64,000 nucleotides of DNA. Source: Branchiostoma floridae. Its lineage: Eukaryota. How positions within the stretch are numbered: position 1 is the first letter of the stretch; the number at the start of each line of letters is the position of its first letter. Positions 1-64,000 of the stretch are shown here, piece after piece. Position numbers and translations under genes: made by a program. The DNA lies in contig NC_136205.1 in assembly GCF_015852565.1 (NCBI RefSeq), positions 3,002,707 through 3,066,706 on the forward strand. Reading direction: 5' to 3'. Under the pieces are notes generated by a model that worked only from the letters and a program-made list of their open reading frames with translations, had not been told where the DNA came from and did not search any database.

Positions 1-276
1 CAAGCTGTGGAAGACCAGATTGTCTTAGGTTTGATCCACTTTTGCCAGGATGGACACTTCTCTTTTTGATGCGTGCGGTGGGTTCTTTAACGTGCTTGAG
101 ATGTGGCTCTCCTCACACATTGGACTTCCAGAAGAATGTCTCTAACTGAAGCCAGATACATTTTTTTGGACCCCGTTTCACTTAAGTTGAGTGAGGAAAT
201 AGGTGTAAAGTGGCTTTCCCTGCAGCAAAACATTAGGGCCTGCTAGGGATTTGAACCTAGTCCCTTTGAATTTGGA

Positions 277-1604
277 TTCTTAGGCCCACTTTACATTACG
301 CTTTTCGCGTTAGCGGGACTGGCGTTAGCGGGACTGCGTTAGCGGGAGCCCCGTGTAAAGAGAGTTCCCGTTAACGTAGTCCCGCTATCGTCAAATTTTC
401 TCCCGTCCACTCCGAAGCGTACGGCCGTAGGCTCAGCGGGAGTCCCCATCAACGCCAAACTGCGTATAAAGCGAACACGTCGGGCTCGCGTTAGCGGGAG
501 TCAGGGTTTAGACGTTTAGCATAAAGCGCGCGCTTATTAGCATATGGCGCGAAAAAATGGTGGGTACAGAAACTCAGATTTGCAAAACATTGGAGGAAAA
601 TTGCCAGCAGCGATCATGTTCATAACGCTGGGTAAGAATACAGTGATAAGAAAACAGTCTCCCGATAGTTACTTTTTTATATACTAGTAGAATGAATGTC
701 AACCCAAAAATCAACCCGAACTACGCAGAAAAAATAGTTTTCACGGCCTGCCTTTTCCGTAATGGCCACCTACGCAGGCTCTTACGTCAATCGGGTCTGC
801 AGTCAACCTTCAAAGCAGGCGGGATGTCAGCGAAAAATAGTCTCATTCTCACATTTTTGGACGACCTACTTTTGCACAATTTTCGTGGAAGACCTGTAAA
901 AAAATATACAAGTTCGATTCCGAATATTTTCTCCTGCAATACATCGTTACGTTGTACCGAAACCAGAAGCCGCTATCTCTGCAAATTTTGTATGAAGTAA
1001 TCCCATTACGCGTCTCCGATTGGCCGTTGCTATGACAGTGGTGGCCGTTGCTATGACATTGGTGGGGAAATTCCCGCCACATGAACTGCTGGCAGCTTGA
1101 GTTTTTACGTACGAGGTAGTTATTATACCTGCAGGAATTGTGCGTATATTCACGGTTATTTCAGTACGTAGCCATAATTTAGCAGGTCATCACTGAAAGA
1201 AAGGGATCTTCTATCAAACAGTTCGCTTTGAAAGGGTTTTTAAGTGCTTTTTTATCGAAAATTTTGTGGTCGAAGTTACCGGAAGTGTCAGCGAAACAAC
1301 AACGTAGTCAGGGACTTGTATTTCTCATGCAAGTCACGTATTTGAATTTTCAATCACTTGGTAGCGGTATGCAAACAAAAAATTAACGTTTGTTCAATAT
1401 AACAACGTGCAGCTAAAAAAAACTGCTATCTTTACGGGTAGACTTTCACCAAGATTTTACATTCCACCGCGCGCCGCGGGTGTCCTGTCAGATTTCCGGG
1501 CGGTGTGTCTAAAGAGGTGCCGATAGCGGCGTCCCGATAACGGGAAATTTACCGCTAACGCGAAAAGCGTAATGTAAAGTGGGCCTTAGTCAACAACCCT
1601 AACC
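277..1604. mobile_element. Non-autonomous DNA transposon (MITE-like, ~1.3 kb). It has ~35 bp terminal inverted repeats GGCCCACTTTACATTACGCTTTTCGCGTTAGCGG at both ends.
   Basis: Left end 279-330 and right end 1545-1604 are reverse complements. The interior has subterminal GCGTTAGCGGGA repeats and no convincing ORF. Confidence 0.7.
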
Positions 1605-1939
1605 ACATTAGAGCACTTCACAGGATTCAACAAGTTATAGGGCAAGTACATAAAAAATTTACTTGCCCGAAGTAACATTTTGCTTGCCCAAAATTAAAAA
1701 AAAAATATTTTTCTTCAAGTTTGTATTTCCAATTCCAGTAATGAAATTCTTTTACTATTGGCACTTTTGTTCTGTGTTGAACAATACTTGTTGCCATGAC
1801 TGTAAAACGTAACACGTGTATATCAAAATCCCACTCATTGAAAAATCTTGCCCATAGGACATGCACTTGCCCGGTGGCAATAGTAACTTTTCTTGAATCA
1901 CTATCAGTTTGACCAATCATTGTCTATCTTCCTGTCCAG

Positions 1940-2115
1940 TGCTGTGATGAGCAAATGTGTCCAGGAGAAGAAAAGACGGGAGCAGGAGAAGATGTACATC
2001 GAGGAGCTGGCTGAACTCATTTCCTCCAACATGGAGAACCTGATGACCATCAAGGCAGACAAGTGTGCCATCTTACAGGAGGCTGTAAAACAGATCAAGG
2101 CTCTACGGCACCAAG
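1940..2115 (+). CDS. NCOA: NCOA/SRC p160 coactivator homolog, bHLH exon (SKCVQEKKRREQE...ELAELISSN...DKCAILQEAVKQIKALRHQ)
   Basis: Acceptor ctgtccAG at 1938-39, donor GTAGGA at 2116. Translation matches the SRC-family bHLH (EKRRREQE.KYIEELAEL). It enters with phase 2 from an upstream exon outside the window. Confidence 0.85.
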
Positions 2116-2385
2116 GTAGGACCGTTTCTCTGACCGTCTTAATCATGAAAGTACAGATGAATTAGGTACAGACCAAGTCTCCACGGCGCCAAGGTACATG
2201 TAGGACTGTTTCTCTGACCGTCTTAATCATGGGAGTACAGATAAATTAGGTACAGGTCAAACAGTTCAAGAGTCCACGGCACCAAGGTAGGACCGTATCT
2301 CTGACCGTCTTAATCATGAGAGTATAGATAAATTAGGTACAGGTCAAACAGACCAAAGCTCTACGGCTCCAAGGTAGGGAGACCG
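2090..2385 (+). repeat. Tandem array (~85 bp unit, 4 copies). It duplicates the last ~25 nt of the bHLH exon plus the 5' splice donor (CTACGGCACCAAG|GTAGGACCGTTTCTCTGACCGTCTTAATCATG...).
   Basis: GT donors recur at 2116, 2194, 2287 and 2374 with near-identical flanks. Confidence 0.8.
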
Positions 2386-3284
2386 GATACTGTAGACATA
2401 TTTCTTTCTCTGCTAAGAGGAAGAGTATGGAAGCTAAACACACTACATTACCAGTGGACTAGCCTCCTGCTGTAGTGCTTGCACCTATGTGTGGCCCTAG
2501 GGCTATGAAACTGAGATGGGCACCGGGCGAAACACATCTCACTGATGGGACTTTAGCTTTGGGATTGTTTCTCTTGAGTTTAATCATGGGAGCCTTCATT
2601 TCAGACCAGGGATGTGTACCCGTATAGAAAATTCAGGTATAGGACAGACGGTCACCAAAATGTCTGTGAAAATAAAGTTGTGGTTGTGTAAAAAAAGCTC
2701 CTTGGTCAAATAGAGTAAGGCTGTACGGCAATACCCACTTGCAAACGGAAAAACATTTTGCTTGGAGCAGTAATACAAGAATGTAATGACTTGGAAGTAG
2801 GGCAACCTGAAATGCAGCACCTGGCTTTTAACTCAGGTTGTCACCTTAGCAAGCAAAAAAGGATTTTGAGCACCGCCTTCATTTCAGGCAGCGTAATTTT
2901 CTGATCGCTAACGGTTTGTAATCGCTGTCCAGATGAGTTAACATGATAGCGATTAGAAAATGCAATTGAGAAGAATAAGATGCAAGGCGGGGTCTTCAAC
3001 AAAGGCTATAATAATTAGAAAGGGTGGAGGCTTTTGCATACAATGTCAAGGACTGAATGTCTGAATGTCTCAAACAAAAGATGAAAGGCATGGATGGTAC
3101 ACTAAAGTTTTTATGGCAAACTGACACGTATAATTTTGTATGAGATCGCGTGACAGGCTGAATAGAAGTTCAAAACTTAACTATGCTGCTCCAGATGTCT
3201 AACTGAGGGATGACAGTCACTGTAGTGTGCAAGATGTTGGTAGCTTGATTAATGAATCCACTCTACTATATATTACGTGGCGTA

Positions 3285-3495
3285 ATCAGCAGCACGTTGG
3301 ACTCAAGCCCATGAGGTCCCGAGTTCGAAACCTACCGTGTCACCGATCTTGTGTCCTTAGGGAAGGCTCTTTACATGACTTTCCTCACTTCACTCAGGTA
3401 TAAATGAGTATCTAGCTCTGGCAAGGTCCAACCCTCGGATTGGACGCTAAGGTCCCTTATTCGAGGAGAGCCACACCCTGAACACGTAAAAGAAC
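3285..3495. mobile_element. tRNA-derived SINE copy (box-B-like GGTCCCGAGTTCGAAACC, then ...GGCTCTTTACATGACTTTCCTCACTTCACTCAGGTATAAATGAG)
   Basis: Shares its body with the copies at 28290-28480, 35265-35345, 39300-39400, 42895-43110 and 53690-53835. Confidence 0.65.
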
Positions 3496-3761
3496 CCGCC
3501 ACACTTATCGAAAAGAGTAGGGGAACTTCCCGGTGTGAGTTGATCAAACTATTCCGGCTAAATTGGGTAGGCTGGTAGGGAGTTTTCCCGAGCAGCCTTC
3601 GTAATCCCAGCTTCGCCTATTGGGTCAGTAAGTCGAAGCTCGATGTTTCTGACTTAGGAAGAAAAGATGCAGTGCTACATTGAGCGTAGTTCAGTGCCTA
3701 GAAGTGGTCAATGGCCTTGCACTGAGCAAACTCCTTAAAAAAGAATTGCTGCTGCATACAG

Positions 3762-4512
3762 TGCAGCAGCGCCACCCAGAGGTGAAGATTCATACTGCAG
3801 GATACTTGTATGTTGGAAGGGCCTTCACAGCAGTGACATCTAGAGGTGTACATGTGTACTGCAGGTTCTTGCTGCAACAACAACAACAAGAAGTTTATTT
3901 AGCAAAGTTGCCATAGGTGCAATCATGTATCTTACAGAATTCAAGCATTTTGATAGTGCTGCAGAGGTTGAATCCTTCCAGATTCAGAGTACAAGCCAAC
4001 CTGATAGGAAAAAAAACAGAAATGATATATAAAAGACATCCAAACTTAGTTTGATACACCATAAGAAGTTGAAATGTAGAAGTCAAAATGTATGGTTTCG
4101 AGTATGTATGTCTTTGAAATTTGAAAAATGACTTAGCAAATTTCAAAAGTGTTTTGTCCTGTTTCTTGCAGAGGAATCAGCAGCAAGGGAAGCAGTGCAG
4201 CAGTCTGATGTGTCGTCGAGCGGCCAGTCTCTCCTGCCTAGTAATGTGCTGGGGAATTTACTCTTAGAGGTAGGACAGTGTTTCTGGGTACAGCAGAGCC
4301 ATCTAGAGGTGAAGCTTCATACTGCAGGATATAGGAGCATAACAAGATATAGCAGTATTTTGATGATAATAACAAATTAACATTGCAGGCCAAGAGTTAA
4401 CCAAAATTAGATGCTGTTACAGTAGTAATCAGGGTTTCAGGCAGTACAGCAGTGCCCCTAGAGGTGAAACTTCATACTGAAGGAAATAGGACCATCATAA
4501 TAGGATATAGCA
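3762..4512 (+). repeat. Dispersed/tandem ~65 nt intronic repeat flanking NCOA exon 2 (CAGCAG.GCC.CTAGAGGTGAAGCTTCATACTGCAGGATA...)
   Basis: Copies at 3762-3815, 4285-4350 (immediately after the exon 2 donor) and 4440-4512. Confidence 0.7.
4172..4269 (+). CDS. NCOA: NCOA homolog exon 2 (ESAAREAVQQSDVSSSGQSLLPSNVLGNLLLE)
   Basis: AG at 4170-71 and GTAGGA at 4270. Homologous to the vertebrate SRC segment QKSDVSSTGQGVIDK...LLLEALDG. Phase fits exons 1 and 3. Confidence 0.8.
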
Positions 4513-5031
4513 GTTTAGCAGAATATAAATGATATAATTGTAGGCAAGAGTTTACCGAGATGTTATACTAAGGCCACACTGATAAGATTCAGACATTTAC
4601 CAAGTGGACAGTTGTGGATCACAGTGAGCCATCTGGGATGTGTATTGTTGGATGTGTATTGTTGGACGTGTATTGTTGGATGTGCATTGTTGGATGTGTA
4701 TAATGTTGGATGTGTATTGCAATGATTGCTGGAATGGTTACTGTCATCCCCAAGCCACCCCTCACCCCCATGTCATGCTCAAAGGAGAAAACACATTTCA
4801 ATGCAAGGTGCACCAGATGTTGGCAAAATTATAACAACAGCAATTCCAAAGTCCGTATCCGGTATTCGAATTATCGACAACGGTACACTTGGTGCATTTG
4901 AAGTGCATTCAAATTATTCAATGGATGTGATAACGGTAGAACGCCAAGTGATAACCCAAGTTACCACTAGGTCTGGAACACCTGTATTGAACATTATCAG
5001 GACATAACAATTGATTTTTTCCTGTTCACAG

Positions 5032-5209
5032 GCACTGAATGGGTTCCTGTTCGTAGTGAACAGCCAGGGAAAGCTGGAGTTCATCTCCAACAATGTGCAG
5101 AACTACCTGAGCTACACACACGATGAGCTGATGGGATCCAGCGTCTACAACATCATCCATGTGGGCGACCACACTCAGTTTGTCAACTGCCTCCTCCCTA
5201 TGTCTCTTG
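5032..5209 (+). CDS. NCOA: NCOA homolog PAS-A exon (ALNGFLFVVNSQGKLEFISNNVQNYLSYTHDELMGSSVYNIIHVGDHTQFVNCLLPMSLG)
   Basis: Acceptor ttcacAG and donor GTAAGG. Near-collinear with human SRC PAS-A (LDGFFFVVN...VYSILHVGDH.EFVKNLLPKS). Confidence 0.9.
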
Positions 5210-5671
5210 GTAAGGCTCAGTCTTATTTTTCATTTATTTTGCTCATCCAAAGCTCAGTTCAATAGTCGAAGCACAGGGGAAATGCAGGAGAAAAAAACCT
5301 TTGTAAGGGCCTTGAAAAGGCTTTATTAACCAACTTAAAAGTTTTATGCAAAACTTGTCAGAGTAATGCAATAATTTTTTTCTCCATTTTTTTCTAGCAC
5401 TAACTGTCTTGAAGAATGTACTTTATGTCAAATGCATGAAATATATAAGTCTATGTCTATAAGTCAGAGTTGTTTTAAACTTCAAACTTCCTAAATAATA
5501 CAAGAAAGTTTTTTCTAACACTCAAAGGATCTATCTTATACACATGTATCAATGCACTATTGCCTTCATGTAAGTAGCCCAATGTTTGTAACACAAATAT
5601 ATTAATAGCTAAGCGCAAAAATAAGGTGCACAGCTCCAATTTCAGGTGCACAGAAATGTGTTCATGCACCC

Positions 5672-5810
5672 AGATATTTTGAGCCCTACATTGGCATAGC
5701 AACAAGTTCAAACTCAGTCTGGTAATATTGTGTGCACTAAGTATTTTGAGCCCTACAAGAGGCATAGCCACAAATTCAAACTGTAATAATATTGTGTCTT
5801 CCCTTTAAAG
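5672..5810 (+). repeat. Tandem duplication (~68 nt x2) of the intron 3' end/acceptor region of NCOA exon 4
   Basis: ATATTTTGAGCCCTACA..GGCATAGC.ACAA.TTCAAACT....TAATATTGTGT occurs twice. The second copy ends in the authentic acceptor ccctttaaAG. Confidence 0.7.
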
Positions 5811-6005
5811 GCAATGGAGTGGGCTGGGCACCGGATGCCGCGGGAAAGAAGTGTCGTTCGTTCCAGTGTCGCATGATGGTGAAACTGGAAGCAGAGGAAG
5901 ACATGGAGAAACATCGCACGCAGACGCCCCAATACAAGACCATGCAATGCTCCGCTGTCTACCACCCCCACCCCACCAAGGGAAAGACTGAAGACGGCAA
6001 TGATG
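5811..6005 (+). CDS. NCOA: NCOA homolog exon 4 (GNGVGWAPDAAGKKCRSFQCRMMVKLEAEEDMEKHRTQTPQYKTMQCSAVYHPHPTKGKTEDGNDG)
   Basis: Acceptor ctttaaAG at 5809-10 and donor GTGAGT at 6006. In-phase ORF segment. Confidence 0.75.
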
Positions 6006-6287
6006 GTGAGTCTGAGGTGTTCTCACCTTCTGTTGGTGTTTTTACTTACTTAAACGAAAGAATGGTAAGTCTACTGGACCAGGTGCTCAAGGGACCAAAA
6101 CAATTTGGAGGGCAAATTGGAAAATGAAAATTTGAAATATTAGACTGGAAGTTCTTTCACAGCTGAACCTTCAAGGGAAAATGATTATTACAGAATTAAG
6201 AATTTATACACAAACAAGAAGACCTAGTCACAAGAGACCCTGTCACTTTCCTTTTGTATTACTGTTGTAATGACAGCATTAAAGTAT

Positions 6288-6330
6288 ACCAAGGGAAAGA
6301 CTGAAGATGGTAATGATGGTGAGGCTAACA
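6288..6330 (+). repeat. Echo copy of the NCOA exon 4 3' end plus donor (ACCAAGGGAAAGACTGAAGATGGTAATGATG|GTGAGG)
   Basis: Matches 5978-6012 (authentic ...GACGGCAATGATG|GTGAGT) about 300 nt downstream in the intron. Confidence 0.75.
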
Positions 6331-7051
6331 GATGGTTGTCTAAAGAGGGTTACAGGGCATCATACCACTATGCCTTAACTACACCACCCCTTTTTTATCT
6401 TGGGGAGCAAATCCTCAAACAAGCGTGAAATTCTAATTGACCAGGGGTGTTACTAGGTCACATGTGGCCACAGTTATTAACTATGACATGTCTCATAGTA
6501 ATGTTACCCCTCAGAAAGTCTTGGAAAAAAGCAATGCCCCATTTTTACTTCAAATTCTCTGAAACTCAACACCATGTCCCTTCACGCACCATTCCCTCGC
6601 TTGGCCGCTCCACCCCTGGCTCATGCTTAATTCTCCTTCTAGTCTTTTCCTGGAAATAACCCTAAGTGGTGTACTCTCCTGTTAAGCCCTTCAGGTCATA
6701 CCAAGATTTTCATAGGGATATGAACCTTTGTTTGAAAGGATCATGTTGTTATGGTTTCTTTTTTACAGTGAAAGACAGCCAGGTATTTAAGAGCTAGCAT
6801 ACAACCCAGCCTTAATTATACTCACTGACAGGGCTCCATCTGTTAGTAATTGTACCTGGTACTTTGTATGATTTTAATTTGTAAATAGTTTGCTGCTATT
6901 AGTTTATTTGTCCTATTACTTGATTATATTTAGCAGATCAGTATTACCAGGGCTAGCCATTTGTAATAAACTCTAAAAGATATTTTTGCAGTTTTGTTTG
7001 TTATGCTTTGGCCAAACTACATTTGTTGAGTCTACAATAATTCCTTTTCAG

Positions 7052-7285
7052 TCCCAGAAGCATGTCTCGTCTGCATTGCCAGTAAAGTGGCAGAGGCAAC
7101 TGACGTGGAGACAGTCATGCCGCTGGAACAGTTCTCCACGCGGCAGGACATCAATGGGAAAATCCTTGCCGTGGACACCAGCGGACTCAGCACGTCGGTC
7201 CCCCACGGGGAAATCGTGCGGCGCTGCCTCACTGAGCTCTACAAGGACTGCGAAGCTTGGGTCATGTCCAAACACCATAGAGAAG
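7052..7285 (+). CDS. NCOA: NCOA homolog PAS-B exon (PEACLVCIASKVAEATDVETVMPLEQFSTRQDINGKILAVDTSGLS...CLTELYKDCEAWVMSKHHRE)
   Basis: Acceptor ttttcAG at 7050-51 and donor GTGGGG at 7286. Resembles vertebrate SCLICIARR...TKQDTTGKIISIDTS. Confidence 0.8.
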
Positions 7286-8505
7286 GTGGGGACTTCTTTA
7301 TTTTGCTCCCAAACAGTTACTCAAGCAACTGGATATGATTTTGGAAACAGCCAGACATTTCAGACAGCCATCCACCGTATCTTATTACCTGGATGTCTAA
7401 CCTTCATCGACGTGCTTTTTATTTCCTCAGCTCAATAGAAATGTGATATTAGAAACAGATTTAACTATATCTATAGATCTGAAAGCTCCCATAATACTTA
7501 ACTAAAGATATGTAAATAAAGAAGAGATTGTTTTGTTATTAGAAAAGATAATGATATGCTTAGCCCCACCTGATAGTAGGAAGATCATGCTTCATAGATT
7601 CAAGTTTGTTATCCCAATTGTTATGTCTGACTCAGTAAAACTCTTAAATTTATCTTAAAACTCTAATTTGTACATTATAGTTCTGACCATACGAAAGTGA
7701 AATTGAACTTGTTGTTGTGTCAATACAGCTATGCTATACCCAAATGTGCCATCAGGTAATTTTTCAACGGCAATGCAGTAATTTTATGTGTGTGTTGGCT
7801 TCACTGCATGGATGAAGGAATATGTATCAGAAATCAAAGAAGGTGCATTTTTGTTTTTGCCTGAAATATTAACTGACTAATGTAGGTTAGACATCCGCCA
7901 ACAAAACTTTTAGCTCCTGTAACTAAAACAACAGGAGCTAATTGACTCATTTGCATTAACTGTGTCTTAGCCTTGATATCCTTTGAAATCCAAATTGTCT
8001 TCAGCTTGACTTTGGCTTAGCTTTGTTTTCTTTGGAATCCAAATTGTCTTCAGTCTGAATTGTCTTACAACCTTTCCTATTGGACATCTGAAATTGTCTT
8101 CATTCATAGTTAGAGTATAAAAGACCTGTTTCTTCCAGATCTCTTCAGTGTCACTGACGAAGGATAGTGGATTCTATCCGAAACGTCTGACCGTTTCAAA
8201 ACCATATCCAGTTGCTTGAGTAACTATTTTTGGCGTATTAACTGACTGACATATTGGATATTATCGTTTGCCAGGTAGACAGGTGGTGGCTTGCATGAGA
8301 AAGAAGTTCTTGTTTAGGAAGTAAAATGTGATACTATTTTCAAAAATCTAGATTTCATTTTTTCTGCAAAGAAAAGTTGGAAGTTAAAGTTAAAATTCTT
8401 GTCACATCCTTTGGTGCCCATCTCTGTGTTTAAAGTCCTTGGGCCACAGTTTTTTTTTAGGCAATCACTGTCACCTGCTTAATGTGCCCTCCTCTGTCTT
8501 TACAG

Positions 8506-8653
8506 TAATGGCATGTGGAACGGCCACAAGTCAGATTTACAAGTTTCAACTGCCAGGAGGCAACTGGGTCCACGCCCAGACGAAGAGCAAGTTGTTCCGG
8601 AACCCAGAGACGAAGGAGCCTCAGTACATCATGTCTATGTACTCTCTCATCAG
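8506..8653 (+). CDS. NCOA: NCOA homolog PAS-B exon (MACGTATSQIYKFQLPGGNWVHAQTKSKLFRNPETKEPQYIMSMYSLIR)
   Basis: Acceptor tttacAG and donor GTGATT. Matches vertebrate AHTKCKL...PQ.IMGIH. Confidence 0.85.
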
Positions 8654-9036
8654 GTGATTTTATTTTTCATTACTCAGAGAAAGGATTAGAACACTGCACT
8701 GGGAATTTTCTATTTGGTCAGCTACAGACTGACTTAAAAACGTTGAAGTACAAGATACAATCGATTGTGTTAAACCTACTTTCCTCTCTGCTGCACTGTA
8801 CAAAACTGTCACAGCTTGCCAAGAAGGTGTTGCATAATGACATTAATGAAAACTTTTTAAAAAAAAGGAAGTAAAACCCAACAAAATTTGGAGTCAACAT
8901 TGGGACTAGACTAGCCACATTTTATATTGTTCTTCATTGACTTTGTTTTTCCACTTACTAAAGTTGCCATGAACATTCAGACAAGAATTTGCAATGACTT
9001 ATTCATTAAATGCAAGAAATTGATATTTGTGTACAG

Positions 9037-9212
9037 AGACAGCAATGTTCCCAACGTGCCTGTACAAGGGACCATGACTGACTGCATCCTCCAGTCCATC
9101 CTCGGATCCTCCAGCTACATCCCGGGCCTGTCCTCCACATCCCAACCATCTGTTACCGTGGCAACCAACACCAGCAGTCAAACCATCACTAACCTGCTCA
9201 GTGCTATGTCGG
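9037..9212 (+). CDS. NCOA: NCOA homolog exon 7 (RDSNVPNVPVQGTMTDCILQSILGSS...SQTITNLLSAMSG)
   Basis: Acceptor gtgtacAG and donor GTACGT. Phase 2-in, phase 1-out, consistent with neighbours. Confidence 0.75.
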
Positions 9213-9699
9213 GTACGTTACAGTCAAGCAGTGTTCTAGCCAGCCCCAATTTTTTTCCATCCCCTGGATTTTGAATGGAAATCCTGGCAAAGGAAACCCT
9301 GACAATCCTAGGGGGTCTGGGGGCATGCTTCATCGGGAAAAATTCTAAAATCTAAACCCTCTGAAATGCTATTTCCTTTATTTTGAGGGGCAAATTTTGC
9401 TAGTAGAGTCAGCTTGTTACAGTTAACATCTTTACATGCTGATTTTTGTCCATCATAGAGGACGGAATAGGCAAAATTATCGTCCGGCCCCAGCAGTAAA
9501 ATTCTGTCATAGGACGGAATGACGGATGCTGGATAGAACCCTGCAGTCATGAGTTATAATTCTGTATCTACCAGCTTTTGTTGGCTGATTTATTTTTTTA
9601 TGGTTAATATTATGAAAAAATAATGATCTTTTTTCATGTTGACTCTCTTAGCAGGGGCAAAATGAAGCACAAGGGTTGATAATAAAAGAGTTTTGAATA

Positions 9700-9800
9700 G
9701 ATCAAAAATTTGATTGATGACTAGCATTTTTTATCAGATTTTTCTCCCAGGTAAGGCTATGAGTGAGGTTGTTGAAGCCGACCCAATCCAAACTCATGCT
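9700..9800 (+). repeat. Echo copy of the NCOA exon 8 acceptor plus first ~40 nt of the exon (tttttctcccAG|GTAAGGCTATGAGTGAGGTTGTTGAAGCCGAC...)
   Basis: Near-identical to 9935-10000. The copy runs into a stop after 17 codons. Confidence 0.8.
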
Positions 9801-9959
9801 TGATTGACTTTATCCTTGACTCAGCAGCATGGTACATGCAAATGGCTTTCCGATCTGTATCTTTTCCAAAAAAATTCTGTTAATTTTTTTAGTACACATA
9901 GGTGTTTCAAATAGATTAGATATTTGACTAGCATTTTTCTTAAACATTTTTTCTTCCAG

Positions 9960-10327
9960 GTAAGGCTATGAGTGAAGTTGTTGAGAGCGACAAGCCACCC
10001 CAACCTAATAAACTAATGCTCGAGATGCTCATGAAGTCACCCAAGTCTTCAGAGCAGTCCAAACCAATCTTGTCCTGCGCAGATGACATCGTTGTTGCCA
10101 CGGAAACAGTTGAACGGCCCAAACCTACTTGTACAGCATCCGTCGCGCCCTCGTCCCCACCTGTGTTAGAAAAGGAACCAGAGGAAATAGAAGAGGAGAA
10201 AAAGAATGAGGATGAGGAAGAATTGCCAAGGAGCGTTGAAGTGCCTACGTCAGGTCCGGAAAAGACAACGACAACAATGACAGAGAGCAGCCCCCCGAAG
10301 TCCAGCCCGGCCGGGAGCTCTCTCACG
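9960..10327 (+). CDS. NCOA: NCOA homolog exon 8 (S/T/E-rich linker: GKAMSEVVESDKPPQPNKLMLEMLMKSPK...EEIEEEKKNEDEEEL...SSLT)
   Basis: Acceptor tcttccAG at 9958-59; the donor at 10328 (GTGATG) is weak but phase-consistent with exon 9. Confidence 0.65.
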
Positions 10328-10937
10328 GTGATGATTTGGTTTTTATTGGAACATTCAAAACAACAGTCTAGCAGTTAACTAGATGTACATGTAGTTAACT
10401 GAATTGCACTGTTCACCAACGTAATACAATTAGCACTAAGTGACTGACAAATGTTTAAGACAAATACAGCAGCTATGAAATATAACATACAATGTATCTA
10501 CAATTCCTTCACTACTGTCATTATGATAGTGCTAAGTTGTTATTGTTTAAAAATGGTGCTTGACTGCTACATTACCAATAAGAATATCAACTTGTTATAA
10601 CATTTATCACTTCTATCATTATATATCAAATTTTCTTTTCCTTTAAAATGTGAATGTCTAATGATGGAATAGAAAATTATTGCTTTTTAGGTGAGTTTCG
10701 TATGTGCTTCCTATGAAGTAATGTTATCATAAAGATAGTGACACGTTTAGCCCTACCTGATTGTATGGACTCCGAGGTTTTCTTATTATCCTATATTGTT
10801 TAATTAGTAAAATTTAAATATCTATTCTGTATTCTTTCATCTTTTTTTCTTGTAGTTTATAGTGGACCATACAAAGTCAGTGGACTTTTTGTCGTGTCAA
10901 TAAATCTCTAAAATAGACAATTTGGCTTTTTCTATAG

Positions 10938-12882
10938 GTGTGGAGTAACCTCTTCAAGGGTCACCTGCCCCTGTCCAGCCAGCAGGAGATGGTGGTGGGA
11001 GTTCTTCACCAGCTCCACTCCCGCATGCGGAACGTGGACAAACTGAAACAACATCAGCAGGAATCCCTCTCCAAGAAGTCACACGACATCTCGCGGCACC
11101 CCCGCCTGCACAGACTGCTCACGCAGGAGCTCAGTAGACCGGGTTCGTACGCGGACTTGTCGATGTTTGAGAGCGAGACGGTGTCCAGCTCCTGTGGAGA
11201 CATCCCGAATGAGGTCTTCACGAGGGAAGATAGCATGGAGTCAGAGTCGAGCGACAGCCGAAGCGGGGACGCAACTCTTCTTCACAAGCTGCTTGAAACC
11301 AGACCGTCGATGCAAAGCCAGGACACGGAGATCCCGATAACGTCTCTGGCCAGCGGCACAACTACAACCACCACGGTCACGACGCAGTCCGTGTCGAGTA
11401 TCGCCAGCCCTGCGGCCACCATGCCCACTTGGAGTACAGCTCGGTCGGGACAACAAGTTGCTGTCGTACTACCCGAGCAGCGGCATCCGCAAATGGAATG
11501 GCAGACGGACAAAGAACACGGAAAGCCTAGTGGGGAGAAGGCAGGCCCGCATAAGCCTATGCTCATGGGAAAGAACTTGGTTAGCTTATCCGAGGAGCAG
11601 AAAATTTCCGCAGACAGCACGAGCTGCGACAGCATGTCAAGAAATGTACCGAAAATGGGGAAGGCCGAACACGCAATGGGCAAAAGGCCAGGACTGCAAC
11701 CAACACCACTGAACAGACAGAACAGTGACATGTCTGTAGCTTTGAGGCAGCCCAGCTGCTCAAGTGTTAGCCCAACAGGTTCAGTTTCGTCCGCAAAGGG
11801 AATAGAGCCAACAGTTCAGGGCCTAAATCAAGGCGCTACGACGACTCCAGTTGGTGACGAGGAATTGACAGATGCTGCATTAGAGACCCCATTGCTTAGA
11901 CAGCTGCTAAGTACGGACAAACGTGGCGAGAACGACGCCGGGATGACCCCCGAAGAGAGGGAACGACAACGGAAGGAAGTGCTTCTTGAGAAGATGCTGC
12001 AAGACGATGACTCGCCAAAGACCGGTGGCACCCCCCACGTTACTGGTCAGCAGGCTACCGTCAGGATGGCGGACAGCACAAGCACAAACGGAGACCTAGA
12101 GAAGAAAGAGAAACAGGAGCAAGTCAATAAGATCTTGCAGAACCTCCTTGCTGCTACCGGCAGTGCCCCGCTAGACACCATGCCAAGCAATGTAGCCGAT
12201 TGGGACGACGAAGCTCTTCTGGATCTGATCAAGCAAGAGGGAGACAGCCTGCTGAGCAATATACAAGGCGTTGGGGTTGGTGGGAAAGGCATGACGGACG
12301 TGACGTCTAGTCAGGACACCATGCAGTTCCACACGGCAGGCGGAAACGTTGGACACGTGTCGATCATGCCTTCGTCCTTCCCTCCGGCAGCTTTACCGAT
12401 CACTGCCACCGCGGGGACGAACTTGAACATCGGCATACTCGGCTCCAACGCTTCCCAAAGACTCAATTCTGATCCGTCAAGCCAAGTTTCAAAAGGCCTT
12501 GACAACGTGGGAGTTCCGCCGAGTTTGAGCGCTGGAAGCCTACAGAACAGCGAGCAAGTCATCGCTGAGTTAGAAAACCTTCTTGGTCTCCAAGGAAACA
12601 ACAGTCTTCTCGGGACGCAGCAAGGTCCAGGAGTGAGCCGTTTTAACCAAATGGGCAGTTCTGTCATGGGTTGGTCCGACCCCCCACAGGGTGGTGATCT
12701 CGTCGCCCAGCTAGAAAGTGTTCTAAAGAGCGACAGTTCCATTCTATGTGAAATTGACCAGCTGCTCGGGATTGCGCCCTCCGCCGGCGGTGTTCCGATG
12801 ACCCCAGGGGCGGAGGGTGGGGATTTCTCCATGCTAGATGGGGGACTGGATGGTTCGCAGTCCTTTCCTCCAATGGGGCCAG
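10938..12882 (+). CDS. NCOA: NCOA homolog large exon 9 (nuclear-receptor interaction domain with three LXXLL boxes: LLHKLLE, LLRQLLS, ILQNLLA)
   Basis: The 1945 nt open frame starts right after acceptor tctatAG. The donor is GTAATA at 12883. It is S/T-rich with three NR boxes, as in SRC-1/2/3. Confidence 0.85.
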
Positions 12883-13249
12883 GTAATAATAATAGTGTTT
12901 TATTGCAAATTCATGCCTATGAGGCTAAATCAAATGCTAATGTACTAACTATGAAATTAAAAGTGATTGTACATGCATGTATGTGGGCTAATAACAAGTG
13001 AATAATCTAAATTGTAACATGGCAGTTGAAAATGAAACATCTTATATTTTCTATGATATAGGTTGATGTGATGATCTCCGTAAGAAGAGCATTTTAAAGT
13101 TTGTGTTTTTCTAGCAATGAAAAGCATGGTGTGATTTCGGATGCTTTTCAAATAGTCATTTTCCTTCAGCATGGAATCTGGGACATTCACAAATGAAATG
13201 TGTTTCCACTGCTTTCTTGTGCACTGCTTACCAATTCTCCCATGAACAG

Positions 13250-13377
13250 GTAATGACATGGGGGTCGGCCAGTCGGTCGTTAGTCCAGGAATGGTTGGGC
13301 CGGACCATGATCCCAGCCAGGTCCCCTTGTCTCCAGTGCGAGGCATGCCACCCAAGCAAATGCCAAACATGGGCATG
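13250..13377 (+). CDS. NCOA: NCOA homolog exon 10 (GNDMGVGQSVVSPGMVGPDHDPSQVPLSPVRGMPPKQMPNMGM)
   Basis: Acceptor tgaacAG and donor GTGAGT. Phase consistent. Confidence 0.7.
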
Positions 13378-13944
13378 GTGAGTACATATACTGTTTGTTT
13401 ACAACTCAGTTGTTCTGTTTGGTTACAATACTTCCCTTGGGAAAGAAATACATTTTGTGAAATTTTCTCTTAGTAAATAGGTGTGGGTCAGTCGACTGAA
13501 CACACGTATGTCACATCTTCAGAAGGACACTGGAGCTGCACAATTTCTTTGAACAGATTTTATTCAATCCCGCACTCAATGGGCTGTCCCTTGATTGGCT
13601 AAACCACCATCGGCACTATGGCACCTCATATATGAGGTGCCATAGTGCCTGAAAGCCTGAATGCCTTGATCAAAATTCACCTGTCTGAATATGCTAATTT
13701 CAGCCCAGCCACCAAAGAGGTCACATCAACAAAACATGTTTAGATTAGTCTATGGGAACAATGCATCATGCAGCTCCAATATATATATCCTTAAGTAGTA
13801 CCTGTTTTCTTTGCATGTATTTATTAACAGAACAGCTTAAGAAGGTTTGATGTTGCCTTGGTCAAGGTTTGTGCTCTCCAAGCAAGTTTACCCTTACTTG
13901 TGATGCAACTTGATTTATGTCAAATGCCTCCTTACTTTGAACAG

Positions 13945-14064
13945 CAGCCCAACAGAAGTCTGCCGCAGGGACAGCCCAAGGTGCCCAACACAACCTCATT
14001 CCCTGCTGGTGCCAATCGACCCAGCATGCCGCAGCAGCAGGCAATGGCGATTGCCAGGAGCCAG
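13945..14064 (+). CDS. NCOA: NCOA homolog exon 11 (QPNRSLPQGQPKVPNTTSFPAGANRPSMPQQQAMAIARSQ)
   Basis: Acceptor tttgaacAG (NAGNAG context) and donor GTAATG. Phase 0/0. Confidence 0.65.
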
Positions 14065-14359
14065 GTAATGGCAAGAGAAAAGACAGTCACAGTTTGCCAC
14101 TTTAACAAGAGTCTGCACATACTTTTAAAATGTCATAATATCACATATTGGATTCTGTTCTTCAAGAAATTCCTTAAGTAGTCTGCCAAATCTTAGGTCA
14201 CTCAGCAGTTGCAACTTCCAGTAGAAAGGTGGACCAGGTGTAAATGTCACAGATGGCCATTGTGAGTCTCTGCTAACTGCCTGGCCTGGATCTTTTTCGG
14301 CATATATCTTGGTCTTAAACTAATACTACTGGTTAAGTGTTAACATTCTCTTTTTGCAG

Positions 14360-14587
14360 AGCAACAGCCGTCCCATGATGCCGCACACGCAGCAGCAGCT
14401 GTACAACATGCTGCAGAGGCGGCAGTCCCAGCTGCTGCTGCAACAGAGGCAGCTGCAGGCCCGGCTGGCTGCAGCCGGCGGGAACTACCGCCTCTCCAAC
14501 CTTAGCAACGAACAGCGGCTGCAGCTACAGAGGATCCAACTACAGAGGAGACAGGCCCAGGCACTGGCAGCACAGGCTCAGGCACAG
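14360..14587 (+). CDS. NCOA: NCOA homolog exon 12, Q/L-rich (QQLYNMLQRRQSQLLLQQRQLQARLAAAG...QAQALAAQAQAQ), CBP/p300-interaction-like region
   Basis: Acceptor ttttgcAG and donor GTCTGT at 14588. Glutamine-rich like the vertebrate SRC AD1/Q-rich region. Confidence 0.75.
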
Positions 14588-14749
14588 GTCTGTAGATACA
14601 TGTACAATGTAGAAAGTGGAAGTGCAAATGAAAATGAAAATGGGATGCAACAAATTTGGACAGAAAATTACACTGTCAGATAAACAGAAGAAAAATAGAT
14701 TGGCAAAAGAGAAACAGTGCAACCATTTTATCAGAGGATCCTGCTACAT

Positions 14750-14930
14750 GTACAAATGAGACAGGCCCAGGCCCTAGCATTACAGGCACAGGTCTGTAGA
14801 AAGAAAACTATCCCTCACAAAGCTCTGTCTTACAGTAGACACATAATATAAATGGTTCAGACTGAGGATCCAGTTACAGAGGTGACAGGCCCAGGCCCTA
14901 GCAGTACAGGCTCAGGCACAGGTCTGTAGA
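14750..14930 (+). repeat. Two echo copies of the NCOA exon 12 3' end plus donor (GACAGGCCCAGGC.CTAGCA.TACAGGC(TCAGGC)ACAG|GTCTGTAGA)
   Basis: Copies at 14757-14800 and 14880-14930, versus the authentic 14540-14597. Confidence 0.8.
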
Positions 14931-15352
14931 ATTAAGAAAAAAAAAATTAAATTGGCACAGCTTTAATAAGGACTTCTGTTACTCATTCACTCACTATCCA
15001 TTGTTAAAGAGTCGATTTAGTTCAATTGAAAATGGAATTTAGCAAATTCAGACAGGTTTGACATCAGAAAAATACACCGTCAGGAGATAGATTGGCAAAT
15101 GATTCTGGCTAATATACACTTAGGATACTGGCATTTTCTTTTACATTTTGATGCCTATCAGACATCTCCCTAAGACATTCTGGCTAGAGTGCTGCTTCTT
15201 GCCACTATTCCATGGTAGTTAGCAGTTTCATCAAAGAGAGAGTGTGTTGCATATCTGTCAAGTAAATTTTCTGTTTTCATTTGCATCATATGTTTGACAG
15301 AGATTGGCTTTGCTAGTAGTCCTTTTCTGACGATTCTCTCTTGACTTTGCAG

Positions 15353-15773
15353 GGAATGGGGTCCAATCCGTCAGCAGCTCCACACATGGCTGGCCGTCCC
15401 AACAACCCTCTAAACTTCCCCAGCGGTGGTGGTGGGGTAAACTTTCCCCAGGGGGGTGGGGCTGGCATGAACATGGCCCAGCCTGGCAACACCATCGGTG
15501 TCCAACAGGGAGGTGTTAATCTTCCCCAGGGTGTTGGTATGACCCGCCCTCCAGGCGCAAATACTGGCATGAACTTTCCCCAGGGCGTAAATAGCAGCTT
15601 GAGCCATCCCCAGAGTGGTAATGGTGGTATGAACCACCCCCAGGGTGTAAACACAGGCATTCCCCACACCCAGGGAGTCAACAGTGGCATGAGCCGCCCC
15701 CAGAGTGGCCAGAGCAACATGAGCTCCCAAGGCTCGGTCTTCCCATCACAACAGGGTGGCAACATCAACCAAG
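15353..15773 (+). CDS. NCOA: NCOA homolog exon 13, G/N/P/Q low-complexity repeats (G(M/V)N(F/H)PQGVN x about 7)
   Basis: Acceptor ctttgcAG and donor GTGAGA. The long ORF 15341-15787 has imperfect 9-10 aa repeats. Confidence 0.7.
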
Positions 15774-16238
15774 GTGAGATCTTTTGATAGATGGAATTAA
15801 AGTTTTTATATAATGTAGTAATTGTGTCTAAGTTTTAGGAGCAATATGTTGGAAGCACTTACTATGTTGCTTTTTATTTTACAGAAAGCTTTTTGCTTCT
15901 TTCGACAATACACTACAAAGTGTTGTCTACTGAGATTTGAATGTGGTTTTAGAGAACTGATACTTATAACTTTTAAACTAATGGCAAAATTAAGGTCAAA
16001 ATTGAAAGGGCTTGGCAGATGTACACTGATTTGAGTAATGATGAAGAAGAAAAAGATGTCTATATCCATTATTGTCATGATAGATAAATAGTTTTGTTGC
16101 CTTTTTAATGTTACCTATAAGTCCGTAAAAATACTAAAACTCTAGAAAACTTTGATTAAAATCGCATAGTTTGAAAATGACATCTGATATTCTTGAATAT
16201 GACATAACTTAATGATTCTACGATTCTCTTCTCTACAG

Positions 16239-16714
16239 GTTTTCAAGCCAGACCAGGCATGTCGGGGCAGCCCCCCCAGCTGCGCGCCCGTATGGTACGG
16301 CCCGCCAACCTGTCCATCAACCAGCAGATGATGGGGTCCAACATCAGGGGTCAGAATGCAGGCATGATGTCACCCAGCGCCATGACCTCACTCGTCAGCA
16401 TGACCCCTGGCCCCATCGTTTCGCCCAATCAGGTGGCTCCGCCGAACCAGATCTCGCCGTCGGCTCAGTTGATGACGTCCAAGACGATGTCAATGCAGGC
16501 AACCAATCAAATGCCGGGAATGGGTCCACCGCTAATGTCGCCCAATCAGATGACAGCTCCAAGGTCAAGGACACCGTCCAGCCCAGGGATGACATCACCC
16601 ATCTTGATGACATCACCGAACCAGATGGTGCCGCCCAATCAGATGGCAGGAAATCCTGTGACATCACAGGGCGGAATGGTCTCTCCTTTGACACCTCGGA
16701 TGCCTTATGGACAG
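16239..16714 (+). CDS. NCOA: NCOA homolog exon 14, (M/V)(S/P)PNQ(M/I/V) repeat region
   Basis: Acceptor ctctacAG and donor GTGCTC. The ORF has six or more SPNQM-like repeats. Confidence 0.7.
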
Positions 16715-17107
16715 GTGCTCTTACTGGTTTTCATTTAGCAACTTTCAATTTAAATCATCTATGATTCAATGCAGAAAACAGCCTATGAAGGTTTTCTTCC
16801 AGAAATAACAAGGCATTAGAGGTGGTGAACAACCCCTAATCTGATTAAATTTGGCTTTATATGTTGGCCTACCCAACATTCTGATGCAGATCATTTAAAT
16901 TAGTGATGAAAATAAGATTTTCAGATATGACACCGTTGTTCCAATGAAACCAACATGCATGTACCCACGTATTTGATGCTTATTAAGACATCTTTCTATT
17001 GTAAACCTTAAATGTTATAGAACACCCTTAAGATGATGTAGAGGTTACACAAGATAAAACTCAGTTTACAGCAGAATGAAAAATGTATTTTCTTTCTCGT
17101 CAAACAG

Positions 17108-17171
17108 ATGGGCCCTACAGGAAGTTCCATGATGCCACAGCGTCCTTCCAACATGCACAGCATCCAGCAAG
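17108..17171 (+). CDS. NCOA: NCOA homolog exon 15 (MGPTGSSMMPQRPSNMHSIQQ)
   Basis: A 64 nt exon between acceptor caaacAG and donor GTGAGA. Phase 0-in and 1-out, which is required by its neighbours. Confidence 0.6.
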
Positions 17172-17573
17172 GTGAGACATTCCTAACAAGTTAGATTGAC
17201 AGCATTGAAATTACAGTAGCGGCATCTTAGTATATGCAAATAGCTTTATGGCAAGAATGTGCAATAATCTTATTGTTATTATGGCCAATTGAGCAAAACT
17301 ATGATGTATTTTGGTTAAACTGTTAATTTTGATTTCAATCCAAAATGATTTCAATTACAAAAATTATTTTGGTCAGGTCTAGGAGTCTTGCTAATTTATT
17401 GTTTAACCATTATTTTCCAATATGATGATTTGAAAGGATTCTTCACATTGAAGAACACACATTGTAAAAAAGAATATCCCTCATTCTTGCTAACTAGGCA
17501 TGTACAATGCATTAAGGTCTCTATGTAATTAAAAAAAGTTCACAATATGTTTTGTCTTTACCATGTTAAACAG

Positions 17574-17779
17574 GTGGGTTTTCAGGACCACATCAAGCCC
17601 AGATGGCTGTACCAGTGTCCCAGAACTCCTTACCGAGGATGCAGCAGCGTTCTCCTATGGGGCAGCCACGGCTGGGCCAGTCTGCAATACATGGTATGGC
17701 ACAACTGTCACCGAGACGGGCACAGGCACCGCAGGGGATGGGCCACTCTGTGCAAGACAGGAACCAGGACTTTTCAATG
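17574..17779 (+). CDS. NCOA: NCOA homolog exon 16 (GGFSGPHQAQMAVPVSQNSLPRMQQRSPMGQPRLGQSAIHGMAQLSPRRAQAPQGMGHSVQDRNQDFSM)
   Basis: Acceptor gttaaacAG and donor GTACGG. Phase consistent. Confidence 0.7.
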
Positions 17780-18357
17780 GTACGGACAGAGCAAGATAGA
17801 TTGACTGGATTTTGAGAATCTTAACACAACCATTTTAACACCCGTGACAGTTTTGTAGCAGTGTTTTGAAAGTAACTGTCCTTGTTTTTAGGTTAGATCC
17901 AGTAAGATTAGCTACTAAGAAATTCAATATTGAAATAGTATTTATTATATATGTTTGTTAGTGGACTGAATAAAGTATCAATTTTACATATAGACAATTG
18001 TCAAAGATAGGCTTTGATCAGTCACAAATTTATCATTGTTAATAATATTTACGATTATCATGACTGAGCCATTTTATTTTTACATGTCACTTTAAAAGTT
18101 TAGAATTGATTGTAACTTCAATAATCGTTAAGTTCAGCAAGTGAGTTAATCTCATTTCTTTTATTATATGATAATTCCAGAACATGCTTTTTCTTTGTTG
18201 TTTGGATTTTCTATTCCTATGAAATGTCTTGTGAAATGAAGATGTTTTAAGTCTGAAAATGGATTCCTCACATATACATGTATTCAACTTGCTTCTGTCA
18301 ACAGACAGGTTGTGCAATATTTCAGCAAATGACTTAATCTTGTCTCTTCTATTCCAG

Positions 18358-18571
18358 AACAACCAAATGAATCAGGGGAATGCAGGAGGAATGGCACAGT
18401 CGCCCTTCAACCAGCTCTTGTCCCCGACATCCTCCGGTCCTAATCAGCTCTTGTCCCCAGTGTCCTCTGGTCCAGGTCAGCTCTTGTCCCCAGTGTCCTC
18501 AGTAGCCCCCAGACCCAACTTCATGCCATCTGCTGCTACGTCGAGCAGCAGTCAGATGCAGTCATATGCTG
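18358..18571 (+). CDS. NCOA: NCOA homolog exon 17 (NNQMNQGNAGGMAQSPFNQLLSPTSSGPNQLLSPVSSGPGQLLSPVSS...SQMQSYAG), 3x QLLSP(V/T)SSGP repeat
   Basis: Acceptor ctattccAG and donor GTAAGT. Internal 30-nt tandem repeats. Confidence 0.7.
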
Positions 18572-18999
18572 GTAAGTCATGACTTGTATCTGAATTGTTG
18601 TCCGTTGTTATGACTTATAATGTAAAGACAACCTTAAGTTGGTGTGCTACCTTGATTATAACTTGAAACCTCACACCTTTTTGTGTATAGGACTGTGCCA
18701 ATCTTTGTTTCTATAGCTCACAGAGCCACAAGAAGGCTAGTGTTCTTGATAGAGTAACACAAATTAATACAGTCAAACCTGTCTATGGCAACCAATCATA
18801 GAACTTGAAAAGAAAATGGTCACTGCAGACAGGTGGCTGCTATATATAGGAATCTTAATTGTAGTAACTGTAGAAAAATTATCTGATTTAAAGGACCATC
18901 AAAAATAAGTCTCAAAGGCCAGGCAGTCCCTTTACAGACTCAAGACAGCCCCTAATGCAAGTTGTAGATGATGAACATTTTTTTTTCTCCACCATGCAG

Positions 19000-19178
19000 T
19001 TGCCAGAGCGGGAATGTCCCTTCCGACAAGCGCGGGAATGATCAGTCCCCACGGGGGCCCACCCAAGAGTCAGTTTGGGGCCGACGCCCTCATCAGGGAC
19101 TCGAGCGGCCCTCTCGGGCCAGCCTCTGATTCAGGTAGCTCTCTTGGTGAATCAGGATGCTCACAAAGTGACTTGAAG
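19000..19178 (+). CDS. NCOA: NCOA homolog exon 18 (VARAGMSLPTSAGMISPHGGPPKSQFGADALIRDSSGPLGPASDSGSSLGESGCSQSDLK)
   Basis: Acceptor ccatgcAG and donor GTATGC. Phase consistent. Confidence 0.65.
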
Positions 19179-19559
19179 GTATGCATGTGGTGATCTGGAC
19201 CATGATTCGCTAATCTCTCCCTCTCCGTATGCACCCTTTTGATGATGACACTGTCAGTTGATTTGATTCAAGTTTGGGTTGGGGACTTGATTTTGTGGTA
19301 GGAGGCACGCACTTGTGTTGTTTGAGTCCATTGAGCCCACTATTGAAGAAAAGGTGAACATAGGCCCACTTTACATGTTGAATTTTGCGATATTGGACTG
19401 TGTCAGGTTTTTCCTGTGATGGAAGTGAGTCAATAATGATGTTCCTATCATCAAAAGGGTGCATTCCAGCCAACAGTCAGTGGTAGCTGTGATCTGCATG
19501 CGCATTTTTGTCCCAGACATCCTACTGCTGCTATATGTCTACATGTATGAGGGACTTGT

Positions 19560-19665
19560 CGGCAGTAGTTGTGTCATTGGTGTAGCCTGAGTACCATCCT
19601 CCATAGTGACCGCTGGCTTTCGCTTGCTAACTCCGTGGTTAGCAAGCGAAAGTATTGAGCCAGCG
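19560..19665. repeat. Roughly 105 nt imperfect palindrome/hairpin in NCOA intron 18
   Basis: CCTGAGTACCAT...GCTTTCGCTTGCTAAC | GTTAGCAAGCGAAAG...ATGGTACTCAGG. Confidence 0.6.
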
Positions 19666-20280
19666 AAGCATGGTACTCAGGCTGTCATTGGTGTCCTGAT
19701 ACAGTTTCTGAATCATTTAACTTCTGTCTGCTTCATGTTCAATGTTGGGTTGTCGCCCCCCCCCCCTTTCCCTTGCATGATTTTCTGTGAATCAATCTCT
19801 AATGATGGTGTACTTGTGGATGTGAGTGAGGTATTTGCTTTTTTTGTTTGTATTACTTTAAGTTTCTGTTGTTTTGTGCCATGTTTCTTTGTGTCAAGTA
19901 AATGTAACAACAGAGAGAAAAAAGTTTATGAGGGATCATGGAATTACTATTTACTTGTCATAGCACAAGGGAGCTGTGAGTAAATAGAGTTGCATTGATC
20001 CCTATTCAAAATATATTTCTCTCTGATGTAATTACAACTTTGCAAAATGGTTGTTGTAACCGTACATATGTACATGTATCTTTTCACTATTTTTGATATA
20101 AACAATTGGAAAATATTTTGGACCTATTCGGTCATAAAGGGAACAAAAGATATAATTGTTCCTGCCAAATTGACAAGTTTTTCTACAAAACATCCCTTGT
20201 GTCTGGTGTGTTCCTGTCAGTGACATTATTATTGGTCTGTTAAGTGCTATAATGTCAATTCTGGACCCATGTGTGCGCAG

Positions 20281-20331
20281 GAGGTGATAAGAAGCAGTAG
20301 TAGTGGAAACGGAGGCAACGATGGGATGAAG
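20281..20331 (+). CDS. NCOA: NCOA homolog exon 19 (EVIRSSSSGNGGNDGMK), 51 nt
   Basis: Acceptor tgtgcgcAG and donor GTATGG. Phase 0/0 as required by its neighbours. Confidence 0.55.
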
Positions 20332-20829
20332 GTATGGACTTTTCATTGTTTCGCAGAGAAAATATTGTGCATATTATGTAGACAATATGATTGAGTTACA
20401 CATGGCATAATTAAATGAGGTGATATTGATGACTCTCACTCAGACTGTAAAAGTACACTGGGACACTATGAGTGAAATTCTAGTTGCTTTAACTAAGGAG
20501 TTAGCTGCATGATTGATCAAAAGATTTTTAGACAAAATGATCATATAACTATCATATTAAGAGAGTTGCATGCAGATCAAATGACTTTTTTATTGACACA
20601 ACAGAAGTGTTTCCACGAGGTTTTACTCTACAACTATAAATAAAATGTGTCCAGTATGCAACCATCACTGGATCTGTTCGGGTGTGACTGCTAGGCCTTT
20701 GTAATTTATGAAACGTTTAGGGGGTCTGGTCTATAAGTTTTATAAAATTTATCAGAAACACAGAGCCAAACCAATCCGATTACTATTTGTGAGCCGTGTG
20801 TATTCAACCTATTGCTATACTCTAGTATC

Positions 20830-21240
20830 AGATAAGGCCTAGGAAAAAAAATGTTGTGTTTCCTGTTTCCCTACCTACCCTAGAAAAACCTGCCGACCCT
20901 AGACTTTTTTTTGGGGTGGGCAGAGGAGTCACAGTTTCCAGTTAGAATTTTTATTCAGCCTGCTTCCTATTGAAGCAAAAACACTGCTTGTCCTATCTAA
21001 TGAAGGATAAATGTATCTATTGTGCACAAAATTTAAAGTTTGACATTAAAAGAGAAGTGTCCTCATGCACTTCAGTTTGTTCGACTGTATTGTAATATGT
21101 ATCACTAGAGTTTTGGCCAGCCTAAAAAAAAAATTACAAGAAAAAAAGAAGATAATCCCTACCTACCGACCCTAATTTTTTCAGGACTGAAACAGGAAAC
21201 ACAACATTTTTTTTCCTAGGCCTAATACATGGTACTTCTA
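20830..21240. mobile_element. MITE-like element with ~60 bp inverted termini (AGGCCTAGGAAAAAAAATGTTGTGTTTCCTGTTTC...) in NCOA intron 19
   Basis: 20835-20900 is the reverse complement of 21175-21235. Confidence 0.6.
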
Positions 21241-21334
21241 TGTCAGTTACAGTATCTTGTCATGTTCAAAATGAAAAATAAAGATTAAAGATGTGTGTTG
21301 AAGTACATAACAATCTTTGCTGTTTGTTTCACAG

Positions 21335-21400
21335 CAACAAACCAGCTCATCAGATAGTGAAAAAGAGAACAGCCTACTACTCAAGCTACTAATGGACTAG
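21335..21400 (+). CDS. NCOA: NCOA homolog terminal coding exon (QQTSSSDSEKENSLLLKLLMD*), C-terminal LLXXL like the SRC-1a extreme C-terminal NR box
   Basis: Acceptor tttcacAG and stop TAG at 21398-21400. Followed by a long AT-rich 3' UTR. Confidence 0.75.
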   Translation, partial: QQTSSSDSEKENSLLLKLLMD

Positions 21401-24400
21401 CTGTCTGATATAGGAAACAACAGCAGTCATTTTCATGTGCATTTTATCAACTCTATACCCTACGCAATGCAGAGAGTGCAAGTTAAGGCCAGTAGCGTTG
21501 ACTTAATTAGTTCAATAATGTTTACATTGTTCTAGAGTTGTAAAGGAATGAAGCTGTATGTTTAAAGTACATATTATGTTCTTTCAGTCTGTAATAATTA
21601 TAATTACAAATTTTACATCAAGTCTTTTTAATTTCTAATTGTTATATGAAACTTCAAAGATGCTGCATAAAGGGACAACAACTAACAACTCGGGCCCAAG
21701 CTACATGTATGTTATTATACAGCCTGAATGCTCATCACCTGGTCTCAGTACTGAACATGCATTGCAAACTTTAGCAGCACGCTCAAATGTACAGTTAAGA
21801 CTGACCTACAGGAAGTAATAGTTTGACCTACAGGAAGTGAAAAAAAGGTTGACCCCGGGAATGTGAACATGAAGTCAGGAAAGACCTGCTTAAACTGGTG
21901 TGAAATTATCAACTCTTATCAATAAGAAACTGATGGCAAGTGTTGGAATAAAATTTGATTATAATATTGGAAATGCCTTGTACAAGAACACTAACTTTCA
22001 CTATGTCATAACATACATTTTGTAATGATACAAATGTAGCAACGTCAACTTAACAATTTAAGAACATGTATAAGCACAATATACAAATATGATACAAGAG
22101 GCTTTTAAACATAAATGCTGTAACATCTTAAAAAGAACTTAGAGCTCCATTTCAAGAGGGGTCCCATGTTTTGTAAATTTCTTTGATAATGATAATGTTC
22201 AACATTTATACTTTGGTGTAATCACAATGGAAGTGAAATCAATTGTTCAACATAAACAATGATCTTTCCTTTGTTTTGTCATTGATAGTTTTCATCATTA
22301 CATTTCAACAAAACAGGCAAGCATAATAAGAATCAAAATCAGCTTCATTTGTGATAACATACTGAACTAAGAGAACTCTGTACTATTAGAGTTCAATAAC
22401 TTCAACCTTTAAGAAAACACAACTAGCCGTAACTAACTTCAAATGACTAACTCAAGGGGTCAACCGCATAGTTACACTATATAACTTCCTGATGGATGTA
22501 AAATGGTACCAGGTCTAGCCATGGTATCTCTATTTTCATGAAAAATTATAAAGATCTGTCTAATATGAAACTGAAGTCAAAACCGTAGAAGAAATCCCCT
22601 TGGGCTATTCCATATTGGAAAATCAGGCAGGGGGGCATGTTAAAAAAGTTGTCTTTAATGAGTTGATATTCAGTTCCTTGTACATCTGTATGACTTAAAT
22701 TTCCCTTGATTTATGATTCTTGTCCCCCTTGCACTGATTGAATGGAGTAGCCCACAGTGTATGTGCCTGTCACCGATAGTGATATTAATGTATGCTCGCC
22801 AAATGTGTATAGTATAAGACTTTATACATTGTGTGGGTTGTTGCTGACATAGATTTCTAATACCCAACACTACCAGGTGGTTTCAGTGATGTTGGTAATT
22901 ATTCAAGTACCTTCAAGTTCTTTTAAACTGGAGATAACCTGTTATTGATTTCATGCTGTCGTTTTGTGTAGCCTATAATTATCCAAGATTGACGTTAAAA
23001 GGATACATACAGCCCTCTCTCCTATGGAGTTGCCAAAAATAGAGATGATTATCATAAGAGGATCATCTCGGATATGTTAACAGAAAGTCCAACTTTTTAT
23101 TAAGAAAAAACTAGCACACAAGAAAACTACTACAATCTCCCTGAATACTGTCTTCAGGTTGGTAAGTCGGTAGACAACAAGTTCTCTGTACACAGTCATT
23201 GCTTTAATACAGTAACCAAAATCTTTTGTAGGTATAAATGCACTGGCTGTGTACAGATATTTTTGTTACCTACCACAATCGACCACAGAATGACAAATTT
23301 TCTACCTCTTCTTTCTACAAAGTAACGCACACTAAATGTAACCTTCTTGGTCTATGTGCTCAAAGCACCTTCAATTATTAGCAAATTTCGATCATGTTTT
23401 GACTATATGTCATACAACAATAGTTATATTATTGCAATTCTATCAGCACCACAGCTGTAGTGCTTTCTCACCACTTATTGTTTTCTTTTTCTAAAGCCAA
23501 ATAACACTTAGGAAGGCCTGTTTTGCAACTTAATGTCTTCTTTTAGGCTTTTTGTATAATTGTGACATACTGAAAAGAGTTTGTTAATGAATAACATTTT
23601 CTTGAAAGATATGAAAAACTGATTTGTTGCTTATGGGGAGATGTAATGTTTTTGTTCTGTCCAAATTGTACATAAATATACATTTTAGTCCAGAACATTT
23701 GAAAAAACAATGTAGTATCACTTACTCTAGTTATTTCTGTAATAGAAATTCAAGATGAATGTTGTATGGTGATGATTTGTATGATATGTAAAACGCTTTG
23801 TAAATTTTCTTGTTTCTTATTCATAATGACAAGTCCCTCTTTAATGTTTGTGTACGTAACTCCTTTTGCTTCTCGCAATTAAATGGCACAATTCCTTGTT
23901 TGTATATATCTGTATGTACATCTTAGTAACGATTTGGAAAGTGTGTTAAGTTGACGGTACAAGAAGGAAAAAAGGAAGGCGTTAAGCTCTTGTGAGTAGA
24001 AGTCGTGATTTTTCTTTGTTCAGTGGCCATTTACTGTTAGAATTGGTTTTACAATTCGAAATACCATTGTTTGCTGTTGGTACATGCTACTAGTATCTGT
24101 TTTAATGCCCTGGTAGAAAATAATACATATCATATTCATAAGATCAGAAACTTTCATTCATATACTATCAATACCCCCATACCTTTTAGGTCCTTAGCTG
24201 TGCAATGATACATGTCATTTTTAGACCTCTTTACAAAAATCGTGTTTGATAACTAAGTTGTTGTGAAGTCTGCGTTTTGTCTTGCATATCAAGCTTTTCA
24301 TATACAACAAATTGAAGACACTGCCAAGTCCTTTCGTAATGTTTGTAAAATCTGATAACATTTTACAAAATATTGTTTCAACATTTCATTCTCATATAAG

Positions 24401-26464
24401 TCACGGCTTATGCCAGTAGATGTTTGTTGAAAGAATATGTTGGTCTTGCTGATTTTGTATATGATTGTATAGGTGTTGAGGTGTAGGCTAACAGACATGT
24501 AAGACTGCTGTGCAAGGGCTATTCAGATGAAGGTGTGTGATACTGAAGAAAAACGTCTTAACCCACTCATCCATATATAATAGGGGGAAGACTACAATGT
24601 GTCAGAATTGGTGATCCAACTTGTAGGGGTTGTGATCTGAGTCCCTGTTGACAGAGGTTCGATAAGGTAATCTCCAAGCAGATCCTAAGCTAGCATAAGG
24701 TAGTAACAAAAGCTGGGAGAGGAGTCAAGCCGGCCTAGGGTGCCAGTCTGCACGACTCCCTTTGGCCAGCTATATATACTCCTTGGCAAGCTTGGATACT
24801 GTCTTATGACACCATAGGATCTGCCTGGAGATTAATTGCCAGTACAGTTGACAACTCTATCAGTATGATTGGCAATTGTACCAGCAGTTATCCCAATTGG
24901 AGTATCTGTCAACAGACTGTATCTGATCACCATCACTACCTGTAGACTTGCCAATTCTGCCCAATTGCAGTCTCCACCGTAACATATGCTTGTACCTAAC
25001 ATATACAATCATGCATAAATGCTTCTTACTTTCACTACAATGTTTTCTCAACTTGTATTCTGACAATGTAAGAAGAAGTTGACTTAACCTACCCAGTGGT
25101 GACACATCACACTATCTAGTGAATAACGAAAACCAGTACATGCATTGTTTTGGTGAAATACTCCGTTATGGATCCTTCTGATTGTATTGTACATGTACAT
25201 GTAATTACATAATGTGTATGATTTTTTTTTCTTTCTGAAACTGTAAAACAATTTTATCTACTTGTGTACAGACGTGGTTCAAATATGCTGCCTTGAGGGA
25301 CACAGTGCCAGCTGAAGTTTTCACTAAAAGAATTATCAATGGCAATTAATAATAGCATTGTATGATGTATAAGTTAAACTTTGACATTTGATATAATCTA
25401 CATTGTATGAAGTACAAAGTCATAATTCAATCTGCATATTTGAACCACTTGCGTCTAAGACAATTTGGTTTATGATTGTTTAATATTTTCGTTTTATGAT
25501 AACTGTGTACAGTGATATTCTTCTCAATGCTATTAAAAAAAACCTATGTTAAATATAAGCTTTGTATTATTCCTTTCTCCAAAATGTAAACCAATGTAGG
25601 TTGACTTGGATCATTTAAACGTGTATAAATTGTAAAAGATGGAAAATGAAATGACTCCAGAATGGATTGTAAACATGACTGTATTAAATGTTTGTGGGCA
25701 ACAACATGTGTTTTTTTGTTGGTCGCTTGCTTTTGTCGATAACATTGTTCCCGTATATACCGTTGGCAATGTCATTTTTATCTTGGAGGCTTCAATTCTT
25801 ATAGTGTACAAACAAATGTATCCATACTCCTAGTAGATTTGTTGTTTTTGTCAAGAATGAAATGTAGTAGTGACATTTCTATTTAGACAAGTATTTGGAA
25901 TTTTGTTCGTCGTCAATTGTACTCAAGAACAGTTGTTGCAAATTTGGCAAACAGCAGAAAATTGATGCGCGCTTGGAACCCATCCTTAAATCGATGTTGA
26001 TGACCGGACAGAGAGCAAACATAAGGGATGATACATATATTTTAACACATTTTCTTACATAAGAACATCGGCAAGCAAAAAGGTGAACGCCGAATTTCGC
26101 CATGGATAGTCGTGACTGGAAACACGTATTTTGCTTTTATCTGAGTGTGGATATAAGTGCAAGAGTTAACATAGCGCTGAACTCTGAACGTCCCACTCTA
26201 CTATTACACTTTGGGCACCAGGTCTCTGTCAAGACCACTTGGGGGATTAGCTAAAACTCGCAGTGTGTTGTCTGAAGTGGTCATTGATACAGTTCCTCAG
26301 AAAAACGGAAACGTCGCGTGTTCTTAAACCACCGGTGCCCCTTTCTTCTGGATTATCGAAATGCATCAGATAGGATTATGATTACTGTAACCATTGTGCA
26401 CTGTTTCTGTATCAGATAATTATCACAAAGCAGCGTGTGCATGTCCCTGTAGCTCATCTGGAAG

Positions 26465-26900
26465 TAGCCTCACTAGGGCTGGGTACTGGTACAGAAAATT
26501 CAGGTCCAGGTCCGGTTCAGGTCCAAAGGATCAGGTCCAGGTCCGGACCTGAACTTGGACCTGATGCAGTATGACTCATACCAATGGTCCATATCACTAC
26601 AAAGAAATCTGTTTGGTGGAGTATTAGACTTACACTGGCGTTTTAAAATCCTACAACGCTAACTGCACCTGTACAATTGGCTGTAAAACTTGGTAGAAAT
26701 TACTATAAACTCTACACTACTTCGCTCTTGTTATTTTCTTCCACCTGCAAGTGCCAAAACGTGTGAATGCCTGATAAAATAATCTGTTAATTTTCTAATC
26801 GGTCCAACATCCGGTCAACCTAATTTTTTCAGGTCCGGTTTTTCTGGACCGGTCCAATAAGAAAAACCGGTTTTGTACCGGTAAGCCCTAAGCCTCACCG
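26465..26900 (+). mobile_element. MITE (~435 bp) with TIR CTAGGGCTGGGTAC.GGTAC and an internal palindrome GGTCCAGGTCCGGTTCAGGTCC...GGACCTGAACTTGGACC. This is copy 1 of 3.
   Basis: Near-identical copies at 31067-31500 (inverted) and 33637-34075. Confidence 0.8.
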
Positions 26901-27117
26901 TTGAGCTTTTGGTTCCAATTAGTTGATAGGCCCCGGTTAAACCCTGGATAGGACATCTGGGTTGGGGCTGCACCCGGCCCGGGACGTAAAATGGGAGTCC
27001 CGTGCCATGTGAGGTGCATTCAGCACGCTAAACGGGAAGGGCTGTAAGGTCTAGGTCCCAATTCCCAACCCGGCGCCCGGCCGGATAGCTTTCGGAAACG
27101 AAAAATATGACGAGAAA

Positions 27118-27120
27118 GGC

Positions 27121-27160
<40 letters not shown>
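27118..27160. repeat. (CA)n microsatellite
   Basis: acacacac... run. Confidence 0.95.
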
Positions 27161-27161
<1 letters not shown>

Positions 27162-27619
27162 CTTTAAAACATAGTCATAGTATATTTTGTGTATATTCCT
27201 CAGTAAACACTTTTATTTTTTGTTTCCGCAAACATCCTGGCCGGGTCCCGTTTCAGAAATGGCACCCAAGCCTTAACTTACAGGAACAGTACTGAAACCT
27301 GCTCACCAATGTGCCACTACAAGGGGAAGTTTACTACAAATGTGTCAAGGGCAAGTCCATTCTCGCGCCTGGCGGTCAAAGTTGTCAACAAAGTAGTTGA
27401 CCTGTCAAAGATAATGATGACGAATTAGACACTTCAACCTGATGAGTCACGTAATATTTACTGATCCAAACGGCAACGTTTATTGCACTCCTCTGTTTTA
27501 AGTCTTTCATCTTAGCCGCTGATTGATAGGACCTGACGTTACAAACGTCAAGAGATAACGTCGTCTGACATTGGATAAAGGATTAAGGTTTTGAATGCTC
27601 AAAGATCAACAAGTTTTTT

Positions 27620-28075
27620 GTAGTTAAAGGGGAATTCCACCACAGAAGCGAGTGGTATTTTCTGATAGATTATATCTAATATGCAAATTCAACCGACTTT
27701 GGGCTAAATAACCTCACTGTCTTTTCGGCGAAAATAATTTTCTAGATCTAAGTACCCCCATACGGATCCGCTTCTAATGTACTGTGCCGAATATGATTTT
27801 GCCCACTTCCCTCGCACTTTCTTGCCAAGGGTAGTCGGGGTAAGCTTTACGAAGCAGTTTAGTGACTATCCCACATTCAAGCTAAGGAAATACAGAAAAG
27901 TTTTAACACTATCCCATCTTGGGATACAGAGATTTGGGCACTTAAGTATAAGACGTTGAAAGTACTAGTATAGGTCAACGCAAAATGGCTGCGCCAAAAC
28001 TCCTTGTCTGACTGTATGACCGACGTCGGGAACAATTTCCCGCTTCTGGGGTGGAATACCCCTTTAACAAGAAGT
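27620..28075. mobile_element. MITE with ~35 bp TIRs (TTGTAGTTAAAGGGGAATTCCACCACAGAAGCGAG / its reverse complement)
   Basis: 27622-27658 is the reverse complement of 28040-28075. Confidence 0.65.
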
Positions 28076-28559
28076 TGGTTTTCCTTGGAAAGCTAAGGGC
28101 GGATTTGCCAAACAAACAAAGTCATTATCTGGCTTATTTGGATAGGATAAAGATTACAGGATTTGCGGTTGTAAGCTTGGATTTCTGTTCTGTGGTAGGA
28201 TTAAGGGTTTAGGATTTATGTATTGATCTATTTGTCCCTGTGTGTGGCACAAGCGCTAGCGGTACCTCAACCTCGCCGTTTGGCCGTTTGGATCAAACTC
28301 CGTGGATTCGTAGGCCTGAGTTCGACCCCAGACTCGGACATGTTGTAAGGGATTGTATTCGTTATTTCCGATGGTGACGTAAAGCCAGAGGCCCGGTTAT
28401 TGAGGGACCGTACGCCCCAAGCGTTAAACATCTGTACGTAAAAGAACCCAACACACTTACCTCTCAAATGTAAGCCGATTAGCATTAAAAAATATAAATT
28501 TCTAGTTCTAAATCTTTAGTTCAGTTTCTAAAATAACTATCAGGAAGTGCAATTAATCT

Positions 28560-29029
28560 TAGTCTGAAAAAACAACGTGTACAACAACACGTCTGCTTGG
28601 TGATCATGCCCTACCCAGCACTGCAATAGTACTGGCGCCGTCATCCTCTCCTGTTGCCACGCTCCACCGCCTCGCGAAGAGGCCGCACGAGAGGCACCAA
28701 CCTTTTCACGGGCAGCCACGAGAGGTGGCGGCTTTTCACCCCAACACGGATCTTTGCTCTTCACTCAAGTGACGCTGCAATCAAGTAATATATGTTTTTT
28801 CCACCGTATCACCGTATCAGGCATTAGCAGAAACTACAAGACAACCAGACTCTTTTACCACAGCGAAAGAAGTCAAAACAACACCTCTGGTTAAAGAAGA
28901 CCAACATCTTGGACTGTTTGGAACGTCGTGCGAGTTTTCGAAAGATTTCTTGGCGAGGGAGCTGGTGAAAAACCTGGTTTACGATTGTTGGAATCTAACT
29001 CAATCTAATCTGGACTTCTGGCGTCCGCC
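28560..29029 (+). promoter_or_regulatory. CpG-rich putative promoter/5' UTR of the EGF-kringle membrane protein gene
   Basis: Locally GC/CpG-rich (CGCCTCGCGAAGAGGCCGCACGAGAGG...) immediately 5' of a Kozak ATG (gccATGg) at 29030. There is no transcript evidence. Confidence 0.35.
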
Positions 29030-29132
29030 ATGGATGGTAAAGAGAAATACAAGATGGTGCGGAGATGTTTCTCGGTTGGATCCATCACGAAGATCTTGCT
29101 CTGTTTTACTTTCTTGGTGATTTCAAGAAGAG
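29030..29132 (+). CDS. EGF-kringle membrane protein, exon 1 (MDGKEKYKMVRRCFSVGSITKILLCFTFLVISRR), candidate signal peptide
   Basis: ATG in Kozak context with a hydrophobic core, then donor G|GTGAGT at 29133. The exit phase (1) matches the entry phase of exon 2 at 34273. Confidence 0.5.
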
Positions 29133-31066
29133 GTGAGTAGATTTTATTTGTTATCGCTTTTAAGATTTGACCATGAGAATGCAGTAGACTACTTGCGTCA
29201 CGTTTAGCGCCTTGTTACGTACGTCGTACGATAGTCGCACGATCACAAATTGGTGACGTTCTTGGGATAAACGTGTACGTGCTGTGGGAAATTCAAATGC
29301 CTTGTTACGAGAAAGGTTGTCTTTAGTTAGATCATAGGACATAAAACCTGCTCTTCAAAAGATGTATTCAGTGCCACTGACGAAAGATAGTTGCTGCTAC
29401 CCTAAACGTCTGACCGCCTACAAAAACTATATACAGTTAAGTAATTGCTATTTGGCATATCTTATCACCTGTATGTCTTGCACCAACGTTGTCTTATATC
29501 CCTATATCCTTGTCTTCGGCTGGTTCTGTCACAGCCAGCTTGAAAAGTCTACGACATCAACATCATACGACATGCGAATATGGCAGCGCCGTTGATTTAA
29601 AGGCATACATGATAAGAGATATCACAGAAGCGGTGCAAAGTGTTGTATTTATCTATTATGTGGTGCTTGCATGTCCATGAAAAAGATTGTTAACGTCTTT
29701 GTGCTTCCTTGTAAAAATGTAACGGGAATGGTAGTGGCAAGCGTACACAAAATTGTTCCGAAGAATCAAAGCAATGACCGTACTGATAGTGGAATGTTTT
29801 AAGAATATGCTTATACTACTCCATTTGCTTGTTTTAGCCGACATAGAGTTGCGGGCCTAAAATCCTGACACATTCAGTTTACATTGACCTAAAAATTTGA
29901 CAACCATGGTATGTCAGTTAACATGAAGACGGATTACCCGTTGTTATTTGTCACAGTTTGACAGGCATGGCAGCCACGTATTCAATCAGACGTCACGAAG
30001 TCGACATCAAAAAGGCCAGCCATATAGAAAATATCCTTTTCATGATTTTAGACCTGATTGGGCGGATCTTTTTAAAGTTTTTTAAGGTTTGTATATCTTT
30101 AGTACGTCTGACTTGATTACATTGATTTTTTAAAAACCAATTGAAGTATCAATTTTGACTGTAGGTTTTGTTTTCCTAGGATTGTTCCTAAGAAAAAGAC
30201 AAATGTATAGAGTGAACATGATATGATATGATACACACAAACATACATTAAAAAACGAAGGTATCAAACGCTTGTACAAATTTCCTCCCAGATTCCATTG
30301 GACGTCGGTAAAGATGAAACGAATTCCTAGCGGTGCATCAGGGTCTCTGCACACAATGGTTAAGGCAATCTTGGTGGGGCGAATTTGTACAAAAAGGAAG
30401 TACAGTACATATACCATTACATTGAATACAGTATTCATGAGCTTTTTCCGGACTGTGAGACATGAACTTAAAACCAGACCATGAGAGGCGTTGTACATGC
30501 TAGCTGCCAAGATGTTACCGACCTTAAATACCCAAAATGTCCCGTTAACGTTTGACGCTTTTTTCAATGTTTTTGTTTTCATCTCAATGACTTGTATCCT
30601 CGAAGCATAATGACTATGCAACAATCTAGACTTAAAAGAAAGGTTCCATTTGACCTCCTGATATTTTTATTTATCAAGGGGATTGTGAACAAGAAAGATT
30701 TATTGCTTTCTTTTACGGCAAGATAAGAAGAGTATAATCCAAACGTAATCCTCTTCATCTACAGGAAAGTGTCCTCATGTGTTTACAAAACGCGCCATTT
30801 TGTTTACTGGAATGTGAGCATCAAAGTACATAAGTACTTCAATGATTCAGTCGTTACACGTTTTACCATTGGTTACTAGCAATGGCAAAGTCATCATTTG
30901 CAAAAAAAAATGATTGTGGCTGCCTTGACGTCTCAATACCAATAAGCGAATTACTTGCAAAGTGTATACATGTAATGTTGTGTACAAATGTGGTGGCATG
31001 CATATGCAGAACAAGGTGGCATATCTGAAAGTAATGTTGCAGCCCGTTCTGTGTCCTTAATGTGTG

Positions 31067-31500
31067 GCTATTAGGGCTGGGTATCGGTACAGCGTACCGG
31101 TACAAAACCGGTTTTTCTTATTGGACCGGTCCAGAAAAACCTTACCTGAAAAAATTAGGTGGACCGGATGTTGGACCGATTAGAAAATTAACAGATTATT
31201 TTATCAGGCATTCACACGTTTTGGCGCTTGCAGGTGGAAGAAAATAACAAGAGTGAAGTAGAATGGAGTTTATAGTAATTTCTACCAAGTTTTACAGTCA
31301 ATCGTACAGATGCAGTTAGCGTTGTAGGGTTTTAAAACGCCAGTGTAAGTCTAATACTCCACCAAACAGATGTCTTTGTAGTGAAATGGACCATTGGCAT
31401 GAGTCATACTGAATCAGGTCCGGGTTCAGGTCCGAACCTGGACCTGATCCTTTGGACCTGAACCGGACCTGGACCTGAATTTTCTGTACCGGTACCCACC
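31067..31500 (-). mobile_element. MITE copy 2 (inverted orientation), flanked by a (GTTT)n microsatellite at 31570-31600
   Basis: Reverse complement of 26465-26900 and 33637-34075. Confidence 0.8.
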
Positions 31501-32559
31501 CCTAGTGGCTATAGTCATTTTAAGAATGTAGATTCTGAAGTAATTTTTCACCTAGTTCAAGGCGTAGGTATTGTTTTCGTTCTTTTGTTTGTTTGTTTGT
31601 TTGTTTGAAGTGATATGTGTTGAACATTGTTTCTGCTGGCCCGGCTCCAAGTTTGTTCCCGGGATGAGTTGTAACCAGAGACTAACAGGATGCGAAGACT
31701 GATCTGGCCTACTTCAGAATGTCTTAAGAAGGCAGGAAGTGAACACATGGCCAAAAGTTGGGAACCCGAGGAGGGCATGTACCCGAGAGTGTAGAATGAA
31801 ATGTGTAAATTAAACGAGGTTGTGCAATATTTTTCAAGAAATTAACAAAATCTTTCTGCTATTCATTTGTGTGTGATGTGTACAAAAAAAGTGGAATAGA
31901 GGGTGATCACCCGAAAGTAAGTCGTTGTAATCAGATCTGTGTTCTTAACGTGTGGCTACTGTCATTTGAACACTTTAGGCATGATTTGTTGATTTGCGGA
32001 GTGGTGTACAGGGTCCTTCATTTTCTGGTACTCTCTTTACCTCAATGGCTTTCATGACTCATCGATGGACCCTCAGACGGGGTCTTGTTTATGTGTTGCC
32101 ATAGCAACGGCGCCATAAGGGAGCCAGGCATAAGAGTGCTTCCTGTCACCCTAAGAAATTATAATACTGATTAATGTATATATTTTCCTGCTTTTTTGGT
32201 ACTTCCTTATAATCATCGCTCTTTGCGGCAACATGAATGATTTCCAAAACCATATCCAGTTGCTTGTCAATGAGTAACTACTATTTGTCGTAAAAGCTAT
32301 AGATGCCCAACGTTCATCGACGTATGAAAAAATTCTCTTTTCTCCACTAGCTGGAAACAAGACTCATCTTTTGATAAGTCTAGAAGTATTTTTAAATGAA
32401 GACCTATGGTCAAGTATATATATGACTCCAGTTTATTGTATGTATTTTTTAATATGTGAATATTAGGGAAAGCTATATTTCTTGCCGGTTTACAAAAGAC
32501 TTATAATAGATTACGAAGATTTCCTCCTGACCCTTATAGAAAGTCTTTGGTCGTTGACA

Positions 32560-33050
32560 AATGTCCTAAAATATCTAAGTCTTCAAATCTATGTTCAGAA
32601 CTGTTACTAAAACTACCACAGCCCACTAACGAGGAAAGGATTATCTAGTATCGAAAAGAAGCATCGGACTTACAAATCCCCAGTCATGTTCAAAACAAAT
32701 CCTTTAGAAATATCATTACGAAACTAAGAATTAGTGCCCACTCCCTACAAATCGAAAAGGGTAGACATCACAACACACCAGCCAATGAGAGACTGTGTCC
32801 AACATGCCATGATAATATTGAAAATGAATCCCACTTTATAATGGATTGTCCAACTTATGACAGAGAGAGACAAAAAATGTTACAGTCTATTAAATGCAAA
32901 TCTGATACTATGTTACCACCTACCAAGACAGAAATGTTCAATATGTTACTATCATGTCCTGCTGATATATCTGCCTATGTCGGTCAATTTATATATAACT
33001 CATTTAAAAAACATGACAATATTATATACCAGCACATAATGATAGCCTGA
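32560..33050 (+). mobile_element. 3'-terminal fragment of a non-LTR retrotransposon ORF2 (C-terminal CCHC motif: ...IITKLRISAHSLQIEKGRHHNTPANERLCPTCHDNIENESHFIMDCPTYDRERQ...)
   Basis: The conceptual translation matches the conserved LINE ORF2 C-terminal Cys/His motif. It sits inside intron 1 of the EGF-kringle gene. Confidence 0.6.
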
Positions 33051-33636
33051 TTGTAAATATTATATACCATGTGTAAAATAGATTAGTCTCTTAGATTTTT
33101 AGATACTAGTAATTCATGTAGTGTTCTGTTCTGTATGTATTGTATGTACAAGTTGCCAAACACTGTATCCTCTACAGTTGTGCAATAAAGTTCTTCTTCT
33201 TCTTCTGTTCATTGTACGACCGTAGTACAATCACAATCTCGGGTCATTGTTATGATAGTCTTGCAGACATATGTCATATAGCAAACTTCAGCTGTCTTGT
33301 TAAGGACTCTGTCTTGTCTTCCTTGTCGGCGGTTGATTTTGTCACTGCTTGAAAAATTCCATTATAGCAAAATTGTAAAACGGCTATAGCTAATGACGAA
33401 TTTGACCGCGAATAGAGTCTTGACCCTTAGTTTTGATCTCTCCCTCCTCAGACCCTGCCCTGACCGTTGTGAACCAGAGCCCGCTGATGAAAATATTATA
33501 CGGCATAATTATGTACTATTGTGTGTAAGTAGCTTGATAAAAGGCTACGAGGAAAATATTTTGTATTTTTGTGAAAATATTGCCTTTCTAGTATTGGCTT
33601 TTTTTAGAAATAGATACCTGACCATTAGTCTTAACT

Positions 33637-34075
33637 AGGGGTGGGTACACCGGTACAGAAAATTCAGGTCCAGGTCCGGTTCAGGTCCAGATGATCAGGT
33701 CCAGGTCCGGACCTGAACCTGGACCTGATTCAGTATGACTCATACCAATGGTCCATTTCACTACAAAGAAATCTGTTTGGTGGAGTATTAGACTTACACT
33801 CAGCGTTTTCAAACCCTACAACGCTACCTGCACCTGTACGATTGGCTTTAAAACTTGGTAGAAATTACTATAAATTCTACTCTACTTCACCCTTGTTATT
33901 TTCTTCCACCTGCAAGCGCCAAAACGTGTGAATGCCTGTTAAAATAATCTGTTAATGTTCTAATCGGTCCAACATCCGGTCCACCTAATTTTTTCAGGTC
34001 CGGTTTTTCTGGACCGGTCCAATAAGAAAAATCGGTTTTGTACCGGTACGCTGTACCGATACCCAGCCCTAGTCT
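33637..34075 (+). mobile_element. MITE copy 3, followed by a (CAAA)n microsatellite at 34196-34250, immediately upstream of EGF-kringle gene exon 2
   Basis: Same family. The MITE plus spacer plus microsatellite unit is an inverted duplicate of 31067-31600. Confidence 0.8.
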
Positions 34076-34272
34076 TAACCATGCCCTCCCCAGACCCTGT
34101 CGTGGCGCGTTGTATTTCATCTGACCCTTAGCTTCCTCATGACCTCAATAAGAAAACGGTCTTCATGCCAATTAGAGATTCTCATGAATGAATAAAGGTT
34201 CAAACAAACAAACAAACAAACAAACAAACAAACAAACAAACAAACAAACAATCTTGACCTTGCCCTCCCCAG

Positions 34273-34399
34273 ACCCTGCCCTGGCGCTGACCGTGGTGAA
34301 CCAGAGCCCGCTGATGGACCCCATCAACACGTCATACATCAAGTGTGTCACGGATGAGCCGGGCGAGTTCGTCACCTTCTCGGCTGTGGACGAGTTCGC
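34273..34399 (+). CDS. EGF-kringle membrane protein, exon 2 (DPALALTVVNQSPLMDPINTSYIKCVTDEPGEFVTFSAVDEFA)
   Basis: Acceptor ctccccAG and donor GC|GTGAGT. Phase consistent on both sides. Confidence 0.65.
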
Positions 34400-34807
34400 G
34401 TGAGTTTTGTCTAATTTTCTTCAATGTTGTGGTACATCTCGTGATGGTTTCAAGCCACACACTGTTTGTTTTGCTATTACTATGATTGTTGCCAATGTGT
34501 GTCGGCGCTCTTTTGAATACGATAATCTCATTAAAACCGGTTTTTCAAGGTCTCAATGGCAACATTTACTACTTTGTAGTGTCATAGAGAAAATTAATTT
34601 TCGCGGTTTTCACGACGATTGGAATTGGCTGACGGAAAAAAAATTCGAGCTGGCTAAAGCCCTGGTTTCATATTTAGGTCATTAAAAACATAACAAGCCC
34701 CCTCTAGCACTGCATCTCGTGAAGAAATGATGGTTTTGAAATGTACTTCCATCCCGGAGGCGTCGCCAAAAATAATAGCCTCCTCGTTCTTTTCCCGCCT
34801 TCAACAG

Positions 34808-34968
34808 ACTTCCCCAGAACGCCAGCACAGACGACATCAGCCCTGAGGAGTGGCCCGGGAAGATGATGGTCCTGCCGCCCCACCCTGACGACGGGTACAA
34901 CCGACTGGGCACGTACAACTGCGCCTCCTTCACGGCAAGCATCAACACTGTCAAGATGCCGGCCGATG
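34808..34968 (+). CDS. EGF-kringle membrane protein, exon 3 (LPQNASTDDISPEEWPGKMMVLPPHPDDGYNRLGTYNCASFTASINTVKMPADG), start of the Ig-like domain
   Basis: Acceptor cttcaacAG and donor G|GTACGT. Phase 2-in and 1-out. Confidence 0.7.
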
Positions 34969-35054
34969 GTACGTTCAATCTTCAGCAGAAATTTGACAAT
35001 AACGTTTACTTGATTACTACGTGGGGTAACCGGAAACATCCACATAACGTCTGG

Positions 35055-35110
35055 TGTGTGTGTGTGTTTGTGTGTGTGAGTGTGAGTGTGTGTCTGTGTG
35101 AGTTTGTGTA
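35055..35110. repeat. (GT)n/(GTGTGA)n microsatellite
   Basis: gtgtgtgtgtgtttgtgtgtgtgagtgtgagtgtgtgtctgtgtgag. Confidence 0.9.
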
Positions 35111-35503
35111 AATTACGAAAACTGCAATTACCTTCATGCATTTTCTAAATTAACCTGACAACAACCAGGTTTAACCATCCAATATGGCGGACGACAATTA
35201 TGTCATAATGATGTGGGTGCAAACACGTGTAGGTCTATGTTATATTAGATTGTAGACCTTCTAGATGGTAGCGTGTGTAGCCAAGTTGTTTGCGGCCCTG
35301 CCTCTGGAACTGGATACCGTGAGTTCAATTCCGGTGGGTGTTGATATAAAAGCTGTGGTCCACTGTTCATTGTGCTTGTGGAAAAGAGACAGGCTGTTTC
35401 GCCAATACAATGAATCTGTACATATTGTACATAGCGTATCTGTCACAATTATTCATCTTTACAGAAAATTGAACATAACGTTACTCTGTGATTATTTCTA
35501 CAG

Positions 35504-35598
35504 CTTCAGTGAGACCGGAAGTGTACACCAAGACGTTTAACGCTGGAGAGGAGATCGAACTCAAGATGAACGAGTTTTCTACCCCGTCAGGAGCATCG
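35504..35598 (+). CDS. EGF-kringle membrane protein, exon 4 (SVRPEVYTKTFNAGEEIELKMNEFSTPSGAS), Ig-like domain
   Basis: Acceptor tttctacAG and donor GTGAGT. Confidence 0.7.
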
Positions 35599-35993
35599 GT
35601 GAGTTACAGGCCTACTATATAACATTCTCCTTCCTGCAAGATACCTTGGGAATGCTATTCTATTCCGGGCTGAGGTTTCCACTTCTGTGGGCGTTGTCTC
35701 TAACCAACTGTCATTCAGAACGACAGTCGTCTATATGTTTTCTTTGGGTTAAAGCAATTCTTTGATTGGTTGACAGCTGGCAACGCCCTAAAAAGTGGAA
35801 ATCTCAGCCCAGTTTAGCAGGTCCTCCCCAAGATATATTGTATAGTCCGAAGGCGAGATTCTGCATAGGATAATGATCCATAATGTCTTTTGTTGCCAAT
35901 ATAAACAAGTAAACAGCTACAATTAAATGATACAACAACGTTGGACTGTACACACTAAAGAAAACCTTTTCAACTTTAATCTTTCTCCTTCAG

Positions 35994-36147
35994 TTATCCT
36001 GGGACTTTAATGGAGAACCACTGGTGAACGGTTTCGCCAGCAGCGAAGTCAACCTGCGATCAGCCACTTCTGCCGAGTCTGGAACCTACCACTGCTACCA
36101 CGAGGGGTACAAGGAGAAGGGTGCGCTAACCAGGGTCATCGTCAGAG
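35994..36147 (+). CDS. EGF-kringle membrane protein, exon 5 (LSWDFNGEPLVNGFASSEVNLRSATSAESGTYHCYHEGYKEKGALTRVIVR), Ig-like domain C-terminal half with the GTYHC motif
   Basis: Acceptor ctccttcAG and donor G|GTAAAT. Confidence 0.75.
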
Positions 36148-36514
36148 GTAAATTATACATTTTAGTTAAGATAACAGCCAATCCAATCAGTAGATAGAAA
36201 AATGATAGCTTTTTGGCGACGCCTCTGCTGCGGTGGCATTATAAGATCAAAATGATAAAAATTACGTCATTACGCCTAATAGCAATTACGCCAAGTAGCA
36301 ATTACTCAAGCTATTTGGACACTTCAAAATTTTAAAGTCATATCCAGTTGCTTGAGTAACTGCTATCTGGTATCTTATTACCTAGATAACCCTCATCGAC
36401 GTATTTGCATTGTTTTGATTACCAGAAAAGTTATTTATATTTCTTTCATTATTTATTGAAATTCTATTATAATTTGTTGGTCAAAGATACTTATACTTGT
36501 TGCTATTTTATCAG

Positions 36515-36646
36515 ACTGTGCGGCTGGAAAGTGGGGTCCTGGGTGTTTCCTGGACTGTAGCGAGTGTTACAACGGCGGCTGGTGTGACGACAAGACTGGC
36601 CAGTGCGTGTGTCCGCCTGGGTTCTACGGAGAAACTTGTGACATCG
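36515..36646 (+). CDS. EGF-kringle membrane protein, exon 6: Tie/MEGF (laminin)-type EGF 1 (DCAAGKWGPGCFLDCSECYNGGWCDDKTGQCVCPPGFYGETCDI)
   Basis: 8-Cys EGF signature. Acceptor ttttatcAG and donor G|GTAAGC. Confidence 0.85.
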
Positions 36647-37380
36647 GTAAGCTTTGACATCACGTGCTCTCAAAATGTAGTGATAGACATTTTAGCTAAC
36701 CCACGTAGTAGTAGTAGGTTCTTTTTTTTCAAGTTAAGTGAATTTGACTTGTTAACTACATGCGCAGCATAAAAGCCGTTTGCCTTATTTCCAACGGTGT
36801 CATAAGGTAGTATCACACGCTGGGAAATAAGTGTAGCCGGCATAAAATTTTTCATTATTCTCGTGCATAATGGACACTCATTGGCCGGCTACACTTTTAC
36901 TATCTTATGCCACCGGTAAATCCGCCTGGAGTTTTCCGTTTGTCTAATTCAGTGTATCTATCCGAATCACCCTGCACAAGTGGCATTGCTAAAGGGTCAA
37001 TGGGTACTAGTATAACTTGTTTTGGCCAATAGCTTTGGTTTTGTTTTGGACAATAACTTTTCTAATGGTGTTGTTCTACCATAGTGTACTATGTAAACAT
37101 GATTTACATTTGAGTGTCATTTGTATACGATGCTTAGGAGTTATTGAATCGGCATGTATAGTTAAACCAGAATTTCTAGTATAGTTGTACTTGTATTGAA
37201 TTGTTCTACCAGTCCATTCTGGTGACGCTGAAGAAGAGTGATGGATGTCACTCGAAACGTCCGAAAGTAAATATTCGGTTTTTAATCCAGTTCTAGAGAT
37301 TGAACTGTATTTGAATGTTGTTTAGCTGGATGTCTAACCTTCATAAAAGTAACCTGAAATGTTGTGTGATTTCTCGACAG

Positions 37381-37533
37381 CTTGCGGACCGGGCAGGTTT
37401 GGTTACGAGTGCCGGAAGGCCTGTGATGACATCACGGAGGACGTGACAGCCTGCATGGGGAAACTGTTCTGTGTGCCTGATCCGTTCGGCTGTGCCTGTA
37501 TTCCTGGGTTCACTGGAATAGGCTGTAACGAAC
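37381..37533 (+). CDS. EGF-kringle membrane protein, exon 7: Tie-type EGF 2 (ACGPGRFGYECRKACDDITEDVTACMGKLFCVPDPFGCACIPGFTGIGCNE)
   Basis: Acceptor tcgacAG and donor C|GTAAGT. Confidence 0.85.
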
Positions 37534-37981
37534 GTAAGTCCTGGTCACAGACCAGTGCCAATAGTTTTACCAGCTGTTTTAATGGCTAAATGATTGGCAG
37601 CTTTTTGATACTTCATCAATGCAATTTGATGATTGGTTGAAGTAAAAGAAATAGCTTGTATCATTTTCACGTAGGACGTCAAAATTTGCCAACTTTTCTC
37701 CACGAAAATTCAAATTGCAAAGCTTTAAACACTGTACGGAACAACTTGGTTTTCATCAGTCTTAACCTAAAGAATGATTATGGTGGACATGGCTGCAGAT
37801 GATGCTTATCTGGATGAGTAATCTTCATGAACTAAAAGCTTGCCTTCAGAAAGATTGACATTTCTTTAATTTCTTTTGTACATGTCTTTACTAATGAAAT
37901 CTTTGTACTTTTAGTCAGTTATTAGCTATACTCTATCACATTTACCCTTTAGCTTTATAATTATTTGTTATCACACATTAG

Positions 37982-38116
37982 CATGCCCAAGAGGTACCTA
38001 CGGCGCCAGTTGTACCCAGACCTGCCGCTGTAGACTGAACCTGCCCTGTGACGCCATCACAGGGGAATGTCCCAGTGGGTGCGCGGATGGATACATGGGA
38101 CCCTCGTGCCAAAAAG
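37982..38116 (+). CDS. EGF-kringle membrane protein, exon 8: Tie-type EGF 3 (PCPRGTYGASCTQTCRCRLNLPCDAITGECPSGCADGYMGPSCQK)
   Basis: Acceptor cacattAG and donor G|GTGACA. Confidence 0.8.
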
Positions 38117-38606
38117 GTGACAAAAACTATGCCGCTTACAAAAAAAAACATGAGAAGAAAATCAAAATATGTACACAGTAAGGGTTATCTTCTAGATTTA
38201 TCTATAGGATGGAATGTATTGAATTGTTTTGAACAAGCAGCAAGCAAGCCGTCCACCTTTTGAACAGCTTTGTGCGTTTATCTCTAAGCAGATCTTGTGG
38301 CATAAGATAGTGTCATAAGCTTGGGAAGGAATTTAACCGGCAAAGTGAGTTAATTGGCCATTGCGAAGCAAATCTTACGGTGGTATAAGATGGTTAGTAT
38401 CATCAGCTGGGGATGGAGTTAAGCAGATCTTCGCGGTGGCCAATTAACTCCCCTTTGTCGGGTAAGCTTCTTCCCCAGATTATGATACTATCTTTAATAT
38501 GCCACCACAAAATCTGCTTGGAGATTACGTTTATCATCACTCAGTCACTTACGGCCCATAACCACATCATGTCGTGACGTTGAAAATAATACCCCCTCCC
38601 CCCCAG

Positions 38607-38740
38607 CTTGCATGGTGGACAATGGTGTGACGTACCAAGGCCCAGTCTCCACCACAGAGAGCGGCTACACCTGCCAGAGGTGGGACTCCCAGAACCCCTG
38701 GCAACATGGCTTCAATGTCGACCGGACTCCAATGCTTCAA
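38607..38740 (+). CDS. EGF-kringle membrane protein, exon 9: kringle N-terminal half (ACMVDNGVTYQGPVSTTESGYTCQRWDSQNPWQHGFNVDRTPMLQ)
   Basis: Kringle consensus C..NG..YRG..S.T.SG..CQ.W.S..PH. Acceptor cccccAG and donor GTAAGT. Confidence 0.85.
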
Positions 38741-39159
38741 GTAAGTTAAATTTTTTTTTGCAACGCCTCAGGGACGGAGTCATCCTATAGATCATTGAGT
38801 CTCTAGTTTTGATTTTCTTCCATTTGGTTGCGTACCGCTATGCATTATTTGTACACGGTGAAATCCATTATTGAAATTAAATCGAAAGTTTCTTGCAAAT
38901 TCTTGCCCGTTAGCTAATTGAACGTAGCACGAAAGGGTACAGACAAGACAGTGTATTACAACATAGCCTGTCAATACTCTTGTCTAAAAGCTGACCGTAG
39001 ATTCAATGAAAGGTTAAAAGAACCAAAATCTTAATTACCTACATGAAGAAAATAGAAATCAGCTTTTAAGCATTACTTTACATCTTGGTACAAATGAATA
39101 GATGTATGATAAATAGGTACTTTTTGTAATACGTTCTGGTGTGGTTTTACATTTCATAG

Positions 39160-39256
39160 GAAAACTACTGCCGTAACCCTGACAACGAGCCACGCCCATG
39201 GTGCTACACGACCAGTTTCGCCAAACGATGGGAGTACTGTAACATCGACCGATGTG
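39160..39256 (+). CDS. EGF-kringle membrane protein, exon 10: kringle C-terminal half ([32 protein letters not shown])
   Basis: Canonical NYCRNPD....PWCYT....W..C.I..C. Acceptor tttcatAG and donor G|GTAAGA. Confidence 0.9.
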
Positions 39257-39726
39257 GTAAGAACTCATTTTTCTGTAAACACACAGTATATCTTGACATA
39301 CTGTCTATTCGTTGCAATCGGTGCAATGGCCGGATGAGTAGAGTGTCGTGAGTTTGATCCCGACCGTGTCATACCAAAGACTATAAAGAATTGGTACATG
39401 TAGCTCTCTCTTCTTATCACTCAAGTTGAACATGATTAGACTCTGTCAACCTTACGTGCATACGAACAGCACTTATATATCGCACATGTAATATTGTTGT
39501 CAGCTTCTATATTGAAAGTTTTATTCCTTCAAATGTTCAACTGTTTTTGAAGCTATTCTTTATTCGCTCATGACGTCATCTAACTTCCGACTTCCGGAAC
39601 GTCAGTGAATCAACATCTGATGAAGGTCGGCGAGATCGACTGAAAATTCACTGTGAGTGTCCCCCTTTTGTTGAAAGAAAGCTATTAAACTTTGTAACTT
39701 GATGTGTTTTTCTTTCATTTTTTCAG

Positions 39727-39852
39727 AGGACGTTGACAACTGCAGCCCAGAAACCTGTCAAAATGGCGGCAGCTGTCGGAACGGCTTTCAAACCTTCCTG
39801 TGTGTCTGTCCCAGGGGATACATCGGGGTCAACTGTGAGACAGGTCAGTATG
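39727..39852 (+). CDS. EGF-kringle membrane protein, exon 11: EGF (EDVDNCSPETCQNGGSCRNGFQTFLCVCPRGYIGVNCET)
   Basis: Acceptor ttttttcAG and donor G|GTCAGT. Confidence 0.85.
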
Positions 39853-39892
39853 ACGTAACGGAAGTGACGTCACAGTCATGACATCTGTAACA

Positions 39893-40275
39893 GACCTTTT
39901 TCACACTTCCCATAATACATTGCGACAGGGTTCCGGATATGGATGTTGACTGGGATGTACCACCCTTGCCCAGGGTGCGAAACCAGGGTGAAAACAGCTA
40001 AAACCTTCAGTACGAGGGCGGCAAAGCATATAAACTAATGATTTGTCTTGCAAATATAGTTACAGTGCACGGGACATGGTAAAAATCACTTTCTGACAAC
40101 AAAGAACAAAGGCTGCAGACGAAACGCAAGTCGTGACCCATGCTTTGCCGCCCTCGTACTGAAGGTTTTAGCTGGTTTCACCCTGGTTTCGCACCCTGAG
40201 CAAGGGTGGTACATCCCAGTCAGCATGCATATCCGGAACCCTGTCGCAATGTATTATGGGAAGTGTGAAAACGGT
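39893..40275. mobile_element. MITE/long inverted repeat (~180 bp arms) in an EGF-kringle gene intron
   Basis: 39893-40070 is the reverse complement of 40100-40275 (TTTTCACACTTCCCATAATACATTGCGACAGGGTTCCGGATATGGATG...). Confidence 0.75.
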
Positions 40276-40489
40276 CTACAGCAAACTATTTTAGAGGAAA
40301 TTTTATCCGGTTTTGAATCTTTCGAAGCTGTTCTCTTTTAGCATATTAAAATAATTGTCTCAGTCTTTTCCAAGTGCAGTCCGTTAGTACTAATGTCACG
40401 TGACTAATATTGGCCAATTATATACTAGTAGCTCGTTTTAACCATGTCTTCCAATAATGTTTATTCGTTTGTTTTCTTGTTTTGTTCAG

Positions 40490-40603
40490 ATATTGATGAA
40501 TGCGATTCGGACCCGTGTCAAAATGGCGGAACTTGTGTTGACAATGTGGGCTTCTATGAATGCCAGTGCTTGGAGGGATTCTATGGACAGAACTGTGAAG
40601 AAG
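40490..40603 (+). CDS. EGF-kringle membrane protein, exon 12: cbEGF (DIDECDSDPCQNGGTCVDNVGFYECQCLEGFYGQNCEE)
   Basis: D-I-D-E-C calcium-binding EGF signature. Acceptor ttgttcAG and donor G|GTTTGT. Confidence 0.85.
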
Positions 40604-41114
40604 GTTTGTAAAAAAAGCAAACATCAAACCCTTTTATCGCATGTAATTGTCATCGGATTAGAGTAAGGCATGAGAAGAAAGTACCATTCTTAAAAATATC
40701 ACACAAGGAAGATCCAAACTGATCAGAGTGACCACTTTTCTACATCTTTATTGTAGTGAATATTGCACATATGAAGCACTGAGGGCACATGTATCTTGAA
40801 TACTAGTATGAGAGTTGGTACAAAGTAAATTGATATCTGAAAACATATGAAGACCAACACATGTATTGGGGCGGTCACAAATTCTTCATAGGTCGTCGTA
40901 CGATTTGGATTTCGTAAATAAAACTGTGACATGATAAACTACCGAAAAGGATGTAAGGAAGTTTTTTTTTTTCGTAAGAAGACTTTTACTGTACTTTTGT
41001 AAGACATATGAACGGCCATCAACAGAAGGTCCTCAGTTCGATATCATAAGACGATCGTGCGACGAATGACGTAAGTCGTTGACCTTTAACCTGTTCATGT
41101 CCCTGTCTCCATAG

Positions 41115-41228
41115 AAACGAACGAATGCCTGTCTGAGCCGTGCGAGAATGGAGGCACGTGTCTGAACACGGACGAAGGGCTCAAGTGCGCATGCGTGGAC
41201 GGCTTTACTGGAACCTTTTGTGAAACAG
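41115..41228 (+). CDS. EGF-kringle membrane protein, exon 13: EGF (ETNECLSEPCENGGTCLNTDEGLKCACVDGFTGTFCET)
   Basis: Acceptor tctccatAG and donor G|GTGAGC. Confidence 0.85.
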
Positions 41229-41678
41229 GTGAGCGTATTTAGAATTTTTTTCCATTCTTTTTCACCAGCTTCAATGCCCAAGCACATTTGTCACTAGCGG
41301 CTGGATGGCAAACCTTGACCTACCAAACGTGACCTGGAAATGCAAATATGGTCAAATGCATTCATAAATAACTTAACTTCACATGTTTGTAATGAAAATG
41401 CAATTTCTTTGCCCCCTATTTAGCTGGTAAAAGATCAATGACAATAATTATTTGCAAGTTGCCTTACTGTCCGTGAAGCTTTGAAGAAGCCTGCGAAACA
41501 TAGCAAGATATATTCTGACCCAGCACAGTAGAAGAAGAATACAAAAGAAACACTACTTTTAACTTTGTGATTAAATACAGCTTTGCAATCAACTGCCCAA
41601 CCTACAATCAACTACCAACAACATAATTTTTGCATCCCTAAAGATATGCTGATGCGTTCTTTCAATCTTCTTATCCAG

Positions 41679-41798
41679 AAATCGACGAGTGTTTGTCCGA
41701 CCCTTGCATGAACGGGGGCACGTGTTACGACTTCATGAACTACTACGTCTGTGACTGTAGGTTTGGATTCGCTGGGGACCATTGCGAGGACGAGCTCG
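41679..41798 (+). CDS. EGF-kringle membrane protein, exon 14: cbEGF (EIDECLSDPCMNGGTCYDFMNYYVCDCRFGFAGDHCEDEL)
   Basis: Acceptor ttatccAG and donor G|GTAAGA. Confidence 0.85.
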
Positions 41799-41949
41799 GT
41801 AAGATTTGCATATCGAATTTGCATAAATGGGAATCGTTTTGTTGCATACATGATAATTTGACATTCTTTCCGTCGAAGGGTGTTGTCCCGAAAAACATTC
41901 CTGTATTCATTTGTCAAAGAATCAAAAGCACCGCGAATATTTTTCCATA

Positions 41950-42060
41950 ACAGTAAGAGACTACAGTGCATCGTGCTACCACGAAATTAAAACCACCGCG
42001 AAAAGTCCATTTTCCCGTTACCGCGAAATTAAATCCCCGCGAACTTAAATGCATTTACAG
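41950..42060. repeat. Dispersed repeat (...CCACCGCGAAAAGTCCATTTTCCCGTTACCGCGAAATTAAATCCCCGCGAACTTAAATGCATTTAC)
   Basis: A reverse-complement copy lies at 63840-63965 at the window end. Confidence 0.7.
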
Positions 42061-42340
42061 TACTTTGTAGAATACCATTGCCAGAATGCTGCCCATGAAG
42101 AATTCAATATTCCTTTGTCAGCATTTTATTTAAAAAGCATCATAAGCCTACAATAAATCTCTACCCCTAAGACGTTGTCAGAATTTTTCGTCTATTGCAG
42201 AAATAGACTACTGGCTAGAATACCATTGCCAGAATGCTGCCCATAAAGAATTCAATATTCCATGTCAGCATTTCTTTTAAAAAGTGAACCCTTAAGGCGT
42301 CACCAGAATTATGTATCTAAAAAAATATTTCGTATTTTGC
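42040..42340 (+). repeat. Tandem ~150 bp duplication in the intron upstream of exon 15. It carries two decayed copies of the exon-15 acceptor plus exon start (GCAGAAATAGACTACTGGCTAGAATACCATTGCCAGAATGCTGCCC...).
   Basis: Copies at about 42048-42130 and 42195-42275 resemble the authentic 42335-42400 (gcAGAAATAGACTACTGTCTGCAAAACCAGTGCCAGAACTCTGCCCGC). Confidence 0.75.
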
Positions 42341-42342
42341 AG

Positions 42343-42456
42343 AAATAGACTACTGTCTGCAAAACCAGTGCCAGAACTCTGCCCGCTGTGTCAGTGGTAA
42401 CAGGAGCTACATGTGCCTGTGTTCCATTGAATACACCGGCGACTACTGCGAGCAAA
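42343..42456 (+). CDS. EGF-kringle membrane protein, exon 15: EGF (EIDYCLQNQCQNSARCVSGNRSYMCLCSIEYTGDYCEQ)
   Basis: Acceptor tattttgcAG and donor A|GTAAGT. Confidence 0.8.
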
Positions 42457-42894
42457 GTAAGTCTTAATAAATCTGTTTTATTATTTTTTTTGCAGAAAAA
42501 TGGCTATGACGTGTGGTTTCATGATTTTACATGCAATTACAGCTTTATGAGTGTACCCACATTAGTGCAAAAATGCAAAGTTATACGCCAAGATCCCCTT
42601 GTGATACGACTTTTTGATCTACTGTATGGGGACATTTTTCAGTTTTGAAGTTGCAGTATTCTCTCTATTGTGGCAGCTTTACAATACCTCAAACCAATTT
42701 TCAGATCGGAAAGGAAAAACATACGCCGCGAAATACACCTCGCTATTGTAAGCTTGGCTGTAGTTTTGATTCCGGATGTTTGGATTTAGTATCAGTGTGG
42801 ATGTTTTGTTGATAAATTCTTGAATAAGGTGCTTCATTAAGTTTCTAAAAGTAGGCTCAGGGTATGCTCTATGTTTCCTTTAACTGTACTGTAG

Positions 42895-43110
42895 TGGCGA
42901 TAGTGTGGAGTAATTGGTAGCGCATTCGAATCGGTGCAAAAGGTTCCGAGTTCGATACCCCCCATGCCCACACGTTGTGCTCTAGGGAAAGGCACTTTAC
43001 ACGACTTTCCCTGACGGTGGAGTGATGCCCACCGAGCCTCTACTCACTATGGATTTGGTGCGTCAAGGTGCCAACATCTGCTTGTTGGACTCCCTCCGAG
43101 AGCCGTTAAA
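42895..43110. mobile_element. tRNA-derived SINE copy (GGTTCCGAGTTCGATACCCC...GGCACTTTACACGACTTTCCCTGACGGTGGAGTGATG...)
   Basis: Same family as the copies at 3285 and 53690. Sits in an intron of the EGF-kringle gene. Confidence 0.65.
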
Positions 43111-43306
43111 TCTATTAATTTTTATTACTGTACTGTAGTATTTATCTCATCTCATGTTAAATTTAAGCTTATTATCGTGTATTGTTTTATCACATTTTGT
43201 TTCATATCGTTTACTTCCCTTTATTTCAAGATTTAGTTTAGTACAATTCTTCCGTTATTCTGTATTGTTTTATCACATTTTATTTTTTTTTCGTTTCATT
43301 TGAAGA

Positions 43307-43529
43307 TTTGGCGGACTTTGAAAAAATTCCAACCGCCAACATAATCGCAGCTGCCATCGCGTCCATAGTTGTGATCGCCGCGATCGCGCTGGGGGCGTAC
43401 CTGTACATCAAGTCGTACGAGGCACAGCGCGTCATCCCTCTAAAGAAGAAAGACACGCCGTTGGTTAACGCAGAGGAAGGGAAAGAGGCGAAAAAGAAGG
43501 GGTCACATCTTTCAGAAAGCACGGTGTGA
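43307..43529 (+). CDS. EGF-kringle membrane protein, terminal exon: juxtamembrane segment, TM helix (IIAAAIASIVVIAAIALGAYLYI) and a 45-aa basic cytoplasmic tail ending in a stop
   Basis: Acceptor tcatttgaAG. A 23-residue hydrophobic helix followed by KSYEAQR...KKKGSHLSESTV*. There is no kinase or other cytoplasmic domain. Confidence 0.8.
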
Positions 43530-45583
43530 GATGGATCATCGGGAGTGGAGATAGATAGATATAAATGTATTCAGGGCGGACATAAGTATAGTTTTTTTGG
43601 GGTGAAAACGAAAATGTACTATTAGGCTCGCCCCTGAGGCGTCGCCAAAAATACTCTGAAAAGAGTAGCGCAGAAAAAGTTACTTTAACTTTAAGGCAAA
43701 AGGGCAAACTAGAAATTAGCAACAACAGTTTGAAAATGTTGCACCTACAATATCACTGAACTAATACTGGTTATCACTCTTTGTTCTCTTTAATGTCTTA
43801 AGCTTTTTTTTCTTTTTTAAATCTACGTGTTTATATGTCATTAAGAGGGAGATGCCTAGTGCATACAAAGAAAACTCCACCCCAAAAAGAATAGTAAAAA
43901 AAGTATCAATTTCTAGACATTACAAAATCACGACGAAGGCATGCATTTTGTAAAACTTTGGCATCTGCCAGATCGTATATATAATCTAAGAAAACGAAGA
44001 AAAAAAGACGAAAAAAAAACAAAAGTATATACTATTAGATCCAGTAGACCTATTTCTTTATTTTTTTTCATCATTAGGCTCTTCCTGGACCATTGTGGTA
44101 AAACATATACGTAGCCAGTCTAAATTCCACAACATGTATTACAATTAGTAAAAATCACTAAGCCTGATTAAGTCAAGCTGACCACAATAGCTCTAGACAG
44201 GACAGATATTATTTGTCTTATTGACATGTCATCATGAATCTGACATTTGCTGGCAAGTGCTTTCAACACCCGGCGTTAGAAAAATACCTTCTTATTGTTA
44301 TTATTATTATAATTAGAATTTAAATTTAGATTTTATCCATAACATACTAGTGGTTATAACCATTATATGTTCTAGTGATGCATTGTGTTTCTGAAGTAGG
44401 AAAGAAAATTACTGAAGATAATTGATGTTGTCTCCTCAGCCAGTCCACATTTGAGATAAGATTATTTACTTGGTACGGAATATTCTAATATGGTGAAAAT
44501 GTAAGGAGCATGTATGTTTTCTTTGCAGTTATGCTGTTACTAATGAATACAAGTTACATAGACCTTTCTACCAGTATGCTAAATGTGTTTAAAAAGAGAA
44601 AAAGAAACGATGATAATAGCTTAATAAGGATGAACTATGTCGCAAAATACATTTGAATAGGTCTTAATATAGATGACATATTTAGTTAATTATATTTTCA
44701 TATATTTCTTTCTCATGATAGAGTAAGATGTCTTTCTATTAACTTTTCTCTAGGCAATAGAGACATACAAAATATTTAAAAAAAGTAACAGTTAGGAACG
44801 TCACTAGAAGTTAACATTTGAAATGCCTAATTTAAAGCTGAACAGCTGTAAATCTGTATCATGAATGTCCGTTTTTAAGCAATACTTGAACTTCTTGAAC
44901 TACATACGTGAAGTCTTAGAACAACACGTTTGATAACATCAATTAGCGTAATGACAAAGGATCTTCACTACTTTTATTACTCTAAATTTTGACCAATCAA
45001 GGACTACTCAAATCACACGTCATGTCTGCCTTTCTGTACTATTGGCTGTCGTGAAAATTACTTTATTTACTAATAGATAGAGCAACTTGCTTTCAGACTA
45101 TGATTTTCTCAATATTGAATATTTTTGAAAGATTTTTCCTTTCTTTCCTAAAGGTAATTCCAACTTACAGATATTTTTTGCACAAAGTTATGTTAGCAAC
45201 GATTTGCAAAAAACTAACACCGTTATTGTCTTTCAAAGTGCAATTCATAGAAAAAACAATAGCAACACCATATTGCATTTTGTCTTCTACAATCGCTATG
45301 ACACATTCATTCACTATACGCCTGGTATTTAGCCACGGTCATGTATCTTTCTTTACTGTAGTTTTTCTTGCTACGCTGTTGTAAGAGCAATTCTATGTTC
45401 ACATCTACAGCCTTCATTCTTGTATTCAAGTCTCGTTGATGAAATAAACATCTAACCTTTTTGATGCGTTGTCCTGACTGTTTGACTGAGCAGTTATGAA
45501 TATTAGTGAAGGATGTTCTGTTTCCGGAATTCCAGTGAAAATCAAGTATGTCCGAGAATAATGTTGTTCTCTCTTTAGTTGTC

Positions 45584-46422
45584 TCACATATATACCAGTT
45601 GGCGTGGAAAGATGGTCACAGTACGGAGCTGTACGTTCGCCACCACCAACTGTCCGTCCGGCCCCATGGCAACACCAGCTGGGTTGGTAATGTTCGCGAG
45701 GGTGCGGACAAAATCCCCACGGCTTGTATACATGTCAACCGCCTCTGGTTGCAATTTCGTCACAATGATGCGACCCAAAGTGTCCAAGCAAATACCTCGT
45801 GGAATACCCGACCGTCCTTCTAGTCCAAGTGTCCTGAATGTGACTAGCCTTGCCCCGTAGCGGTTGTAGACCTGGATTTTATTCGCGGTCGATACCAAGA
45901 TGTTTCCCTCGCTGTCTGTGGTTACATATGACACGGGGAACTTTCGTCTCTCCTCAAATTTCAGATGAAGCGAGCCGTTCGACTGGTAGATCAGAACTCC
46001 ACGCATGCTGGTCACGATGACTTTGTGGTCAGTCACGCCAACTGCAATGCCAGGATTCACGGACACGAAGTTGACGTCAAACGTGAACAGAGGCTGCCCA
46101 TTGCGTCTGTACTGCACCACATGTGCTTTAACATTAATATTCTTCCTCTTCCCCACTACCCACAAATGCCCCTCTCCGTCCACGGCGACATCGCTTGGTT
46201 GCATTTTCTTCACCGCGACCCCAGGGACGATTGTTCGGAAGAAGCGGCGATAGGCTCCGCTTATGTTGTAGACATGGACCCTTCTCTTCTGGAAATCAGT
46301 CACGAAGATCTCGTTGTCAGCAGAGACAGCCACTCCACGGTGACTTCGAATTTGGTTTAGTGAGCCTCCTCCCGTCCCAACCGGGACAACCATCAGTGTT
46401 CGGTCATTAATGTCATGGGAAC
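45584..46422 (-). CDS. NPxY/NHL gene copy A, NHL-repeat beta-propeller exon (six NHL repeats, ...FVTDFQKRRVHVYN...GHLWVVGKR...VIVTSM...GNILVST...RIIVT...GQLVVAN...). Terminal exon.
   Basis: Acceptor tttcactgcAG at 46424-23 (phase 1). 269+ aa are open to the stop. NHL signatures match the TRIM-NHL/teneurin-type propeller. Confidence 0.8.
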
Positions 46423-47995
46423 CTGCAGTGAAAGGAAGAGGATGCGATCAATGATAACCTGGCCCTGGTACGAACGTTCGAACAAAGCCTGTTACAGTTA
46501 GCAAAACTAAGAAAATTTTTTCATTCGGGCAACCAGCACGACCGGATGATGATGAAAGAAATCTTAGTAATTCCCAGGAAAGAAATAATGGCTTTTTTAT
46601 GTAAACTATGCAAGTTAGGTCCGCATTTGCATATCCTGTGTCTGTTTATGTTTATGTTTATCTGCCAGAACTTACACATGTTGCATGTATAAAAGTCCTT
46701 TAGTGGGGAAAATAATAGATGGGATAATTTCCTAAATGATTATCCAAATTTATTTTTGTGTACCTCTCCCTAAGCTACTTACGTGCCAAATATTATGGAA
46801 ATTTGTTCAATTATCTCTGCATTTGCATATACTGTGTTAAACCTGCCAGAAATTACACGTTACATGTATCTAAGTCCTTCACTATGGAAAATAATAGATG
46901 AGAGGATGTCCTGATTAATCATTCAAATTTATTTGTCAGCATCTCTTCATCAGCTACCTGGGTTCCTTTGTCACCTTTTGTTCAAGTATCTCCTTGGAAA
47001 GAATAAAAACGCCCCAGCGGTTCCAGAGCAAGCTCCAGAGGTGCCCGAACCTACACTTCTTATTATATATTGACAAAAACTATCTTCCACTAAAAATCAA
47101 GACCAAAGCATGTCCAAGACAAAAGATTACCATGTGACGTGCTTGAGATTGACGACAGCGTTGGCGTTGTTATCCCAAAGGGACCACTGGCAGTCGTGAC
47201 CTAGTAAGAGAATACGAATGGTCTAATAAACGTGTGATCTAGTCAGTGTGTTTGTTTGTTTGTTTGTCTTTCTGTGCGTTCGAAGTTTTGCCGATATTCT
47301 AGCAGCATGAAAGGGGGCATGGAAGAGTTGCAGCATGGAAGGGGGAAGTGGTGTAATAGGATACTTGCAGAATTGAAAATATGGATAGGCTGCAAAACCA
47401 TGTAGCACATTACATTGTTTTGTTTGTTAAGAGACCAGATTCTGGTCTTCAGTAGCTTCAGATAGATCGTTTCCGTTAAGGGTATGAAAAAGTGATCTGT
47501 AGAAATATGAAATACGTGATCTATAACCAATAGGAAGCGTGACAAGCATTCTCTCCCACCGTTAAGTCCTCAGGGGCCTCTGACGTCATTGTCGTCCTGC
47601 CAGAAGGACAACAGATGGGGCGATCCGGGGTATGGATCGGTCTTGATTTCTGCTGTCGATGGGAGACATTGTCATAAAGTCATTGAGTCACACACTAAAG
47701 TGGTCATCTCATGAGACTGCGCCAAATTGCGCGAGGAAATTACGTAAAATGTAAAAAAAAAATCCTTTGTGGTTATACGAACGTGCGACGCAATTTCGTA
47801 TGAAGCCCATATAAGAAGATTATTGAAAAGATATTATTAAATGTATAAACTGCCCTGTTTCACGCCGCTTGCGCCTATTTTGCGAACATTTAGCAAAGGA
47901 AACTATCAGATGAAAGAGTTGGAAGAATACCAGCTGCAGGCTAGAAGTAAGAAGAGAAAGCCAAAAACAGACGGTACACGAGATCGAGAGGGTAC

Positions 47996-48120
47996 CATTG
48001 GAGCATTCGGCGTGCTGTTGTTGATGAATGCAAACTTTAAACTTCCACCGATGACCAATGACAACAGGGTAACAGCTGTACATGCGAAGACAGCAACGTA
48101 CTCCCACCGCAATTTCAAAA
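47996..48120 (-). CDS. NPxY/NHL gene copy A, candidate TM exon (VLKLRWEYVAVFACTAVTLLSLVIGGSLKFAFINNSTPNAPM)
   Basis: Acceptor cctttacAG and donor ATG|GTACCC. Phase 1-in, but phase 0-out, which does not match the NHL exon (needs 1). Usage is uncertain and possibly isoform-specific. Confidence 0.45.
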
Positions 48121-48516
48121 CTGTAAAGGCATATTTTAGGACACCGTAATACCGTCCAAAGGAAAAAATCATGATAATAGAAGTAGCATTCTTAGTGTTA
48201 GTAAACACTAAGAAAAAGGCCGCATATATGAACATTTTCTGTAAAACAGATTACGTTCTAGCTTAATGAGCAGAAAACCAACCATTGAAACTTGAAAATG
48301 ATGTTTTGAAGTGATGTTTTACTTGTAGAATTCTGTCAGTTTGTTTGATCAAACCAAAGGCACCGTGCGAGAATAGGATAAGATATGTTACATGTTACAT
48401 AGGATGCTACATTTACGTCAGGTGGAAACAAAAGTGAGTCCATTCATTTGAAAAATAAGATCGCTACCCATTACTTGAAGCCTAAGCCATGACAAGGTCA
48501 CAAAAGACAATCTTAC

Positions 48517-49732
48517 CACCAACGTTCTGTTGGGGACCGTTTTTCACGTGCATTGGTGCCTGATTTGCCTGAACGGTGCCATGTGTGATGGAGCTGCATC
48601 TTTCTGACCTGGTGGAGGTATCGTCATCCCCACCTGTGTATGCGACTGCGTAAGGTTCAATGTGGACATCGTCAGGGCTGACATCTTGCGTTCGTTCGTT
48701 CTTGGTCACGTTTCTTCTAGCTTCCATGTCTTCATCGTTCTCATACCTAACCGCATATGGTTCGATGTCGGCATTGCCAGGGATACTGCTTTGTATTTGT
48801 CCTCTCCCTATCGCATTATTACGTCTGGTAACGATGCCATCATTGTCATCATCTGTCTGGTATCTAACAGCATACGGAATGATGTTAAAACTCTCACCAG
48901 TGTCTGTTTGCCAGGAGGCAGATTTACCCGCTTCGGTGTCCCGACTTGCTTGTGGCTCAATGTCTGTATCCGCTTTGGGGTTCAGATCTTCCGCCGTTGT
49001 TTCGACAGTTCCTGATGATGTTGCAGTTCCTGATGTTATGAGGGTTGTATCCGACTCTGATGCAGGTAATGAAGGGTCAGGGGCGTACATGGGATTATGG
49101 TCGCATGATTTTGGCTGGTACCCCGAGGTGCAGTTTAGTGCGTTTTGCCCGTACATCGGATTGGGGGTTTCAGTGTCTGCGACATTTTGCGCGTACATCT
49201 GATTCCGGGCTTGGTCATTCTGGACGCATGCCGTAAGTGGATAGAGTACATTAGAGCGATGTAGAGTATTAACCGTGTTTCCGTCATTTCTAACAAGATC
49301 GATCTTAGCATCATTCTTAGTTGCATCGCATCCTTCAATGTTTGTTAAGGTGTTATCGGTGTTGTTCTGTTCAACGTAAGATTCCGTTGTTTCACTCTCT
49401 TCTGAAACTGTCTTGAAACACACCATGTGATCCTGACAAATGTAAGTAACTTTATGTGGTACAATATGGGCATCACCATGGTTACAATCGACAGTCGGGG
49501 CGATTTCATCAATAGCATCACCCTCTGTGGGGCTGCTCTCACCATCAATGTAGTCGTCGTCGCCATCTTTTTTACATCTGAGATCATATGGCCTGGTGAA
49601 GAGATCGCCATCATTGTCAGCCTGGCTGTAAGCAAGGTCAGTAGTTGTAGAATTCAGACCTGCTGGAGTCGTCTCGTCTTGCTGTAAATCTCCCGTGTTG
49701 TCACCCACTGAGACGTTGTCATCCTGTTGCAT
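48517..49732 (-). CDS. NPxY/NHL gene copy A, exon 1: acidic S/T/D-rich N-terminal region. It has 3x N(P/Q)MY motifs and 3x (I/E)PYAV(R/A)Y repeats.
   Basis: ATG at 49732 (ttatgcaacagG context). The 416-aa ORF is open to the donor G|GTAAGA at 48516-15 (phase 1). No signal peptide. Confidence 0.7.
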
Positions 49733-50339
49733 AAAGTCAACGATGTTGTAAAAAATGCCTTAACGCGCTACTCCCTTACAGAAAGCAAGTCACAAGCGAT
49801 CACAAATGAACCTTTATATGGATTAACGAATTTCAATGCCTTCTTGGTAATAATGTTCTGATGGGTATAAAGAACATTACTATCTATTTCTGATTTCGAA
49901 ATTGTAGGGATTCTTTTGGTTAGATTCCTGCCATACATATTTGCGACAATAATGGTCATTCTAAAGTTTCACAAAACCCTTTAAAATTCCTTCAACAATA
50001 AATGCTATTATATTTTGAAATTCTAATTCGTTCTTACAGCTTTTCTATTCCGTAACATCGCCATAGCCTATAGAATGTGGCCTTTTTGCAAATTTGCGCT
50101 ATTCCTCTCAGACATATACAGTATACGCATATTACATTGTCTATGAAAAATGTTAACATTCTTTTCAGCCAAACATTACAAGATCTATCAGCATAAAACT
50201 TAGTCACAATGAAAACAGTCAGACAATTAGGATTCTCTTTAGATCTTTCATGCAACCAATTAAAGAAAAAAAAAATTAACTATTTTTTCTCTTCCAGTAC
50301 AATCATTCCTCGTCCAATTTTTTCACGAAAAAATCAATT

Positions 50340-50420
50340 CCCGAAAAGAAATTTTACATGAATATATATATATATATGGGTTTAAGCATTTCCACGGGCA
50401 GGATTTTGCCAAGCAAAATA

Positions 50421-50470
<50 letters not shown>
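50340..50470. repeat. (TA)n microsatellite (~100 bp) followed by (ATTT)n
   Basis: tatatatata... run. Confidence 0.95.
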
Positions 50471-50476
<6 letters not shown>

Positions 50477-50994
50477 TTATTTATGACTGAATTCTAGAAA
50501 CACACGGCGCATTGGTCAGTACAGACAATTTCAGTAATCACAGGCGTTTGGCCTACGTGTGGTCTTAGATTGCCTCCGTTTTAATTCGTTTCTTTTCTTT
50601 TATTTGTTATTCTTATATGAATAATTTAAAGAGAGACATATTAGTCTGACCATTCTAATTCTTAACAATCTGTATAATATCTGAAAAAAAAATAACCATA
50701 GACAATCTGATATAATGAAATTATACTGTAATATGTCTGTGCAGAATTGCGCACACTAACAACTAGGTCACACGTTGCCTGCTATGGTGATGCTTCTGAA
50801 TACAATAGGTGTTAGAACCTGGGATGAATGATTCTGCTTGCATATAATGTCATCCTGTATTATATGGACTCATAAAAGTCAAGGGTAACAGTGGTAGATA
50901 CATATAAGGGATTATAAAGCTATTGTACACGGCTAGACCTAACAAAGTTTCTCCAAACTAGTTTGAACAAGAGTTCGGAGACCTCACACCTCCA

Positions 50995-51335
50995 TGAAAT
51001 ATTCTGATTATGCAAATAACTTTCACATTTGCATAATTCATGCTTGCTTATGTACACCTTTCACTAATTTACACAGGTCACAGTGTTGACAGCCCAATCA
51101 TTTACTACACGTACTAAGAAGAATTAGGATACCTTCAGTTAGGATAATTAATTATGCAAATTAGTGACTTATTTGCATAATTAGTATCTGCTTAACTTCG
51201 GCCTGCCACGAACTACATATGTAACATGTATTTGAGTCCTATATTGGAAAACACTGTAAATATAGATTTTCCTCATTAAGTATGCAAATTAAGTTCAAAT
51301 TTGCATAATTGCACTTCATTATGTACATCTCTGCC
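50995..51335. repeat. Three tandem ~110-130 bp repeats. Each carries an inverted pair of octamer motifs (TATGCAAAT[T/A]A...ATTTGCATAATT).
   Basis: Units at about 51010-51060, 51148-51190 and 51272-51320. ATGCAAAT is the canonical POU/Oct-binding octamer. Located in the unique spacer between the divergent paralogs. Confidence 0.6.
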
Positions 51336-51689
51336 ACAGGTACCTGCATACCAAATAGCATGGAAATCCATTATTCCTATGTTCCATTATGCTCCTTGGA
51401 AGATTTCAACAAAAATGCTCCTGCAGTTCCAGAGCAAGCCGCTAGGGGGCTCAAACATACACCACTTCTTCCTTACATCAAAAGCTATCTGCCACCAAGA
51501 AATCAAGACCATAGCATGTCCGGTTAAAAAGATACAAAAAATGGAAGTTCTGCTGCAGTACCAAGGTCACACACCAGGAGGCCCAAAATTGACCTTGACC
51601 TTCGTCTTCCCCACCCCTACCCACATACAAAATATCATCGTAGTCCATCAAGAGGTTCTCAAGTTATGATGTCCACAAATATCTGGAAA

Positions 51690-51755
51690 CAAAAACACAC
51701 AGTGTCACACACAGACACACAGACAGGCACACAGACAGACACACTCAAAACTATA
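51690..51755. repeat. (CACAGA/CA)n microsatellite
   Basis: cacacagacacacagacaggcacacagacagacacac. Confidence 0.9.
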
Positions 51756-52889
51756 CCTCCATTTTTTCATGGAGGTAACTATTATGTACTGAATTGAAAA
51801 TTTTTATGTTGGTACTTTCTCAGCTAAAAGGCGTCACTTAAAACCATCTCTTTGCTTATTCACGCATGACTTCAGGTATTCTACCTGATATTTTTGATAT
51901 TAGTTATTACTTTGGCTGAATAAAAACACACAGCCGGGGTATCCTTCTAGCCGAATTCTACTAAGGACTAACTGAGCAGCATGTACAAATTGAAAATAGT
52001 ATTCATCATTTACACAACCTTCCTTTAAATGTTCAGTACACGTTTCGACGGCCATCTTTCGCCTTCATCAGTACAAGATTTGGTACTGAAAGAGCTATGT
52101 TTGGGGTACCCGAAACGAGGAACAACACGACGTGAAGTTCCTCAAAACACGTCATTCCACACGAAACGTGCCATTTCTCAAACGCCGCTATCTTTGCACG
52201 GGTGCGGAGTTACTGTCGCGTGACGGTAACTGCACGCGTGTAAAGATAGCGTCGCTTGAAGAATAGCACGTTTCGTGCCGATTGACGAGTTTTGAGCAAC
52301 TTCACGCAAACTCCGAACGCGTGCATTACCTCGCCCCGTGCTGACTTCGCACGCTTGCTATTCCTCATATCACGGTCCCCCTATATACCTGGAAAAAGGC
52401 GACAGATGGTCGTCGAAATGTTTACTGAAGATGTAAAGACAGGTTGTGTAAAGGAAGAGGACTTTGTTCAATTGATCTACCAACCTGATGAAACTAAATT
52501 TTTATTTACGGAAGCATATACAGATGGTTACAATGCACATGTAAAGGTGTACACACGTCACAATGCTTAGATTTTATAACCTAGTTGAAGGAACTAATGT
52601 AAGATGGTAGGAAATAGTGTTGGATTTAGCAAAGATGTCAGAATGAAAAGAGTAAAACAAATCAGACGTTTGTACTCACAGTGGACGAAATTGGTGCATG
52701 CTCAGGCTCCATGTTGAGTTTTGATCGGCTTCAGTTCCTCACATCATTGCTCAAGTAGTCATGTAAGATGAACAAAGAAAATGTTGGTAAAAATAAAACT
52801 AAGTAGAGCTGGACTAGCCGCACATGGCAATATCCATTGACGATGAATAGGTCATCCGACAGGATGAAAAGAATAGAGAAGAAGAATAG

Positions 52890-53130
52890 TACGCCAAAAA
52901 GCAGTTACTCAAGCAACTGGATTTGTTTGAAACAATATCCGTTGTTTTTCGCCAGTGACACTGGAGGAAAAACCCTCTTTAACAAGATTTCTCCAGTGTC
53001 GCTGAAGAAAAACAACGGATGTTGTTTAAAACGTCTGACCGTTTCGAAAATCATATCCAGTTGCCCGAGCAACTGCTTTTTGGCGTATCTTATTACCTGG
53101 ATGTCTAACCTTCATCGACATTAGAAGACT
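52890..53130. mobile_element. Complete MITE of a family with TIR AATGTCGATGAAGGTTAGACATCCAGGTAATAAGATACGCCAAAAAGCAGTTGCTCGGGCAACTGGATATG
   Basis: Terminal inverted repeats at 52895-52960 and 53045-53125. Partial copies of the family occur at ~7300-7400, 8150-8260, 29375-29470, 32200-32320, 36330-36410 and 37230-37350. Confidence 0.7.
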
Positions 53131-53689
53131 AGTCCTAAATAGAATGTGATGCCACAATGTCCATTCCTGCAAAAACATACTTAGCATCACTTGCACACGC
53201 ACCTACTTCCATGGCGCTCGACCAGGGTTGTAGCCAGCCTGAAATCATTTTCAGTCCCCTTGATTTTTAATGGGAATCCTATCGAGCACCGAAGGCATGG
53301 CGTGACGTTGCGCGTCATTTCTAGGGGGTCTGGGTCCCAGAAAATTTTTAAATCAAGACCCTCTGAAACACTATTTCCTGCATTTTGAGGTGCAAATTTT
53401 GCTTGTAGGCTAAGCTGTTCAATGTCATCTGTTTTGGTGAGGAAGAACACATGGGTTTCTTTTTTTTAATATCTTTACTTATCAATTTTTGTCTGTCCCT
53501 GGGGACTGAATGGGGAAATTTGTTTTCAGTCCCCAGCTGCAAAATTCCTTCAAAGGACTGAAGGACAGATGCTGGCTACAACCCTGCTCTCGACTAAGCG
53601 AACGATTAGACACCAGCCTTCCAATTCTTTCAGTATCCTTTACACCACTTACGACTTACTGAACACATTTTCGTTTTGCAACACACACA

Positions 53690-53835
53690 CAACGGTAGAG
53701 CGTTCGGCTCGGAACCTAGAGGTTCTGAGTTCGATTCCCGCCGTGCCACGCCCCGACGTTGTGCCCTTGGGAAAGGCACTTTACACGACATTCCTCACTT
53801 CACCCAGGTGTATAAATGGGTACTTTCTGTCTGTA
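53690..53835. mobile_element. tRNA-derived SINE copy (GGTTCTGAGTTCGATTCCCGCCGTGCC...GGCACTTTACACGACATTCCTCACTTCACCCAGGTGTATAAATGGGTAC)
   Basis: Same family. Located in the spacer of the palindromic duplication. Confidence 0.65.
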
Positions 53836-56631
53836 CCGTGTATGTGGCACTGTTAATATAAGTTACCAAAACTTGAATGCAGTGCCACATCGTCCCAGTC
53901 TGTACAAAAAGCAAAATACAAAAAAAAAAACAAAAAAAAACAAGACAAAGAGACAGACGTACCAACTGAGAATACATCCGATAACAACCGTAACCGTCGC
54001 TCCAGGAATGTGATGTAAGACCCAGACCCTTCTGAAACTGACGCAGACGTATTTTGTACTGATTCAAATCCTATCAAGGAGAATCCTATTAAAACAATGG
54101 GACGTACCATTTTTTCAAGGGGGTGTTGCACAGAACTTTTTACATTGCGTATTCATTAATGACATTTGCATAAGTAAACAATAACAATAAATGAGGGAAG
54201 ACGCCCACATGGATTATGCGAAGTTTTCCTCTTTTGAATCAGCTTACCAAAATACTGTATATATATGTGGTATAAAACAACCAATCAAGAAACAACACAG
54301 ATATATGGTCAGGTCTTACATAAGTCAGCCAGCAACACCCCCTTGAAAAAATGGTACATCTCATGTTTTCAATTGGACTCCCTCGATACGACTTTACCCA
54401 GAACAGAAATACGTCTGCGTCAGTTTCAGAAGGCGTCTCGGTCCAACATCACACCATCCCTGGAGCAACCGTTGATACCTCCGTGAATTTGGATGTATTT
54501 TAGTCAGTTGGTGTGTCTGTCTCTTTATATTTTGCATCCACAGTTGTGTGTATGTTGCAAAACGGAAGAAGTATAAGTCAGAAGTGGTGAAAAAGGATAC
54601 TTAGAGAATTGGATGTATTGCACGGCTGATTTACAATCGTCCTCTTAGTTGAAAGCCATGGAAGAGCGTGCGTAAAAGTGAAACATGTCTATGCTGGATC
54701 ATGGAATGGATATGGAAGCATCACAGTTTATTTGATATTCTTCTTCTTTCTTCCTTTTATCCTGTCGGATCTTATCCTCCATAGAAGGCTCCCTGTGGCC
54801 TTTTTTTTGTTGCTCATAATACACTTTTGCTGACCATTTCGTTTTGTACTGGGTCGCTGATTGCCGGTCGTAGCTGAAATCCGGCAATCAGCTTCCCAGT
54901 ACAAAAAGAAATGGCCAGCAAAATTGTATTATGAGCCAAAAAAGGCCCCAGAGAGCCTTCTATGGAGGCTAGTTGGATCTGTTCATCATCAATGGACATT
55001 GCCATGTGCGGCTAGTCTGGCTCTACTTATTTTCTATTATTTTACCAACATTTTCTTTGTTTGCCCTAAATGAATACTGGAGCAATATATAACATTGATG
55101 TAGTCAGTAAGGATGTGAGGGACCAAAATCAAGATGGATCCTAAGGATGCACCATTTCCGTCCACTGTGAGTACAAACCGTGTTTTGACTCTTTTCATTC
55201 TGACATCTTTGCTAGAGCCATCACTATTTCCTTATCATCTGATTATCAAGTATTCTGCCTTTACATGTGTCTTGTAATTATTTGAATATTGTATGCTATT
55301 CAGTCACTAGGGCTAGCTCTTTGTAGCATGATTCGCACGGAATAATCCTGACTGTATTGGCATTTTGTTTATTTAGCTAAACTAATAAATCAAATAACAA
55401 ATAGTTGAACGCATGAAGTCATATGCAAATTATGCAAATGCATTTTAAGTAACGCCCAGTGCTCTATACAATTTACCAAAGAAAAAGTTTGGATCATTTT
55501 TTTTTCAATCAGATGAGAAAGTACTAAGCTCATACAATTTCAATTTCAGTTCACGGCATACGGCATAATAGTTCAAACAAGTCTTGAGAAATTTTGTTCA
55601 GGACAGGATGGCCCGAATAATTGGTCAGGATGGCCCGAAATTAGGCCATTATTTTGTTGGGAAAAATCCTATCTGTGGAAATGCTTAAACGCACTAAAAT
55701 TCTAAAAAGAATCGAATTACGAGCGTATCATTTATACAGCGTTCTAACACCTATCGTATTTTGAAGCAACACCATAGCAGGCAACATGTGACCTAGTTGT
55801 AAGTGTGCGCAGTTCTGCACAGACATATTACATCATGTTAGATTGTCTATGAGTATTTTTTTAGAAAAAAAAACATATTAAAAGATCAATCGTTACATAG
55901 ATTGGTCAAAATTAGAATAGTCAGACTAATATGGCTGTCTTTGAATTATTCATACAAGAACAATAAATAAAAAAATAAATTAATAAGGAGGCAATCTAGG
56001 ACCATAAATAGGCCAAATGCCTTTGATTACGGAAATTGTCTGTACGGACCAATGCCCCATGTGTTTCTAGAATTCATTCATATATATTCTAAAATGTAAT
56101 TCCGTTTTGTGGAATTGTTTTTTCTTCTTCTGAAAATTGGAAAAGGAATTATTGTAATGGAAAAGAACTAAATAATCTAATCTGGGTTTCTTTTACTTTG
56201 TTGTATGAATAATTAAAAAAGAATCATTTTTGTCTGGCTGTTTTAATTTTGACTAATTTGTATACAGATTGACAATGTAATCTTTTTGTCTAAATATTCA
56301 TAGACAATGTAATATGATAATACTGTAATTTGTCTATCCAGAATTGCGTAAAGTTGAGAATATGCCACATTTCATCGGCTATGGTGATTTTATGGAATAG
56401 AATAGCTGTTAGAACGAATTAGAAAATATAAATATAGAATACAACACGGTGTATTCCGTATCACCCGAGGTACCAGCCAGACCGCGGGTCGGATCGCACG
56501 ACGGCCGAGAAAACCACTGTTTTGATGCGAAATGCGCCAGAAGTTGAACAAATTTGTTGCCCTCGAAAAAAAAGCGTTGCAAGAGTAATGTTCCAACGTC
56601 CGAATCAGGTATTCGAACTGTCGATGGTATG

Positions 56632-57642
56632 TCACTATGATTCGTCCATTACTTGAATATGCTGACATTGTTTGGTGTGGCCTTCTCGGCAAAGATTGTG
56701 ATCTTCTTGAGTCTGTCCAGATGGCCGCGGCACGAGTTTGTACCGGAGCCATGAGAGGCACTAAACATGAGAGCTTGTTAGCCGAGGTTGCATGGGACAC
56801 ACTAGCGGACAGAAGGAAAAAGCACCAGTTGATTCAGTTTTGGAAAATTATGAATGGTCTCGCACCACTGTACTTACATAATATTATCCCTCCACGTATC
56901 TGTGATACGGTCCCTTACAACCTTCGCGCAAACCAAAACCTTACTTCCATTGCCTGTAAAACTGAAAAGTATAAAAGATCCTTCCTACCTTCAACTGTTC
57001 ACTTGTGGAATGAACTGCCTACGAATGCTAAAGCCGTCCTTTCGATCAACACTTTCAAAAAAGAGCTGGACTCACTATTCAACAAGCCGACAAAATACTC
57101 CCATTTCTCTTATGGCCAAGGTCGTTCCGCAGTTCATCTTACAAGGCTCCGTCTAAACTTCAGTCAGTTAAACTACCATCTATTTCAACACCATTGTATT
57201 GATTATCCTACATGTAAATGCGGCTATCATTGTGAAACAACCGAACATTATCTACTACACTGCACACTCTATACTAGCCAAAGAAGTTCTTTGTTATCGG
57301 CTGTCTCAAATATTATAGTAGACCTAAAGCACCTCAACGACACTACTTTATGTACTTTACTGTTATCAGGATCAACATCTCTCTCACATCAACAGAACTG
57401 TAACATTTTTGATCTTGTCATTACCTATATCCATTGTACAGGCAGGTTCTCCTAATTGATTCAGCACCAACTTGTCTTGTTTAAATTTATTTTTCTGTTA
57501 TCCATTTTGTACTTATGTATGTAATGTCGTTTACTATTCTTGTTTTATGCGTATGTTTCTTGAGTAGAAGGCTTAATATAAGCAATTTGTGCTTTCCGCC
57601 TCATACTCGCAAAATATATGTGAATAAAATAAAATAAATAAA
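56632..57642 (+). mobile_element. 5'-truncated non-LTR retrotransposon (LINE). It keeps the ORF2 C-terminal tail with a CCHC motif and an (AAATAA)n 3' end, flanked by ~18 bp target-site duplications.
   Basis: ORF 56637-57455 translates to the conserved LINE ORF2 tail (LLEYADIVWCG...ESVQMAAARVCTGAMRGT...LADRRKKHQLIQFWKIMNG...CKCGYHCETTEHYLLHC). The TSDs are AACTGTCGATGGTATGTC at 56613-56630 and AACTGTCGATGGTACGTC at 57643-57660. Confidence 0.8.
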
Positions 57643-58313
57643 CTGTCGATGGTACGTCCACTCGAAACAGTTCGATTTATTCGAATGGAGCCCGTGTGAT
57701 AAGCCCGGGCCGTACGGAAAGTTATCACCCGGTCCGGAACACCCGTATCGAACGTTTTTGCGTCACAGGTATGACATAATAGTATTTATTGCTGAAAAAA
57801 GTCGAACAATATCTCCCACCCTATTTAGTTAATGGTTGTCTTAAGAACTATTGTTCTCGCAAACAGTTTGTTAGGCCTAAGCTTATAAGAAAAAAGGGTG
57901 ACATTACCGACCATGCCAGTAAAACCTGCCAACCCTAACCTTTTGGAGGGATAAAACACTGTAAAAGGACATAAAAAAACTTCCGTCACCTTATTTCTGC
58001 TGCAATAGACAAGTGTGTTTGAATTGATGTATGTCTAAAATGTGATGTTGATAATGGCAGTGCTCTCGTGCATTCCAGTTTTACATTATCAAAATTTCTC
58101 ATAGGATCACTTGGACAGAAATCTAAACAAAGCCCTACAATTTCAAAAACAGAAATACATAGTTATGCCCTTTATACCTGTCACAACATTTTCGCTAAGA
58201 AGGCATCAACATCTGTTGATTCATATAAAGGATGTTCATTTGTGACGATAATTGACATCGTAAGAGTTTTGCTTTCTGTAAGGAAGTAGCGTGTAAATTA
58301 TTTTACAACATCG

Positions 58314-59565
58314 TTGACGTTATACAACCAGGATGACCACATCTCACTAGAGGAAAACACAGGCGATCTACAGCAAGACGAGACGACTCCAGCAGGTCTG
58401 AATTCTGGAAATACTGAACCTGCTTCCAGCCAGGCTGACAATGATGGCGATCTCTTCACCAGGCCATATGATCTCAGATGTACCGAAGATGGCAAAGACG
58501 ACTACATTGATGATGAGAGCAGTCCCACAGAAGGTGATGCTGCGGATGAAATCGCACCGACTGTCGATTGTAACCATGGTGATGCCCATATTGTGCCATA
58601 CAAAGTTACTGACACGTGCCAGGATCACATGGTGTGCTTGAAGACAGTTTCAGAAGAGAGTGAAATAACGGAATCTTGCGTTGAACATAACAACACTGAT
58701 AACACCTTCACAAACATGGATGAATGTGACCCAACTAAGAGTGATGCTAAGATCGATACTGTCGTAAATAACGGAACCACGGTTAATACTCCACACTGCT
58801 CTAATGTACTCTATCCACTAACGACATGCGTCACGAATGTCCAAGCCCGGAATCAGATGTACACGCAAAATGCCGCAAACTCTGAAAACCCCAATCCGAT
58901 GTACGCGCAAAACGCCATAAACTGTGCCTCGGTGTACAAGCCAAAAGCCTGCGACCCTAATCCGATGTACGCCCCTGACCTTCCATTACATGCAACAGAG
59001 TCGGATACAACCCTCATAACATCAGGAACTGCAACATCATCAGGAACTGTCGAAACAACCGCGGAAGATCTTAACCCCAAAGCGGATACAGACATTGAGG
59101 CACAAGCAAGTCGGGATACCGAAGCTGGTAAATCTGCCTCCTGGCAAACAGACACTGGTGAGTGTTTCAACATCACGCCGTATGCTGTTAGATACCAGAC
59201 AGATGATGACAATGATGGCATCGTTACCAGAAGTAATAATGAGACAAGTAGAGGACAAACACAAAGCAGTATCCCTGGCAATGTCGACATCGAACCATAT
59301 GCGGTTAGGTATGAGAACGATGAAGACCTTGCAGCTAGAAGAAACGCAGCCAAGAACGAACGAACGCAAGATGTCAGCCCTGACGATGTCCACATTGAAC
59401 CGTACGCAGTCGCATACACGGGCGGGGATGACGATACCTCCACCAGGTCAGAAAGATGCAGCTCCACCACACATGGCACCGTTCTGGGGGGCAACAGTGA
59501 TGCGCGTGGCGTTAGAGATCAGGCACCGATGCATGTGCAAAACGGCCCCCAACAAAACTTTGGAG
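58314..59565 (+). CDS. NPxY/NHL gene copy B, exon 1 (acidic N-terminal region with NPMY x2, NQMY and PYAV(R/A)Y x3). The initiator ATG seen in copy A is mutated here (ATG to ATA plus a 1-nt indel).
   Basis: The ORF is open over 58314-59565 to donor G|GTAAGA, but it has no in-frame ATG until residue ~100. It is about 87% identical to copy A. Confidence 0.55.
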
Positions 59566-59812
59566 GTAAGATTGTCTATTGTGGCCATGTGCATATAACG
59601 GCTTAGACTTTGCGTAATGGACATCTATCTTACTTGCTCTAATGAAAGTGTCAACTTTTGTCAAAACCTGATGTGAATATAACAAAGCAAAAAATTTAAT
59701 ATCTGAGGCCTTTTGCTTTACTAGCACTGTAATCTTTAATACTACTTCTTTATCATTTTGATTTTTTTTTCCTTTGGATGTTATTATGGTGTCCTAAAAT
59801 ATGCTTTTACAG

Positions 59813-59937
59813 GGTTGCAAGTTCGATGGAAGTACGTCGCTGTCCTCATATGCACAGCTGCTGCCCTGTTGTCATTGGTCATTGGAGGAAGTTTAAGTTT
59901 CGCATTCATCAACAACAACACGCCGAATTCTCCTATG
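59813..59937 (+). CDS. NPxY/NHL gene copy B, candidate TM exon (LQVRWKYVAVLICTAAALLSLVIGGSLSFAFINNNTPNSPM)
   Basis: Acceptor gcttttacAG and donor ATG|GTACGC. Same phase problem as copy A. Confidence 0.45.
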
Positions 59938-61628
59938 GTACGCTTTCGTATACCGTTTTTTTTTTTGCTTTGTCTTCTTATCTTTAGCCTGGTATTCTTC
60001 CTCTTCTGGCGCACCTTCTTTCCGCTGATAGTTTCCTTTGTTAAATTTTCTTAAGAAGCGACGAGCGTTATCTCACTGGACTGCGCCAGATTGCACAAAG
60101 CTTTCACAAAAATTGTGCAAACCGACCCAAATTGGCACTGATCCGTGTAATGTGTAGTCTGAAATCGTGATTTTGTTAGACATTGCATTTACAAAATAGG
60201 CGCAAAGCAGCGCGAAACAGTGTAGTTTATACATTTAATGATATATAGATCTGCAAGTTCCAATAACCTGCTTATACGGGCTTCATATGCAATTGCGTCG
60301 CACATCAGCGAAACCACAAGAGAAAATTGGCATGTCGACCTCGCGCATGTTGGCATAGTCTTGTGAGATAACCACTTTAGTAATGACTTAAGTATGTGCC
60401 ATAGTCTTGTGAGATAACCACTTTAGTATGTGGCTCATCAAATTCATGACAATGTCTTCCATCGAGAGCAGAAATCAAGACCAATCCATACCTCGGATCG
60501 TCCCATCTGTTGTACTTCTGGCCATGGGTGGACGACAAAACCTGAGCTGACGTCAATAGCCCCTGAGGACTTTAAGGTAAGAAGAATGCTTAACAAGCTT
60601 CTTTACTTTTCAGCCATACTTCCAGTTTCCGATAGGTAGATGAAAGCACATATTTCATACTGTAAGCGTTTTGTCATGTGAAGTTAAGCAAACAAAATAA
60701 TGTAAGGTGCTACGCACTCATACAAAGATGTTGCAGCCATCAAGACATTGAATTGTCAGAAAGCTGTTTCAAATTCCTTGGAACTTCTGCATCACTTAAT
60801 CTTTTATTTGTTTTAGCAAACCGATAAGATGTCGAAGGATTATGACATTACCTTCTGATTTATCTATCTTATTTACTTATAATATTTGTTACATAAAAAA
60901 ACTTAACTCAAAGTGGTACCAAAGTCTACATACTGCAACATTGGACAAGAGTCTAACCATATTTTCAATTCTCTAAGTATCTGTTTACATCACTTCATGC
61001 TGTCACTTGGGAATATCAGCACGACTTCGAACGCACAGAAACTGATTAGAATATCATTGTTTTCACGCGTTAATGAGTTCATTCGTATTCTCTAACTAGA
61101 GCACGACTGCCAGTGATCCTTTTGGGGCAACAACGCCAACACTCTCGCCAATCTCAAGTACATCACACGGTAATAGTTTGTCTTGGACATGCTATGGTTT
61201 TGAATTTTGGTCAAGATAGCCTTTCATGGTTAGAAAAAGGAGAATAGACTTGTGCACCTTCTGAGTTTGCTCTGTAACCGAATATGATTCAAATTTAAAG
61301 GAGATGATATTCAGCATGCAGGCAGCTAATATAAGGAAAAGATGAACACAATAAAATACAAATCACGTAGATTAGGACTTAGTTGGATAATTGAATAGGA
61401 AATTAACTACCCCTCTTGTTTTTCCTAAAAAAAGACTTTAATATATTTAACGTATGTAATTTCTGAGAGGTTTAACAGTAGGCAGACACACGATATGCAA
61501 CTGCGGACTTAACTTGTATAATTCCTACAAAAATGACCTACTTTTAAAATTTTCTTTACGCAATTGTGACAGGCCTTTTTGTACCAGACCAAGTTATCAT
61601 TGATCGAATCCTCTTCCTTTTACTGTAG

Positions 61629-62479
61629 TTTCTCATGACAATAATGACAACTCAGAAAAGGTTGTCGTCGTCGGAAAGGAAGGAAGCACAATAATTGAAG
61701 GTCGAAGTCACCGTGGAGTGGCTGTCTCTGCTGACAACGAGATCTTCGTGACTGATTTCCAGAAGAGAAGGGTCCATGTCTACAACATAAGCGGAGCCTA
61801 TCGCCGCTTCTTCCGAACAGTCGTCCCTGGGGTCGCGGTGAGGAAAATGCAACCAAGCGATGTCGCCCTGGACGGAGAGGGGCATTTGTGGGTAGTGGGG
61901 AAGAGGAAGAATATTAATAAGAAAGCACATGTGGTGCAGTACAGACGCAATGGGCAGCCTCTGTTCACGTTTGACGTCAACTTCGTGTCCGTGAATCCTG
62001 GCATTGCATTTGACGCGACTGACCACAAAGTCATCGTGACCAGTATGAGTGGAGTTCTGATCTACCAGTCGAACGGCTCGCTGCATCTGAGATTTGAGGA
62101 GAGACGAAAGTTCCCAGTGTCATACGTAACCACAGACAGCGAGGGAAACATCTTTGTCTCGACCCCGGGTGAAATCCAGGTCTATAATCGCTATGGGGCA
62201 AGGCTATTCACATTCAGGGCACGTGGACTACAAAAAAGATGGTCGGGTGTTTCCCGGGGAATTTGCTTGGACACTTTGGGCCGCATCATTGTGACGAAAT
62301 TGCAACCAGAGGCGGTTGACATGTATACAAGCCGTGGGGGTTTTGTCCGCACCATCGCGAACATTACCAACCCAGCTGGTGTTGCCATGGGGCCGGACGG
62401 ACAGTTGGTGGTGGCGAACGTACAGCTCCGTACTGTGACCATCTTTCCACGCCAACTGGTATATCTGTCAGACAACTAA
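61629..62479 (+). CDS. NPxY/NHL gene copy B, NHL-repeat beta-propeller terminal exon
   Basis: Acceptor ttttactgtAG at 61627-28 (phase 1). Open to TAA at 62477-79. About 93% aa identity to copy A. Confidence 0.8.
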
Positions 62480-64000
62480 AGAGCAAAACGCCAAATGGTA
62501 CATTAATCAGACAATTAAAGAGCAAAAGAGTGAACAAACTCCTTCTCGGACATACGTGATCTTCACTAAAAACAGAACATTCTTCATTAATTTTCATAGC
62601 TACTCAGTCACACAGCCAGGACAGCGCATCAAAAATGTTTGATGTTCATTTGATTAAAGAGACTTAAATAAAAGAATGAAGGCTGTAGATGTGAACATAG
62701 AACTGTTCTTACAACAGCGTAGCAATAAAAGAATATACAAGAAAGAAAAAAATATCGGTAAAACGACAGATACATCACCTTGGCTCAAATACCATGATGC
62801 TTAGTGCAGTGAATGTATCTGAGTGATTGTAGAAAACAAAATGTAGTATGGTGTTGTTATTGGGGTTACAACAATTTTCTTCAATCAATGACTGTTTTGT
62901 TAAGGTACAGTACATACCTCCTAAATTTTCGATGTATAACAGCACATCTTCGTCACGGGGAATGACCTAGTCTCAATCTCGCGAGAAAACGAGACTAGGC
63001 CAGGCTTGCGTGGATCATCTCTCCCCGCCTCCTTGCGGAGAAGGGGTAGGTACGTAGGACTTGGGCAGCTCCCAACCCATTGGTTGAAGAAAATTGTTGT
63101 AACTGTATGCATACGTTACTGATGAACCTCTTCAAAGGTGTTGCTATTGTTTTTCTATGAATTATACTTTGAAAGTCGATAATGTTCGTAGCTTTAAGTA
63201 GATCTCTGCTGACATAACTTTGTGTAAAAAAATACAATGCGTAGTGCAATGAATGTATCCGAGTGATAGTAGGAAACAAAATGCAATATGGTGTTGTTAT
63301 TTTTCTATGAATTGCATTTTGAAAGAATGAAACAATGGTGTTAGCTTTAAGCAGTGTTTTTCTAACATAACTTTGTGCAAAAATATCAAGCTAGAGTTAT
63401 ATTCGGGAAAGAAAAGACACAGCTTTCCAAAATGTTTAATTTTGAGACAATCAGTATTCAATATTGAGAAAATATTATAGTTTCTGTATCTATTAGTAAA
63501 TAAACTCAAATTTCACGGCCGCCAATGTTAAAAAAAGGCAGACATGACGTGTGATTTGAGTAGTCTGTGATTGGTCGCACTTCAGTGTAAAACACTTTAT
63601 TGTGATAATATGTAATAGGTTCTGCTAATTGATGTTTTTAAACTGGTCAGTCTAAGGCTAAATTCAAAGATTGCTTAAAACTGACATTGACAGAAAATAG
63701 ATGTCAAGTGAAACTGTAAAATAATGTTATGAAATTAATCTAATAAAAAATCCAACAAAATCTTCCGCATATGTGTATCTGTATATCTGGTATAACCGCT
63801 CTTCGGCGCATCATCAACAGCAGCTTTGCAGCAGCTGGTTATACTGTAAATGCATTTAAGTTCGCGGGGATTTAATTTCGCGGTAGCTATAGCGGGAAAA
63901 GGGACTTTTCGCGGTGGTTTTAAGTTCGCGGTAGCACCATGCACTGTAGTCTCCTACTGCCATGGATAAATATTCGCGGTGGTATCAAATTAAAGTGGCC

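Follow-up and report, generated by a model that had tools for sequence, protein, structure and literature searches.

Why would the end of an exon, together with its splice donor, be reiterated head to tail within the intron that follows it? The question is raised by the first coding exon (1940-2115, + strand) of a gene lying in the window, i.e. the whole stretch of 64,000 nucleotides analyzed here, where the 3' end of the exon, its GT donor and the beginning of intron 1 recur in tandem. Is this array genuine, how did it come about, which of its donors is expected to be used, and does it serve the gene in any way? Our analysis points to a genuine, old and slowly decaying array of the minisatellite type, with its first unit straddling the junction of the bHLH exon with intron 1; the array probably evolves neutrally, its pseudo-donors would be mostly silent, and it is most likely devoid of function.

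The exon concerned follows an acceptor AG at 1938-1939, contains the ATG at 1947, ends in phase 1 (CAA G/), and encodes a peptide (MSKCVQEKKRREQEKMYIEELAELISSNMENLMTIKADKCAILQEAVKQIKALRHQ) matching the Pfam family bHLH_NCOA (PF23172, E=2.9e-16), in agreement with its original assignment to an NCOA-type protein. Intron 1 (2116-4171, + strand, 2056 nt) extends from the donor AAG/GTAGGA at 2116 to the acceptor ttcttgcag/ at 4169-4171, and splicing from 2116 to 4171 restores a Glu codon (G+AG), giving Q-E-E-S. The partner of the authentic donor is exon 2 (4172-4269, + strand), which encodes the linker (EESAAREAVQQSDVSSSGQ...LLLE) and is placed both by the gene model and by orthologue alignment: when compared with ten orthologues, only the junction 2116-to-4172 makes the colinear sequence ...KQIKALRHQ/EESAAREAVQQSDVSSS... 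Several PAS exons are found downstream (about 5032-5209, 5811-6005, 7058-7285 and 8506-8654), with PAS_9/PAS and PAS_11 matches, and the gene displays the domain order bHLH_NCOA-then-PAS. From end to end, the assembled bHLH-PAS protein can be aligned with NCOA-type proteins of an annelid, a tick, a priapulid and others, the best orthologue reaching 46% identity over 100% of the query in the bHLH-PAS protein search. A large coactivator-type exon (10938-13001) contains the motifs LHRLL, LHKLL and LLRQLL; its match to Nuc_rec_co-act falls below threshold (17 bits for a cutoff of 27), and a homology search with this exon returned no match. Judged from its domains and alignments, the gene can be identified as a nuclear receptor coactivator of the NCOA/p160 (SRC) bHLH-PAS type. 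On the NCOA strand, the C-terminal Gly/Asn/Pro/Gln-rich part of the ORF also harbors an imperfect 30-nt (10-codon) tandem repeat (15565-15703, 4.6 copies, with repeats such as GMNxPQGVN).

The reality of the array next to this exon is confirmed, well beyond chance. Tandem Repeats Finder recognizes 2107-2378 as a single tandem array (period 87, 3.2 copies, 81% matches, 2% indels, score 316), a repeat search places a 92-nt repeat at three starts (2085, 2169 and 2256) and a 36-nt piece made of exon end plus donor at five (2085, 2163, 2256, 2343 and 2705), and the 12-mer CCAAGGTAGGAC occurs twice for 0.08 occurrences expected. The unit is 87 nt long and is repeated head-to-tail over 2085-2378 in about 3.4 copies (three full copies and a fourth of 36 nt), each unit combining the exon 3' end, a GT donor and ~56 nt of intron. 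The original prediction of a four-fold repetition holds for the exon end and donor, which are present in four units, but not for the intron part, which occurs only three times, and the exon piece shared by the units is ~28-31 nt long rather than ~25 nt.

All copies lie on the + strand, and their anatomy differs in ways that matter for splicing. Copy 1 (2085-2171, 87 nt) contains the real exon end (2085-2115), fixed by the gene model and the orthologue alignment, followed by the authentic donor and the initial 56 nt of intron 1. Copy 2 (2172-2255, 84 nt) has a 9-nt deletion at its 5' end and a 6-nt insertion (GTACAT) directly after the GT, and displays two weak pseudo-donors, AAG/GTACAT at 2194 and CAT/GTAGGA at 2200. 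Copy 3 (2256-2342, 87 nt) carries the pseudo-donor 2287, and the partial copy 4 (2343-2378, 36 nt) comprises only the exon-like piece and GTAGG, with a pseudo-donor at 2374 (AAG/GTAGGG). The first unit contains exon bases 2085-2115 as well as donor 2116, while further GTs (2194/2200, 2287 and 2374) are found inside the intron, and this layout is that of an already described class of minisatellites, whose first unit lies over an exon-intron boundary and whose donor is reiterated in the intron (PMC1557585, Borensztajn et al. 2006). The present locus is a non-vertebrate and comparatively old member of this class.

The age of the array is suggested by the divergence of its copies. Full copies are 88.5-89.7% identical in gapped pairwise comparisons, and copies 1 to 4 are 88-93% identical, differing at 7-22% of positions and bearing private indels of 9 and 6 nt; a profile built from the copies recovers them in the 64-kb window with nhmmer E-values of 4e-29 to 2e-8, and reveals no further copy of the 87-nt unit there. 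Near-identical units, as expected for a young or homogenized VNTR, are not what is observed, and the array reads as an old and decaying one, unlike a classical hypervariable VNTR, with a divergence pattern that looks as neutral decay predicts.

Could the array have been created by the assembly itself, through a false tandem expansion or through collapsed or mis-joined haplotypes? It has been seen in one assembly, and no independent copy of the locus was found: the bHLH-PAS search for the same or a sister species gave at most 46% identity, exact look-ups of three ORFs of the window returned no record, and the exon peptide recovered only a distant metagenomic orthologue. Artefactual duplications are near-identical, whereas the copies considered here are diverged, carry private indels, and adjoin much older relics; they are therefore old and distinct rather than assembly duplicates, and an artefact is very improbable. 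The metagenomic orthologue corresponds to marine contigs of ~550 nt (L001-L003) containing an animal NCOA bHLH exon (P0001, 71% identical to the exon studied here over 64% of its length) that continues into its own intron at roughly the same place, and represents host or eukaryote DNA within the metagenome. Scanning metagenomes with the invariant 18-mer of the array gave eight matches, extending over only 18-24 nt and located in unrelated microbial contigs (for example in an aminotransferase gene), and these were rejected as related loci and attributed to chance.

Where does the unit come from? Besides the exon end, its 3' part provides a second clue, as the terminal ~20 nt of every 87-nt unit, together with the first bases of the unit that follows, match the terminus of a dispersed repeat. 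The scores of the unit junctions against this terminus are 42, 31 and 24 (P = 0/4000, 0.001 and 0.012, respectively), and since the 3' ends of the units match it, the unit is a composite of the exon end, ~36 nt of native intron and ~20 nt contributed by the dispersed-repeat terminus. This origin would also account for copies 3 and 4 starting with GTC where the exon has GTA, provided that the junction of the duplication fell within the GT that CAGGTC, from the repeat, and CTGTAA, from the exon, have in common.

The dispersed repeat itself is present in the window as three copies of ~416 nt that are 95% identical (26471-26886, + strand; 31092-31507, - strand; 33649-34071, + strand). Its terminus reads ..CACTAGGGGTGGGTACCGGTACAGAAAATTCAGG, followed by (CAGGTC)n-like subterminal repeats, and the first two copies are inverted and 4.2 kb apart. 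The interval between these inverted copies contains no ORF longer than 164 aa, hence none of transposase size, and because of this the repeat is probably non-autonomous; its interpretation as an autonomous transposon was rejected.

Further traces of the unit's components are found downstream of the array on the + strand. The initial ~36 nt of the intron have an old, decayed counterpart (GGATTGTTTCTCTTGAGTTTAATCATGGGAG) at 2561-2593, with a local alignment score of 31 and an empirical P of about 0.0007 in a comparison with 3000 random windows, and a decayed exon-like copy (GTCAAATAGAGTAAGGCTGTACGGCA), which has lost its donor GT, lies at 2705-2730, with a score of 32 reached by none of 3000 random windows (max 27). 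Between them, a decayed dispersed-repeat terminus is recognizable at 2604-2660 (score 56 against the element terminus, 0/4000 random windows, max 37). The relics at 2561-2730 are about 65-77% identical, for 88-93% among the copies of the array. Two other segments were considered as relatives of the unit and discarded. The 180-nt spacer 2379-2560 is not significantly similar to the unit (P=0.27), has no second copy in the window, and was rejected both as a continuation of copy 4 and as a repeated insertion. The exon 2 donor region (GTAGGACAGTGTTTCTG, with intron 4270-4293, GTAGGACAGTGTTTCTGGGTACAG) resembles a compressed intron part of the unit (empirical P=0.037), a resemblance probably due to splice-site constraint plus chance, and was not retained as a homologue.

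A contribution of a dispersed repeat to the unit and to the relic at 2604-2660 might evoke a different origin, in which a mobile element would have captured the exon end and the unit would belong to it, with copies scattered over the genome rather than duplicated locally. Such an origin is highly unlikely, as the exon-like and native-intron parts are absent from all three element copies in the window, no further match to the unit turned up in the 64 kb, and of the element just its terminal ~57 nt are present in the intron. Local duplication would instead have proceeded in several steps, whose order we infer. The dispersed element, or a fragment of it, may have been inserted ~36-50 nt into intron 1, and would have been followed by at least two phases of duplication, through replication slippage or unequal exchange: an early duplication spanning the boundary could have left the relics at 2561-2730, and later rounds involving the 87-nt unit would have generated copies 1 to 4.

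The intron in which these events took place is older than the array. In the annelid Capitella teleta, the counterpart intron is likewise in phase 1 (GAA G/gtgagc...cag/AT), has a length of 60 nt, and contains no repeat; counted without gaps from the conserved KQI motif, its position is one codon off, in a linker of poor conservation. As intron position and phase are common to this annelid, the intron is ancient and the array a lineage-specific addition. This has consequences for another possible explanation, the Rogers model, according to which introns may be gained by tandem duplication of an AGGT-containing segment (reviewed in PMC3443670, PMC4974935). As in this model, an internal tandem duplication has copied a splice signal (AAG/GT) here, but no new intron has resulted, the duplication only lengthening an existing intron and adding pseudo-donors to it. 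Because the intron predates the duplication, the model does not apply, and intron gain of this type was rejected in view of the essentially identical position and phase 1 in Capitella and of the pyrimidine-poor AGs of the array: the sequences upstream of the AGs that precede the exon-like pieces contain 27% pyrimidines, for 68-73% at the real acceptors of the gene. Owing to this low pyrimidine content, the use of the exon-like pieces as cassette exons or as recursive splice sites is also unlikely, and both readings were discarded, the pieces being 31 nt long and lacking a polypyrimidine tract. As a separate observation, a ~44-nt motif flanks exon 2 in direct orientation, with one occurrence in intron 1 (3761-3804) and two in intron 2 (4288-4331 and 4442-4484), at 84-89% identity.

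What would the reiterated donors do to the reading frame? The GTs at 2116, 2194, 2287 and 2374 are present as predicted, and a fifth one at 2200 was created by the insertion in copy 2. The four downstream GTs lie 78, 84, 171 and 258 nt from 2116, all multiples of 3, and the five GTs are all in phase 1, so that the view that only the first is in frame has to be abandoned. The downstream GTs are unproductive because of stop codons, not because of the frame. The anticipated in-frame stop is indeed encountered whichever of them is used, or if the intron is retained, the first one being a TAG at 2163-2165 (+ strand) rather than at 2162-64, with more in-frame TAGs at 2247, 2325 and 2334. The array is closed in all six frames and does not constitute a frame-preserving coding extension, although its donors share one phase; use of a downstream GT would lead to a defined product of 72 aa. 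The donor spacings, the unit length (87) and the two indels (9 and 6) are all multiples of three even though every frame contains stops, a pattern that pure neutrality does not account for (post hoc, about 1 in 27).

The strength of the donors was compared by means of an approximate 5' splice-site position-weight matrix, which is suited to relative ranking only. In this approximate matrix, the authentic donor 2116 scores 4.39 bits, 2287 scores 4.39, 2374 scores 4.71, 2194 scores 1.77 and 2200 scores 1.23; 2116, 2287 and 2374 are the top three of the 135 GTs of intron 1, their approximate scores being typical of the gene's other donors. Six of the nine positions from -3 to +6 match the U1-complementary consensus CAG/GTAAGT, which corresponds to sites of moderate strength. 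The donors were initially described as having essentially identical flanks, which is true of 2287, whose 21 nt from -11 to +10 are the same as in the authentic site, and roughly of 2374, identical from -5 to +5, but not of 2194, where the 6-nt insertion results in AAG/GTACAT. On these scores and sequences, the two GTs of copy 2 appear crippled, while 2287 and 2374 would be intact pseudo-donors, as strong as the authentic one. That 2287 equals and 2374 slightly exceeds the authentic score in the approximate matrix counts against the view that these pseudo-donors are silent.

Which donor is then expected to be chosen? Natural precedents are provided by other boundary-spanning minisatellites, and they do not all behave in the same way. 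Intron 7 of human F7 (IVS7) contains a polymorphic array of 37 bp x 5-9, of which only the most upstream donor is used (PMC1557585), and only the authentic donor is reported to be used in human LMNB2 (100 bp x 10-15) and in PDGF intron 4 (81 bp x 16-18) (PMC1557585). In these three genes, the upstream donor is exclusive even when facing identical or stronger pseudo-sites (PMC1557585). The F7 pseudo-sites work once the authentic site is mutated, do not compete with it even after their consensus value has been raised to 91, and adding or removing units leaves F7 splicing unaltered (PMC1557585). In contrast, the authentic donor plus one or two pseudo-sites are used in human IFI6 (6-16) intron 2, which has 25 pseudo-sites, and in CBS intron 13, which has 15-20 repeats (PMC1557585). 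Use declines with distance, consistent with exon definition (PMC1557585). A different rule emerged from globin and adenovirus constructs, in which two strong, equivalent 5' splice sites separated by 45 nt or more result almost wholly in the intron-proximal (downstream) one being spliced (PMC3413131, Hodson et al. 2012), a rule that would favor the pseudo-sites here.

Among these systems, F7 IVS7 offers the closest parallel, with a first unit containing the exon end and the authentic donor, sites of moderate strength, and potentially functional pseudo-sites downstream. Its unit of 37 bp, including four exon bases, and its 5-9 strictly identical copies nevertheless differ from the 87-nt unit, ~30 exon bases and 3.4 copies of the NCOA-type gene, whose copies are moreover 7-22% diverged, are accompanied by older relics, derive in part from a repeat element, and belong to a non-vertebrate host. 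LMNB2 and PDGF have in common with the present array a boundary-spanning layout and a similar unit length (81-100 bp for 87), but comprise many more copies. As in IFI6 and CBS, reiteration of the donor results from a repeat lying over the boundary; constitutive use of the first one or two pseudo-sites is seen in those genes, whereas here the nearest ones, in copy 2, are weakened and any use adds a stop. Finally, the substrates of Hodson et al. share with this locus the competition in cis of equivalent 5' splice sites, more than 45 nt apart, for one 3' splice site, but they have consensus-strength sites and short artificial introns, while the sites considered here are of moderate strength and are found in a natural context of exon definition, the productive one being the distal site.

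F7-type precedents predict use of 2116 and silence of 2287 and 2374, and exon length agrees with this prediction (176 nt with 2116, for 347 nt with 2287 and 434 nt with 2374). We infer that the productive mRNA would result from splicing of donor 2116, the authentic one and the most upstream, to the acceptor at 4171, with 2287 and 2374 remaining mostly silent; any leakage to the downstream sites would bring a TAG into the message and yield an unproductive transcript, probably subject to nonsense-mediated decay.

The competing view is that 2287 and/or 2374 are used appreciably, giving stop-containing NCOA transcripts that would lower or tune coactivator output, either through unproductive splicing coupled to nonsense-mediated decay or through a bHLH-only peptide of 72 residues. 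Several of the above features lend it some weight: 2287 and 2374 are the best GTs in the intron, with 21 nt of identity for the former and a slightly higher score for the latter, equivalent strong sites obey an intron-proximal preference (PMC3413131), pseudo-sites are used constitutively in IFI6 and CBS (PMC1557585), and the in-frame TAG at 2163 would delimit a defined 72-aa product. The sites are nonetheless moderate (6/9 consensus positions), which is the regime of exclusive upstream use in F7, the nearest pseudo-sites, those of copy 2, are the disabled ones, a 347- or 434-nt exon would be needed, and the copies are decaying like neutral DNA with no sign of conservation. As the intron-proximal rule holds for high-occupancy consensus sites and the sites here are moderate, we consider silence of the downstream donors probable, and their appreciable use rather unlikely. 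A more elaborate version, in which regulated use of 2287/2374 would switch the NCOA pre-mRNA between a productive and a stop-containing message, the latter being degraded in an autoregulatory manner or translated into an Id-like, dominant-negative 72-residue bHLH-only peptide, is decidedly improbable.

Selection could also have retained the array as a cis-element, perhaps an intronic enhancer or a group of binding sites for the U1 snRNP, which might reinforce the moderate donor, suppress premature cleavage, or supply back-up donors. Three intact 5' splice-site motifs of moderate strength are indeed present within 260 nt, three of the copies share an unchanged 22-nt core (TCTCTGACCGTCTTAATCATG with its flanks), and the intron-derived halves of the units are more alike (92.9% identical) than the exon-derived ones (77-87%). 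The conservation of the core is, however, not significantly above the expectation at ~7% divergence (rough estimate, P about 0.1), F7 splicing is unchanged by deleting or adding units (PMC1557585), nothing comparable exists in the short intron of the annelid orthologue, and back-up donors would all give a stop-containing mRNA, which makes a selected cis-element a slim prospect. A role as a structured intronic RNA (snoRNA, miRNA or ribozyme), including a hammerhead-like impression, was rejected for both the array and the spacer 2379-2560: the predicted fold of the array RNA is not significant (z=-0.6), and neither segment has an Rfam match at the gathering threshold or at E<=1, nor a tRNA.

If this reading is right, its significance would mainly be that of a caveat for annotation, as gene predictors and splice-site scorers meet three equally good donors within 260 nt, of which only the first leads to the real protein. 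The locus also adds a non-vertebrate case to the few natural loci with competing identical 5' splice sites (F7, CBS, IFI6, LMNB2 and PDGF), and could help to test two conflicting rules, scanning for the most upstream site and intron-proximal preference. No new mechanism is indicated, and the layered copies, with the terminus of a repeat element incorporated into the unit, illustrate the rise and decay of such arrays.

Other features of the window lie far from the array. A 272-aa ORF (56637-57455, + strand) has the look of a C-terminal segment from a protein of a non-LTR retrotransposon, with no Pfam match at E<=0.01. An inverted (mirrored) duplication of a two-gene block is found at 45584-49732 (- strand) and 58314-62479 (+ strand). 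The block comprises an acidic ORF without Pfam match, whose copies at 48482-49732 and 58314-59606 are 80% identical, and an NHL-repeat ORF (Pfam NHL, E=1e-11), whose copies at 45584-46393 and 61718-62479 are 90% identical.

Follow-up and report, generated by a model that had tools for sequence, protein, structure and literature searches.

Why should an intron of a lancelet NCOA/p160 coactivator gene carry, little more than 200 nt ahead of the 3′ splice site of exon 8, a second sequence that looks like that splice site together with the start of its exon, and is this second site put to any use? The original prediction, made from the sequence alone, had described a "tandem echo" of an acceptor plus exon start. 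Having analysed the window (the whole stretch of DNA, 64 kb in length), we find that the echo is a lineage-specific local copy of the junction, and propose that it is probably no more than a redundant, decaying pseudo-acceptor without demonstrated function.

The host gene is an NCOA/p160 coactivator gene, lying on the + strand of the window from ~1.9 kb to ~19.2 kb. The Pfam domain PF23172 (bHLH_NCOA) is found at 1947-2115 (E=2.8e-16), and LXXLL boxes lie in a large exon at 10938-12882, with LHRLL, LLHKLL and LLRQLL visible in the translation. A full-scan search of representative proteins with exon 8 found the orthologue P0002, a Branchiostoma NCOA2-like protein of 1937 aa, while word-indexed protein searches with the exon 8 peptide, the large LXXLL exon and the bHLH exon gave nothing useful. 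According to its source records P0002 is LOC144908258 of a "Branchiostoma floridae x Branchiostoma ..." hybrid assembly, and it falls into one 90%-identity cluster with P0006, whose source name is [quoted passage not shown]. Two orthologous loci were available for comparison, one from the B. belcheri-type haplotype of the hybrid assembly (GCA_019207075.1) and one from B. belcheri itself (GCA_001625305.1); they represent one outgroup lineage, and the products of both carry PF23172 and PF14598. Around the echo the gene is laid out as follows.

9037 to 9212, + strand: exon 7 (window numbering), with donor CGG|GTACGT and a phase 1 end, placed by tblastn match, gene model and orthologue alignment.
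9213 to 9959, + strand: intron 7, 747 nt, which contains the echo.
9903 to 9959, + strand: authentic 3′ splice-site region, with a TGAC branch-like site (A at 9927), a pyrimidine tract at 9948-9956 and CAG at 9957-9959.
9960 to 10327, + strand: exon 8, 368 nt (122 codons and 2 nt), starting GTAAGG, with donor ACG|GTGATG and a phase 0 end.

The label "exon 8" is sound for the coding exons that fall within the window, of which it is the eighth; the orthologue has a further one ~10 kb upstream, beyond the window. The exon 7 stretch at 9019-9215 aligns with 20296-20493 of the GCA_019207075.1 locus at 90%, and exon 8 shares 87% amino-acid identity with residues 426-544 of P0002 and 80% nucleotide identity with the GCA_019207075.1 locus. 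The open frame of exon 8 is in phase with both neighbouring exons, the next of which begins at 10938, and it opens at 9960 with the donor-like hexamer GTAAGG to which attention had been drawn. When joined, exons 7 and 8 read ...LLSAMS-G-KAMSEVVES..., and since the junction ...SAMSG|KAMSEVVES is found in 6/6 orthologue proteins (five isoforms of the hybrid-assembly gene and one B. belcheri protein), the acceptor at 9959|9960 is the authentic one, as had been supposed. Intron 7 also contains a dispersed-repeat fragment at 9339-9543, and an inverted repeat matching at 16/17 positions (9933-9949 / 10449-10465) flanks exon 8.

Two further features are needed to describe the duplication itself.

9690 to 9803, + strand: the echo, which reproduces in diverged form the final ~57 nt of intron 7 and the opening ~60 nt of exon 8.
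9804 to 9902, + strand: the spacer between the copies, ~100 nt of unique sequence with no other copy in the window or the GCA_019207075.1 locus.

The echo is a diverged direct copy of 9903-10020 that spans a branch-site block, a polypyrimidine tract, CAG and the exon start. A repeat search returned a core of 44 nt (9739-9782 and 9948-9991, 89%, spacing 209), and an upstream block (9708-9746 and 9915-9953) includes TGACTAGCATTTTT, identical at 14/14 positions. The gapped local alignment spans ~9690-9798 and 9903-10009, and extends to 9801/10020 when the orthologous exon is used as a guide. Its score of 82 compares with 17.6±2.3 (maximum 35) in 1000 shuffles. The alignment thus confirms that the acceptor and exon start are duplicated, within a few bases of the predicted 9745-9800 and 9951-10000, and that the copy takes in the motif preceding the acceptor. 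This is an intragenic local duplication spanning an exon-intron junction, in direct orientation and beyond chance, with one of its copies lying over the real junction.

By blastn there is no third copy of the echo in the 64-kb window, only the two, and in both orthologous loci its sole counterpart is exon 8 itself. When metagenome contigs were scanned for the exact pattern of the repeat core, nothing matched. We rejected an origin from a dispersed repeat or transposon, for the echo and the spacer alike, as the 64-kb window contains no further copy of either. The word "tandem" is less well founded. The period is 209-213 nt, whereas similarity is clear over ~110 nt, and the spacer resembles the rest of exon 8 only marginally (p=0.04-0.1), for which reason we do not favour a strict head-to-tail duplication of a 209-nt unit. 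Since TRF finds no tandem array at the echo and the spacer is unique, the echo is a local direct duplication of ~110-120 nt and probably not a clean head-to-tail tandem; what stands of the original prediction is a true local direct duplication within the NCOA gene, but the copies are separated by ~100 nt of unrelated sequence. We also rejected a mutually exclusive exon pair arising from tandem exon duplication, since only ~60 of the 368 nt were copied and the echo has an 8-nt deletion and a stop.

Within the echo the following signals can be recognised.

9718 to 9731, + strand: the TGACTAGCATTTTT block, identical at 14/14 positions to 9925-9938, with a branch-site-like TGAC whose A at 9720 is 30 nt before the AG.
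9736 to 9737, + strand: an extra AG in the pyrimidine tract, reading TTATCAGATTTTT in the echo and CTTAAACATTTTTT in the authentic copy, which is without the AG.
9739 to 9750, + strand: polypyrimidine tract and CAG forming the pseudo-acceptor, with AG at 9749-9750.
9751 to 9756, + strand: GTAAGG directly after the AG, which together with CAG resembles a recursive splice site, YnCAG|GTAAGG.
9763 to 9768, + strand: a second donor-like site, TGA|GTGAGG, which would bound an in-frame 12-nt microexon at 9751-9762 (+KAMS).
9801 to 9803, + strand: TGA in frame with exon 7, which would be met after use of the echo acceptor without further splicing.

The branch-site consensus is yUnAy, and on this basis TGAC in the echo block is a putative branch site. 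The extra AG at 9736-9737 may affect the choice of 3′ splice site. On a crude PWM made from human consensus frequencies, which is good only for ranking sites within this gene, the echo acceptor (AG 9749-9750) scores 3.45 and the authentic acceptor (AG 9958-9959) 3.38, both within the top 0.5% of the gene's 1242 AGs, and the donor CAG|GTAAGG that follows either AG scores 5.5, within the top 0.2% of 994 GTs. On the same within-gene ranking, exon 7 joined to either copy would present CGG|GTAAGG at 4.3, compared with a median of 2.88 for 17 model donors and with 2.88 for its own donor CGG|GTACGT, while the exon 8 donor ACG|GTGATG reaches 0.91. The internal TGA|GTGAGG of the echo at 9763 scores 0.34 versus -2.71 for the homologous TGA|GTGAAG of the real exon; GTGAGG is also present in the orthologues at the position homologous to 9763, and the real exon now has A at +5. 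For the motif YYYYNYAG|GTAAG, 0.34 occurrences would be expected in the window and 3 are present, two of them being the authentic site and the echo, the latter reading TTTTTCTCCCAG|GTAAGG. The RNA around the two copies has no unusually stable structure relative to shuffles (z=+0.73), and on that ground we dropped the idea that a structure masks or selects one of the acceptors. Rfam gave no match over the whole window.

When did this copy arise? The exons of the gene align to the orthologous loci at 77-92% and the introns are mostly unalignable, the end of authentic intron 7 giving a weak alignment to its orthologous counterpart (p=0.007). In both loci exon 8 begins GTAAAGCTATGAGTGAGG after a pyrimidine tract and CAG, and the belcheri-type junction site, CAG|GTAAAG, is weaker (2.46 on the PWM, again for ranking only). 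Neither locus has an echo in its intron 7, the best score of its own junction against its own intron being 24 (GCA_019207075.1) and 16 (GCA_001625305.1), compared with 82 in the window. The echo and the real copy differ by ~15%, while the neutral divergence between the window and the belcheri type is p=0.447 (JC 0.68) at 333 four-fold sites. The window thus represents a lancelet species distinct from the belcheri type. The absence of the echo from both loci, together with ~15% against 0.68, indicates that the duplication is lineage-specific and younger than the split from the B. belcheri lineage, and these values would put its age at roughly 0.2-0.5 of the age of the split.

A four-way alignment, in which the orthologues served as outgroup, polarised the changes since copying. 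An ancestral GAG survives in the echo and has become GAA in the real exon, and the echo is without a 3-nt insertion that the real exon carries as its own; it thus preserves in part the exon sequence as it was at the time of copying. Changes specific to the echo are the 8-nt frame-breaking deletion and 3-4 substitutions, those specific to the real exon number 3-5, and the AG at 9736-9737 has been newly acquired in the echo. These outgroup-polarised counts are balanced, with no difference in rate between echo and real exon, and since neither copy is clearly slower there is no evidence of constraint on the echo. Its splice signals are nevertheless intact amid the surrounding decay, from the branch block through the pyrimidine run (with only a C/T change) to CAG and GTAAGG. 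Furthermore, the first 24 exon-derived nt hold 0 echo-specific changes, and 5/6 intronic differences between echo and real copy fall within a linker of ~10 nt. While the intact signals could hint at constraint, tests of this clustering gave p≈0.06-0.09 and were post hoc, and with the polarised counts balanced we do not claim selective constraint on the echo.

The pattern of changes also bears on whether the duplication could be an artefact of assembly, for instance through the two haplotypes of a highly heterozygous animal having been placed one after the other. Heterozygosity is very high in lancelet genomes, and several small junction echoes occur in this gene with none in the orthologue, as an artefact might produce. 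The two copies, however, differ by ~15% with several indels and have ~100 nt of unrelated sequence between them, there are no N runs nearby, and the retention of ancestral states that have been lost from the real exon is the pattern of an old paralogous copy and not of an allele. We therefore regard an artefact as very improbable.

If the echo acceptor were used, several outcomes are predicted from the signals described above. The 209 nt between the two acceptors could be retained, in which case translation would stop at 9801 and the transcript would probably be subject to nonsense-mediated decay (NMD). The original prediction of a stop after 17 codons holds in this case, the frame reading G|GT AAG GCT ATG ... 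GCT and then TGA at 9801-9803, but only without further splicing; similarly, its isoform with a premature stop would result if the 209 nt were kept, and is one of several predicted outcomes, alongside re-splicing at GTAAGG and the microexon ending at the 9763 donor. It is also possible that GTAAGG would be re-spliced to the authentic acceptor to give the normal mRNA, an outcome favoured by donor strength: because the echo starts CAG|GTAAGG its splicing could be corrected in this way, and because CGG|GTAAGG (4.3) outranks the exon 7 donor (2.88) on the within-gene PWM a second step could take out the remaining 209 nt. The 9763 donor could be used as well, adding KAMS, and so could the new AG at 9737, with a shift of frame as the consequence.

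The first of these outcomes could have been put to use, with the echo serving as a regulated "poison" acceptor at which the 209 nt and their stop would be kept so that NMD tunes NCOA dosage. Its acceptor equals the real one in strength, its in-frame stop comes after 17 codons, and this stop lies >50 nt upstream of many later junctions. Like pseudoexons, decoy splice sites and poison exons in general, the echo is intronic, has good splice signals and would give a premature stop if used. Functional decoy or poison exons, however, are usually conserved, whereas the echo is a recent copy of a junction, absent from the sister lineage. Since it is also decaying at the same pace as the poorly constrained start of the real exon, and since the regenerated strong 5′ splice site would make retention of the 209 nt unlikely, we think it quite unlikely that the echo is a regulated acceptor.

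The second outcome raises the question of recursive splicing. Recursive splice sites and RS-exons have been described by Sibley 2015 and Blazquez 2018 (PMC6224609) and by Joseph 2021 (PMC8605326). On paper, the anatomy of the echo is that of a ratchet point with a cryptic RS-exon (cf. PMC8605326), and a working site would allow intron 7 to be removed as 9213-9750 and then 9751-9959, aiding or regulating the recognition of exon 8. As in ratchet points, an acceptor and a donor of the tract-AG|GTRAGT type are juxtaposed both in the echo and at the authentic exon start, and the exact TTTTTCTCCCAG|GTAAGG juxtaposition belongs to a motif with 3 matches against 0.34 expected. GTGAGG at +12 could define the cryptic RS-exon, and with the echo's own donor the stronger (5.5 versus 0.34 on the within-gene ranking) the donor strengths match the splice-donor competition rule of PMC8605326; the survival of the splice signals amid decay also speaks for use. 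Against this, described recursive sites lie in very long introns of tens of kb (PMC8605326, PMC6224609) and intron 7 has only 747 nt. Ratchet-point motifs are, moreover, described as ultraconserved (PMC8605326), whereas that of the echo is missing from both belcheri-type orthologous loci. The echo has this motif only because the copied exon happens to start with GTAAGG, coding for G-K. On balance it seems unlikely that the echo is a working recursive splice site.

The authentic exon 8 itself appears to fit the definition of a "putative RS-exon", in which the exon-exon junction reconstitutes a 5′ splice site (PMC6224609), although the value here is a rough PWM score of 4.3 and the published criterion is MaxEntScan. 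With a strong 3′ splice site and a weak 5′ splice site of its own (0.91 on the PWM), it has the asymmetry of EJC-sensitive RS-exons. Unlike them, its skipping would shift the frame, and because of these 368 nt recursive skipping of exon 8 would be unproductive.

The third outcome would make the echo an alternative microexon of 12 nt (9751-9762), yielding the in-frame, species-specific isoform ...SAMSG-KAMS-KAMSEVV.... A crude gene finder did insert such an exon, its 12 nt preserve the reading frame, and its donor TGA|GTGAGG has G at +5 where the real exon has A (0.34 versus -2.71 on the within-gene PWM). That gene finder, however, favours any short segment that keeps the frame and lies between good splice sites. 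The microexon has a weak donor (A at -1), which should be outcompeted by the far stronger GTAAGG 12 nt upstream. No doubled KAMS was found in any orthologue protein (0/6). We consider such a microexon improbable.

The closest known kind of event is internal gene duplication. Intragenic segmental duplications that include splice sites are said to have been described by Gao & Lynch in PNAS in 2009, a study cited in PMC3443670. Like these, the NCOA echo is a short direct duplication over an exon-intron boundary that is lineage-specific and recent and leaves redundant splice signals; unlike them, it yields no visible new intron or coding sequence and its copies lie ~100 nt apart. An intragenic duplication that leaves a redundant splice site is thus of an already known kind, and the NCOA echo is a further instance.

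A related process is intron gain by tandem duplication of an exonic segment containing AGGT (the Rogers model), which has been shown experimentally (Hellsten et al. 2011, PMC3265369) and reviewed (PMC3443670). Both copies at the NCOA locus contain AG|GT (CAG|GTAAGG), and since the duplicated unit contains this sequence, the upstream GT and the downstream AG bound 209 nt that would be precisely spliceable, restoring the original message. The upstream copy, however, lies in an existing intron, with stops in all frames upstream of 9750, and we rejected intron gain because that copy is intronic: exon 7 has already ended at 9212 and no frame is open there. At most, the echo makes an existing intron removable in two steps; it creates no new intron.

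Small local direct repeats are common here, with 19 families in the 64 kb, 8 of them in the NCOA gene, so that one more local repeat is unremarkable. Half of those in the NCOA gene (4/8) include a splice junction.

2085 to 2378: 3.5 units of ~86 nt, starting in the bHLH exon.
5975 and 6288: a second repeat over a junction.
9718 and 9925: the echo itself (with the core at 9739).
14527, 14731 and 14861: a repeat in three places, over a junction.

None of the four is found in the GCA_019207075.1 locus, and 0 of ~11 repeat families in that gene touch a junction. This contrast (Fisher 0.018, post hoc) might point to something more systematic. Set against the junction density of so compact a gene, however, 4/8 is not significant (binomial p=0.11-0.19), and we do not claim that echoes are enriched at exon junctions. 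We think it unlikely that the echo is in use, be it as the 12-nt KAMS microexon or as a young functional recursive splice site within a short intron; were it so, the four junction echoes would reflect a process that favours the copying or retention of splice junctions.

The reading we prefer, a lineage-specific copy that has become a redundant pseudo-acceptor, can be set out as a sequence of steps. After the split from the B. belcheri lineage, some 110-120 bp comprising the branch block, the tract and CAG together with ~60 nt from the start of exon 8 would have been copied ~210 bp upstream within the same intron, most likely by replication slippage or by repair synthesis from a local template. 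The copy would have been tolerated as the downstream authentic acceptor still yields normal mRNA. Any transcript spliced to the echo would acquire CGG|GTAAGG, a strong 5′ splice site, where exon 7 meets the echo, and the authentic branch site and acceptor could then serve to excise the remaining 209 nt as a short intron, while transcripts that were not corrected would carry the premature stop and be degraded by NMD. Re-splicing of this kind could be a simple reason why a duplicated strong acceptor was tolerated at birth. Against harmlessness, an acceptor that equals the real one and is transcribed first ought to be costly if used uncorrected. Since its origin the redundant pseudo-acceptor would have decayed at an about neutral rate, and it is most probably an ordinary neutral leftover and not a working part of the gene.

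The NCOA echo is a clean natural case, open to dating, of a duplication that has placed a complete second set of 3′ splice signals beside the real one. Owing to the GTAAGG that opens the copied exon, the additional site also has the makings of a recursive splice site from the outset, which suggests one way in which such duplications can be tolerated at birth and one way in which a single event could give rise to ratchet points or microexons. For annotation, the echo is a place where gene prediction may go astray and report a spurious microexon or acceptor. On its own the echo is a small and probably neutral mutation, which matters only if the site is used. If a process that copies splice junctions were indeed at work in this gene, it would be a route to the birth of recursive sites, microexons and new intron boundaries.

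In the NCOA gene, the + strand NCOA/p160 coactivator gene of the window, donor sites are repeated at the bHLH, PAS-region and Q-rich exons, and these repeats are listed here together with the other repeats, duplications and ORFs.

Repeats, duplications and ORFs in the window
2085-2380: tandem array of approximately 3.5 units of approximately 86 nt, starting inside the bHLH exon, 30 nt short of its end
3761-3804, 3825-3868, 4288-4331 and 4430-4514: short repeat family within the introns flanking the second exon
5975-6013 and 6288-6326: 39-nt echo pair (92%), the echo lying 313 nt downstream
9339-9543: dispersed-repeat fragment inside intron 7
9933-9949 and 10449-10465: 17-nt inverted repeat (16/17) flanking exon 8
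14527-14596, 14731-14800 and 14861-14930: three-copy repeat, the unit being the final 62 nt of the Q-rich exon plus GTCTGTAGA
18409-18500: in-exon coding repeat, NQLLSPTSSGP / NQLLSPVSSGP / GQLLSPVSS
45584-49732 (- strand) and 58314-62479 (+ strand): inverted duplication of a gene pair
56637-57455: 272-aa ORF between the two gene-pair copies

At the Q-rich exon, both intronic echoes come after an AG, the likeness stops 9 nt beyond the GT in all three copies, and the homologous frame of the third (14861-14930) contains a stop. The unit at the PAS-region exon is made up of the final 31 nt of the exon plus GTGAGTCT; the likeness ends 8 nt beyond the GT, and the two exonic differences between the copies are both synonymous. 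A second strong donor, ATG/GTAAGT at 6065, lies 60 nt (in frame) downstream of the first. In the array at the bHLH exon the donor CAAG/GTAGGA is copied in every unit. Neither this array nor the Q-rich exon repeat is present in the orthologous locus of GCA_019207075.1, a hybrid assembly with a belcheri-type haplotype at this locus.

The upstream arm of the inverted repeat around exon 8 (9933-9949) follows the authentic branch site and precedes the pyrimidine tract, within the stretch where the echo of the acceptor and the real copy differ. The RNA fold of the two acceptor copies covered 9690-10000, with the downstream arm at 10449-10465 lying outside it. Further upstream, the fragment in intron 7 is 85% similar to window positions 53341-53408. 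In the B. belcheri NCOA locus (GCA_001625305.1), its similarity to other introns, at 24362-24558 and 32253-32457 of the locus, is 75-88%. The short repeat family has the pattern ...CAGCAG.GCCA.C.AGAGGTGAAG.TTCATACTGCAGGATA, with further copies in introns of the GCA_019207075.1 locus, and is probably a small mobile element.

The coding repeat varies in unit number, with more units in the belcheri-type orthologue than in the window. The duplicated gene pair consists of an NHL-repeat ORF (Pfam NHL) and an acidic ORF of 416/430 aa that has no Pfam match, and the translations of the two copies, judged by eye, look highly similar. The 272-aa ORF between them also has no Pfam match and, on visual inspection, resembles the remnant of a retroelement.

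Two adjacent NCOA introns, 10328-10937 and 12883-13249, are missing in both belcheri-type orthologues, where one 2.4-kb exon corresponds to window exons 8, 9 and 10. An 8-nt direct repeat, CAGGTAAT, flanks the intron at 12883-13249; terminal inverted repeats were found in neither intron, and there is no further copy of either in the window. The 610-nt intron absent from the belcheri lineage contains, on the coding strand at 10683-10696, a recursive-site-like motif in which CTTTTTAG is directly joined to GTGAGT; across the whole window this type of motif has one match against 0.08 expected. The difference in the two introns may represent either two gains in the window lineage or a joint loss in the belcheri-type lineage.

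Follow-up and report, generated by a model that had tools for sequence, protein, structure and literature searches.

Tandem repeats that span exon/intron boundaries have been described in several amphioxus genes, namely Adh3, TnC, the globin genes BflGb6 and BflGb9, and PGBD5 (PMC3087553, PMC3902484). These 'mirages' are built of units of 10-160 bp, affect both 5' and 3' boundaries and are accompanied by normal splicing (PMC3087553, PMC3902484). The original description in Adh3 (Canestro et al. 2002), as cited in PMC3087553, reported units of 10-72 bp and somatic instability. Units of the BflGb6 mirage are 81-100% identical (PMC3087553), and the lancelet PGBD5 gene carries imperfect tandem repeats of 60 and 108 bp that extend over 5' and 3' splice sites, with Adh and TnC named as further examples (PMC3902484). 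Lancelet genomes are extremely indel-rich, small indels accounting for ~9% of genome length (PMC4284660). Among human genes, the minisatellites of F7, IFI6 (6-16), CBS, LMNB2 and PDGF begin with a monomer that spans an exon/intron boundary; the pseudo-donors of F7 are functional yet silent, the most upstream site being selected in a 5'-to-3' direction (PMC1557585).

The 64-kb window considered here (the whole stretch of amphioxus DNA that was analysed; all coordinates are window positions, and a slash marks a splice junction) contains an arrangement of this type in a predicted NCOA (p160 nuclear-receptor coactivator) gene. A segment of ~70 nt, comprising the end of exon 12 and its donor, is present there in three direct copies with start-to-start spacings of 204 and 130 nt.

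14360-14587, + strand: NCOA exon 12, a Q/A-rich exon of 228 nt with phase 0 on either side; its end reads ...GCTCAGGCACAG
14527-14596, + strand: copy A, the authentic exon end, with 61 nt of exon and the first 9 intron bases, GTCTGTAGA; donor GT at 14588-14589
14605-14710, + strand: intron segment 3' of copy A, co-duplicated, aligning to 14999-15102 (blastn, E=5e-5)
14731-14800, + strand: copy B (echo), 64-73% identical to A; pseudo-donor GT at 14792-14793
14861-14930, + strand: copy C (echo), sharing 90% identity with A and interrupted in frame by a TGA; pseudo-donor GT, 14922-14923
14999-15102, + strand: counterpart intron segment 3' of copy C, from which an insertion of ~68 nt (14931-14998) separates it
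15353-15773, + strand: NCOA exon 13, whose acceptor pairs with the donor of exon 12 (GT-AG chain, ORF model)

A codon-score profile proved too noisy for exon finding and was replaced by a frame-consistent GT-AG chain through candidate exons, validated by uninterrupted ORFs. The resulting NCOA model has 17 exons (1947 to 19193) and a single ORF of 1,813 aa with a terminal stop only; exon 12 is translated as SNSRPMM...AQAQAQ, with the junction AQAQAQ/gtctgtaga. Pfam detected bHLH_NCOA (52.8 bits, cut-off 27) and PAS_11 (93.1 bits, cut-off 25) in this model, which also has the LXXLL-type motifs LHRLL, LHKLL and LRQLL and Q-rich exons. A protein search returned homologs named NCOA2/3, and the putative product has the N-terminal bHLH-PAS region of the NCOA type. 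All matches listed by the protein search are at most 525 aa long, full-length NCOAs and close orthologs of the window genes being absent among them, and the 687-aa large exon gave no match in the homology search. The second gene, of the EGF/kringle type, was modeled with 14 exons (34273-43529) and one ORF of 624 aa. The window is from a cephalochordate genome, very likely Branchiostoma: an NHL exon yielded 54 protein matches, almost all from Branchiostoma (41-48% identity), and a locus of B. lanceolatum has 22 repeat matches in common with the window, the longest being 392 nt at 83%.

Self-comparison of the window by blastn recovered all pairs of exon-12 copies, A and C with 90% identity over 70 nt (E=5.8e-16), B and C with 80% over 66 nt (E=2e-7), and A and B with 73% over 75 columns (E=3e-5). 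Together with the MAFFT alignment, this confirmed the three copies proposed in an earlier note on this DNA, with respect to their coordinates, their spacing (given there as ~200 and ~130 nt) and the retention of the donor. All three copies contain an identical 25-nt block, formed by CAGGCACAG/GTCTGTAGA plus flanks. In the multiple alignment CAGGCACAGGTCTGTAGA is invariant, and the splice signal CACAG/GTCTGTAGA is the same in A, B and C, with the GT reiterated in the intron. Copy B has one 6-nt insertion and one 6-nt deletion (GCTCAG). Two states distinguish both B and C from A, namely GCCCTAGCA in place of GCACTGGCA and GTAGAA in place of GTAGAT. Each copy includes 61 nt of exon and at least 9 nt of intron, and the intron part of a longer original unit reaches at least 14710: alignment of 14605-14710 with 14999-15102 gave 77 matches, 17 mismatches and 22 gap columns, that is, 82% identity at aligned bases, versus 90% for the exon-derived part of A and C. 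The segment following copy B (14801-14860) has no detectable counterpart after copy C in the alignment. Identity is perfect in all three copies over the final 18-25 nt, donor included, and the rest of B is ~65-75% identical; such a perfect end could hint at selection or gene conversion, in a tiny sample in which the alignments anchor on the best-conserved block.

The most plausible explanation, to which we assign a probability of about 0.8, is that the copies represent a degenerate mirage produced by local duplication straddling the exon-12/intron-12 boundary of the amphioxus NCOA gene. Initially, a segment measuring no less than 184 nt and probably ~334 nt, which ran from 14527 into the intron as far as 14710 or beyond, would have been duplicated downstream, placing a second exon end and donor inside intron 12. 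This intronic copy would then have changed from GCACTGGCA to GCCCTAGCA and from GTAGAT to GTAGAA before being partly re-duplicated into B and C; finally, B and C would have decayed by substitutions and indels, while protein-level selection kept A unchanged. This history would thus require two or more local duplication events, and we infer their order from the derived states that B and C share and A lacks, which point to a single intronic ancestor that arose from A and split into B and C. A divergence d of the exon-derived part versus ~2d of the intron part is expected when one exon-derived copy is frozen by protein selection. Since no counterpart of 14801-14860 follows C, the second step was probably not a clean tandem duplication; in agreement with this, the copies are imperfect and not strictly head-to-tail. 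TRF called no array at the exon-12 period, the conserved cores being separated by unrelated sequence and sharing 64-90% identity. This low identity and the interrupted cores are consistent with an old, decayed array. The echo copies are most likely neutral, a probably harmless relic; by analogy with published mirages, polymorphism of the array in copy number or length is assumed. A 24-mer spanning the donor, CAGGCTCAGGCACAGGTCTGTAGA, had 0 matches in a metagenome scan.

By structure, the exon-12 copies are an old and degenerate instance of the amphioxus mirages. They have in common with this class the probable genus, the boundary-spanning unit, the GT/AG reiterated in the intron, the occurrence at both boundary types within one genome and a unit size of tens to ~160 bp, and their imperfection resembles that of the PGBD5 mirage (PMC3902484). 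In contrast to published mirages, the exon-12 array consists of three copies of 64-90% identity at spacings of 204 and 130 nt and is not a homogeneous head-to-tail minisatellite. The published mirages have, moreover, been shown to vary in length, to be somatically unstable and to permit normal splicing. The 37-bp VNTR in intron 7 of F7 offers a parallel with a tested silencing mechanism, as it likewise places identical intronic pseudo-donors behind an authentic donor (PMC1557585). However, the units in F7 are perfect repeats that adjoin one another, are polymorphic and include four exon bases each, whereas the exon-12 units include ~60 exon bases, are diverged and stand apart, and the acceptor-side echoes of the window fall outside the F7 model. 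Tandem exon duplication involves the same local-duplication process and size class, but affects whole exons with both splice sites, which can be included by splicing; of exon 12, the copies have the 3' end only and no matching acceptor. According to the Rogers model (Hellsten et al. 2011), introns are reportedly gained when an exon segment containing AGGT is duplicated in tandem. The likeness is that, within a gene, a small tandem genomic duplication includes splice-site sequence. In the Rogers model, the duplication takes place within an exon, the new intron lies between the copies and the mRNA is unchanged, whereas the exon-12 segment already held a junction and intron sequence, and its extra copies lie in a pre-existing intron. 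Taken alone, the exon-12 locus is of little importance, extending to one NCOA gene a phenomenon on record since 2002.

Additional repeats at exon junctions were detected in the NCOA and EGF/kringle genes.

2082-2386, + strand: donor of the bHLH exon (exon 1, 2115/2116), then three more units of ~85 nt, each ...CCAAG/GTA (blastn, 40-mer scan)
4270-4561, + strand: ~152-nt tandem duplication whose start is base 1 of intron 2, so that it abuts the exon-2 donor (z=20.6)
5967-6337, + strand: exon-4 donor (6005/6006), with a ~43-nt echo standing alone 313 nt downstream (blastn, 40-mer scan)
9723-9999, + strand: exon-8 acceptor (9959/9960) and an echo ~209 nt upstream (blastn, 40-mer scan)
18129-18362, + strand: exon-16 acceptor, with a weak echo (29/40) 188 nt upstream of it (40-mer scan)
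33441-34330, + strand: acceptor of the first mapped exon of the EGF/kringle gene (34272/34273) and two upstream echoes (blastn, 40-mer scan)
42049-42388, + strand: acceptor of an EGF exon (42342/42343) and two upstream echo units with a period of 142-148 (blastn, 40-mer scan)

The array at the bHLH exon is a clean head-to-tail example of a mirage, and the architecture seen at exon 12 recurs at 6-7 other junctions of the window, at donors as well as acceptors and with unit lengths of 85-330 nt. The interior of exon 2, considered as a source of the repeat family flanking this exon, was rejected (z = 0.8-1.7). Two isolated 'patch' copies of 43-44 nt with 89-92% identity and unrelated flanks were also observed. 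One of them (6288-6330) is the exon-4 donor echo; the other (3761-3804 vs 4288-4331) is intron-2 sequence copied into intron 1, across exon 2. These patches look like templated-insertion or filler-DNA events and not like tandem duplications.

To quantify the echoes, every 40-mer was scanned for its best ungapped same-strand match 40-1000 nt away, and the 59 mapped junctions were considered. At six of them (the NCOA donors of exons 1, 4 and 12, the exon-8 acceptor, and the EGF-gene acceptors 34272 and 42342), a 40-mer straddling the junction matched at 33/40 or better within 1 kb; a seventh, the acceptor at 18357, reached 29/40, and the rest did not exceed 26. This unbiased scan thus reproduced the claim of at least seven junction echoes, which are found at 7/59 junctions, or 8 if the abutting repeat is counted. 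As a possible mechanism, the earlier note proposed small tandem duplications tolerated only when they overlap an exon edge and spare the authentic junction. The duplications are indeed local (tandem or near-tandem) and the authentic junction is intact at 7-8 junctions, but the restriction to exon edges was not supported: intron-only and intergenic duplications of the same size class exist, and such repeats make up 2.4-9% of the bases across four amphioxus regions. Duplications away from junctions were found at 7965-8069, 31033/31921, 46.6-47.0 kb, 51.0-51.4 kb, 60.34-60.44 kb and 62.8-63.4 kb. In the literature searched, we found no earlier quantification comparable to these 7-8 affected junctions in two neighbouring genes, and the window gives a first rough echo density of ~1 junction in 8.

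Whether the excess at junctions is real depends on the null model applied. Junction 40-mers match at 10-12% versus 3-5% for intronic 40-mers; at a threshold of 33 and with echo partner copies included, the comparison of junctions with intronic positions gave 10.2% vs 3.1% (P=0.0098). Under a null based on geometry only, with duplications of the observed sizes placed randomly in the two genes, the junction share of tolerated events is expected to be 28-33%, since the genes are so compact that a duplication of 50-330 nt often straddles an exon edge; the probability of 7 or more of 9 is then 0.003-0.008. When the approximately twofold detectability of exon-anchored pairs is added, which follows from the fact that only one member of such a pair evolves, the expected share rises to 44-50% and P to 0.04-0.09. 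With the abutting event counted, a post hoc inclusion, P(>=8/9) is 0.002 without the twofold factor and 0.033 with it. Local repeats occupy 4.9% of the bases of the window and 2.4%, 6.1% and 9.0% in three other amphioxus loci, which served to set the background repeat density and in which the NHL-family genes are intronless or have 1-3 introns. Compared with the 11.9% of junctions that have echoes, this base-level null gave P=0.0005-0.27 without the twofold factor and 0.02-0.92 with it. The comparison of junction with intronic 40-mers, suggested in the earlier note as a check, therefore had a borderline outcome, as the excess is mostly gone after correction for compactness and detectability. 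A junction-specific duplication process is not established, P varying from 0.0005 to 0.9 with the null model, and the excess over background is at most ~2-3-fold, on small counts. A high uniform duplication background fits the indel-rich lancelet genome (PMC4284660). Genome-wide claims about mirages would likewise be confounded by the compactness of genes and by the longer time over which exon-anchored copies can be recognized.

The same data bear on the possibility that junctions are true duplication hot spots, or that duplications at junctions are favoured by selection, the exon-12 array being one product. Such a bias could be caused by splicing- or transcription-coupled break or repair, by microhomology of the splice consensus, or by an advantage of decoy U1/U2AF sites. 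Apart from the seven junctions with echoes, it is suggested by an eighth duplication beginning exactly at the first intron base, by the gap between the share of 28-37% predicted from geometry and the 7/9 or 8/9 observed (P=0.002-0.008), and by the fact that several papers on amphioxus independently noticed such repeats and term the mechanism unclear (PMC3087553, PMC3902484). The GT is kept in 6/6 donor echoes and the AG in 5/5 acceptor echoes, a retention that is biased because a match across the junction was required. We nevertheless consider hot spots unlikely. The detectability factor lifts P to 0.03-0.09, the junction rate becomes unremarkable (P 0.02-0.92) when the factor is combined with the 2.4-9% of amphioxus bases in local repeats, intron-only duplications arose in the introns of both NHL paralogs, and the counts are small, the eighth event having been added post hoc. 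If true, hot spots would explain why 12-14% of the window junctions have echoes and why mirages were noticed gene by gene, and the exon-12 array and the patches at 6288 and 3761 would be footprints of a junction process and not of a uniform background.

A role of the echoes in splicing has a much lower probability. From -6 to +9 (15 nt), the donors at 14588, 14792 and 14922 do not differ, so that intron 12, as in F7, contains an authentic donor followed by sequence-identical pseudo-donors. The exon-12 donor itself has a PWM score of 1.7, among the weakest in the gene, where real donors range from -0.1 to 6.7. Copy B includes an open unit of 57 nt (14735-14791) in phase with exons 12 and 13, a possible pseudo-exon; it could act as a cassette exon that would add RILLHVQMRQAQALALQAQ to the Q/A-rich region, or the echoes could provide regulated alternative or poison 5' sites. 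A candidate acceptor, TTTTATCAG, is located upstream of this unit, its donor is the same as the authentic one, and the globin authors modeled mirage units turning into new exons (PMC3087553); if this happens, copy B is the kind of intermediate predicted. However, the candidate acceptor of B is weak (score 1.0, in the lower range of real acceptors), and C has the in-frame TGA and, for in-frame exons of 12-33 nt, poor purine-rich acceptors scoring at most 1.6. The echo units of the bHLH exon, of 22 and 31 nt, are not multiples of three, the divergence of the copies fits neutral decay, and published mirages leave the mRNAs unaltered (PMC3087553, PMC3902484). An alternative 5' splice site extending the ORF was rejected: read-through past the authentic donor meets a stop after 31 codons, and the distance of 334 nt from A to C is not a multiple of three. 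The pseudo-donors are presumably silent, since the spliceosome would take the most upstream donor, which adjoins the defined exon. Use of a downstream donor would retain intron sequence with a stop, and the transcript would be expected to be degraded. As the three donors are identical and weak, the advantage of the first must have its cause elsewhere than in the donor sequence. In this respect the locus is a natural experiment of modest value in splice-site choice, with three weak donors identical over 15 nt and placed 204 and 130 nt apart.

Even less probable, to the point of being negligible, is that the copies were made or carried by a mobile element, as in MITE transduplication, or that they arose as an artefact of assembly, for example by tandem stacking of haplotypes. 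It is true that MITEs are abundant in the window, one of them lying between the EGF-gene echoes, and that one mirage was mis-assembled in a draft genome according to the globin paper (PMC3087553). At exon 12, however, the flanks of A, B and C do not recur in the window, and neither terminal inverted repeats nor target-site duplications are seen; because the flanking intron sequence has no further copies elsewhere in the 64-kb window, a transposon is not the source. The copies differ by 10-35% with indels, far above what duplication of haplotypes or read errors would leave. The MITE at 33636-34071 (436 bp, terminal inverted repeats TAGGG(G/C)TGGGTA, 8-bp target-site duplication GTCTTAAC) looks hAT-like. 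Two other copies are located in the window, at 31072-31504 (- strand) and 26474-26883, and the 94% identity of the three suggests a recently active family. Since it has its own target-site duplication and interrupts an echo, this element was inserted later into a pre-existing echo. The earlier suggestion of MITE-associated duplication is thus rejected at exon 12, where no multi-copy element flanks the copies, and the 33.6-kb MITE postdates the echo; local duplication across the exon-12 boundary remains the preferred explanation.

Several other features of the two genes were observed. The exon-8 acceptor of NCOA and its upstream echo (9945-9970 and 9740-9765) read TTTTTTCTTCCAG/GTAAGG and TTTTTCTCCCAG/GTAAGG, a strong acceptor abutting a consensus donor; this juxtaposition, present at both positions, characterizes recursive (ratchet) splice sites. 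A similar recursive-type motif is found at the acceptor of exon 10, CAG/GTAATG (13240-13260). At the exon-11 acceptor (13942-13947) there is a CAGCAG tandem (NAGNAG), with both AGs in frame and one Gln codon apart. Intron 10 includes a perfect palindrome of 38 nt (13612-13649; 19+19 nt, no spacer). Exon 13 contains, at 15431-15708, a coding repeat with a 30-nt period, ~4.6-9 units and 62-85% identity that encodes decapeptides of the G-x-N-x-P-Q-G-V-N type. In the EGF/kringle gene, a (CAAA)n microsatellite at 34203-34250 lies directly upstream of the polypyrimidine tract of the acceptor at 34272.

Finally, the window contains two NHL-repeat paralogs in head-to-head inverted orientation, at 45363-49933 (- strand) and 58112-62730 (+ strand), with exons 88-92% and introns 80-87% identical. 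An intron of each paralog has its own lineage-specific tandem duplication (46.6-47.0 kb and 60.34-60.44 kb). In an NHL-family gene of B. belcheri (GCA_001625305.1, L003:10196-10819), three tandem exons of ~102 nt with their splice sites are found 250-275 nt apart, the first copy being only 87.5% identical to the annotated protein. This tandem duplication of a whole exon is a sibling outcome of the local-duplication process.

Follow-up and report, generated by a model that had tools for sequence, protein, structure and literature searches.

A kinase-less amphioxus membrane protein with a Tie2-type head, a plasminogen-type kringle and five Notch-type EGF repeats

The window analyzed here (the whole 64 kb stretch of Branchiostoma floridae DNA, with positions counted from its first letter) carries a 16-exon gene of amphioxus (Branchiostoma) that encodes a type I membrane protein. 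This protein unites the ligand-binding head of Tie2 (a vertebrate blood-vessel receptor), a plasminogen-type kringle and a stalk of Notch-type EGF repeats, without a kinase. The gene, its exons as placed from open frames and splice sites, and the mobile elements near its 5' end are as follows:

26485-26886: third MITE-like copy, upstream of the gene
29030-29132, + strand: exon 1, start codon and signal peptide of ~34 aa (MDGKEKYKMVRR plus a hydrophobic core)
31072-34071, strand not assigned: region of intron 1 with mobile elements, outside the protein-coding parts
31072-31493 and 33649-34071: two inverted 422-nt MITE-like copies with terminal inverted repeats, in intron 1
32649-33047: retroelement-like ORF fragment between these two copies, in intron 1
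34273-34968, + strand: Ig-like domain 1 (aa 35-131; Cys59-Cys115), corresponding to Tie2 Ig1; exons 2 (34273-34399) and 3 (34808-34968)
35504-36147, + strand: Ig-like domain 2 (aa 131-213), corresponding to Tie2 Ig2; exons 4 (35504-35598) and 5 (35994-36147)
36515-38116, + strand: three 8-Cys Tie-type EGFs (EGF1-3), one per phase 1-1 exon; exons 6 (36515-36646), 7 (37381-37533) and 8 (37982-38116)
38607-39256, + strand: one complete six-Cys kringle (aa 354-431; PF00051), phases 1-0-1; exons 9 (38607-38740) and 10 (39160-39256)
39727-42456, + strand: five Notch-type EGFs (EGF4-8), one per phase 1-1 exon; exons 11 (39727-39843), 12 (40490-40603), 13 (41115-41228), 14 (41679-41798) and 15 (42343-42456)
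43306-43529, + strand: exon 16, juxtamembrane linker, transmembrane (TM) helix and tail, with the stop codon at 43527-43529

A preliminary description had proposed 16 exons with consistent phases and GT-AG junctions throughout, and an independent rebuild from open-frame segments and splice sites arrived at the same model: all introns are GT...AG, phases agree across every junction, and the CDS of 2094 nt (697 aa plus stop) has no internal stops. The gene is already predicted in RefSeq as XP_035660179.1 (B. floridae, "fibropellin-1-like"), ~99.7% identical to the window product: the database search reported 100% identity and coverage, and the alignment gave two differences (G175S and T280A). 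P0125, a model taken from the assembly of a B. floridae x B. japonicum hybrid, equals the window at residues 175 and 280 and throughout the alignment. The names "fibropellin-1-like" and "NOTCH2" derive solely from the EGF repeats.

Could such a model be an annotation artefact, in which a Tie-head gene was merged with a neighbouring kringle/EGF gene or exon 1 was assigned to the wrong gene? With 5.1 kb, intron 1 is long, and it does hold the MITEs noticed earlier (the 422-nt element twice there, and once upstream of the gene; the reference B. floridae haplotype locus, L001, lacks all three copies), and fused-looking models are known in the family (e.g., the 1910-aa model P0170). However, several lines of evidence make a merger highly improbable: i) the hydrophobicity profile holds one N-terminal signal peptide (hydrophobic window from residue 13, encoded in exon 1), one C-terminal TM helix and none between, with all phases fitting; ii) annotation gives models of the same length (696-697 aa) for B. 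floridae, B. belcheri and B. lanceolatum, the orthologues in the latter two being 90-93% identical; iii) the B. belcheri locus, checked directly, has the same 16 exons of the same sizes apart from exon 16, which is shorter by 3 nt, with GT-AG at every junction and a translation identical to XP_019636959.1; iv) all parts of the gene including exon 1 have dN/dS below 0.16; v) a paralogue shows the same layout minus the kringle. As the orthologous locus of B. belcheri has this 16-exon structure, the gene is not a product of chance. The linkage of exon 1, which leaves in phase 1 through the donor GTGAGT, rests on cross-species conservation and independent gene models; in B. belcheri exon 1 is likewise 103 nt with a GT donor, at 84% nucleotide identity and dN/dS 0.058.

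The outer head is a true homologue of Tie2 Ig1-Ig2-EGF1-3. Residues 35-354 align in one stretch to the ligand-binding region of human Tie2, and phmmer matched query residues 4-319 to residues 2-320 of the Tie2 crystal construct 2gy5_A (E=1.1e-41). The AF2 model of the head (pLDDT 85-95) returned as top Foldseek matches the Tie2 entries 2GY5 (E=3.4e-26, TM 0.62) and 4K0V (E=8.9e-26, TM 0.62); a third Tie2 entry, 9LV4, was also matched, while the next match beyond Tie2 reached only E=1e-7 and TM=0.17. The earlier suggestion of a Tie or MEGF ectodomain thus holds for Tie and fails for MEGF, where only the EGF part matched (E about 1e-5); a MEGF/SCARF identity of the head was rejected, the EGF-only match to SCARF1 (E=9e-6) being 35 orders of magnitude weaker than that to Tie2. 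Moreover, the single Ig-like domain described before is in fact two, encoded by exons 2-3 (127+161 = 288 nt, the size of the paralogue's single Ig1 exon) and exons 4-5. Each of EGF1-3 has eight Cys, as had been claimed, and this region gave Pfam EGF_2 and EGF_laminin matches. In Tie2, Ig2 is the angiopoietin-binding domain, which binds angiopoietin FReD domains (PMC8294587). The amphioxus Ig2 includes an invariant strand, FNGEPLVN, and the conservation of the Tie2 angiopoietin-contact residues is ambiguous: in the phmmer alignment F167 and P171 pair with Tie2 F161 and P166, with one residue fewer between them, whereas in an alignment anchored on the conserved NG motif they do not.

In place of Tie's third Ig domain stands a plasminogen-type kringle, which begins where Tie2's Ig3 would start. 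Pfam PF00051 matched residues 355-430 at 85.2 bits (cut-off 34), in agreement with the complete two-exon kringle of the preliminary description. Its best PDB matches were plasminogen kringle 2 and HGF kringle 2 (E about 1e-22 per domain); its identity is 95-96% among orthologues and 60-65% with fish plasminogen kringles. A K2-like D-x-E (in NPDNE) is present together with PWCY and RWEYC; we take NPD-x-E, PWCY and RWEYC to line the lysine-binding site, as in established kringle structures, an assignment made here by sequence similarity. In the AF2 model the kringle has pLDDT below 50.

The gene differs from a neighbouring paralogue, ~52 kb from the orthologue in B. belcheri, by a two-exon, phase 1-1 kringle cassette in the intron after EGF3. 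The EGF1 and EGF2 exons are 132 and 153 nt in both genes and the EGF3 exon is 138 nt in the paralogue versus 135 nt in the kringle gene; in the paralogue a single phase-1 intron then leads to the first Notch-type EGF exon, while in the kringle gene the 134+97-nt exon pair (phases 1-0-1) occupies that position. The cassette at the paralogue's single phase-1 intron is direct evidence of exon shuffling, which had been proposed from the phases of this gene, and makes the kringle gene a clean example of it. Its lineage-specificity, as a protein that matches no named vertebrate one, was borne out too: orthologues outside Branchiostoma were not found. A search of 1.84 billion representative proteins gave at least 426 Tie-head relatives, and of the 150 best ones this protein alone joins head and kringle. 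The gene belongs to a wider, undescribed group in amphioxus and tunicates, the kinase-less Tie-head/EGF/TM proteins. The kinase-less paralogues grouped in one neighbour-joining tree with bootstrap 0/100.

Beyond the kringle, Pfam returned five EGF stretches in the protein, and the five EGFs proposed earlier, one per phase-1 exon and three with calcium-binding motifs, were recovered as EGF4-8. EGF5-7 carry both the [DE]x[DN]EC motif and the O-glucose consensus (C-x-S-x-P-C), and the O-fucose consensus (C-x4-[ST]-C) is present in EGF4-7. These features, best scores of EGF4-8 against Notch, Delta, Jagged and Crumbs EGFs, and the automatic names "NOTCH2", "fibropellin-1-like" and "delta-like" would suit a non-canonical Notch-pathway ligand or modulator, DNER- or DLK1-like, acting via O-glycosylatable EGFs. 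On the other hand, the likeness is limited to five generic EGFs, as in hundreds of unrelated proteins, the Tie head and kringle make up half of the ectodomain, and Pfam found no DSL, MNNL, LNR, NOD, ankyrin, avidin-like or laminin-G domain in the protein; a Notch role is thus very unlikely, and the fibropellin- and Notch-type names are misnomers.

The protein ends with a TM helix (about aa 634-658; hydrophobic window at 631), as foreseen, and a lysine-rich cytoplasmic tail of ~39 aa past the hydrophobic stretch (not 45 aa as first given), terminating in -SESTV. The C-terminal -ESTV is a class I PDZ-ligand motif; a four-residue motif can arise by chance, yet all five further orthogroup sequences compared, from three species, keep this one unchanged, and no paralogue has it. 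The predicted lack of a catalytic domain stood, given the stop codon in exon 16 and a null tblastn: kinase, FN3, Ig3, PTP and SAM parts from six relatives found no such coding sequence in the 64 kb besides EGF cross-matches. Tie-head relatives do carry kinase, PTP, SAM and FReD parts, so the same genome also offers catalytic partners with that head.

Since the Branchiostoma species separated, strong purifying selection has acted on all domains: dN/dS is 0.075 for the whole gene, lowest in the kringle (0.030), 0.079 for TM plus tail and 0.05-0.15 across the Tie head, where Ig2 is the least constrained domain of the gene (0.154). We lean, with moderate confidence, towards a non-catalytic cell-surface receptor or co-receptor, in which i) the Ig2 tip would bind a secreted ligand, the most plausible candidate being a fibrinogen-related (angiopoietin-like) protein; ii) the kringle would contact matrix or ligand at a second site, possibly in a lysine-dependent way; and iii) output would pass through PDZ scaffolds on -ESTV, through laterally associated Tie-head paralogues that bear a kinase or phosphatase, or both. 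Tie1 associates laterally with Tie2, a model for such an association. Angiopoietin-like genes are present in amphioxus (PMC5237311). The position of Ig2 as the least constrained domain and the ambiguous contact residues would speak against this receptor role.

The same head without a catalytic domain, in a genus that has kinase-bearing Tie-head genes, could instead act as a ligand sink with no output of its own, competing in a dominant-negative manner with those receptors as a membrane-tethered equivalent of the soluble Tie2 ectodomain; the shed Tie2 ectodomain is a known vertebrate ligand trap (PMC5473842). We regard this as unlikely: the tail with -ESTV, needless in a pure decoy, is constrained like the ectodomain, and the added kringle and five EGFs are likewise strongly constrained. 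Similarly doubtful is an adhesion or matrix receptor whose EGF stalk and kringle make cell-cell or cell-matrix contacts, the Tie head serving cis-clustering rather than a soluble ligand. The combination of calcium-binding EGFs, kringle and PDZ-ligand tail typifies proteins of junctions and polarity like Crumbs, itself among the EGF matches, and Ig2 as the least constrained domain would fit; however, the entire Tie head is kept at low dN/dS, and FNGEPLVN, which lies where Tie2 has its ligand strand, does not vary among orthologues.

Among known systems, the consensus sites for calcium binding and O-glycosylation in EGF4-8 are shared with the Notch-type EGFs of fibropellin, Notch, Delta/Jagged and Crumbs, and EGF1-3 are of the 8-Cys subtype of MEGF10/11 and SCARF1/2 (SREC), which lack the Ig1-Ig2 pair. 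The six-Cys kringle is common to plasminogen, HGF and apolipoprotein(a), but in the amphioxus protein it stands alone in a putative membrane receptor, with no PAN/apple or protease domain. A single kringle within a type I membrane-protein ectodomain is shared with ROR1/ROR2 and Kremen (also MuSK in some animals), although its flanks differ (Ig and Frizzled-CRD in ROR; WSC and CUB in Kremen); homology to the ROR1 and ROR2 kringles is detectable (E about 1e-16), but the amphioxus kringle is closer to plasminogen K2 and HGF K2. Tie2/TEK and Tie1, also type I membrane proteins, have a head homologous over its full length (about 28-30% identity, same compact fold); the amphioxus protein lacks their Ig3, FN3 repeats and kinase, and has after EGF3 the kringle, five Notch-type EGFs and the ~39 aa PDZ-ligand tail. 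Tie-like RTKs occur also in sea urchins, starfish, acorn worm and amphioxus. Kinase-less relatives, all uncharacterised predictions, are found in B. belcheri (XP_019636960.1, XP_019640566.1 and XP_019641537.1), B. floridae (XP_035696713.1), Ciona (XP_078485810.1) and Styela (XP_077972532.1); none has the kringle or -ESTV, and their heads are only 35-41% identical, but in them too this head leads into EGF repeats, a single TM helix and a short tail with no catalytic part, and the head exon plan is shared (phase 1-1 exons of 132 nt for EGF1 and 153 nt for EGF2).

The gene under study lay at 29030-43529 on the forward strand, where every piece named in the preliminary description was present among the open-frame segments. 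Anchoring these pieces and picking splice sites that preserve the frame gave a model of 16 exons with AG acceptors and GT donors throughout, a CDS of 2094 nt and a product of 697 aa with no internal stop, and this independent rebuild arrived at the same coordinates as first proposed (exon 1 at 29030-29132, exon 2 from 34273, stop at 43529). In a database search, XP_035660179.1 ("fibropellin-1-like [Branchiostoma floridae]") was reported with identity and coverage of 100% each; the alignment contained two substitutions against this entry and showed no difference from the annotated copy of a B. floridae x B. japonicum hybrid assembly. The exons were 97-100% identical to those of the reference locus. 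Thus, given the two substitutions and the match to the hybrid copy, the haplotype in the window differs slightly from the reference.

B. belcheri and B. lanceolatum have predicted orthologues of 696-697 aa that are 90-93% identical. The B. belcheri locus has 16 exons of equal length (the last one 3 nt shorter) with GT-AG at all junctions, and its spliced product is exactly XP_019636959.1. Comparison of the window with B. belcheri by the Nei-Gojobori method (dS 0.71) gave a dN/dS of 0.075 for the whole CDS, and the parts ranged as follows.

dN/dS by part of the gene, window versus B. belcheri
Signal-peptide exon: 0.058
Ig1: 0.070
Ig2: 0.154
EGF1-3: 0.050
Kringle: 0.030
EGF4-8: 0.089
TM plus tail: 0.079

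One rival reading is a gene-model artefact, in which pieces of separate origin would have been strung together. Judged from sequence, the conserved structure and the dN/dS speak strongly for one functional gene, and the cross-species conservation and dN/dS likewise support the linkage of exon 1.

The surroundings of the gene contained the following elements.

Features of the window
~1887-18579, forward strand: upstream neighbour, an NCOA/SRC-type nuclear receptor coactivator gene (bHLH-PAS), 1912 aa annotated in the reference
10938-12998: large exon of the NCOA/SRC-type gene, with a weak Nuc_rec_co-act match
26485-26886, reverse strand: 422-nt element with terminal inverted repeats
29030-43529, forward strand: gene under study
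31072-31493, forward strand: 422-nt element
31558-31607: G/T-rich run, related to the microsatellite at 34195-34255 and forming a weak inverted pair with it
32649-33047, forward strand: open frame of 133 aa with a CPTC...H...C zinc-knuckle-like tail, between two MITE copies in intron 1
33649-34071, reverse strand: 422-nt element
34195-34255: (CAAA)n microsatellite immediately before the acceptor of exon 2
45587-49759, reverse strand: one copy of a duplicated gene
56589-57452, forward strand: open frame of 288 aa
58290-62476, forward strand: other copy of the duplicated gene

The B. belcheri orthologue has the same NCOA-type upstream neighbour, so local synteny is conserved. The three 422-nt copies (TAGGG(C/G)TGGGTA(T/C)CGGTAC..., ~95% identical) had no counterpart at the same locus of the reference B. 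floridae haplotype (L001); this presence in the window and absence in L001 marks the element as a MITE that moved recently and is polymorphic for presence/absence. Two of the three lie in intron 1, consistent with the MITEs described there; this intron measures 5140 nt in the window versus 4086 nt in the reference, with a contribution from the MITE. Both open frames had no Pfam match and resemble retroelement ORF fragments. The duplicated gene forms a head-to-head inverted pair of copies that are very alike at the protein level, each with two large coding blocks, the first being an acidic exon of 425-438 aa with no Pfam match and the second (~290 aa) showing NHL-repeat/beta-propeller similarity (PF01436, E ~2e-11). 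No paralogous copy of the gene under study was found in the window.

On the product, Pfam recognized one complete kringle (85 bits, aa 355-430) together with five EGF stretches, and gave no match for Ig, FN3, kinase, DSL, LNR or avidin. In a comparison with solved structures, the region in front of the kringle (aa 35-354) matched the human Tie2 ligand-binding construct in one stretch (phmmer E=1.1e-41; query 4-319 vs 2gy5_A 2-320; Tie2 entries 2GY5, 4K0V and 9LV4) that covers Ig1, Ig2 and three EGFs, while the next matches (an EGF protein, SCARF1 and Notch) covered EGFs only, at E 1e-6 or weaker. An AlphaFold2 model of this head, made from 21 head sequences and with pLDDT 85-95 over the first 320 residues, retrieved the same three Tie2 entries as the top Foldseek matches (E 3.4e-26 to 1.9e-20; for 2GY5 and 4K0V, E ~3e-26 to 9e-26, TM 0.62, ~335 columns and rmsd 3.8 Å), and beyond these entries matches fell to E 1e-7 or weaker with TM <=0.20. 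The fold match is not fully independent, because AlphaFold was trained on Tie2; the sequence match is. The product thus carries a true Tie head. The N-terminal half had previously been likened to either Tie or MEGF, of which Tie holds by the one-piece match (E=1e-41) and MEGF falls away with its EGF-only matches; the single Ig-like domain has to be corrected to two (exons 2-3 and exons 4-5, from the Tie2 alignment), followed as described by three 8-Cys EGFs.

Angiopoietins dock with their fibrinogen-related domain on the Ig2 tip of Tie2, along the strand F161-E169, where F161 and P166 dominate (PMC8294587). The amphioxus segment at this contact strand is SWDFNGEPLVNGF; phmmer pairs its F167 and P171 with Tie2 F161 and P166 at shorter spacing, and an NG-anchored alignment leaves them unpaired. 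The segment matching the contact strand, FNGEPLVN, is invariant among orthologues, its residue-by-residue correspondence to Tie2 being ambiguous, and Ig2 is by dN/dS the least constrained domain. At aa 196 (exon 5, 35994-36147), the F-strand Cys of Ig2 (YHC) is kept and its B-strand partner is missing. The three EGFs account for 24 Cys and Ig1 for two, which leaves Cys196 unpaired in the head; invariant in orthologues and common in paralogues, this residue may be either a buried free Cys or engaged in an intermolecular bond.

Kringles are domains of ~80 residues with six Cys paired 1-6, 2-4 and 3-5. The kringle of the product matched PF00051 over profile positions 1-79 of 79 (85.2 bits vs a cut-off of 34.3), and six Cys were read from the sequence (355, 376, 402, 413, 425 and 430). 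It begins two residues past the final Cys of EGF3, where Ig3 begins in Tie2; replacement of Ig3 by the kringle is thus meant in the positional sense only. In the AlphaFold2 model, with only three sequences covering the kringle, its pLDDT was below 50 and its packing against the head was unresolved. The closest kringles were plasminogen kringle 2 and HGF kringle 2, and identity was 95-96% among Branchiostoma orthologues and 60-65% with fish plasminogen kringles. NPD-N-E, PWCY and RWEYC align with the motifs of plasminogen kringles that line the lysine-binding pocket; specifically, the plasminogen K2 and K4 motifs are matched by D406-N-E408, W412, Y414, R421, W422 and Y424, putative counterparts of the anionic pair and of the aromatic and cationic pocket residues known from established structures. 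A word-indexed search with the kringle alone (90 aa) revealed no donor gene or closer kringle among the 14 short proteins returned, and it missed the parent protein itself. A rival reading takes the protein for an adhesion or matrix receptor, with the kringle and the EGF stalk as its contacts; against it speaks the low dN/dS of the whole head.

The stalk agreed with the earlier account of five EGFs, three with a calcium-binding signature, encoded one per phase-1 exon: EGF4-8 have six Cys each and occupy one phase 1-1 exon each, and the [DE]x[DN]EC motif is present in EGF5, 6 and 7. The Cx[DN]xxxx[FY]xC motif was found in EGF4, 5 and 7, the O-glucose consensus in EGF5-7 and the O-fucose consensus in EGF4-7; Pfam EGF_CA (PF07645) scored 21 bits, under its 27-bit cut-off. 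The O-glycosylation consensus and [DE]x[DN]EC motifs together mark EGF4-8 as Notch-type. A non-canonical Notch modulator, another rival reading, would draw on just these repeats; against it, half of the ectodomain consists of the Tie head and the kringle.

In exon 16, a hydrophobic helix is followed by a lysine-rich tail of ~39 aa and the stop (43527-43529). Six relatives (lamprey, sea-urchin and acorn-worm Tie RTKs, an amphioxus SAM-kinase, a sea-cucumber receptor phosphatase and a SAM protein) supplied their sequences beyond the head as tblastn queries against the 64-kb window, which found no kinase, FN3, PTP or SAM exons and returned EGF cross-matches only; with the stop in exon 16, this upholds the reported lack of a catalytic domain. 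At the motif level, the C-terminal -E-S-T-V fits the class I PDZ-ligand pattern x-[ST]-x-[VIL]-COOH, and the five further orthogroup sequences compared, from three species, all end in -ESTV, which none of the paralogues examined has. A pure decoy, which would bind ligand and relay nothing, agrees with the missing catalytic domain; the invariant C-terminus would be expected rather of a tail that recruits partners.

A paralogue in B. belcheri, XP_019636960.1, consists of the head, ~ten EGFs and a TM helix, and the kringle is absent. It lies on the same scaffold as the orthologue, ~52 kb downstream and in opposite orientation, and its exons were obtained by exact spliced mapping.

Exons (nt; phases in brackets) of the paralogue XP_019636960.1 and of the gene under study
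Signal peptide: paralogue 55; gene under study 103
Ig1: paralogue 288 (1-1); gene under study 127+161 = 288, with an extra phase-2 intron
Ig2: paralogue 116+127 (1-0-1); gene under study 95+154 (1-0-1)
EGF1: paralogue 132; gene under study 132
EGF2: paralogue 153; gene under study 153
EGF3: paralogue 138; gene under study 135
Kringle: paralogue none; gene under study 134+97 = 231 (1-0-1)
After the kringle position: Notch-type EGF exons in both, all 1-1

The kringle exon pair sits exactly between the EGF3 exon and the exon of the first Notch-type EGF. Exon shuffling classically leaves a symmetric 1-1 module within a phase-1 intron, and here a 1-1 kringle cassette occupies a phase-1 intron that the neighbouring paralogue has kept unbroken, which argues for exon shuffling, as the preliminary description had proposed, through both the position and the phases of the cassette. 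The step of module gain can thus be read from the exons, making the gene a good teaching and test case. Domain shuffling is known to be abundant in amphioxus (e.g. PMC2575513 and PMC4284660), so such a protein is not very surprising.

Searching 1.84 billion representative proteins with a head profile gave 5056 matches at E<=0.001, at least 426 of them at E<=1e-30. Among the best 150 of these at least 426, the full head was present in 33, Ig2 plus EGFs in 76 and EGFs only in 43, the counts of 33 and 76 taking in the query plus three paralogues that the local scan also contained (152 sequences altogether). Motif and probe scans detected a tyrosine-phosphatase signature in 18/152, a kinase in 11/152 and a fibrinogen-related domain in 6/152, and in a sample of 38 Pfam found FN3 (24), tyrosine phosphatase (7), tyrosine kinase (6), SAM (4), PAN (3) and fibrinogen-C (2). 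The names of 20 exemplars include "angiopoietin-1 receptor-like" kinases (sea urchins, one starfish and one acorn worm), "receptor-type tyrosine-protein phosphatase" (echinoderms), several Branchiostoma Tie-like kinases, a lamprey Tie and a centipede receptor. These searches show the Tie ligand-binding head as an old, mobile module that in deuterostomes was joined to kinases, tyrosine phosphatases, SAM, fibrinogen-related domains or nothing catalytic.

Within this set, P0134, P0143, P0223 and P0238 (proteins of sea urchins, starfish and sea cucumber) carry a Tie-type head or its Ig2+EGF part on receptor-type tyrosine phosphatases, the enzymatic opposite of the Tie kinases. The Branchiostoma models P0169, P0170 and P0179 combine a Tie-type head with one or two fibrinogen-related domains, the domain type of Tie2 ligands, and P0170 (1910 aa) also has Ig, FN3, SAM and kinase; these may be fused gene models, and if real they would hold a receptor head and a ligand-type domain in one chain.

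The combination of head and kringle occurred in the window protein only among the best 150 of at least 426 relatives, in keeping with the description of a lineage-specific protein matching no named vertebrate one; a snail MEGF10-like protein has weak kringles and no Ig pair. Head, EGFs, one TM and a short tail recur in at least six Branchiostoma paralogue groups and in one protein each of Ciona and Styela, all uncharacterised predictions under names such as MEGF6-like, Tie-1-like, SREC2-like, delta-like D or fibropellin-like. A search of open-access papers found none that deals with a Tie-like protein lacking the kinase or with a Tie-kringle protein; for amphioxus and Ciona, a published survey describes lineage-specific duplications within the Tie kinases (PMC7249569). 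In an NJ tree of the Ig2+EGF region, the kinase-less chordate proteins grouped with 0% bootstrap (100 replicates) and the Tie-RTK clade had 19%; this tree does not support monophyly of the kinase-less group and does not single out the closest paralogue.

What is observed comprises the architecture, the lack of any catalytic domain, constraint throughout all parts and a conserved motif at the C-terminus. The Tie head would be the outermost part of a protein anchored in the plasma membrane, and by analogy with Tie2 it is plausible that the tip of Ig2 binds a FReD-type ligand; amphioxus has angiopoietin-like genes (PMC5237311). The kringle would probably give a second contact, and the tail would signal only via recruited proteins, either PDZ scaffolds or, in lateral association, kinase- or phosphatase-bearing proteins with the same head. 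Tie1 associates laterally with Tie2 in this way. Extended to its full form, this proposal would be a new signalling receptor that couples a FReD ligand on its Tie head with a lysine-dependent contact of the kringle (e.g. a fibrin-like or matrix protein) and relays it via a PDZ scaffold or a Tie-head kinase/phosphatase partner in an animal without endothelium, the kinase-less Tie-head set of amphioxus and tunicates being a chordate family lost by vertebrates; we regard the whole of it as a long shot. If true, it would physically link precursors of the Tie/angiopoietin and plasminogen-type systems. Tie/angiopoietin signalling is usually counted among the tools of the vertebrate endothelium, and this gene is a candidate with which to look for the binding partners of Tie-type heads in animals without endothelium. 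In one comparative table the ancestral bilaterian Tie gene is given as 'unknown' (PMC6389290). We consider the gene of moderate interest, for its clean exon-level record and its tie to the origin of Tie signalling.

Several known families were compared with the product: i) Notch and DSL ligands were rejected, as Pfam found no LNR, ankyrin, MNNL or DSL at E<=0.1; ii) MEGF/SCARF was rejected by Pfam and by a phmmer match limited to EGFs; iii) fibropellins, which are secreted and end in an avidin-like domain after their EGF repeats, were rejected since there was no avidin match and the chain ends in a TM helix and cytoplasmic tail. The public names 'fibropellin-1-like' and 'NOTCH2' are misleading and should stay out of comparative studies. 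With Tie1/Tie2 the product shares the Ig1-Ig2-EGFx3 head. Directly after EGF3, however, Tie1/Tie2 have Ig3, whereas the product has the kringle and tblastn with the lamprey Tie Ig3 was blank in the window; they have three membrane-proximal FN3, which the product lacks (Pfam; tblastn with FN3 of six relatives); and they have a cytoplasmic tyrosine kinase, whereas the product stops after its short tail with no kinase in 64 kb. Because these three defining features (Ig3, FN3 and kinase) were looked for and are missing, the gene falls outside the Tie kinase family. On the other hand, it fits the undescribed kinase-less Tie-head/EGF/TM proteins of invertebrate chordates, with their head, EGFs, one TM and short non-catalytic tail, and is one variant among the many little-studied Tie-head proteins, already predicted in databases though under names that mislead.

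Follow-up and report, generated by a model that had tools for sequence, protein, structure and literature searches.

The intron preceding exon 15 of an EGF-domain gene in the amphioxus Branchiostoma floridae contains sequences that resemble the start of that exon. This raises the question of what these sequences are, how they arose, and whether they may be read as splice sites. The original prediction regarded them as relics of a tandem duplication of the exon boundary, with retained acceptors that could act as decoy or cryptic 3' splice sites. We analyzed the locus in the window, that is, the whole stretch of 64,000 nucleotides to which the positions in this text refer, and compared it with the corresponding loci of other haplotypes and species. 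From the evolutionary pattern obtained, we consider it probable (about 0.82) that the sequences are what remains of two rounds of local tandem duplication, a relic that has no function and is slowly decaying.

The source DNA is that of an animal, and the plus strand of the window shows EGF patterns, a kringle, and Tie-like EGFs. When the EGF and Tie-like exons alone were used as the query, generic EGF proteins were obtained; when a near-full-length model was used, the search led to fibropellin-1-like. The host gene is the B. floridae gene "fibropellin-1-like", a membrane-protein gene of 16 exons. Our model of exons 2 to 16 has AG and GT at all junctions of its 15 exons and an open frame of 662 aa, with a transmembrane segment and a stop at its end. 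Its identity to XP_035660179.1, the B. floridae fibropellin-1-like protein, is about 100%, and XP_078584916.1, which comes from a B. floridae x B. japonicum hybrid assembly, is the same as the model at every residue. Because the model matches both proteins, the annotated splicing uses the downstream acceptor. That is, the authentic exon 15 junction, 42342/42343, is the one used in both NCBI annotations, and it is the only exon 15 junction in them. In B. belcheri and B. lanceolatum, the fibropellin-1-like protein retains at least 90% identity, and the peptide encoded by exon 15 is 97% conserved.

Intron 14 and the start of exon 15 together form an array of three tandem units at positions 41890-42384, so its left edge lies about 150 nt further upstream than 42040, where it had been placed originally. 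The order of the segments is (A0 B0 C1)(A1 B1 C2)(A2 B2 C3), followed by D, the remaining part of exon 15. One unit consists of about 100 nt of the 3' end of the intron (segments A and B, acceptor included) and, as segment C, the opening 42 nt of exon 15. Segment A is about 43 nt of intron ('aattcaatattcctttgtcagcatttt.tttaaaaag'), and segment B is the 3' end of the intron that carries the acceptor. The positions of these segments are listed in Table 1.

Table 1. Segments of the array and neighbouring exons of fibropellin-1-like, with positions in the window
Feature	Position	Strand	Remarks
Exon 1	29030-29131
Exon 14, EGF domain	41679-41798	+	phase 1 at its end, donor GTAAGA; model and XP_035660179.1/XP_078584916.1 match
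A0, intron segment A of unit 1	41890-41929	+	local alignment score against A1/A2 reached by 13 of 2000 shuffles
MITE remnant, 5'-truncated, inserted in C1	41930-42060	+	ends in the false 'tttacAG' acceptor of unit 1
C1 remainder	42061-42094	+	TA target site and last 32 nt of the unit-1 copy; 34 nt in all
A1, duplicated intron segment A of unit 2	42095-42138	+	aligns to intron 14 of B. lanceolatum L006
B1, duplicated intron 3' end	42139-42200	+	intact decoy acceptor, cag at 42198-42200
C2, pseudo-exon copy of exon 15 positions 1-42	42201-42242	+	35/42 identical to 42343-42384
A2, intron segment A of unit 3	42243-42285	+	in-frame TAA at 42278-42280
B2, working 3' end of intron 14	42286-42342	+	carries the authentic acceptor (cag at 42340-42342), consistent with the NCBI proteins
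C3, source copy within exon 15	42343-42384	+	contiguous with D
D, never duplicated	42385-42456	+	remainder of exon 15
Exon 15, EGF domain	42343-42456	+	phase 1-1; C3 (42343-42384) and D (42385-42456); 114 nt

The two tandem units proposed directly upstream of exon 15 were recovered by several comparisons. A repeat finder gave a family of three members (42034-42094, 42182-42242, and 42324-42384), whose start-to-start distances were 148 and 142 nt, and a second family in which 42056-42113 resembles 42204-42261 at 90%. A single shifted alignment covered 42068-42242 against 42216-42384, the copies being head-to-tail and adjacent. In the BLAST comparison within the 64-kb window, unit 1 and unit 2 showed 93% identity over 70 nt (E 5e-24), unit 2 and the exon-15 boundary showed 84% over 55 nt (42188-42242 versus 42330-42384, E 1.4e-11), and further copies of the unit numbered zero. 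Dispersed copies with the arrangement A-B-C were found neither in the window nor in the six fetched loci, in which the matches were local only. The array is not an artefact of the polypyrimidine tract, because the match extends 42 nt into the exon at 35/42 identity. The start of exon 15 is thus copied as proposed, but the exonic part is 42 nt (42201-42242 copies 42343-42384) and not the expected 60 nt or so.

Tandem Repeats Finder did not report the array in this region of the window or in the other B. floridae haplotype, even at a minimum score of 30, since its copies are too diverged and interrupted. An Rfam scan of 41700-42600 matched no family. A fourth partial unit was also considered at about 42467-42498, past exon 15 ('aataaatct ... 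ttttttgcagaaa'); it consists of just 9-mer and 11-mer low-complexity matches, and we treated it as a product of chance.

In order to place the array among related sequences, six comparative loci were used. One (L001) is from the B. floridae reference assembly and represents a haplotype other than that of the window. Two are from B. belcheri (L002 and L003), a third B. belcheri haplotype (L005) is that of a hybrid, and two are from B. lanceolatum (L004 and L006). The exon-15 boundary sequence gave three matches each in the window and L001, and one match in each of the other five loci. Because these five B. belcheri and B. lanceolatum haplotypes carry a single copy of the boundary, the array is, among the haplotypes sampled, confined to B. 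floridae. The order A-B-C is common to all three units and to the single-copy sequence of the sister species, and intron 14 is between 248 and 945 nt long in the haplotypes compared.

The part of the units that follows the 42 exonic nucleotides, '...HKEFNIPCQHFF', had been taken for decayed exon. When segment A was compared with the other 72 nt of exon 15, the similarity was at the chance level (shuffle p about 0.5-0.8), and this candidate was rejected. In contrast, A1 and A2 align to a place about 85-125 nt upstream of the acceptor in intron 14 of L006, with scores of 39 and 32, respectively, each of which was reached by 0 of 2000 shuffles. Because segment A matches the L006 intron and not the rest of exon 15, the stretch in question is duplicated intron. 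That is, judging from these alignments, segments A and B are duplicated intron sequence orthologous to the single-copy intron of the sister species. The interpretation of the array as a relic of a tandem duplication of the exon boundary is therefore well supported by the pattern as a whole, in which intron and exon stand head-to-tail in their native order and five sister-species haplotypes have a single copy.

We then consider the similarity of the copies to each other. The units are 81-93% alike and are not near-identical. C1 and C2 share 39 of 42 positions (93%), while C1 and the exon share 34 and C2 and the exon share 35. A1 and A2 are 88% identical, and B0 and B1 are 83% identical. A0 is the most diverged copy of A. 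B2 is the copy of B nearest to the sister-species sequence (86% to L006), and C3, which is 81-83% identical to C1 and C2, is 95% identical to the B. lanceolatum exon. As a separate observation, the changes in C1 and C2 are clustered, with 6 of them in 15 nt, and such clustering is not what simple clock-like decay predicts.

These values suggest how the array may have been formed. The segment first duplicated would be about 145 bp long, with its left end in the intron, about 100 nt before the exon-15 acceptor, and its right end 42 nt into the exon. The array starts after 'gtCCC', and segment C ends with 'tgCCC' (in the exon, 42380-42384). The junction between C and A thus lies on a CCC microhomology of 3 nt, which would fit either replication slippage or microhomology-mediated repair. 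Since C1 groups with C2, A1 with A2, and B0 with B1, whereas A0, B2, and C3 stand apart, we suppose, from segments that are short, that a first round duplicated (A B C) and that, after a period of divergence, a second round duplicated [B C A] in a shifted register.

The age of the first round can be considered from the divergence between units, which is 17-25%. The divergence of introns between B. floridae and B. lanceolatum in the same region is 14-24%. Because these two values are similar, the first duplication would be old, perhaps as old as the split of the two species. It could then be argued that the array is older than this split and was lost in B. lanceolatum, with the condition of B. 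belcheri being either ancestral or also the result of a loss. The size of the between-unit divergence agrees with such a history, as do the great proneness of intron 14 to insertions and deletions, which is evident from its range of lengths, and the presence of an analogous array at exon 2 in both B. floridae and B. lanceolatum. However, a second copy of C has left no trace in the two B. lanceolatum and three B. belcheri haplotypes, and a single gain is more parsimonious than a gain followed by a clean loss. We therefore think that this history is unlikely, and that a gain in the B. floridae lineage accounts better for the relic.

Unit 1 has been altered by an inserted element. The full element is present in L001 at 14592-14799, where it is 208 bp long, has TA at both ends, and splits C1. 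Its terminal inverted repeats, CTGTAAATGCA...GTTCGCGG, match at about 24 of 28 positions, and a second copy lies at 63844-63991 of the window on the minus strand. That is, the element is short and non-coding, possesses terminal inverted repeats and a TA target-site duplication, and occurs in multiple copies. From these features, the insert at 41930-42060 is identified as the remnant of a MITE of the Tc1/mariner type. In the window haplotype, a deletion of 155 nt took B0, the first 8 nt of C1, the upstream copy of TA, and the 5' part of the MITE. As a result of this deletion, the MITE terminus 'tttacag' mimics an acceptor. The acceptor copy ascribed to unit 1 is therefore absent in the window: the 'tttacAG' at 42054-42060 is the terminus of the MITE, and 34 nt of the exon-derived segment are left behind it. 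A motif inside the MITE, 'cagtaagagactacag', which is like 'cagaaatagactactg', was also considered as a copy of an acceptor; we regard it as chance, because the second, unrelated copy of the MITE, at the window end, has it too.

In L001, unit 1 is complete, but its acceptor reads CAT instead of CAG. A separate deletion of 79 nt in this haplotype took C1's end together with the whole of A1 and the first part of B1. Thus, both B. floridae haplotypes derive from three units and differ by internal deletions (n = 2 haplotypes). Unit 2 is intact in both, with 1 difference across the 85 nt of C2 and A2. This near-identity is compatible with neutrality at a heterozygosity of about 2-3%, and also with constraint. 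The original prediction attributed the decay to substitutions. Substitutions are indeed present, but the decay has also proceeded by transposon insertion and by haplotype-specific deletions. The haplotypes thus show that the MITE entered a TA of C1, that the acceptor of unit 1 changed from CAG to CAT in one haplotype, and that each haplotype lost a different part of unit 1.

The presence of a MITE within unit 1 might suggest that the copies were brought by a mobile element, and assembly error might also be suspected, as the assemblies of amphioxus are prone to misassembly of haplotypes and tandem sequences (PMC4284660). The MITE, however, interrupts a unit and does not flank one, and unit 2 has no MITE. 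No further A-B-C unit occurs in the window or the fetched loci, and A and B are orthologous to the local intron of the sister species. With regard to assembly error, the array is found in two independent B. floridae assemblies, in which its internal deletions differ. Both origins are thus very improbable, and the array is not a case of transposon exonisation.

Another explanation is that the units serve as versions of exon 15 that are spliced alternatively or in a mutually exclusive manner. In its favour, they stand in tandem, unit 2 begins in the phase of exon 15, and 15 of the 19 nt before its acceptor AG agree with the authentic acceptor. Yet just 42 of the 114 exon nucleotides are copied, and the first Cys codon of C2 has changed from TGT to TGG. 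The translation of unit 2 is, as originally given, EIDYWLEYHCQNAAHKEFNIPCQHFF followed by a stop, which is reached 26 codons in. The window has no consensus donor for such an exon but only a weak AAA/GTGAAC, whose GT starts at 42284 (AAG/GTGAAC in L001). Moreover, unit 1 is broken by the MITE and by deletions, and the units are not conserved in the sister species. The partial copy, the stop, and the weak donor refute a tandem alternative exon 15 at the sequence level, and we regard this explanation as extremely improbable. The same comparison can be made with tandem exon duplication in general, which reportedly gives rise to alternative splicing with mutually exclusive exons. The array resembles such duplications in having copies of exon sequence in tandem within a gene; it differs from them in that they involve entire exons, in which the frame is open and the two splice sites are present, whereas the array has 42 nt, a stop, and, in the window, no consensus donor.

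The preceding results leave unit 2 as the carrier of the only intact decoy acceptor of the array. The retained acceptors, which were described as ttgcAG/AAATAGAC, are thus confirmed for unit 2 (AG at 42199-42200), but not for unit 1, where the site is deleted in the window and reads CAT in the other haplotype. In order to estimate the strength of the unit-2 site, we used a crude weight matrix made from this gene's own 15 acceptors. With this matrix, the authentic acceptors of the gene scored from -0.9 to 14, the unit-2 acceptor scored 7.5, and the authentic acceptor of exon 15 also scored 7.5 when it was left out of the matrix. Of the intron's other AGs, the one that would give the junction 41798/42071 had the highest score. 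It is plausible, from these scores, that the AG of unit 2 is a decoy or cryptic 3' splice site. Splicing to it would lengthen exon 15 by 142 nt, shift the frame, and reach the TAA at 42278-42280, and such putative transcripts would probably be subject to nonsense-mediated decay.

The possibility has also to be weighed that unit 2 provides a decoy, or "poison", 3' splice site that is in fact used. That is, in a fraction of transcripts exon 14 would be spliced to 42201, the TAA would be reached, the transcript would be degraded, and the expression of the gene would be tuned in this way. Several properties fit this idea: the unit-2 acceptor is intact with a score equal to the leave-one-out score of the authentic one, it is kept in both B. 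floridae haplotypes, it lies 142 nt nearer to the exon-14 donor, and its use would bring a premature stop and a frameshift. On the other hand, the decoy is absent from the B. belcheri and B. lanceolatum loci, and so lacks the conservation expected of a poison splice site, despite a protein that is at least 90% conserved. Its sister, unit 1, is visibly decaying, and the normal junction alone is found in both NCBI annotations. The decoy-derived peptide had no near-identical match among the predicted proteins of the protein collection, in a search of low power with uncertain coverage of amphioxus transcripts. Equivalent arrays are also common in the gene, with a placement about that of chance. 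Taken together, a working poison site is quite unlikely.

It is similarly improbable that the intact unit-2 acceptor and the similar boundary arrays of the gene are used by the spliceosome. If they were used, amphioxus genes would bear a standing load of lineage-specific decoy splice sites, and the unproductive splicing that these sites cause would reduce or adjust expression. In that case, the arrays would form a natural test bed for the choice of a 3' splice site among duplicated modules of branch point, pyrimidine tract, and AG. In the linear-scanning model, the 3' splice site is chosen as the first AG reached beyond the branch point; the model gives a framework for predicting which of the duplicated modules would be used, although it is a mechanism and not a sequence family. 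For branch points, a search by eye gave no clear yUnAy candidate. The unit-2 site does not have the form of a recursive splice site (AG/GTRAGT), since it reads cag/AAATAG.

We return to the reading of the array as a non-functional relic, and consider why a duplication across a splice site would be tolerated. Only the last copy is contiguous with the remaining part of exon 15 and its donor, and a normal mRNA would therefore still be possible. The same consideration predicts that the authentic copy would be the last one when the duplication is on the acceptor side and the first one when it is on the donor side, and that duplications lying wholly within an exon would be removed. Duplications that straddle a boundary may thus survive because a normal mRNA can still be made.

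To see how common such arrays are, we compared the orthologous gene with itself in each of the seven haplotypes from the three species. Local tandem duplications were frequent in the gene across all seven. Arrays that span an exon boundary occurred at the acceptors of exons 2, 6, 15, and 16 and at the donors of exons 3, 9, and 14. On the acceptor side, the exon-2 array is present in B. floridae and B. lanceolatum and absent in B. belcheri, the exon-6 array is found in one B. belcheri haplotype, and the exon-15 array and the exon-16 array, the latter with a period of 83 nt, are found in B. floridae. On the donor side, the exon-3 array is found in B. belcheri and the exon-9 array in B. lanceolatum, and the exon-14 array of B. 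belcheri has a period of 166 nt; its copy number in three haplotypes is 1, about 2, and 4.7, respectively. The array of the B. belcheri locus L003 was detected by Tandem Repeats Finder.

The gene contains 30 internal boundaries in 14.5 kb, and a duplication of 145 bp placed at random straddles one of them about 30% of the time. Because of this high chance, a special mechanism is unnecessary for the boundary arrays, which are placed about as chance expects. Extreme indel polymorphism has been described in lancelets (PMC4284660). The array at exon 15 is an ordinary by-product of small tandem duplications, whose rate in the introns of amphioxus is very high.

On its own, the array is a minor matter, that is, a lineage-specific intronic relic in one amphioxus gene that the annotated mRNA ignores. 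Its modest value is that of a clean and datable case, in which two haplotypes and two outgroup species indicate that duplications straddling a splice site are tolerated and then decay. The presence of at least seven such arrays across three species in one 14.5-kb gene may offer a resource on splice-site choice, comparable with the minisatellite of human F7. The array also calls for caution in the prediction of amphioxus genes, in which intact pseudo-acceptors can lie less than 150 nt from real ones.

Literature searches for duplicated splice sites on the acceptor side gave nothing specific. Tandem genomic duplication has been reported to produce introns that are new or have shifted (Lehmann et al. 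2010, PMC2891723; Hellsten et al. 2011, PMC3265369). These cases are like the present one in that a small tandem duplication involves coding sequence together with splice signals, and one copy becomes intron. In those cases, however, a proto-splice site within an exon is duplicated and a new intron or intron position results, whereas at exon 15 the position is unchanged and the intron is longer.

The closest described case, by the analogy drawn here, is the minisatellite of human F7. Intron 7 of this gene contains a 37-bp VNTR whose first element spans the exon 7/IVS7 boundary, and the repeats provide a series of 5' pseudo-splice sites that are silent (Borensztajn et al. 2006, PMC1557585). The amphioxus array may be regarded as an older and degenerate mirror image of it on the acceptor side. 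In both, one terminal unit straddles the exon boundary (here the last unit, with 42 nt in exon 15), the intron holds copies of the real splice site near the authentic one, and the authentic one is the copy contiguous with the exon. Unlike in F7, the exon-15 array is on the acceptor side and its authentic copy is the last, not the first; its units are about 145 nt long, 81-93% alike, and interrupted, and it has one intact pseudo-site, whose silence is putative. A direct counterpart of the F7 minisatellite exists in intron 14 itself, namely the donor array of exon 14 in B. belcheri, of which the copy number varies.

Exon 15 was not the only exon of the EGF gene (fibropellin-1-like) that was preceded by decayed copies of its own boundary. 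Upstream of exon 2, too, we found two pseudo-copies, each consisting of the acceptor and about 20-46 nt of the exon, and a dispersed repeat lies between them. The exon-2 triplication was common to both B. lanceolatum haplotypes, at 79-92% identity, and was found in none of the B. belcheri orthologous loci compared. This distribution indicates that the exon-2 triplication is older than the three-unit array at exon 15. The positions of these and the other features are listed in the table.

At the 3' end of intron 15, a tandem duplication was also seen in the window, and it was found in the B. floridae reference locus (L001) as well. The duplicate holds an acceptor-like tttcaag|attta, 5' of the last exon's authentic acceptor, tttgaag|atttgg.

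Self-comparison of the gene's orthologues in B. belcheri and B. lanceolatum revealed further tandem arrays across exon boundaries, some of which reach kilobases, and several arrays confined to introns. Intron 14 of B. belcheri carries an array other than that of B. floridae, with a period of 166 nt. This array starts within exon 14, taking in its last 44 nt, and so repeats the donor site; its copy number was 4.7, about 2 and 1 across three haplotypes. It is directly analogous to the human F7 IVS7 minisatellite, whose first element lies across the boundary of exon 7 and IVS7.

Coordinates of the repeats and neighbouring genes (L001, B. floridae reference; L002, L003 and L005, B. belcheri; L004 and L006, B. 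lanceolatum)
Feature	Position	Remarks
Exon-2 pseudo-copies	window 33433-33489, 34073-34108	compared with exon 2 boundary, 34252-34316
Dispersed repeat between exon-2 pseudo-copies	window 33634-34071	further copies 26472-26886, 31072-31506
Intron 15 3' end, tandem duplication	window 43172-43222 vs 43255-43310	83-nt period
Intron-14 array	L003 14995-15764; L005 17148-17456	L002, single copy
Exon 3 donor tandem array	L002 7738-9127; L005 6441-9789	
Exon 6 acceptor tandem array	L005 11192-11390	
Exon 9 donor tandem array	L004 11540-11823; L006 12164-12447	
MITE copies	window 63844-64000, 41930-42060; L001 14592-14799	63844-64000 on minus strand
ORF pairs	window 45587-49759; 58290-62476	minus; plus strand
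Large upstream gene	window ~9900-18600	plus strand; exons rich in Gln, Ser, Pro

The segment directly 3' of the exon-15 donor (aataaatct...ttttttgcagaaa, window 42467-42498) resembles a unit B segment with the acceptor. Since this likeness is backed only by short matches (9-mers and 11-mers) within low-complexity sequence, it is probably due to chance, and we rejected the segment as a copy of the array unit.

Comparison of window 41799-43305 with L001 14382-16961 indicates that the window is a haplotype distinct from the B. floridae reference. Intron 14 is 544 nt long in the window versus about 620 nt in L001, and intron 15 is 849 nt versus about 1846 nt. The protein encoded in the window differs from XP_035660179.1 at two residues and is identical to XP_078584916.1, from a B. 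floridae x B. japonicum hybrid assembly.

We also observed a 208-bp MITE family with a TA target-site duplication, terminal inverted repeats CTGTAAATGCA and internal repeats ACCGCGAA. The copy at the end of the window probably continues past its edge.

Directly downstream of the EGF gene are two pairs of long ORFs, of about 290 aa (...GPDGQLVVANVQLRTVTIFPRQLVY) and about 430 aa. The two pairs seem to be copies of a single gene, duplicated in inverted orientation, and by eye the shorter ORF resembles NHL-repeat sequence. The large upstream gene contains a 687-aa open segment (10938-12998).

Follow-up and report, generated by a model that had tools for sequence, protein, structure and literature searches.

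The 64,000-nucleotide stretch of a Branchiostoma genome analysed here (the window) most probably holds, judging by its sequence, an old head-to-head inverted duplication whose unit was one five-exon gene together with its upstream region. A blastn comparison of the window with itself placed 44912-50832 (arm A) colinear with the reverse complement of 63659-55727 (arm B), with E-values down to 0, and the whole chain of matches paired 44912-54129 with 63659-54332, the resulting palindrome covering 44912-63659 (18.7 kb). This agrees with the two inverted arms described in a first-pass annotation which, however, had left a unique spacer of about 4.8-4.9 kb between them. Within that spacer, blastn disclosed five further inverted matches, namely 52602-52853 with 55240-54976, 52854-52888 with 54770-54736, 53123-53222 with 54744-54648, 53586-53699 with 54656-54537, and 53947-54129 with 54526-54332. 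Since these weaker colinear matches reach a loop of 202 bp, the palindrome consists of about 9.2 kb plus 9.3 kb: a left arm (44912..54129, minus strand) with gene A and its upstream region, and a right arm (54332..63659, plus strand) with gene B and its upstream region, both delimited by colinear inverted blastn matches, the innermost of which are separated by the central loop (54130..54331). At the loop borders, the left arm ends with ttcaagggggtgttgc (54129) and the right arm resumes with gcaacacccccttgaa (54332). B. lanceolatum has a single-copy paralog (locus L002) that is preceded by the inner blocks in identical order.

As expected for a segmental inverted duplication, which is what had been proposed, homology extends beyond the exons: introns, 5' and 3' flanks and upstream blocks all match, and the contrary case of an exon-only similarity does not apply. 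The contiguous arm-level identity that had also been assumed is replaced by a pattern with many indels, in which no more than about 59% of the left arm can be aligned (tally of BLAST segments). In this arm, the alignable blocks are broken by arm-specific insertions (for example, 50833-52601 and 52889-53585), and dispersed repeats are located within the unmatched stretches. The window has far more dispersed repeats in common with a B. floridae locus than with loci of two other species. Adjoining the loop on both sides there is a conserved block with AAAATG|GTAC (54040..54128, minus strand; mirror copy at 54332-54420, plus strand). Paralogs of B. lanceolatum and B. floridae are preceded by the same block at a distance of about 1.7 kb, and it is a candidate for a promoter or 5' exon.

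Each arm carries one gene, predicted on the minus strand for A and on the plus strand for B, and thus the copies, the only two in the window, are transcribed away from each other as initially noted. While one gene per arm was found, the complete three-exon structure attributed to each did not stand, because two small exons (3 and 4) were recovered by tblastn of family members, which brings the coding exons to five, and because the completeness of B is not demonstrable. In gene A (all exons on the minus strand), exon 1 (48517..49732) starts with an ATG at 49732, encodes an acidic N-terminal tail and ends at a phase 1 donor, G|GTAAGA; exon 2 (47996..48120, 125 nt) encodes a single transmembrane helix, YVAVFACTAVTLLSLVIGGSL; exon 3 (47560..47652, 93 nt, phase 0-0), located by tblastn with the family proteins P0014, P0015 and P0024, encodes a Cys-Cys juxtamembrane linker and has conserved AG/GT sites; exon 4 (47131..47200, 70 nt, phase 0-1), located by tblastn with P0003 (62.5% identity over 24 aa), encodes a Ser/Thr/Pro-rich stalk, its phases suiting both adjacent exons; and exon 5 (45584..46422) encodes a six-bladed NHL propeller and the stop codon. 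Gene B (plus strand) comprises exon 1 (58332..59565), with an open frame whose first in-frame Met is at 58629, exon 2 (59813..59937) for the transmembrane helix, exon 3 (60469..60576, 108 nt), with in-frame indels of +6 and +9 nt relative to A, exon 4 (61100..61169, 70 nt) for the stalk, and exon 5 (61629..62479) for the NHL propeller and stop, with an end 3 aa longer (..LVYLSDN). Intron phases (1, 0, 0, 1) are consistent, A and B both retain the AG/GT sites and have no stop other than the terminal one, and all coding indels between them are multiples of three. One of them, a 27-nt in-frame difference in the LGGNSDARGVRD region, had been described as an insertion in B; the indel exists, but it is actually a deletion in A, since the segment is present in the two B. 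floridae counterparts. For A as well as B, the exon limits, the transcription starts and expression itself are predicted.

Copy B has lost the ancestral start codon. The position of the gene A ATG is conserved in the B. lanceolatum paralog, and at this site B has an ATA plus a 1-nt insertion; an in-frame TAG precedes the first shared residues (DDH) by 14 codons, and there is no ATG between. Either an alternative start would be used or the copy was disabled very recently. The second possibility, that B is a recently inactivated pseudogene and that a single gene of the locus is functional, next to an inverted copy in decay, has to be taken into account but seems doubtful to us. It is favoured by the replacement of an ATG that both A and the B. 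lanceolatum paralog keep, and by the fact that we found no close relatives of A or B among the proteins of recent Branchiostoma annotations. On the other hand, 795 codons are open over the five exons of B, none of its splice sites is disrupted and its indels are all in frame, B is 88% identical in amino acids to its B. floridae counterpart while A is 85% identical to its own, and the in-frame Met at residue 100 or the conserved upstream ATG|GT block could supply a start.

The genes share a layout of acidic N-terminal tail, one membrane helix, Cys-Cys linker, Ser/Thr stalk and six-bladed NHL propeller. The tail of the 780 aa protein bears NPxY, PYAV and YxN motifs; in protein A, NPxY is at 191 and 213 and PYAV at 286, 325 and 360, the membrane helix spans 413-433 and the NHL domain follows it. 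This domain scored 44.6 bits in A and 40.2 bits in B with Pfam NHL (cutoff 20), and an AlphaFold2 model of the propeller (pLDDT 87, pTM 0.87) has 24 strands in a predicted six-bladed fold. According to Foldseek, its best matches among solved structures are the NHL domains of TRIM2, TRIM3, Thin, TRIM71 and Brat (TM≈0.8; 20-22% identity), the TM-score being 0.8 for the crystal structures of the TRIM2 and TRIM3 domains. The N-terminus is acidic, the helix is single and the charge around it is weakly asymmetric (+1 to +2 before, 0 to +1 after), and four N-x-S/T sequons plus the Ser/Thr stalk lie downstream of it. On the basis of this weak asymmetry and of motif logic, the topology is likely type II, with a cytosolic tail and an extracellular propeller, an arrangement that would be appropriate for a surface receptor with a binding or recognition role, signalling via phosphotyrosine adaptors.

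Similarity searches yielded 73 homologues, all from Branchiostoma, and when 1.84 billion representative proteins were covered for the N-terminal domain, just 11 relatives appeared, again all from Branchiostoma. These results support the assignment of A and B to a large family restricted to amphioxus, in agreement with the evolving lineage-specific family suggested at the outset. Roughly half of the 73 members have a membrane helix after the PYAV repeats and before the NHL domain, and it is on this operational basis that we group them with A under an NPxY/PYAV-TM-NHL layout. No description of such an amphioxus family was found in the literature searched. Several members are automatically named 'TRIM3' or 'TRIM2-like' in databases, names that are misleading because these members are without the TRIM module.

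Nucleotide divergence between A and B was 10.0% in exon 1, 17.6% in exon 2 and 7.8% in exon 5, comparable to the 7-13% first estimated for coding sequence. Identity was 82-92% in exons and 59-84% in noncoding sequence (introns 59-75%, flanks 75-84%), the latter with many indels; introns gave K2P values of 0.31-0.39, and dS was 0.34 in exons 2-4, 0.168 in exon 1 and 0.112 in exon 5. With a neutral K≈0.3, the duplication is, by these measures, old and the palindrome decayed, rather than young and near-identical. The overall dN/dS of 0.56 was below 1 (p=6e-5), and for the NHL exon alone the ratio was 0.67, the difference from 1 not being significant (p=0.13). Only arm B contains a young 5'-truncated fragment of a non-LTR retrotransposon (LINE) with an A-rich tail (56627..57642, plus strand), flanked by a 9 bp target-site duplication, CTGTCGATG, at 56618-56626 and 57643-57651. 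This insertion is very recent. The fragment is 99.7% identical over 1017 bp to a contig with APE endonuclease and RT ORFs, and represents about 1.0 kb of the approximately 1.6 kb of extra sequence upstream of gene B.

In the long exons (1 and 5), synonymous divergence is patchy and two to three times below that of the small exons and introns (synonymous differences, P=0.004 against the small exons and P=2e-10 against introns). We believe that occasional arm-to-arm gene conversion has probably homogenised these two exons in part, a process that can make an old duplicate look young. In exon 5, identical runs of 118, 110 and 87 nt stand beside clusters of differences, and in permutations the longest run had P=0.002 and the sum of the top three was reached in 0 of 20,000. 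Two candidate conversion tracts are found there on the minus strand, one at the 3' end (45590..45760, partner in B at 62294-62464), with the 110-nt identical run, and a second at 46232..46349 (partner in B at 61702-61819), with 118 identical nt. The former includes sites at which A equals B and two B. floridae proteins share another residue. When compared with the B. floridae v1 proteins, A matched P0001 and B matched P0002 at 37 sites, A and B matched each other at 7 and the pattern was crossed at 5, with the proviso that these are protein sequences of one other genome and may be orthologues, alleles or a paralogous pair. The last 80 columns, in the 3' part of exon 5, contain five of these seven A=B sites (P=1e-5; protein level, one tract). 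It could be argued that synonymous-site constraint or local variation in mutation rate produced the low and patchy dS, considering that the comparison involves two DNA sequences only and that in exon 1 the longest run was not significant (P=0.11), significance being reached only by the sum of the top three (P=0.015). This seems rather unlikely, since the exon 5 runs of 87-118 identical nt adjoin clusters of differences, dS in the small exons of this gene is as high as the divergence of its introns, and the five sites at the 3' end of exon 5 where A and B agree against the shared B. floridae residues are not predicted by constraint. Gene conversion, to which the first-pass annotation had considered the palindrome prone, is thus the reading that we favour, on account of the clustered differences, the depressed dS of the long exons and the one tract of concerted evolution.

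We also considered whether the arms might be an assembly artefact, in which haplotypes or a collapsed repeat had been mis-joined in inverted orientation and only one copy was real. Amphioxus genomes are highly heterozygous, and false duplications arise in assemblies of such genomes. However, 8-40% divergence and dozens of indels separate the arms, far above the allelic divergence known for amphioxus, a LINE with intact target-site duplications is private to one of them, and the 37 residues specific to A or to B recur in two distinct adjacent genes of an independent B. floridae assembly (v1), where an A-like and a B-like gene bear consecutive locus tags (BRAFLDRAFT_73993 and 73992) and consecutive accessions. 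An artefact is accordingly close to inconceivable, and the haplotype merging that had been named as the refuting case is effectively excluded even without long reads.

The most economical origin would be a one-step inverted duplication by fold-back or template switch with a very short spacer. Afterwards, neutral sequence in the arms diverged to K≈0.3 and each arm acquired its own insertions and deletions, including the LINE of arm B. Alternatively, a head-to-tail tandem duplication could have come first, the inversion of one unit then generating the head-to-head pair. That tandem duplication does occur in the A/B family follows from the related locus L004 of B. belcheri, which contains a same-strand tandem pair of family genes. 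Against this, the symmetry of the arms up to the 202-bp loop would need a breakpoint almost exactly at the unit junction, and a survey of linked animal gene duplicates, among which inverted pairs make up about 20-40%, concluded that most inverted pairs had this orientation from their formation onwards (PMC3194840). The two-step route is in our opinion unlikely, and the one-step inverted duplication is preferred.

As a genome feature, the palindrome is of little consequence and nothing new in kind, being one of the usual outcomes of the growth of a gene family. It provides a well-resolved case of a lineage-specific receptor-like family growing by inverted duplication, and the five-exon models correct earlier B. 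floridae models from which the membrane exon is missing. The amphioxus-only NPxY/PYAV-TM-NHL family, with at least 70 members, deserves attention as a candidate surface-recognition family. A far more ambitious reading, that A and B are a co-evolving, highly polymorphic pair of recognition receptors (for pathogens or self/non-self) with a shared bidirectional promoter at the loop and with conversion shuffling propeller variants, strikes us as very improbable. It is prompted by the amino acid identity of only 85-88% between A/B and the adjacent B. floridae v1 genes, in spite of the many dispersed repeats that link the window to a B. floridae locus, by the propeller-exon dN/dS of 0.67 that is not significantly below 1, and by the AAAATG|GTAC block flanking the loop.

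Among known systems, the palindromes of primate sex chromosomes share with this locus the inverted arms, the paralogous genes, the spacer and, probably, the arm-to-arm conversion. Their arms are reportedly more than 99.9% identical over the full length by frequent conversion, as attributed to Rozen et al. 2003, whereas the present arms are 59-84% identical in noncoding sequence, can be aligned over only some 59% of their length, and would have undergone conversion in parts of two exons only. A classical high-identity palindrome (arms >99% identical throughout) was rejected on these grounds, together with the exon identity of 82-92% and the many indels. With the TRIM-NHL proteins (TRIM2, TRIM3, TRIM71/LIN-41, Brat and Thin), A and B have in common the C-terminal six-bladed NHL propeller, but they differ by the acidic NPxY/PYAV tail, the membrane helix and a propeller predicted to be extracellular, and a TRIM-NHL (RBCC) ubiquitin ligase was discarded as no RING, B-box or coiled coil was detected in the exon-1 proteins (Pfam, E≤0.1). 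Teneurins are type II membrane proteins of more than 2500 aa whose N-terminal domain is intracellular and whose ectodomain includes an NHL propeller. Their likeness to A and B is one of predicted topology only, the NHL domain of A/B resembling TRIM-type propellers, and membership was rejected because EGF repeats, YD shell and toxin-like domain were absent from the hits, which were of NHL and SGL type only, and the protein has 780 aa (for teneurins: PMC6428715, PMC5851990). The closest parallel in organization is with the head-to-head inverted duplicates of animals (recent 'duplogs', PMC3194840), where the duplication of a linked multi-exon gene in inverted orientation likewise includes introns and flanks, a few kb separate the copies and interlocus gene conversion takes place; there is no essential difference, the present case being one from a cephalochordate in which the arms can be traced to a very short loop.

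An inverted-repeat scan and blastn of the window against itself bore out the two inverted arms with divergent genes described in the first-pass annotation, and recovered a colinear reverse-complement chain running from 44912-50832 (arm A) to 63659-55727 (arm B), the best segments with E=0. Searched by tblastn with the ORFs for the NHL, acidic and transmembrane parts, the 64 kb contained two copies and no more, one on the minus strand (gene A, 45.6-49.7 kb) and the other on the plus strand (gene B, 58.3-62.5 kb), so that the two genes point away from each other. The similarity reaches beyond the exons, as had also been claimed: the exons (82-92% identity), the 5' flanks (79-82%), the 3' flanks (75-84%) and the introns (59-75%, with numerous indels) all align. 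These values come from segment-wise alignments; when the outer arms were aligned globally with MAFFT, a B-specific stretch of about 1.7 kb was misplaced. However, the 4.8 kb spacer regarded as unique is not so: five more inverted matches extend the same chain inward (52602-52853/55240-54976, 52854-52888/54770-54736, 53123-53222/54744-54648, 53586-53699/54656-54537 and 53947-54129/54526-54332) and end at a 202-bp loop (54130-54331), the arms being 44912-54129 and 54332-63659. Blocks of this kind might be a chance pair of transposons, an explanation ruled out by their presence, in the same order, within 1.7 kb upstream of the single-copy B. lanceolatum paralog (locus L002); the B. floridae paralog (locus L001) is likewise preceded by the innermost block. 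The ordered blocks at L002 indicate that the duplicated unit was the gene plus its upstream region, in head-to-head arrangement.

The stretches without arm-to-arm match contain dispersed repeats. Arm B carries a young 5'-truncated LINE (56627-57642) with an A-rich tail and perfect 9-bp target-site duplications (56618-56626 and 57643-57651); of the approximately 1.6 kb of extra sequence upstream of gene B, it makes up about 1.0 kb. Its ORF had no Pfam match and the element was recognised through homologues instead: it is 99.7% identical to an ENA metagenome contig (ERZ27265261:k141_2817807) bearing APE endonuclease and RT ORFs, and the LINE family appears to have been recently active. At the inner end of arm B there is a local inverted repeat (55740-55960/56198-56416). 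Related sequence precedes the B. floridae paralog by 300-750 bp, in three tandem copies (L001, 9241-9697), and precedes the B. lanceolatum paralog in a single copy; the repeat is possibly a MITE or else an upstream element associated with the family. The 3' flank of B has two private features, a 39-nt tandem duplication from the end of the coding sequence (62449-62527) and an insertion of about 370 bp (62862-63230) between 65-bp direct repeats (62797-62861 and 63237-63301). The pair 41929-42062/63981-63842 was considered as an outward extension of the arms and discarded as a dispersed repeat with two more copies in L001. None of the spacer ORFs had a Pfam match, and no Rfam family or tRNA was found in 41-64 kb.

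The genes had been described as having three exons. The three large ORFs could not be joined in frame through obvious splice sites, the donor of the transmembrane exon being in phase 0 and the NHL acceptor in phase 1, and a three-exon model with a weak alternative donor that restored the frame was dropped after tblastn with family members disclosed two small exons, conserved and flanked by canonical splice sites, within the former intron 2. These are exon 3, a Cys-Cys linker of 93 nt in A and 108 nt in B, and exon 4, a Ser/Thr/Pro stalk of 70 nt. In the resulting five-exon models the intron phases (1, 0, 0, 1) fit, every AG/GT is conserved in A and B, and the reading continues to a single terminal stop over 780 (A) and 795 (B) codons. 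Each arm had also been credited with a complete gene, which is true of A but unproven in the case of B. Gene A starts at an ATG (49732) immediately before the motif CAACAG-GATGAC, and the B. lanceolatum paralog has an ATG at the equivalent position. At this position B has ATA followed by a 1-nt insertion; an in-frame TAG precedes the first shared residues by 14 codons, with no intervening ATG, and the first in-frame Met of B is residue 100.

A conserved block adjoins the loop on both sides (54040-54128, minus strand; 54332-54420, plus strand) and recurs about 1.7 kb upstream of the paralogs in two species (L002, 8275-8400; L001, about 8250-8400). Within it, AAAATG is invariant and is followed by GTAC (GCAC in L001). 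Were this block a one-codon 5' exon (ATG|GT), joined in phase 0 to the CAG|GAT with which exon 1 opens, copy B would gain a start codon, but we consider it improbable that this is the true start, because the B. lanceolatum paralog also has the in-exon ATG of A. Other possibilities are a promoter element and, within the 5' UTR, an upstream ATG.

Exon 5 matched Pfam NHL repeats, and its confidently predicted fold is a six-bladed propeller (pLDDT 87, pTM 0.87), the nearest solved structures being the NHL domains of TRIM2, TRIM3, Thin, TRIM71 and Brat (TM≈0.8, 20-22% identity). No RING, B-box or coiled coil was found in exon 1, which encodes an acidic tail (73 D+E versus 29 K+R) with two NPxY, three PYAV and one YxN motifs, PYAV being almost invariant across the family. 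From the sequence we infer a type II topology, with the tail cytosolic and the propeller external, on the basis of the lack of a signal peptide, the cytosolic-type motifs and, after the helix, the Cys-Cys linker, the Ser/Thr stalk and four N-x-S/T sequons; the charge bias around the membrane helix is weak. About half of the 73 homologues have a membrane helix between the exon 1-type repeats and the NHL domain.

All 73 homologues were from Branchiostoma, as were the only 11 relatives of the N-terminal domain found among 1.84 billion representative proteins, and no published description of this amphioxus membrane-NHL family was found in the literature searched. The two best homologues are B. floridae v1 proteins, one A-like (P0001; C3Y4X0, BRAFLDRAFT_73993; 85% identity to A) and one B-like (P0002; C3Y4W9, BRAFLDRAFT_73992; 88% identity to B), whose consecutive accessions and locus tags mark them as neighbouring genes. 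Their models lack the membrane helix because exon 1 was spliced straight to exon 5. In a four-way protein alignment, A agreed with P0001 and B with P0002 at 37 sites, A with B and P0001 with P0002 at seven, and five sites were crossed, a pattern that places the duplication before the split of this genome from the B. floridae v1 genome and argues strongly against an assembly artefact. Both v1 proteins carry the segment LGG[NS]SDARGV, so the 27-nt difference previously taken as an insertion in B is a loss from A. The cytoplasmic repeats differ in copy number between genomes: exon 1 of P0001 has five PYAV units versus three in A, plus an extra copy of an acidic segment of about 28 aa.

The inverted repeat was absent at the related loci L001, L002 and L004 (B. 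belcheri), and the window shares its repeats with the B. floridae locus far more than with those of the other two species. This sharing suggests B. floridae or a near relative as the source, even though the protein identity of A to P0001 and of B to P0002 is no higher than 85% and 88%. L001 and L002 hold single family genes. L004 (CM033050.1) holds a tandem pair on the same strand (4661-7819 and 9974-14345), adjoining a matrix-metalloprotease-like gene, which shows that the family also expands by ordinary tandem duplication.

Nei-Gojobori and K2P estimates between A and B gave a dS of 0.168 for exon 1, 0.34 for exons 2-4 pooled and 0.112 for exon 5 (dN/dS 0.55, 0.46 and 0.67, respectively), and a K2P of 0.31-0.39 for introns 1, 2 and 4. 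Overall dN/dS was 0.56, below 1 at p=6e-5 (exon 5 alone, p=0.13), and the indels inside coding exons (27, 6+9 and 3 nt) were all multiples of three. Synonymous sites had diverged less in the long exons than in the small ones (P=0.004), and also less than the introns had (P=2e-10). The exon 5 differences were strongly clustered, leaving identical runs of 118, 110 and 87 nt, the longest with a permutation P of 0.002 and the sum of the three matched in none of 20,000 permutations. At the 3' end of this exon A and B both read TKLQPEAV...ANV and both B. floridae proteins TKVLPAR[IV]...ANA, and five of the seven A=B sites of the protein alignment fell in the last 80 columns (P=1e-5). We believe that these data are read most simply as an old duplication (K≈0.3) whose exons 1 and 5 later underwent patchy conversion between the arms.

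Elsewhere in the window, a repeat of about 420 bp is present in three copies of 94-95% identity (26471-26886, plus; 31072-31507, minus; 33634-34071, plus), two of them inverted and 2.1 kb apart, with weaker copies in L001; the copies probably represent a transposon family or the terminal repeats of one. A 687-aa ORF (10938-13001), for which the homology search gave no match, belongs to a large gene on the plus strand (about 9900-17000) whose product is Ser/Thr/Gln-rich and has LxxLL motifs. The gene had a sub-threshold Pfam match to Nuclear receptor coactivator (E=0.005) and looks like an NCOA/SRC-type coactivator gene.

The overall interpretation of the first-pass annotation is thus supported, although several anatomical details, such as the spacer, the exon number and the insertion, were wrong. 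The palindrome belongs to a class of inverted segmental duplication that is common in animals: about 20-40% of linked duplicates there are inverted pairs, most of which, a survey concluded, arose inverted from the outset (PMC3194840). As such it is an ordinary feature. Unlike the classical high-identity sex-chromosome palindromes, it has arms that are far from identical. The amphioxus protein shares the propeller fold of the TRIM-NHL ligases and the predicted topology of teneurins, yet it is neither a TRIM-NHL ligase nor a teneurin.
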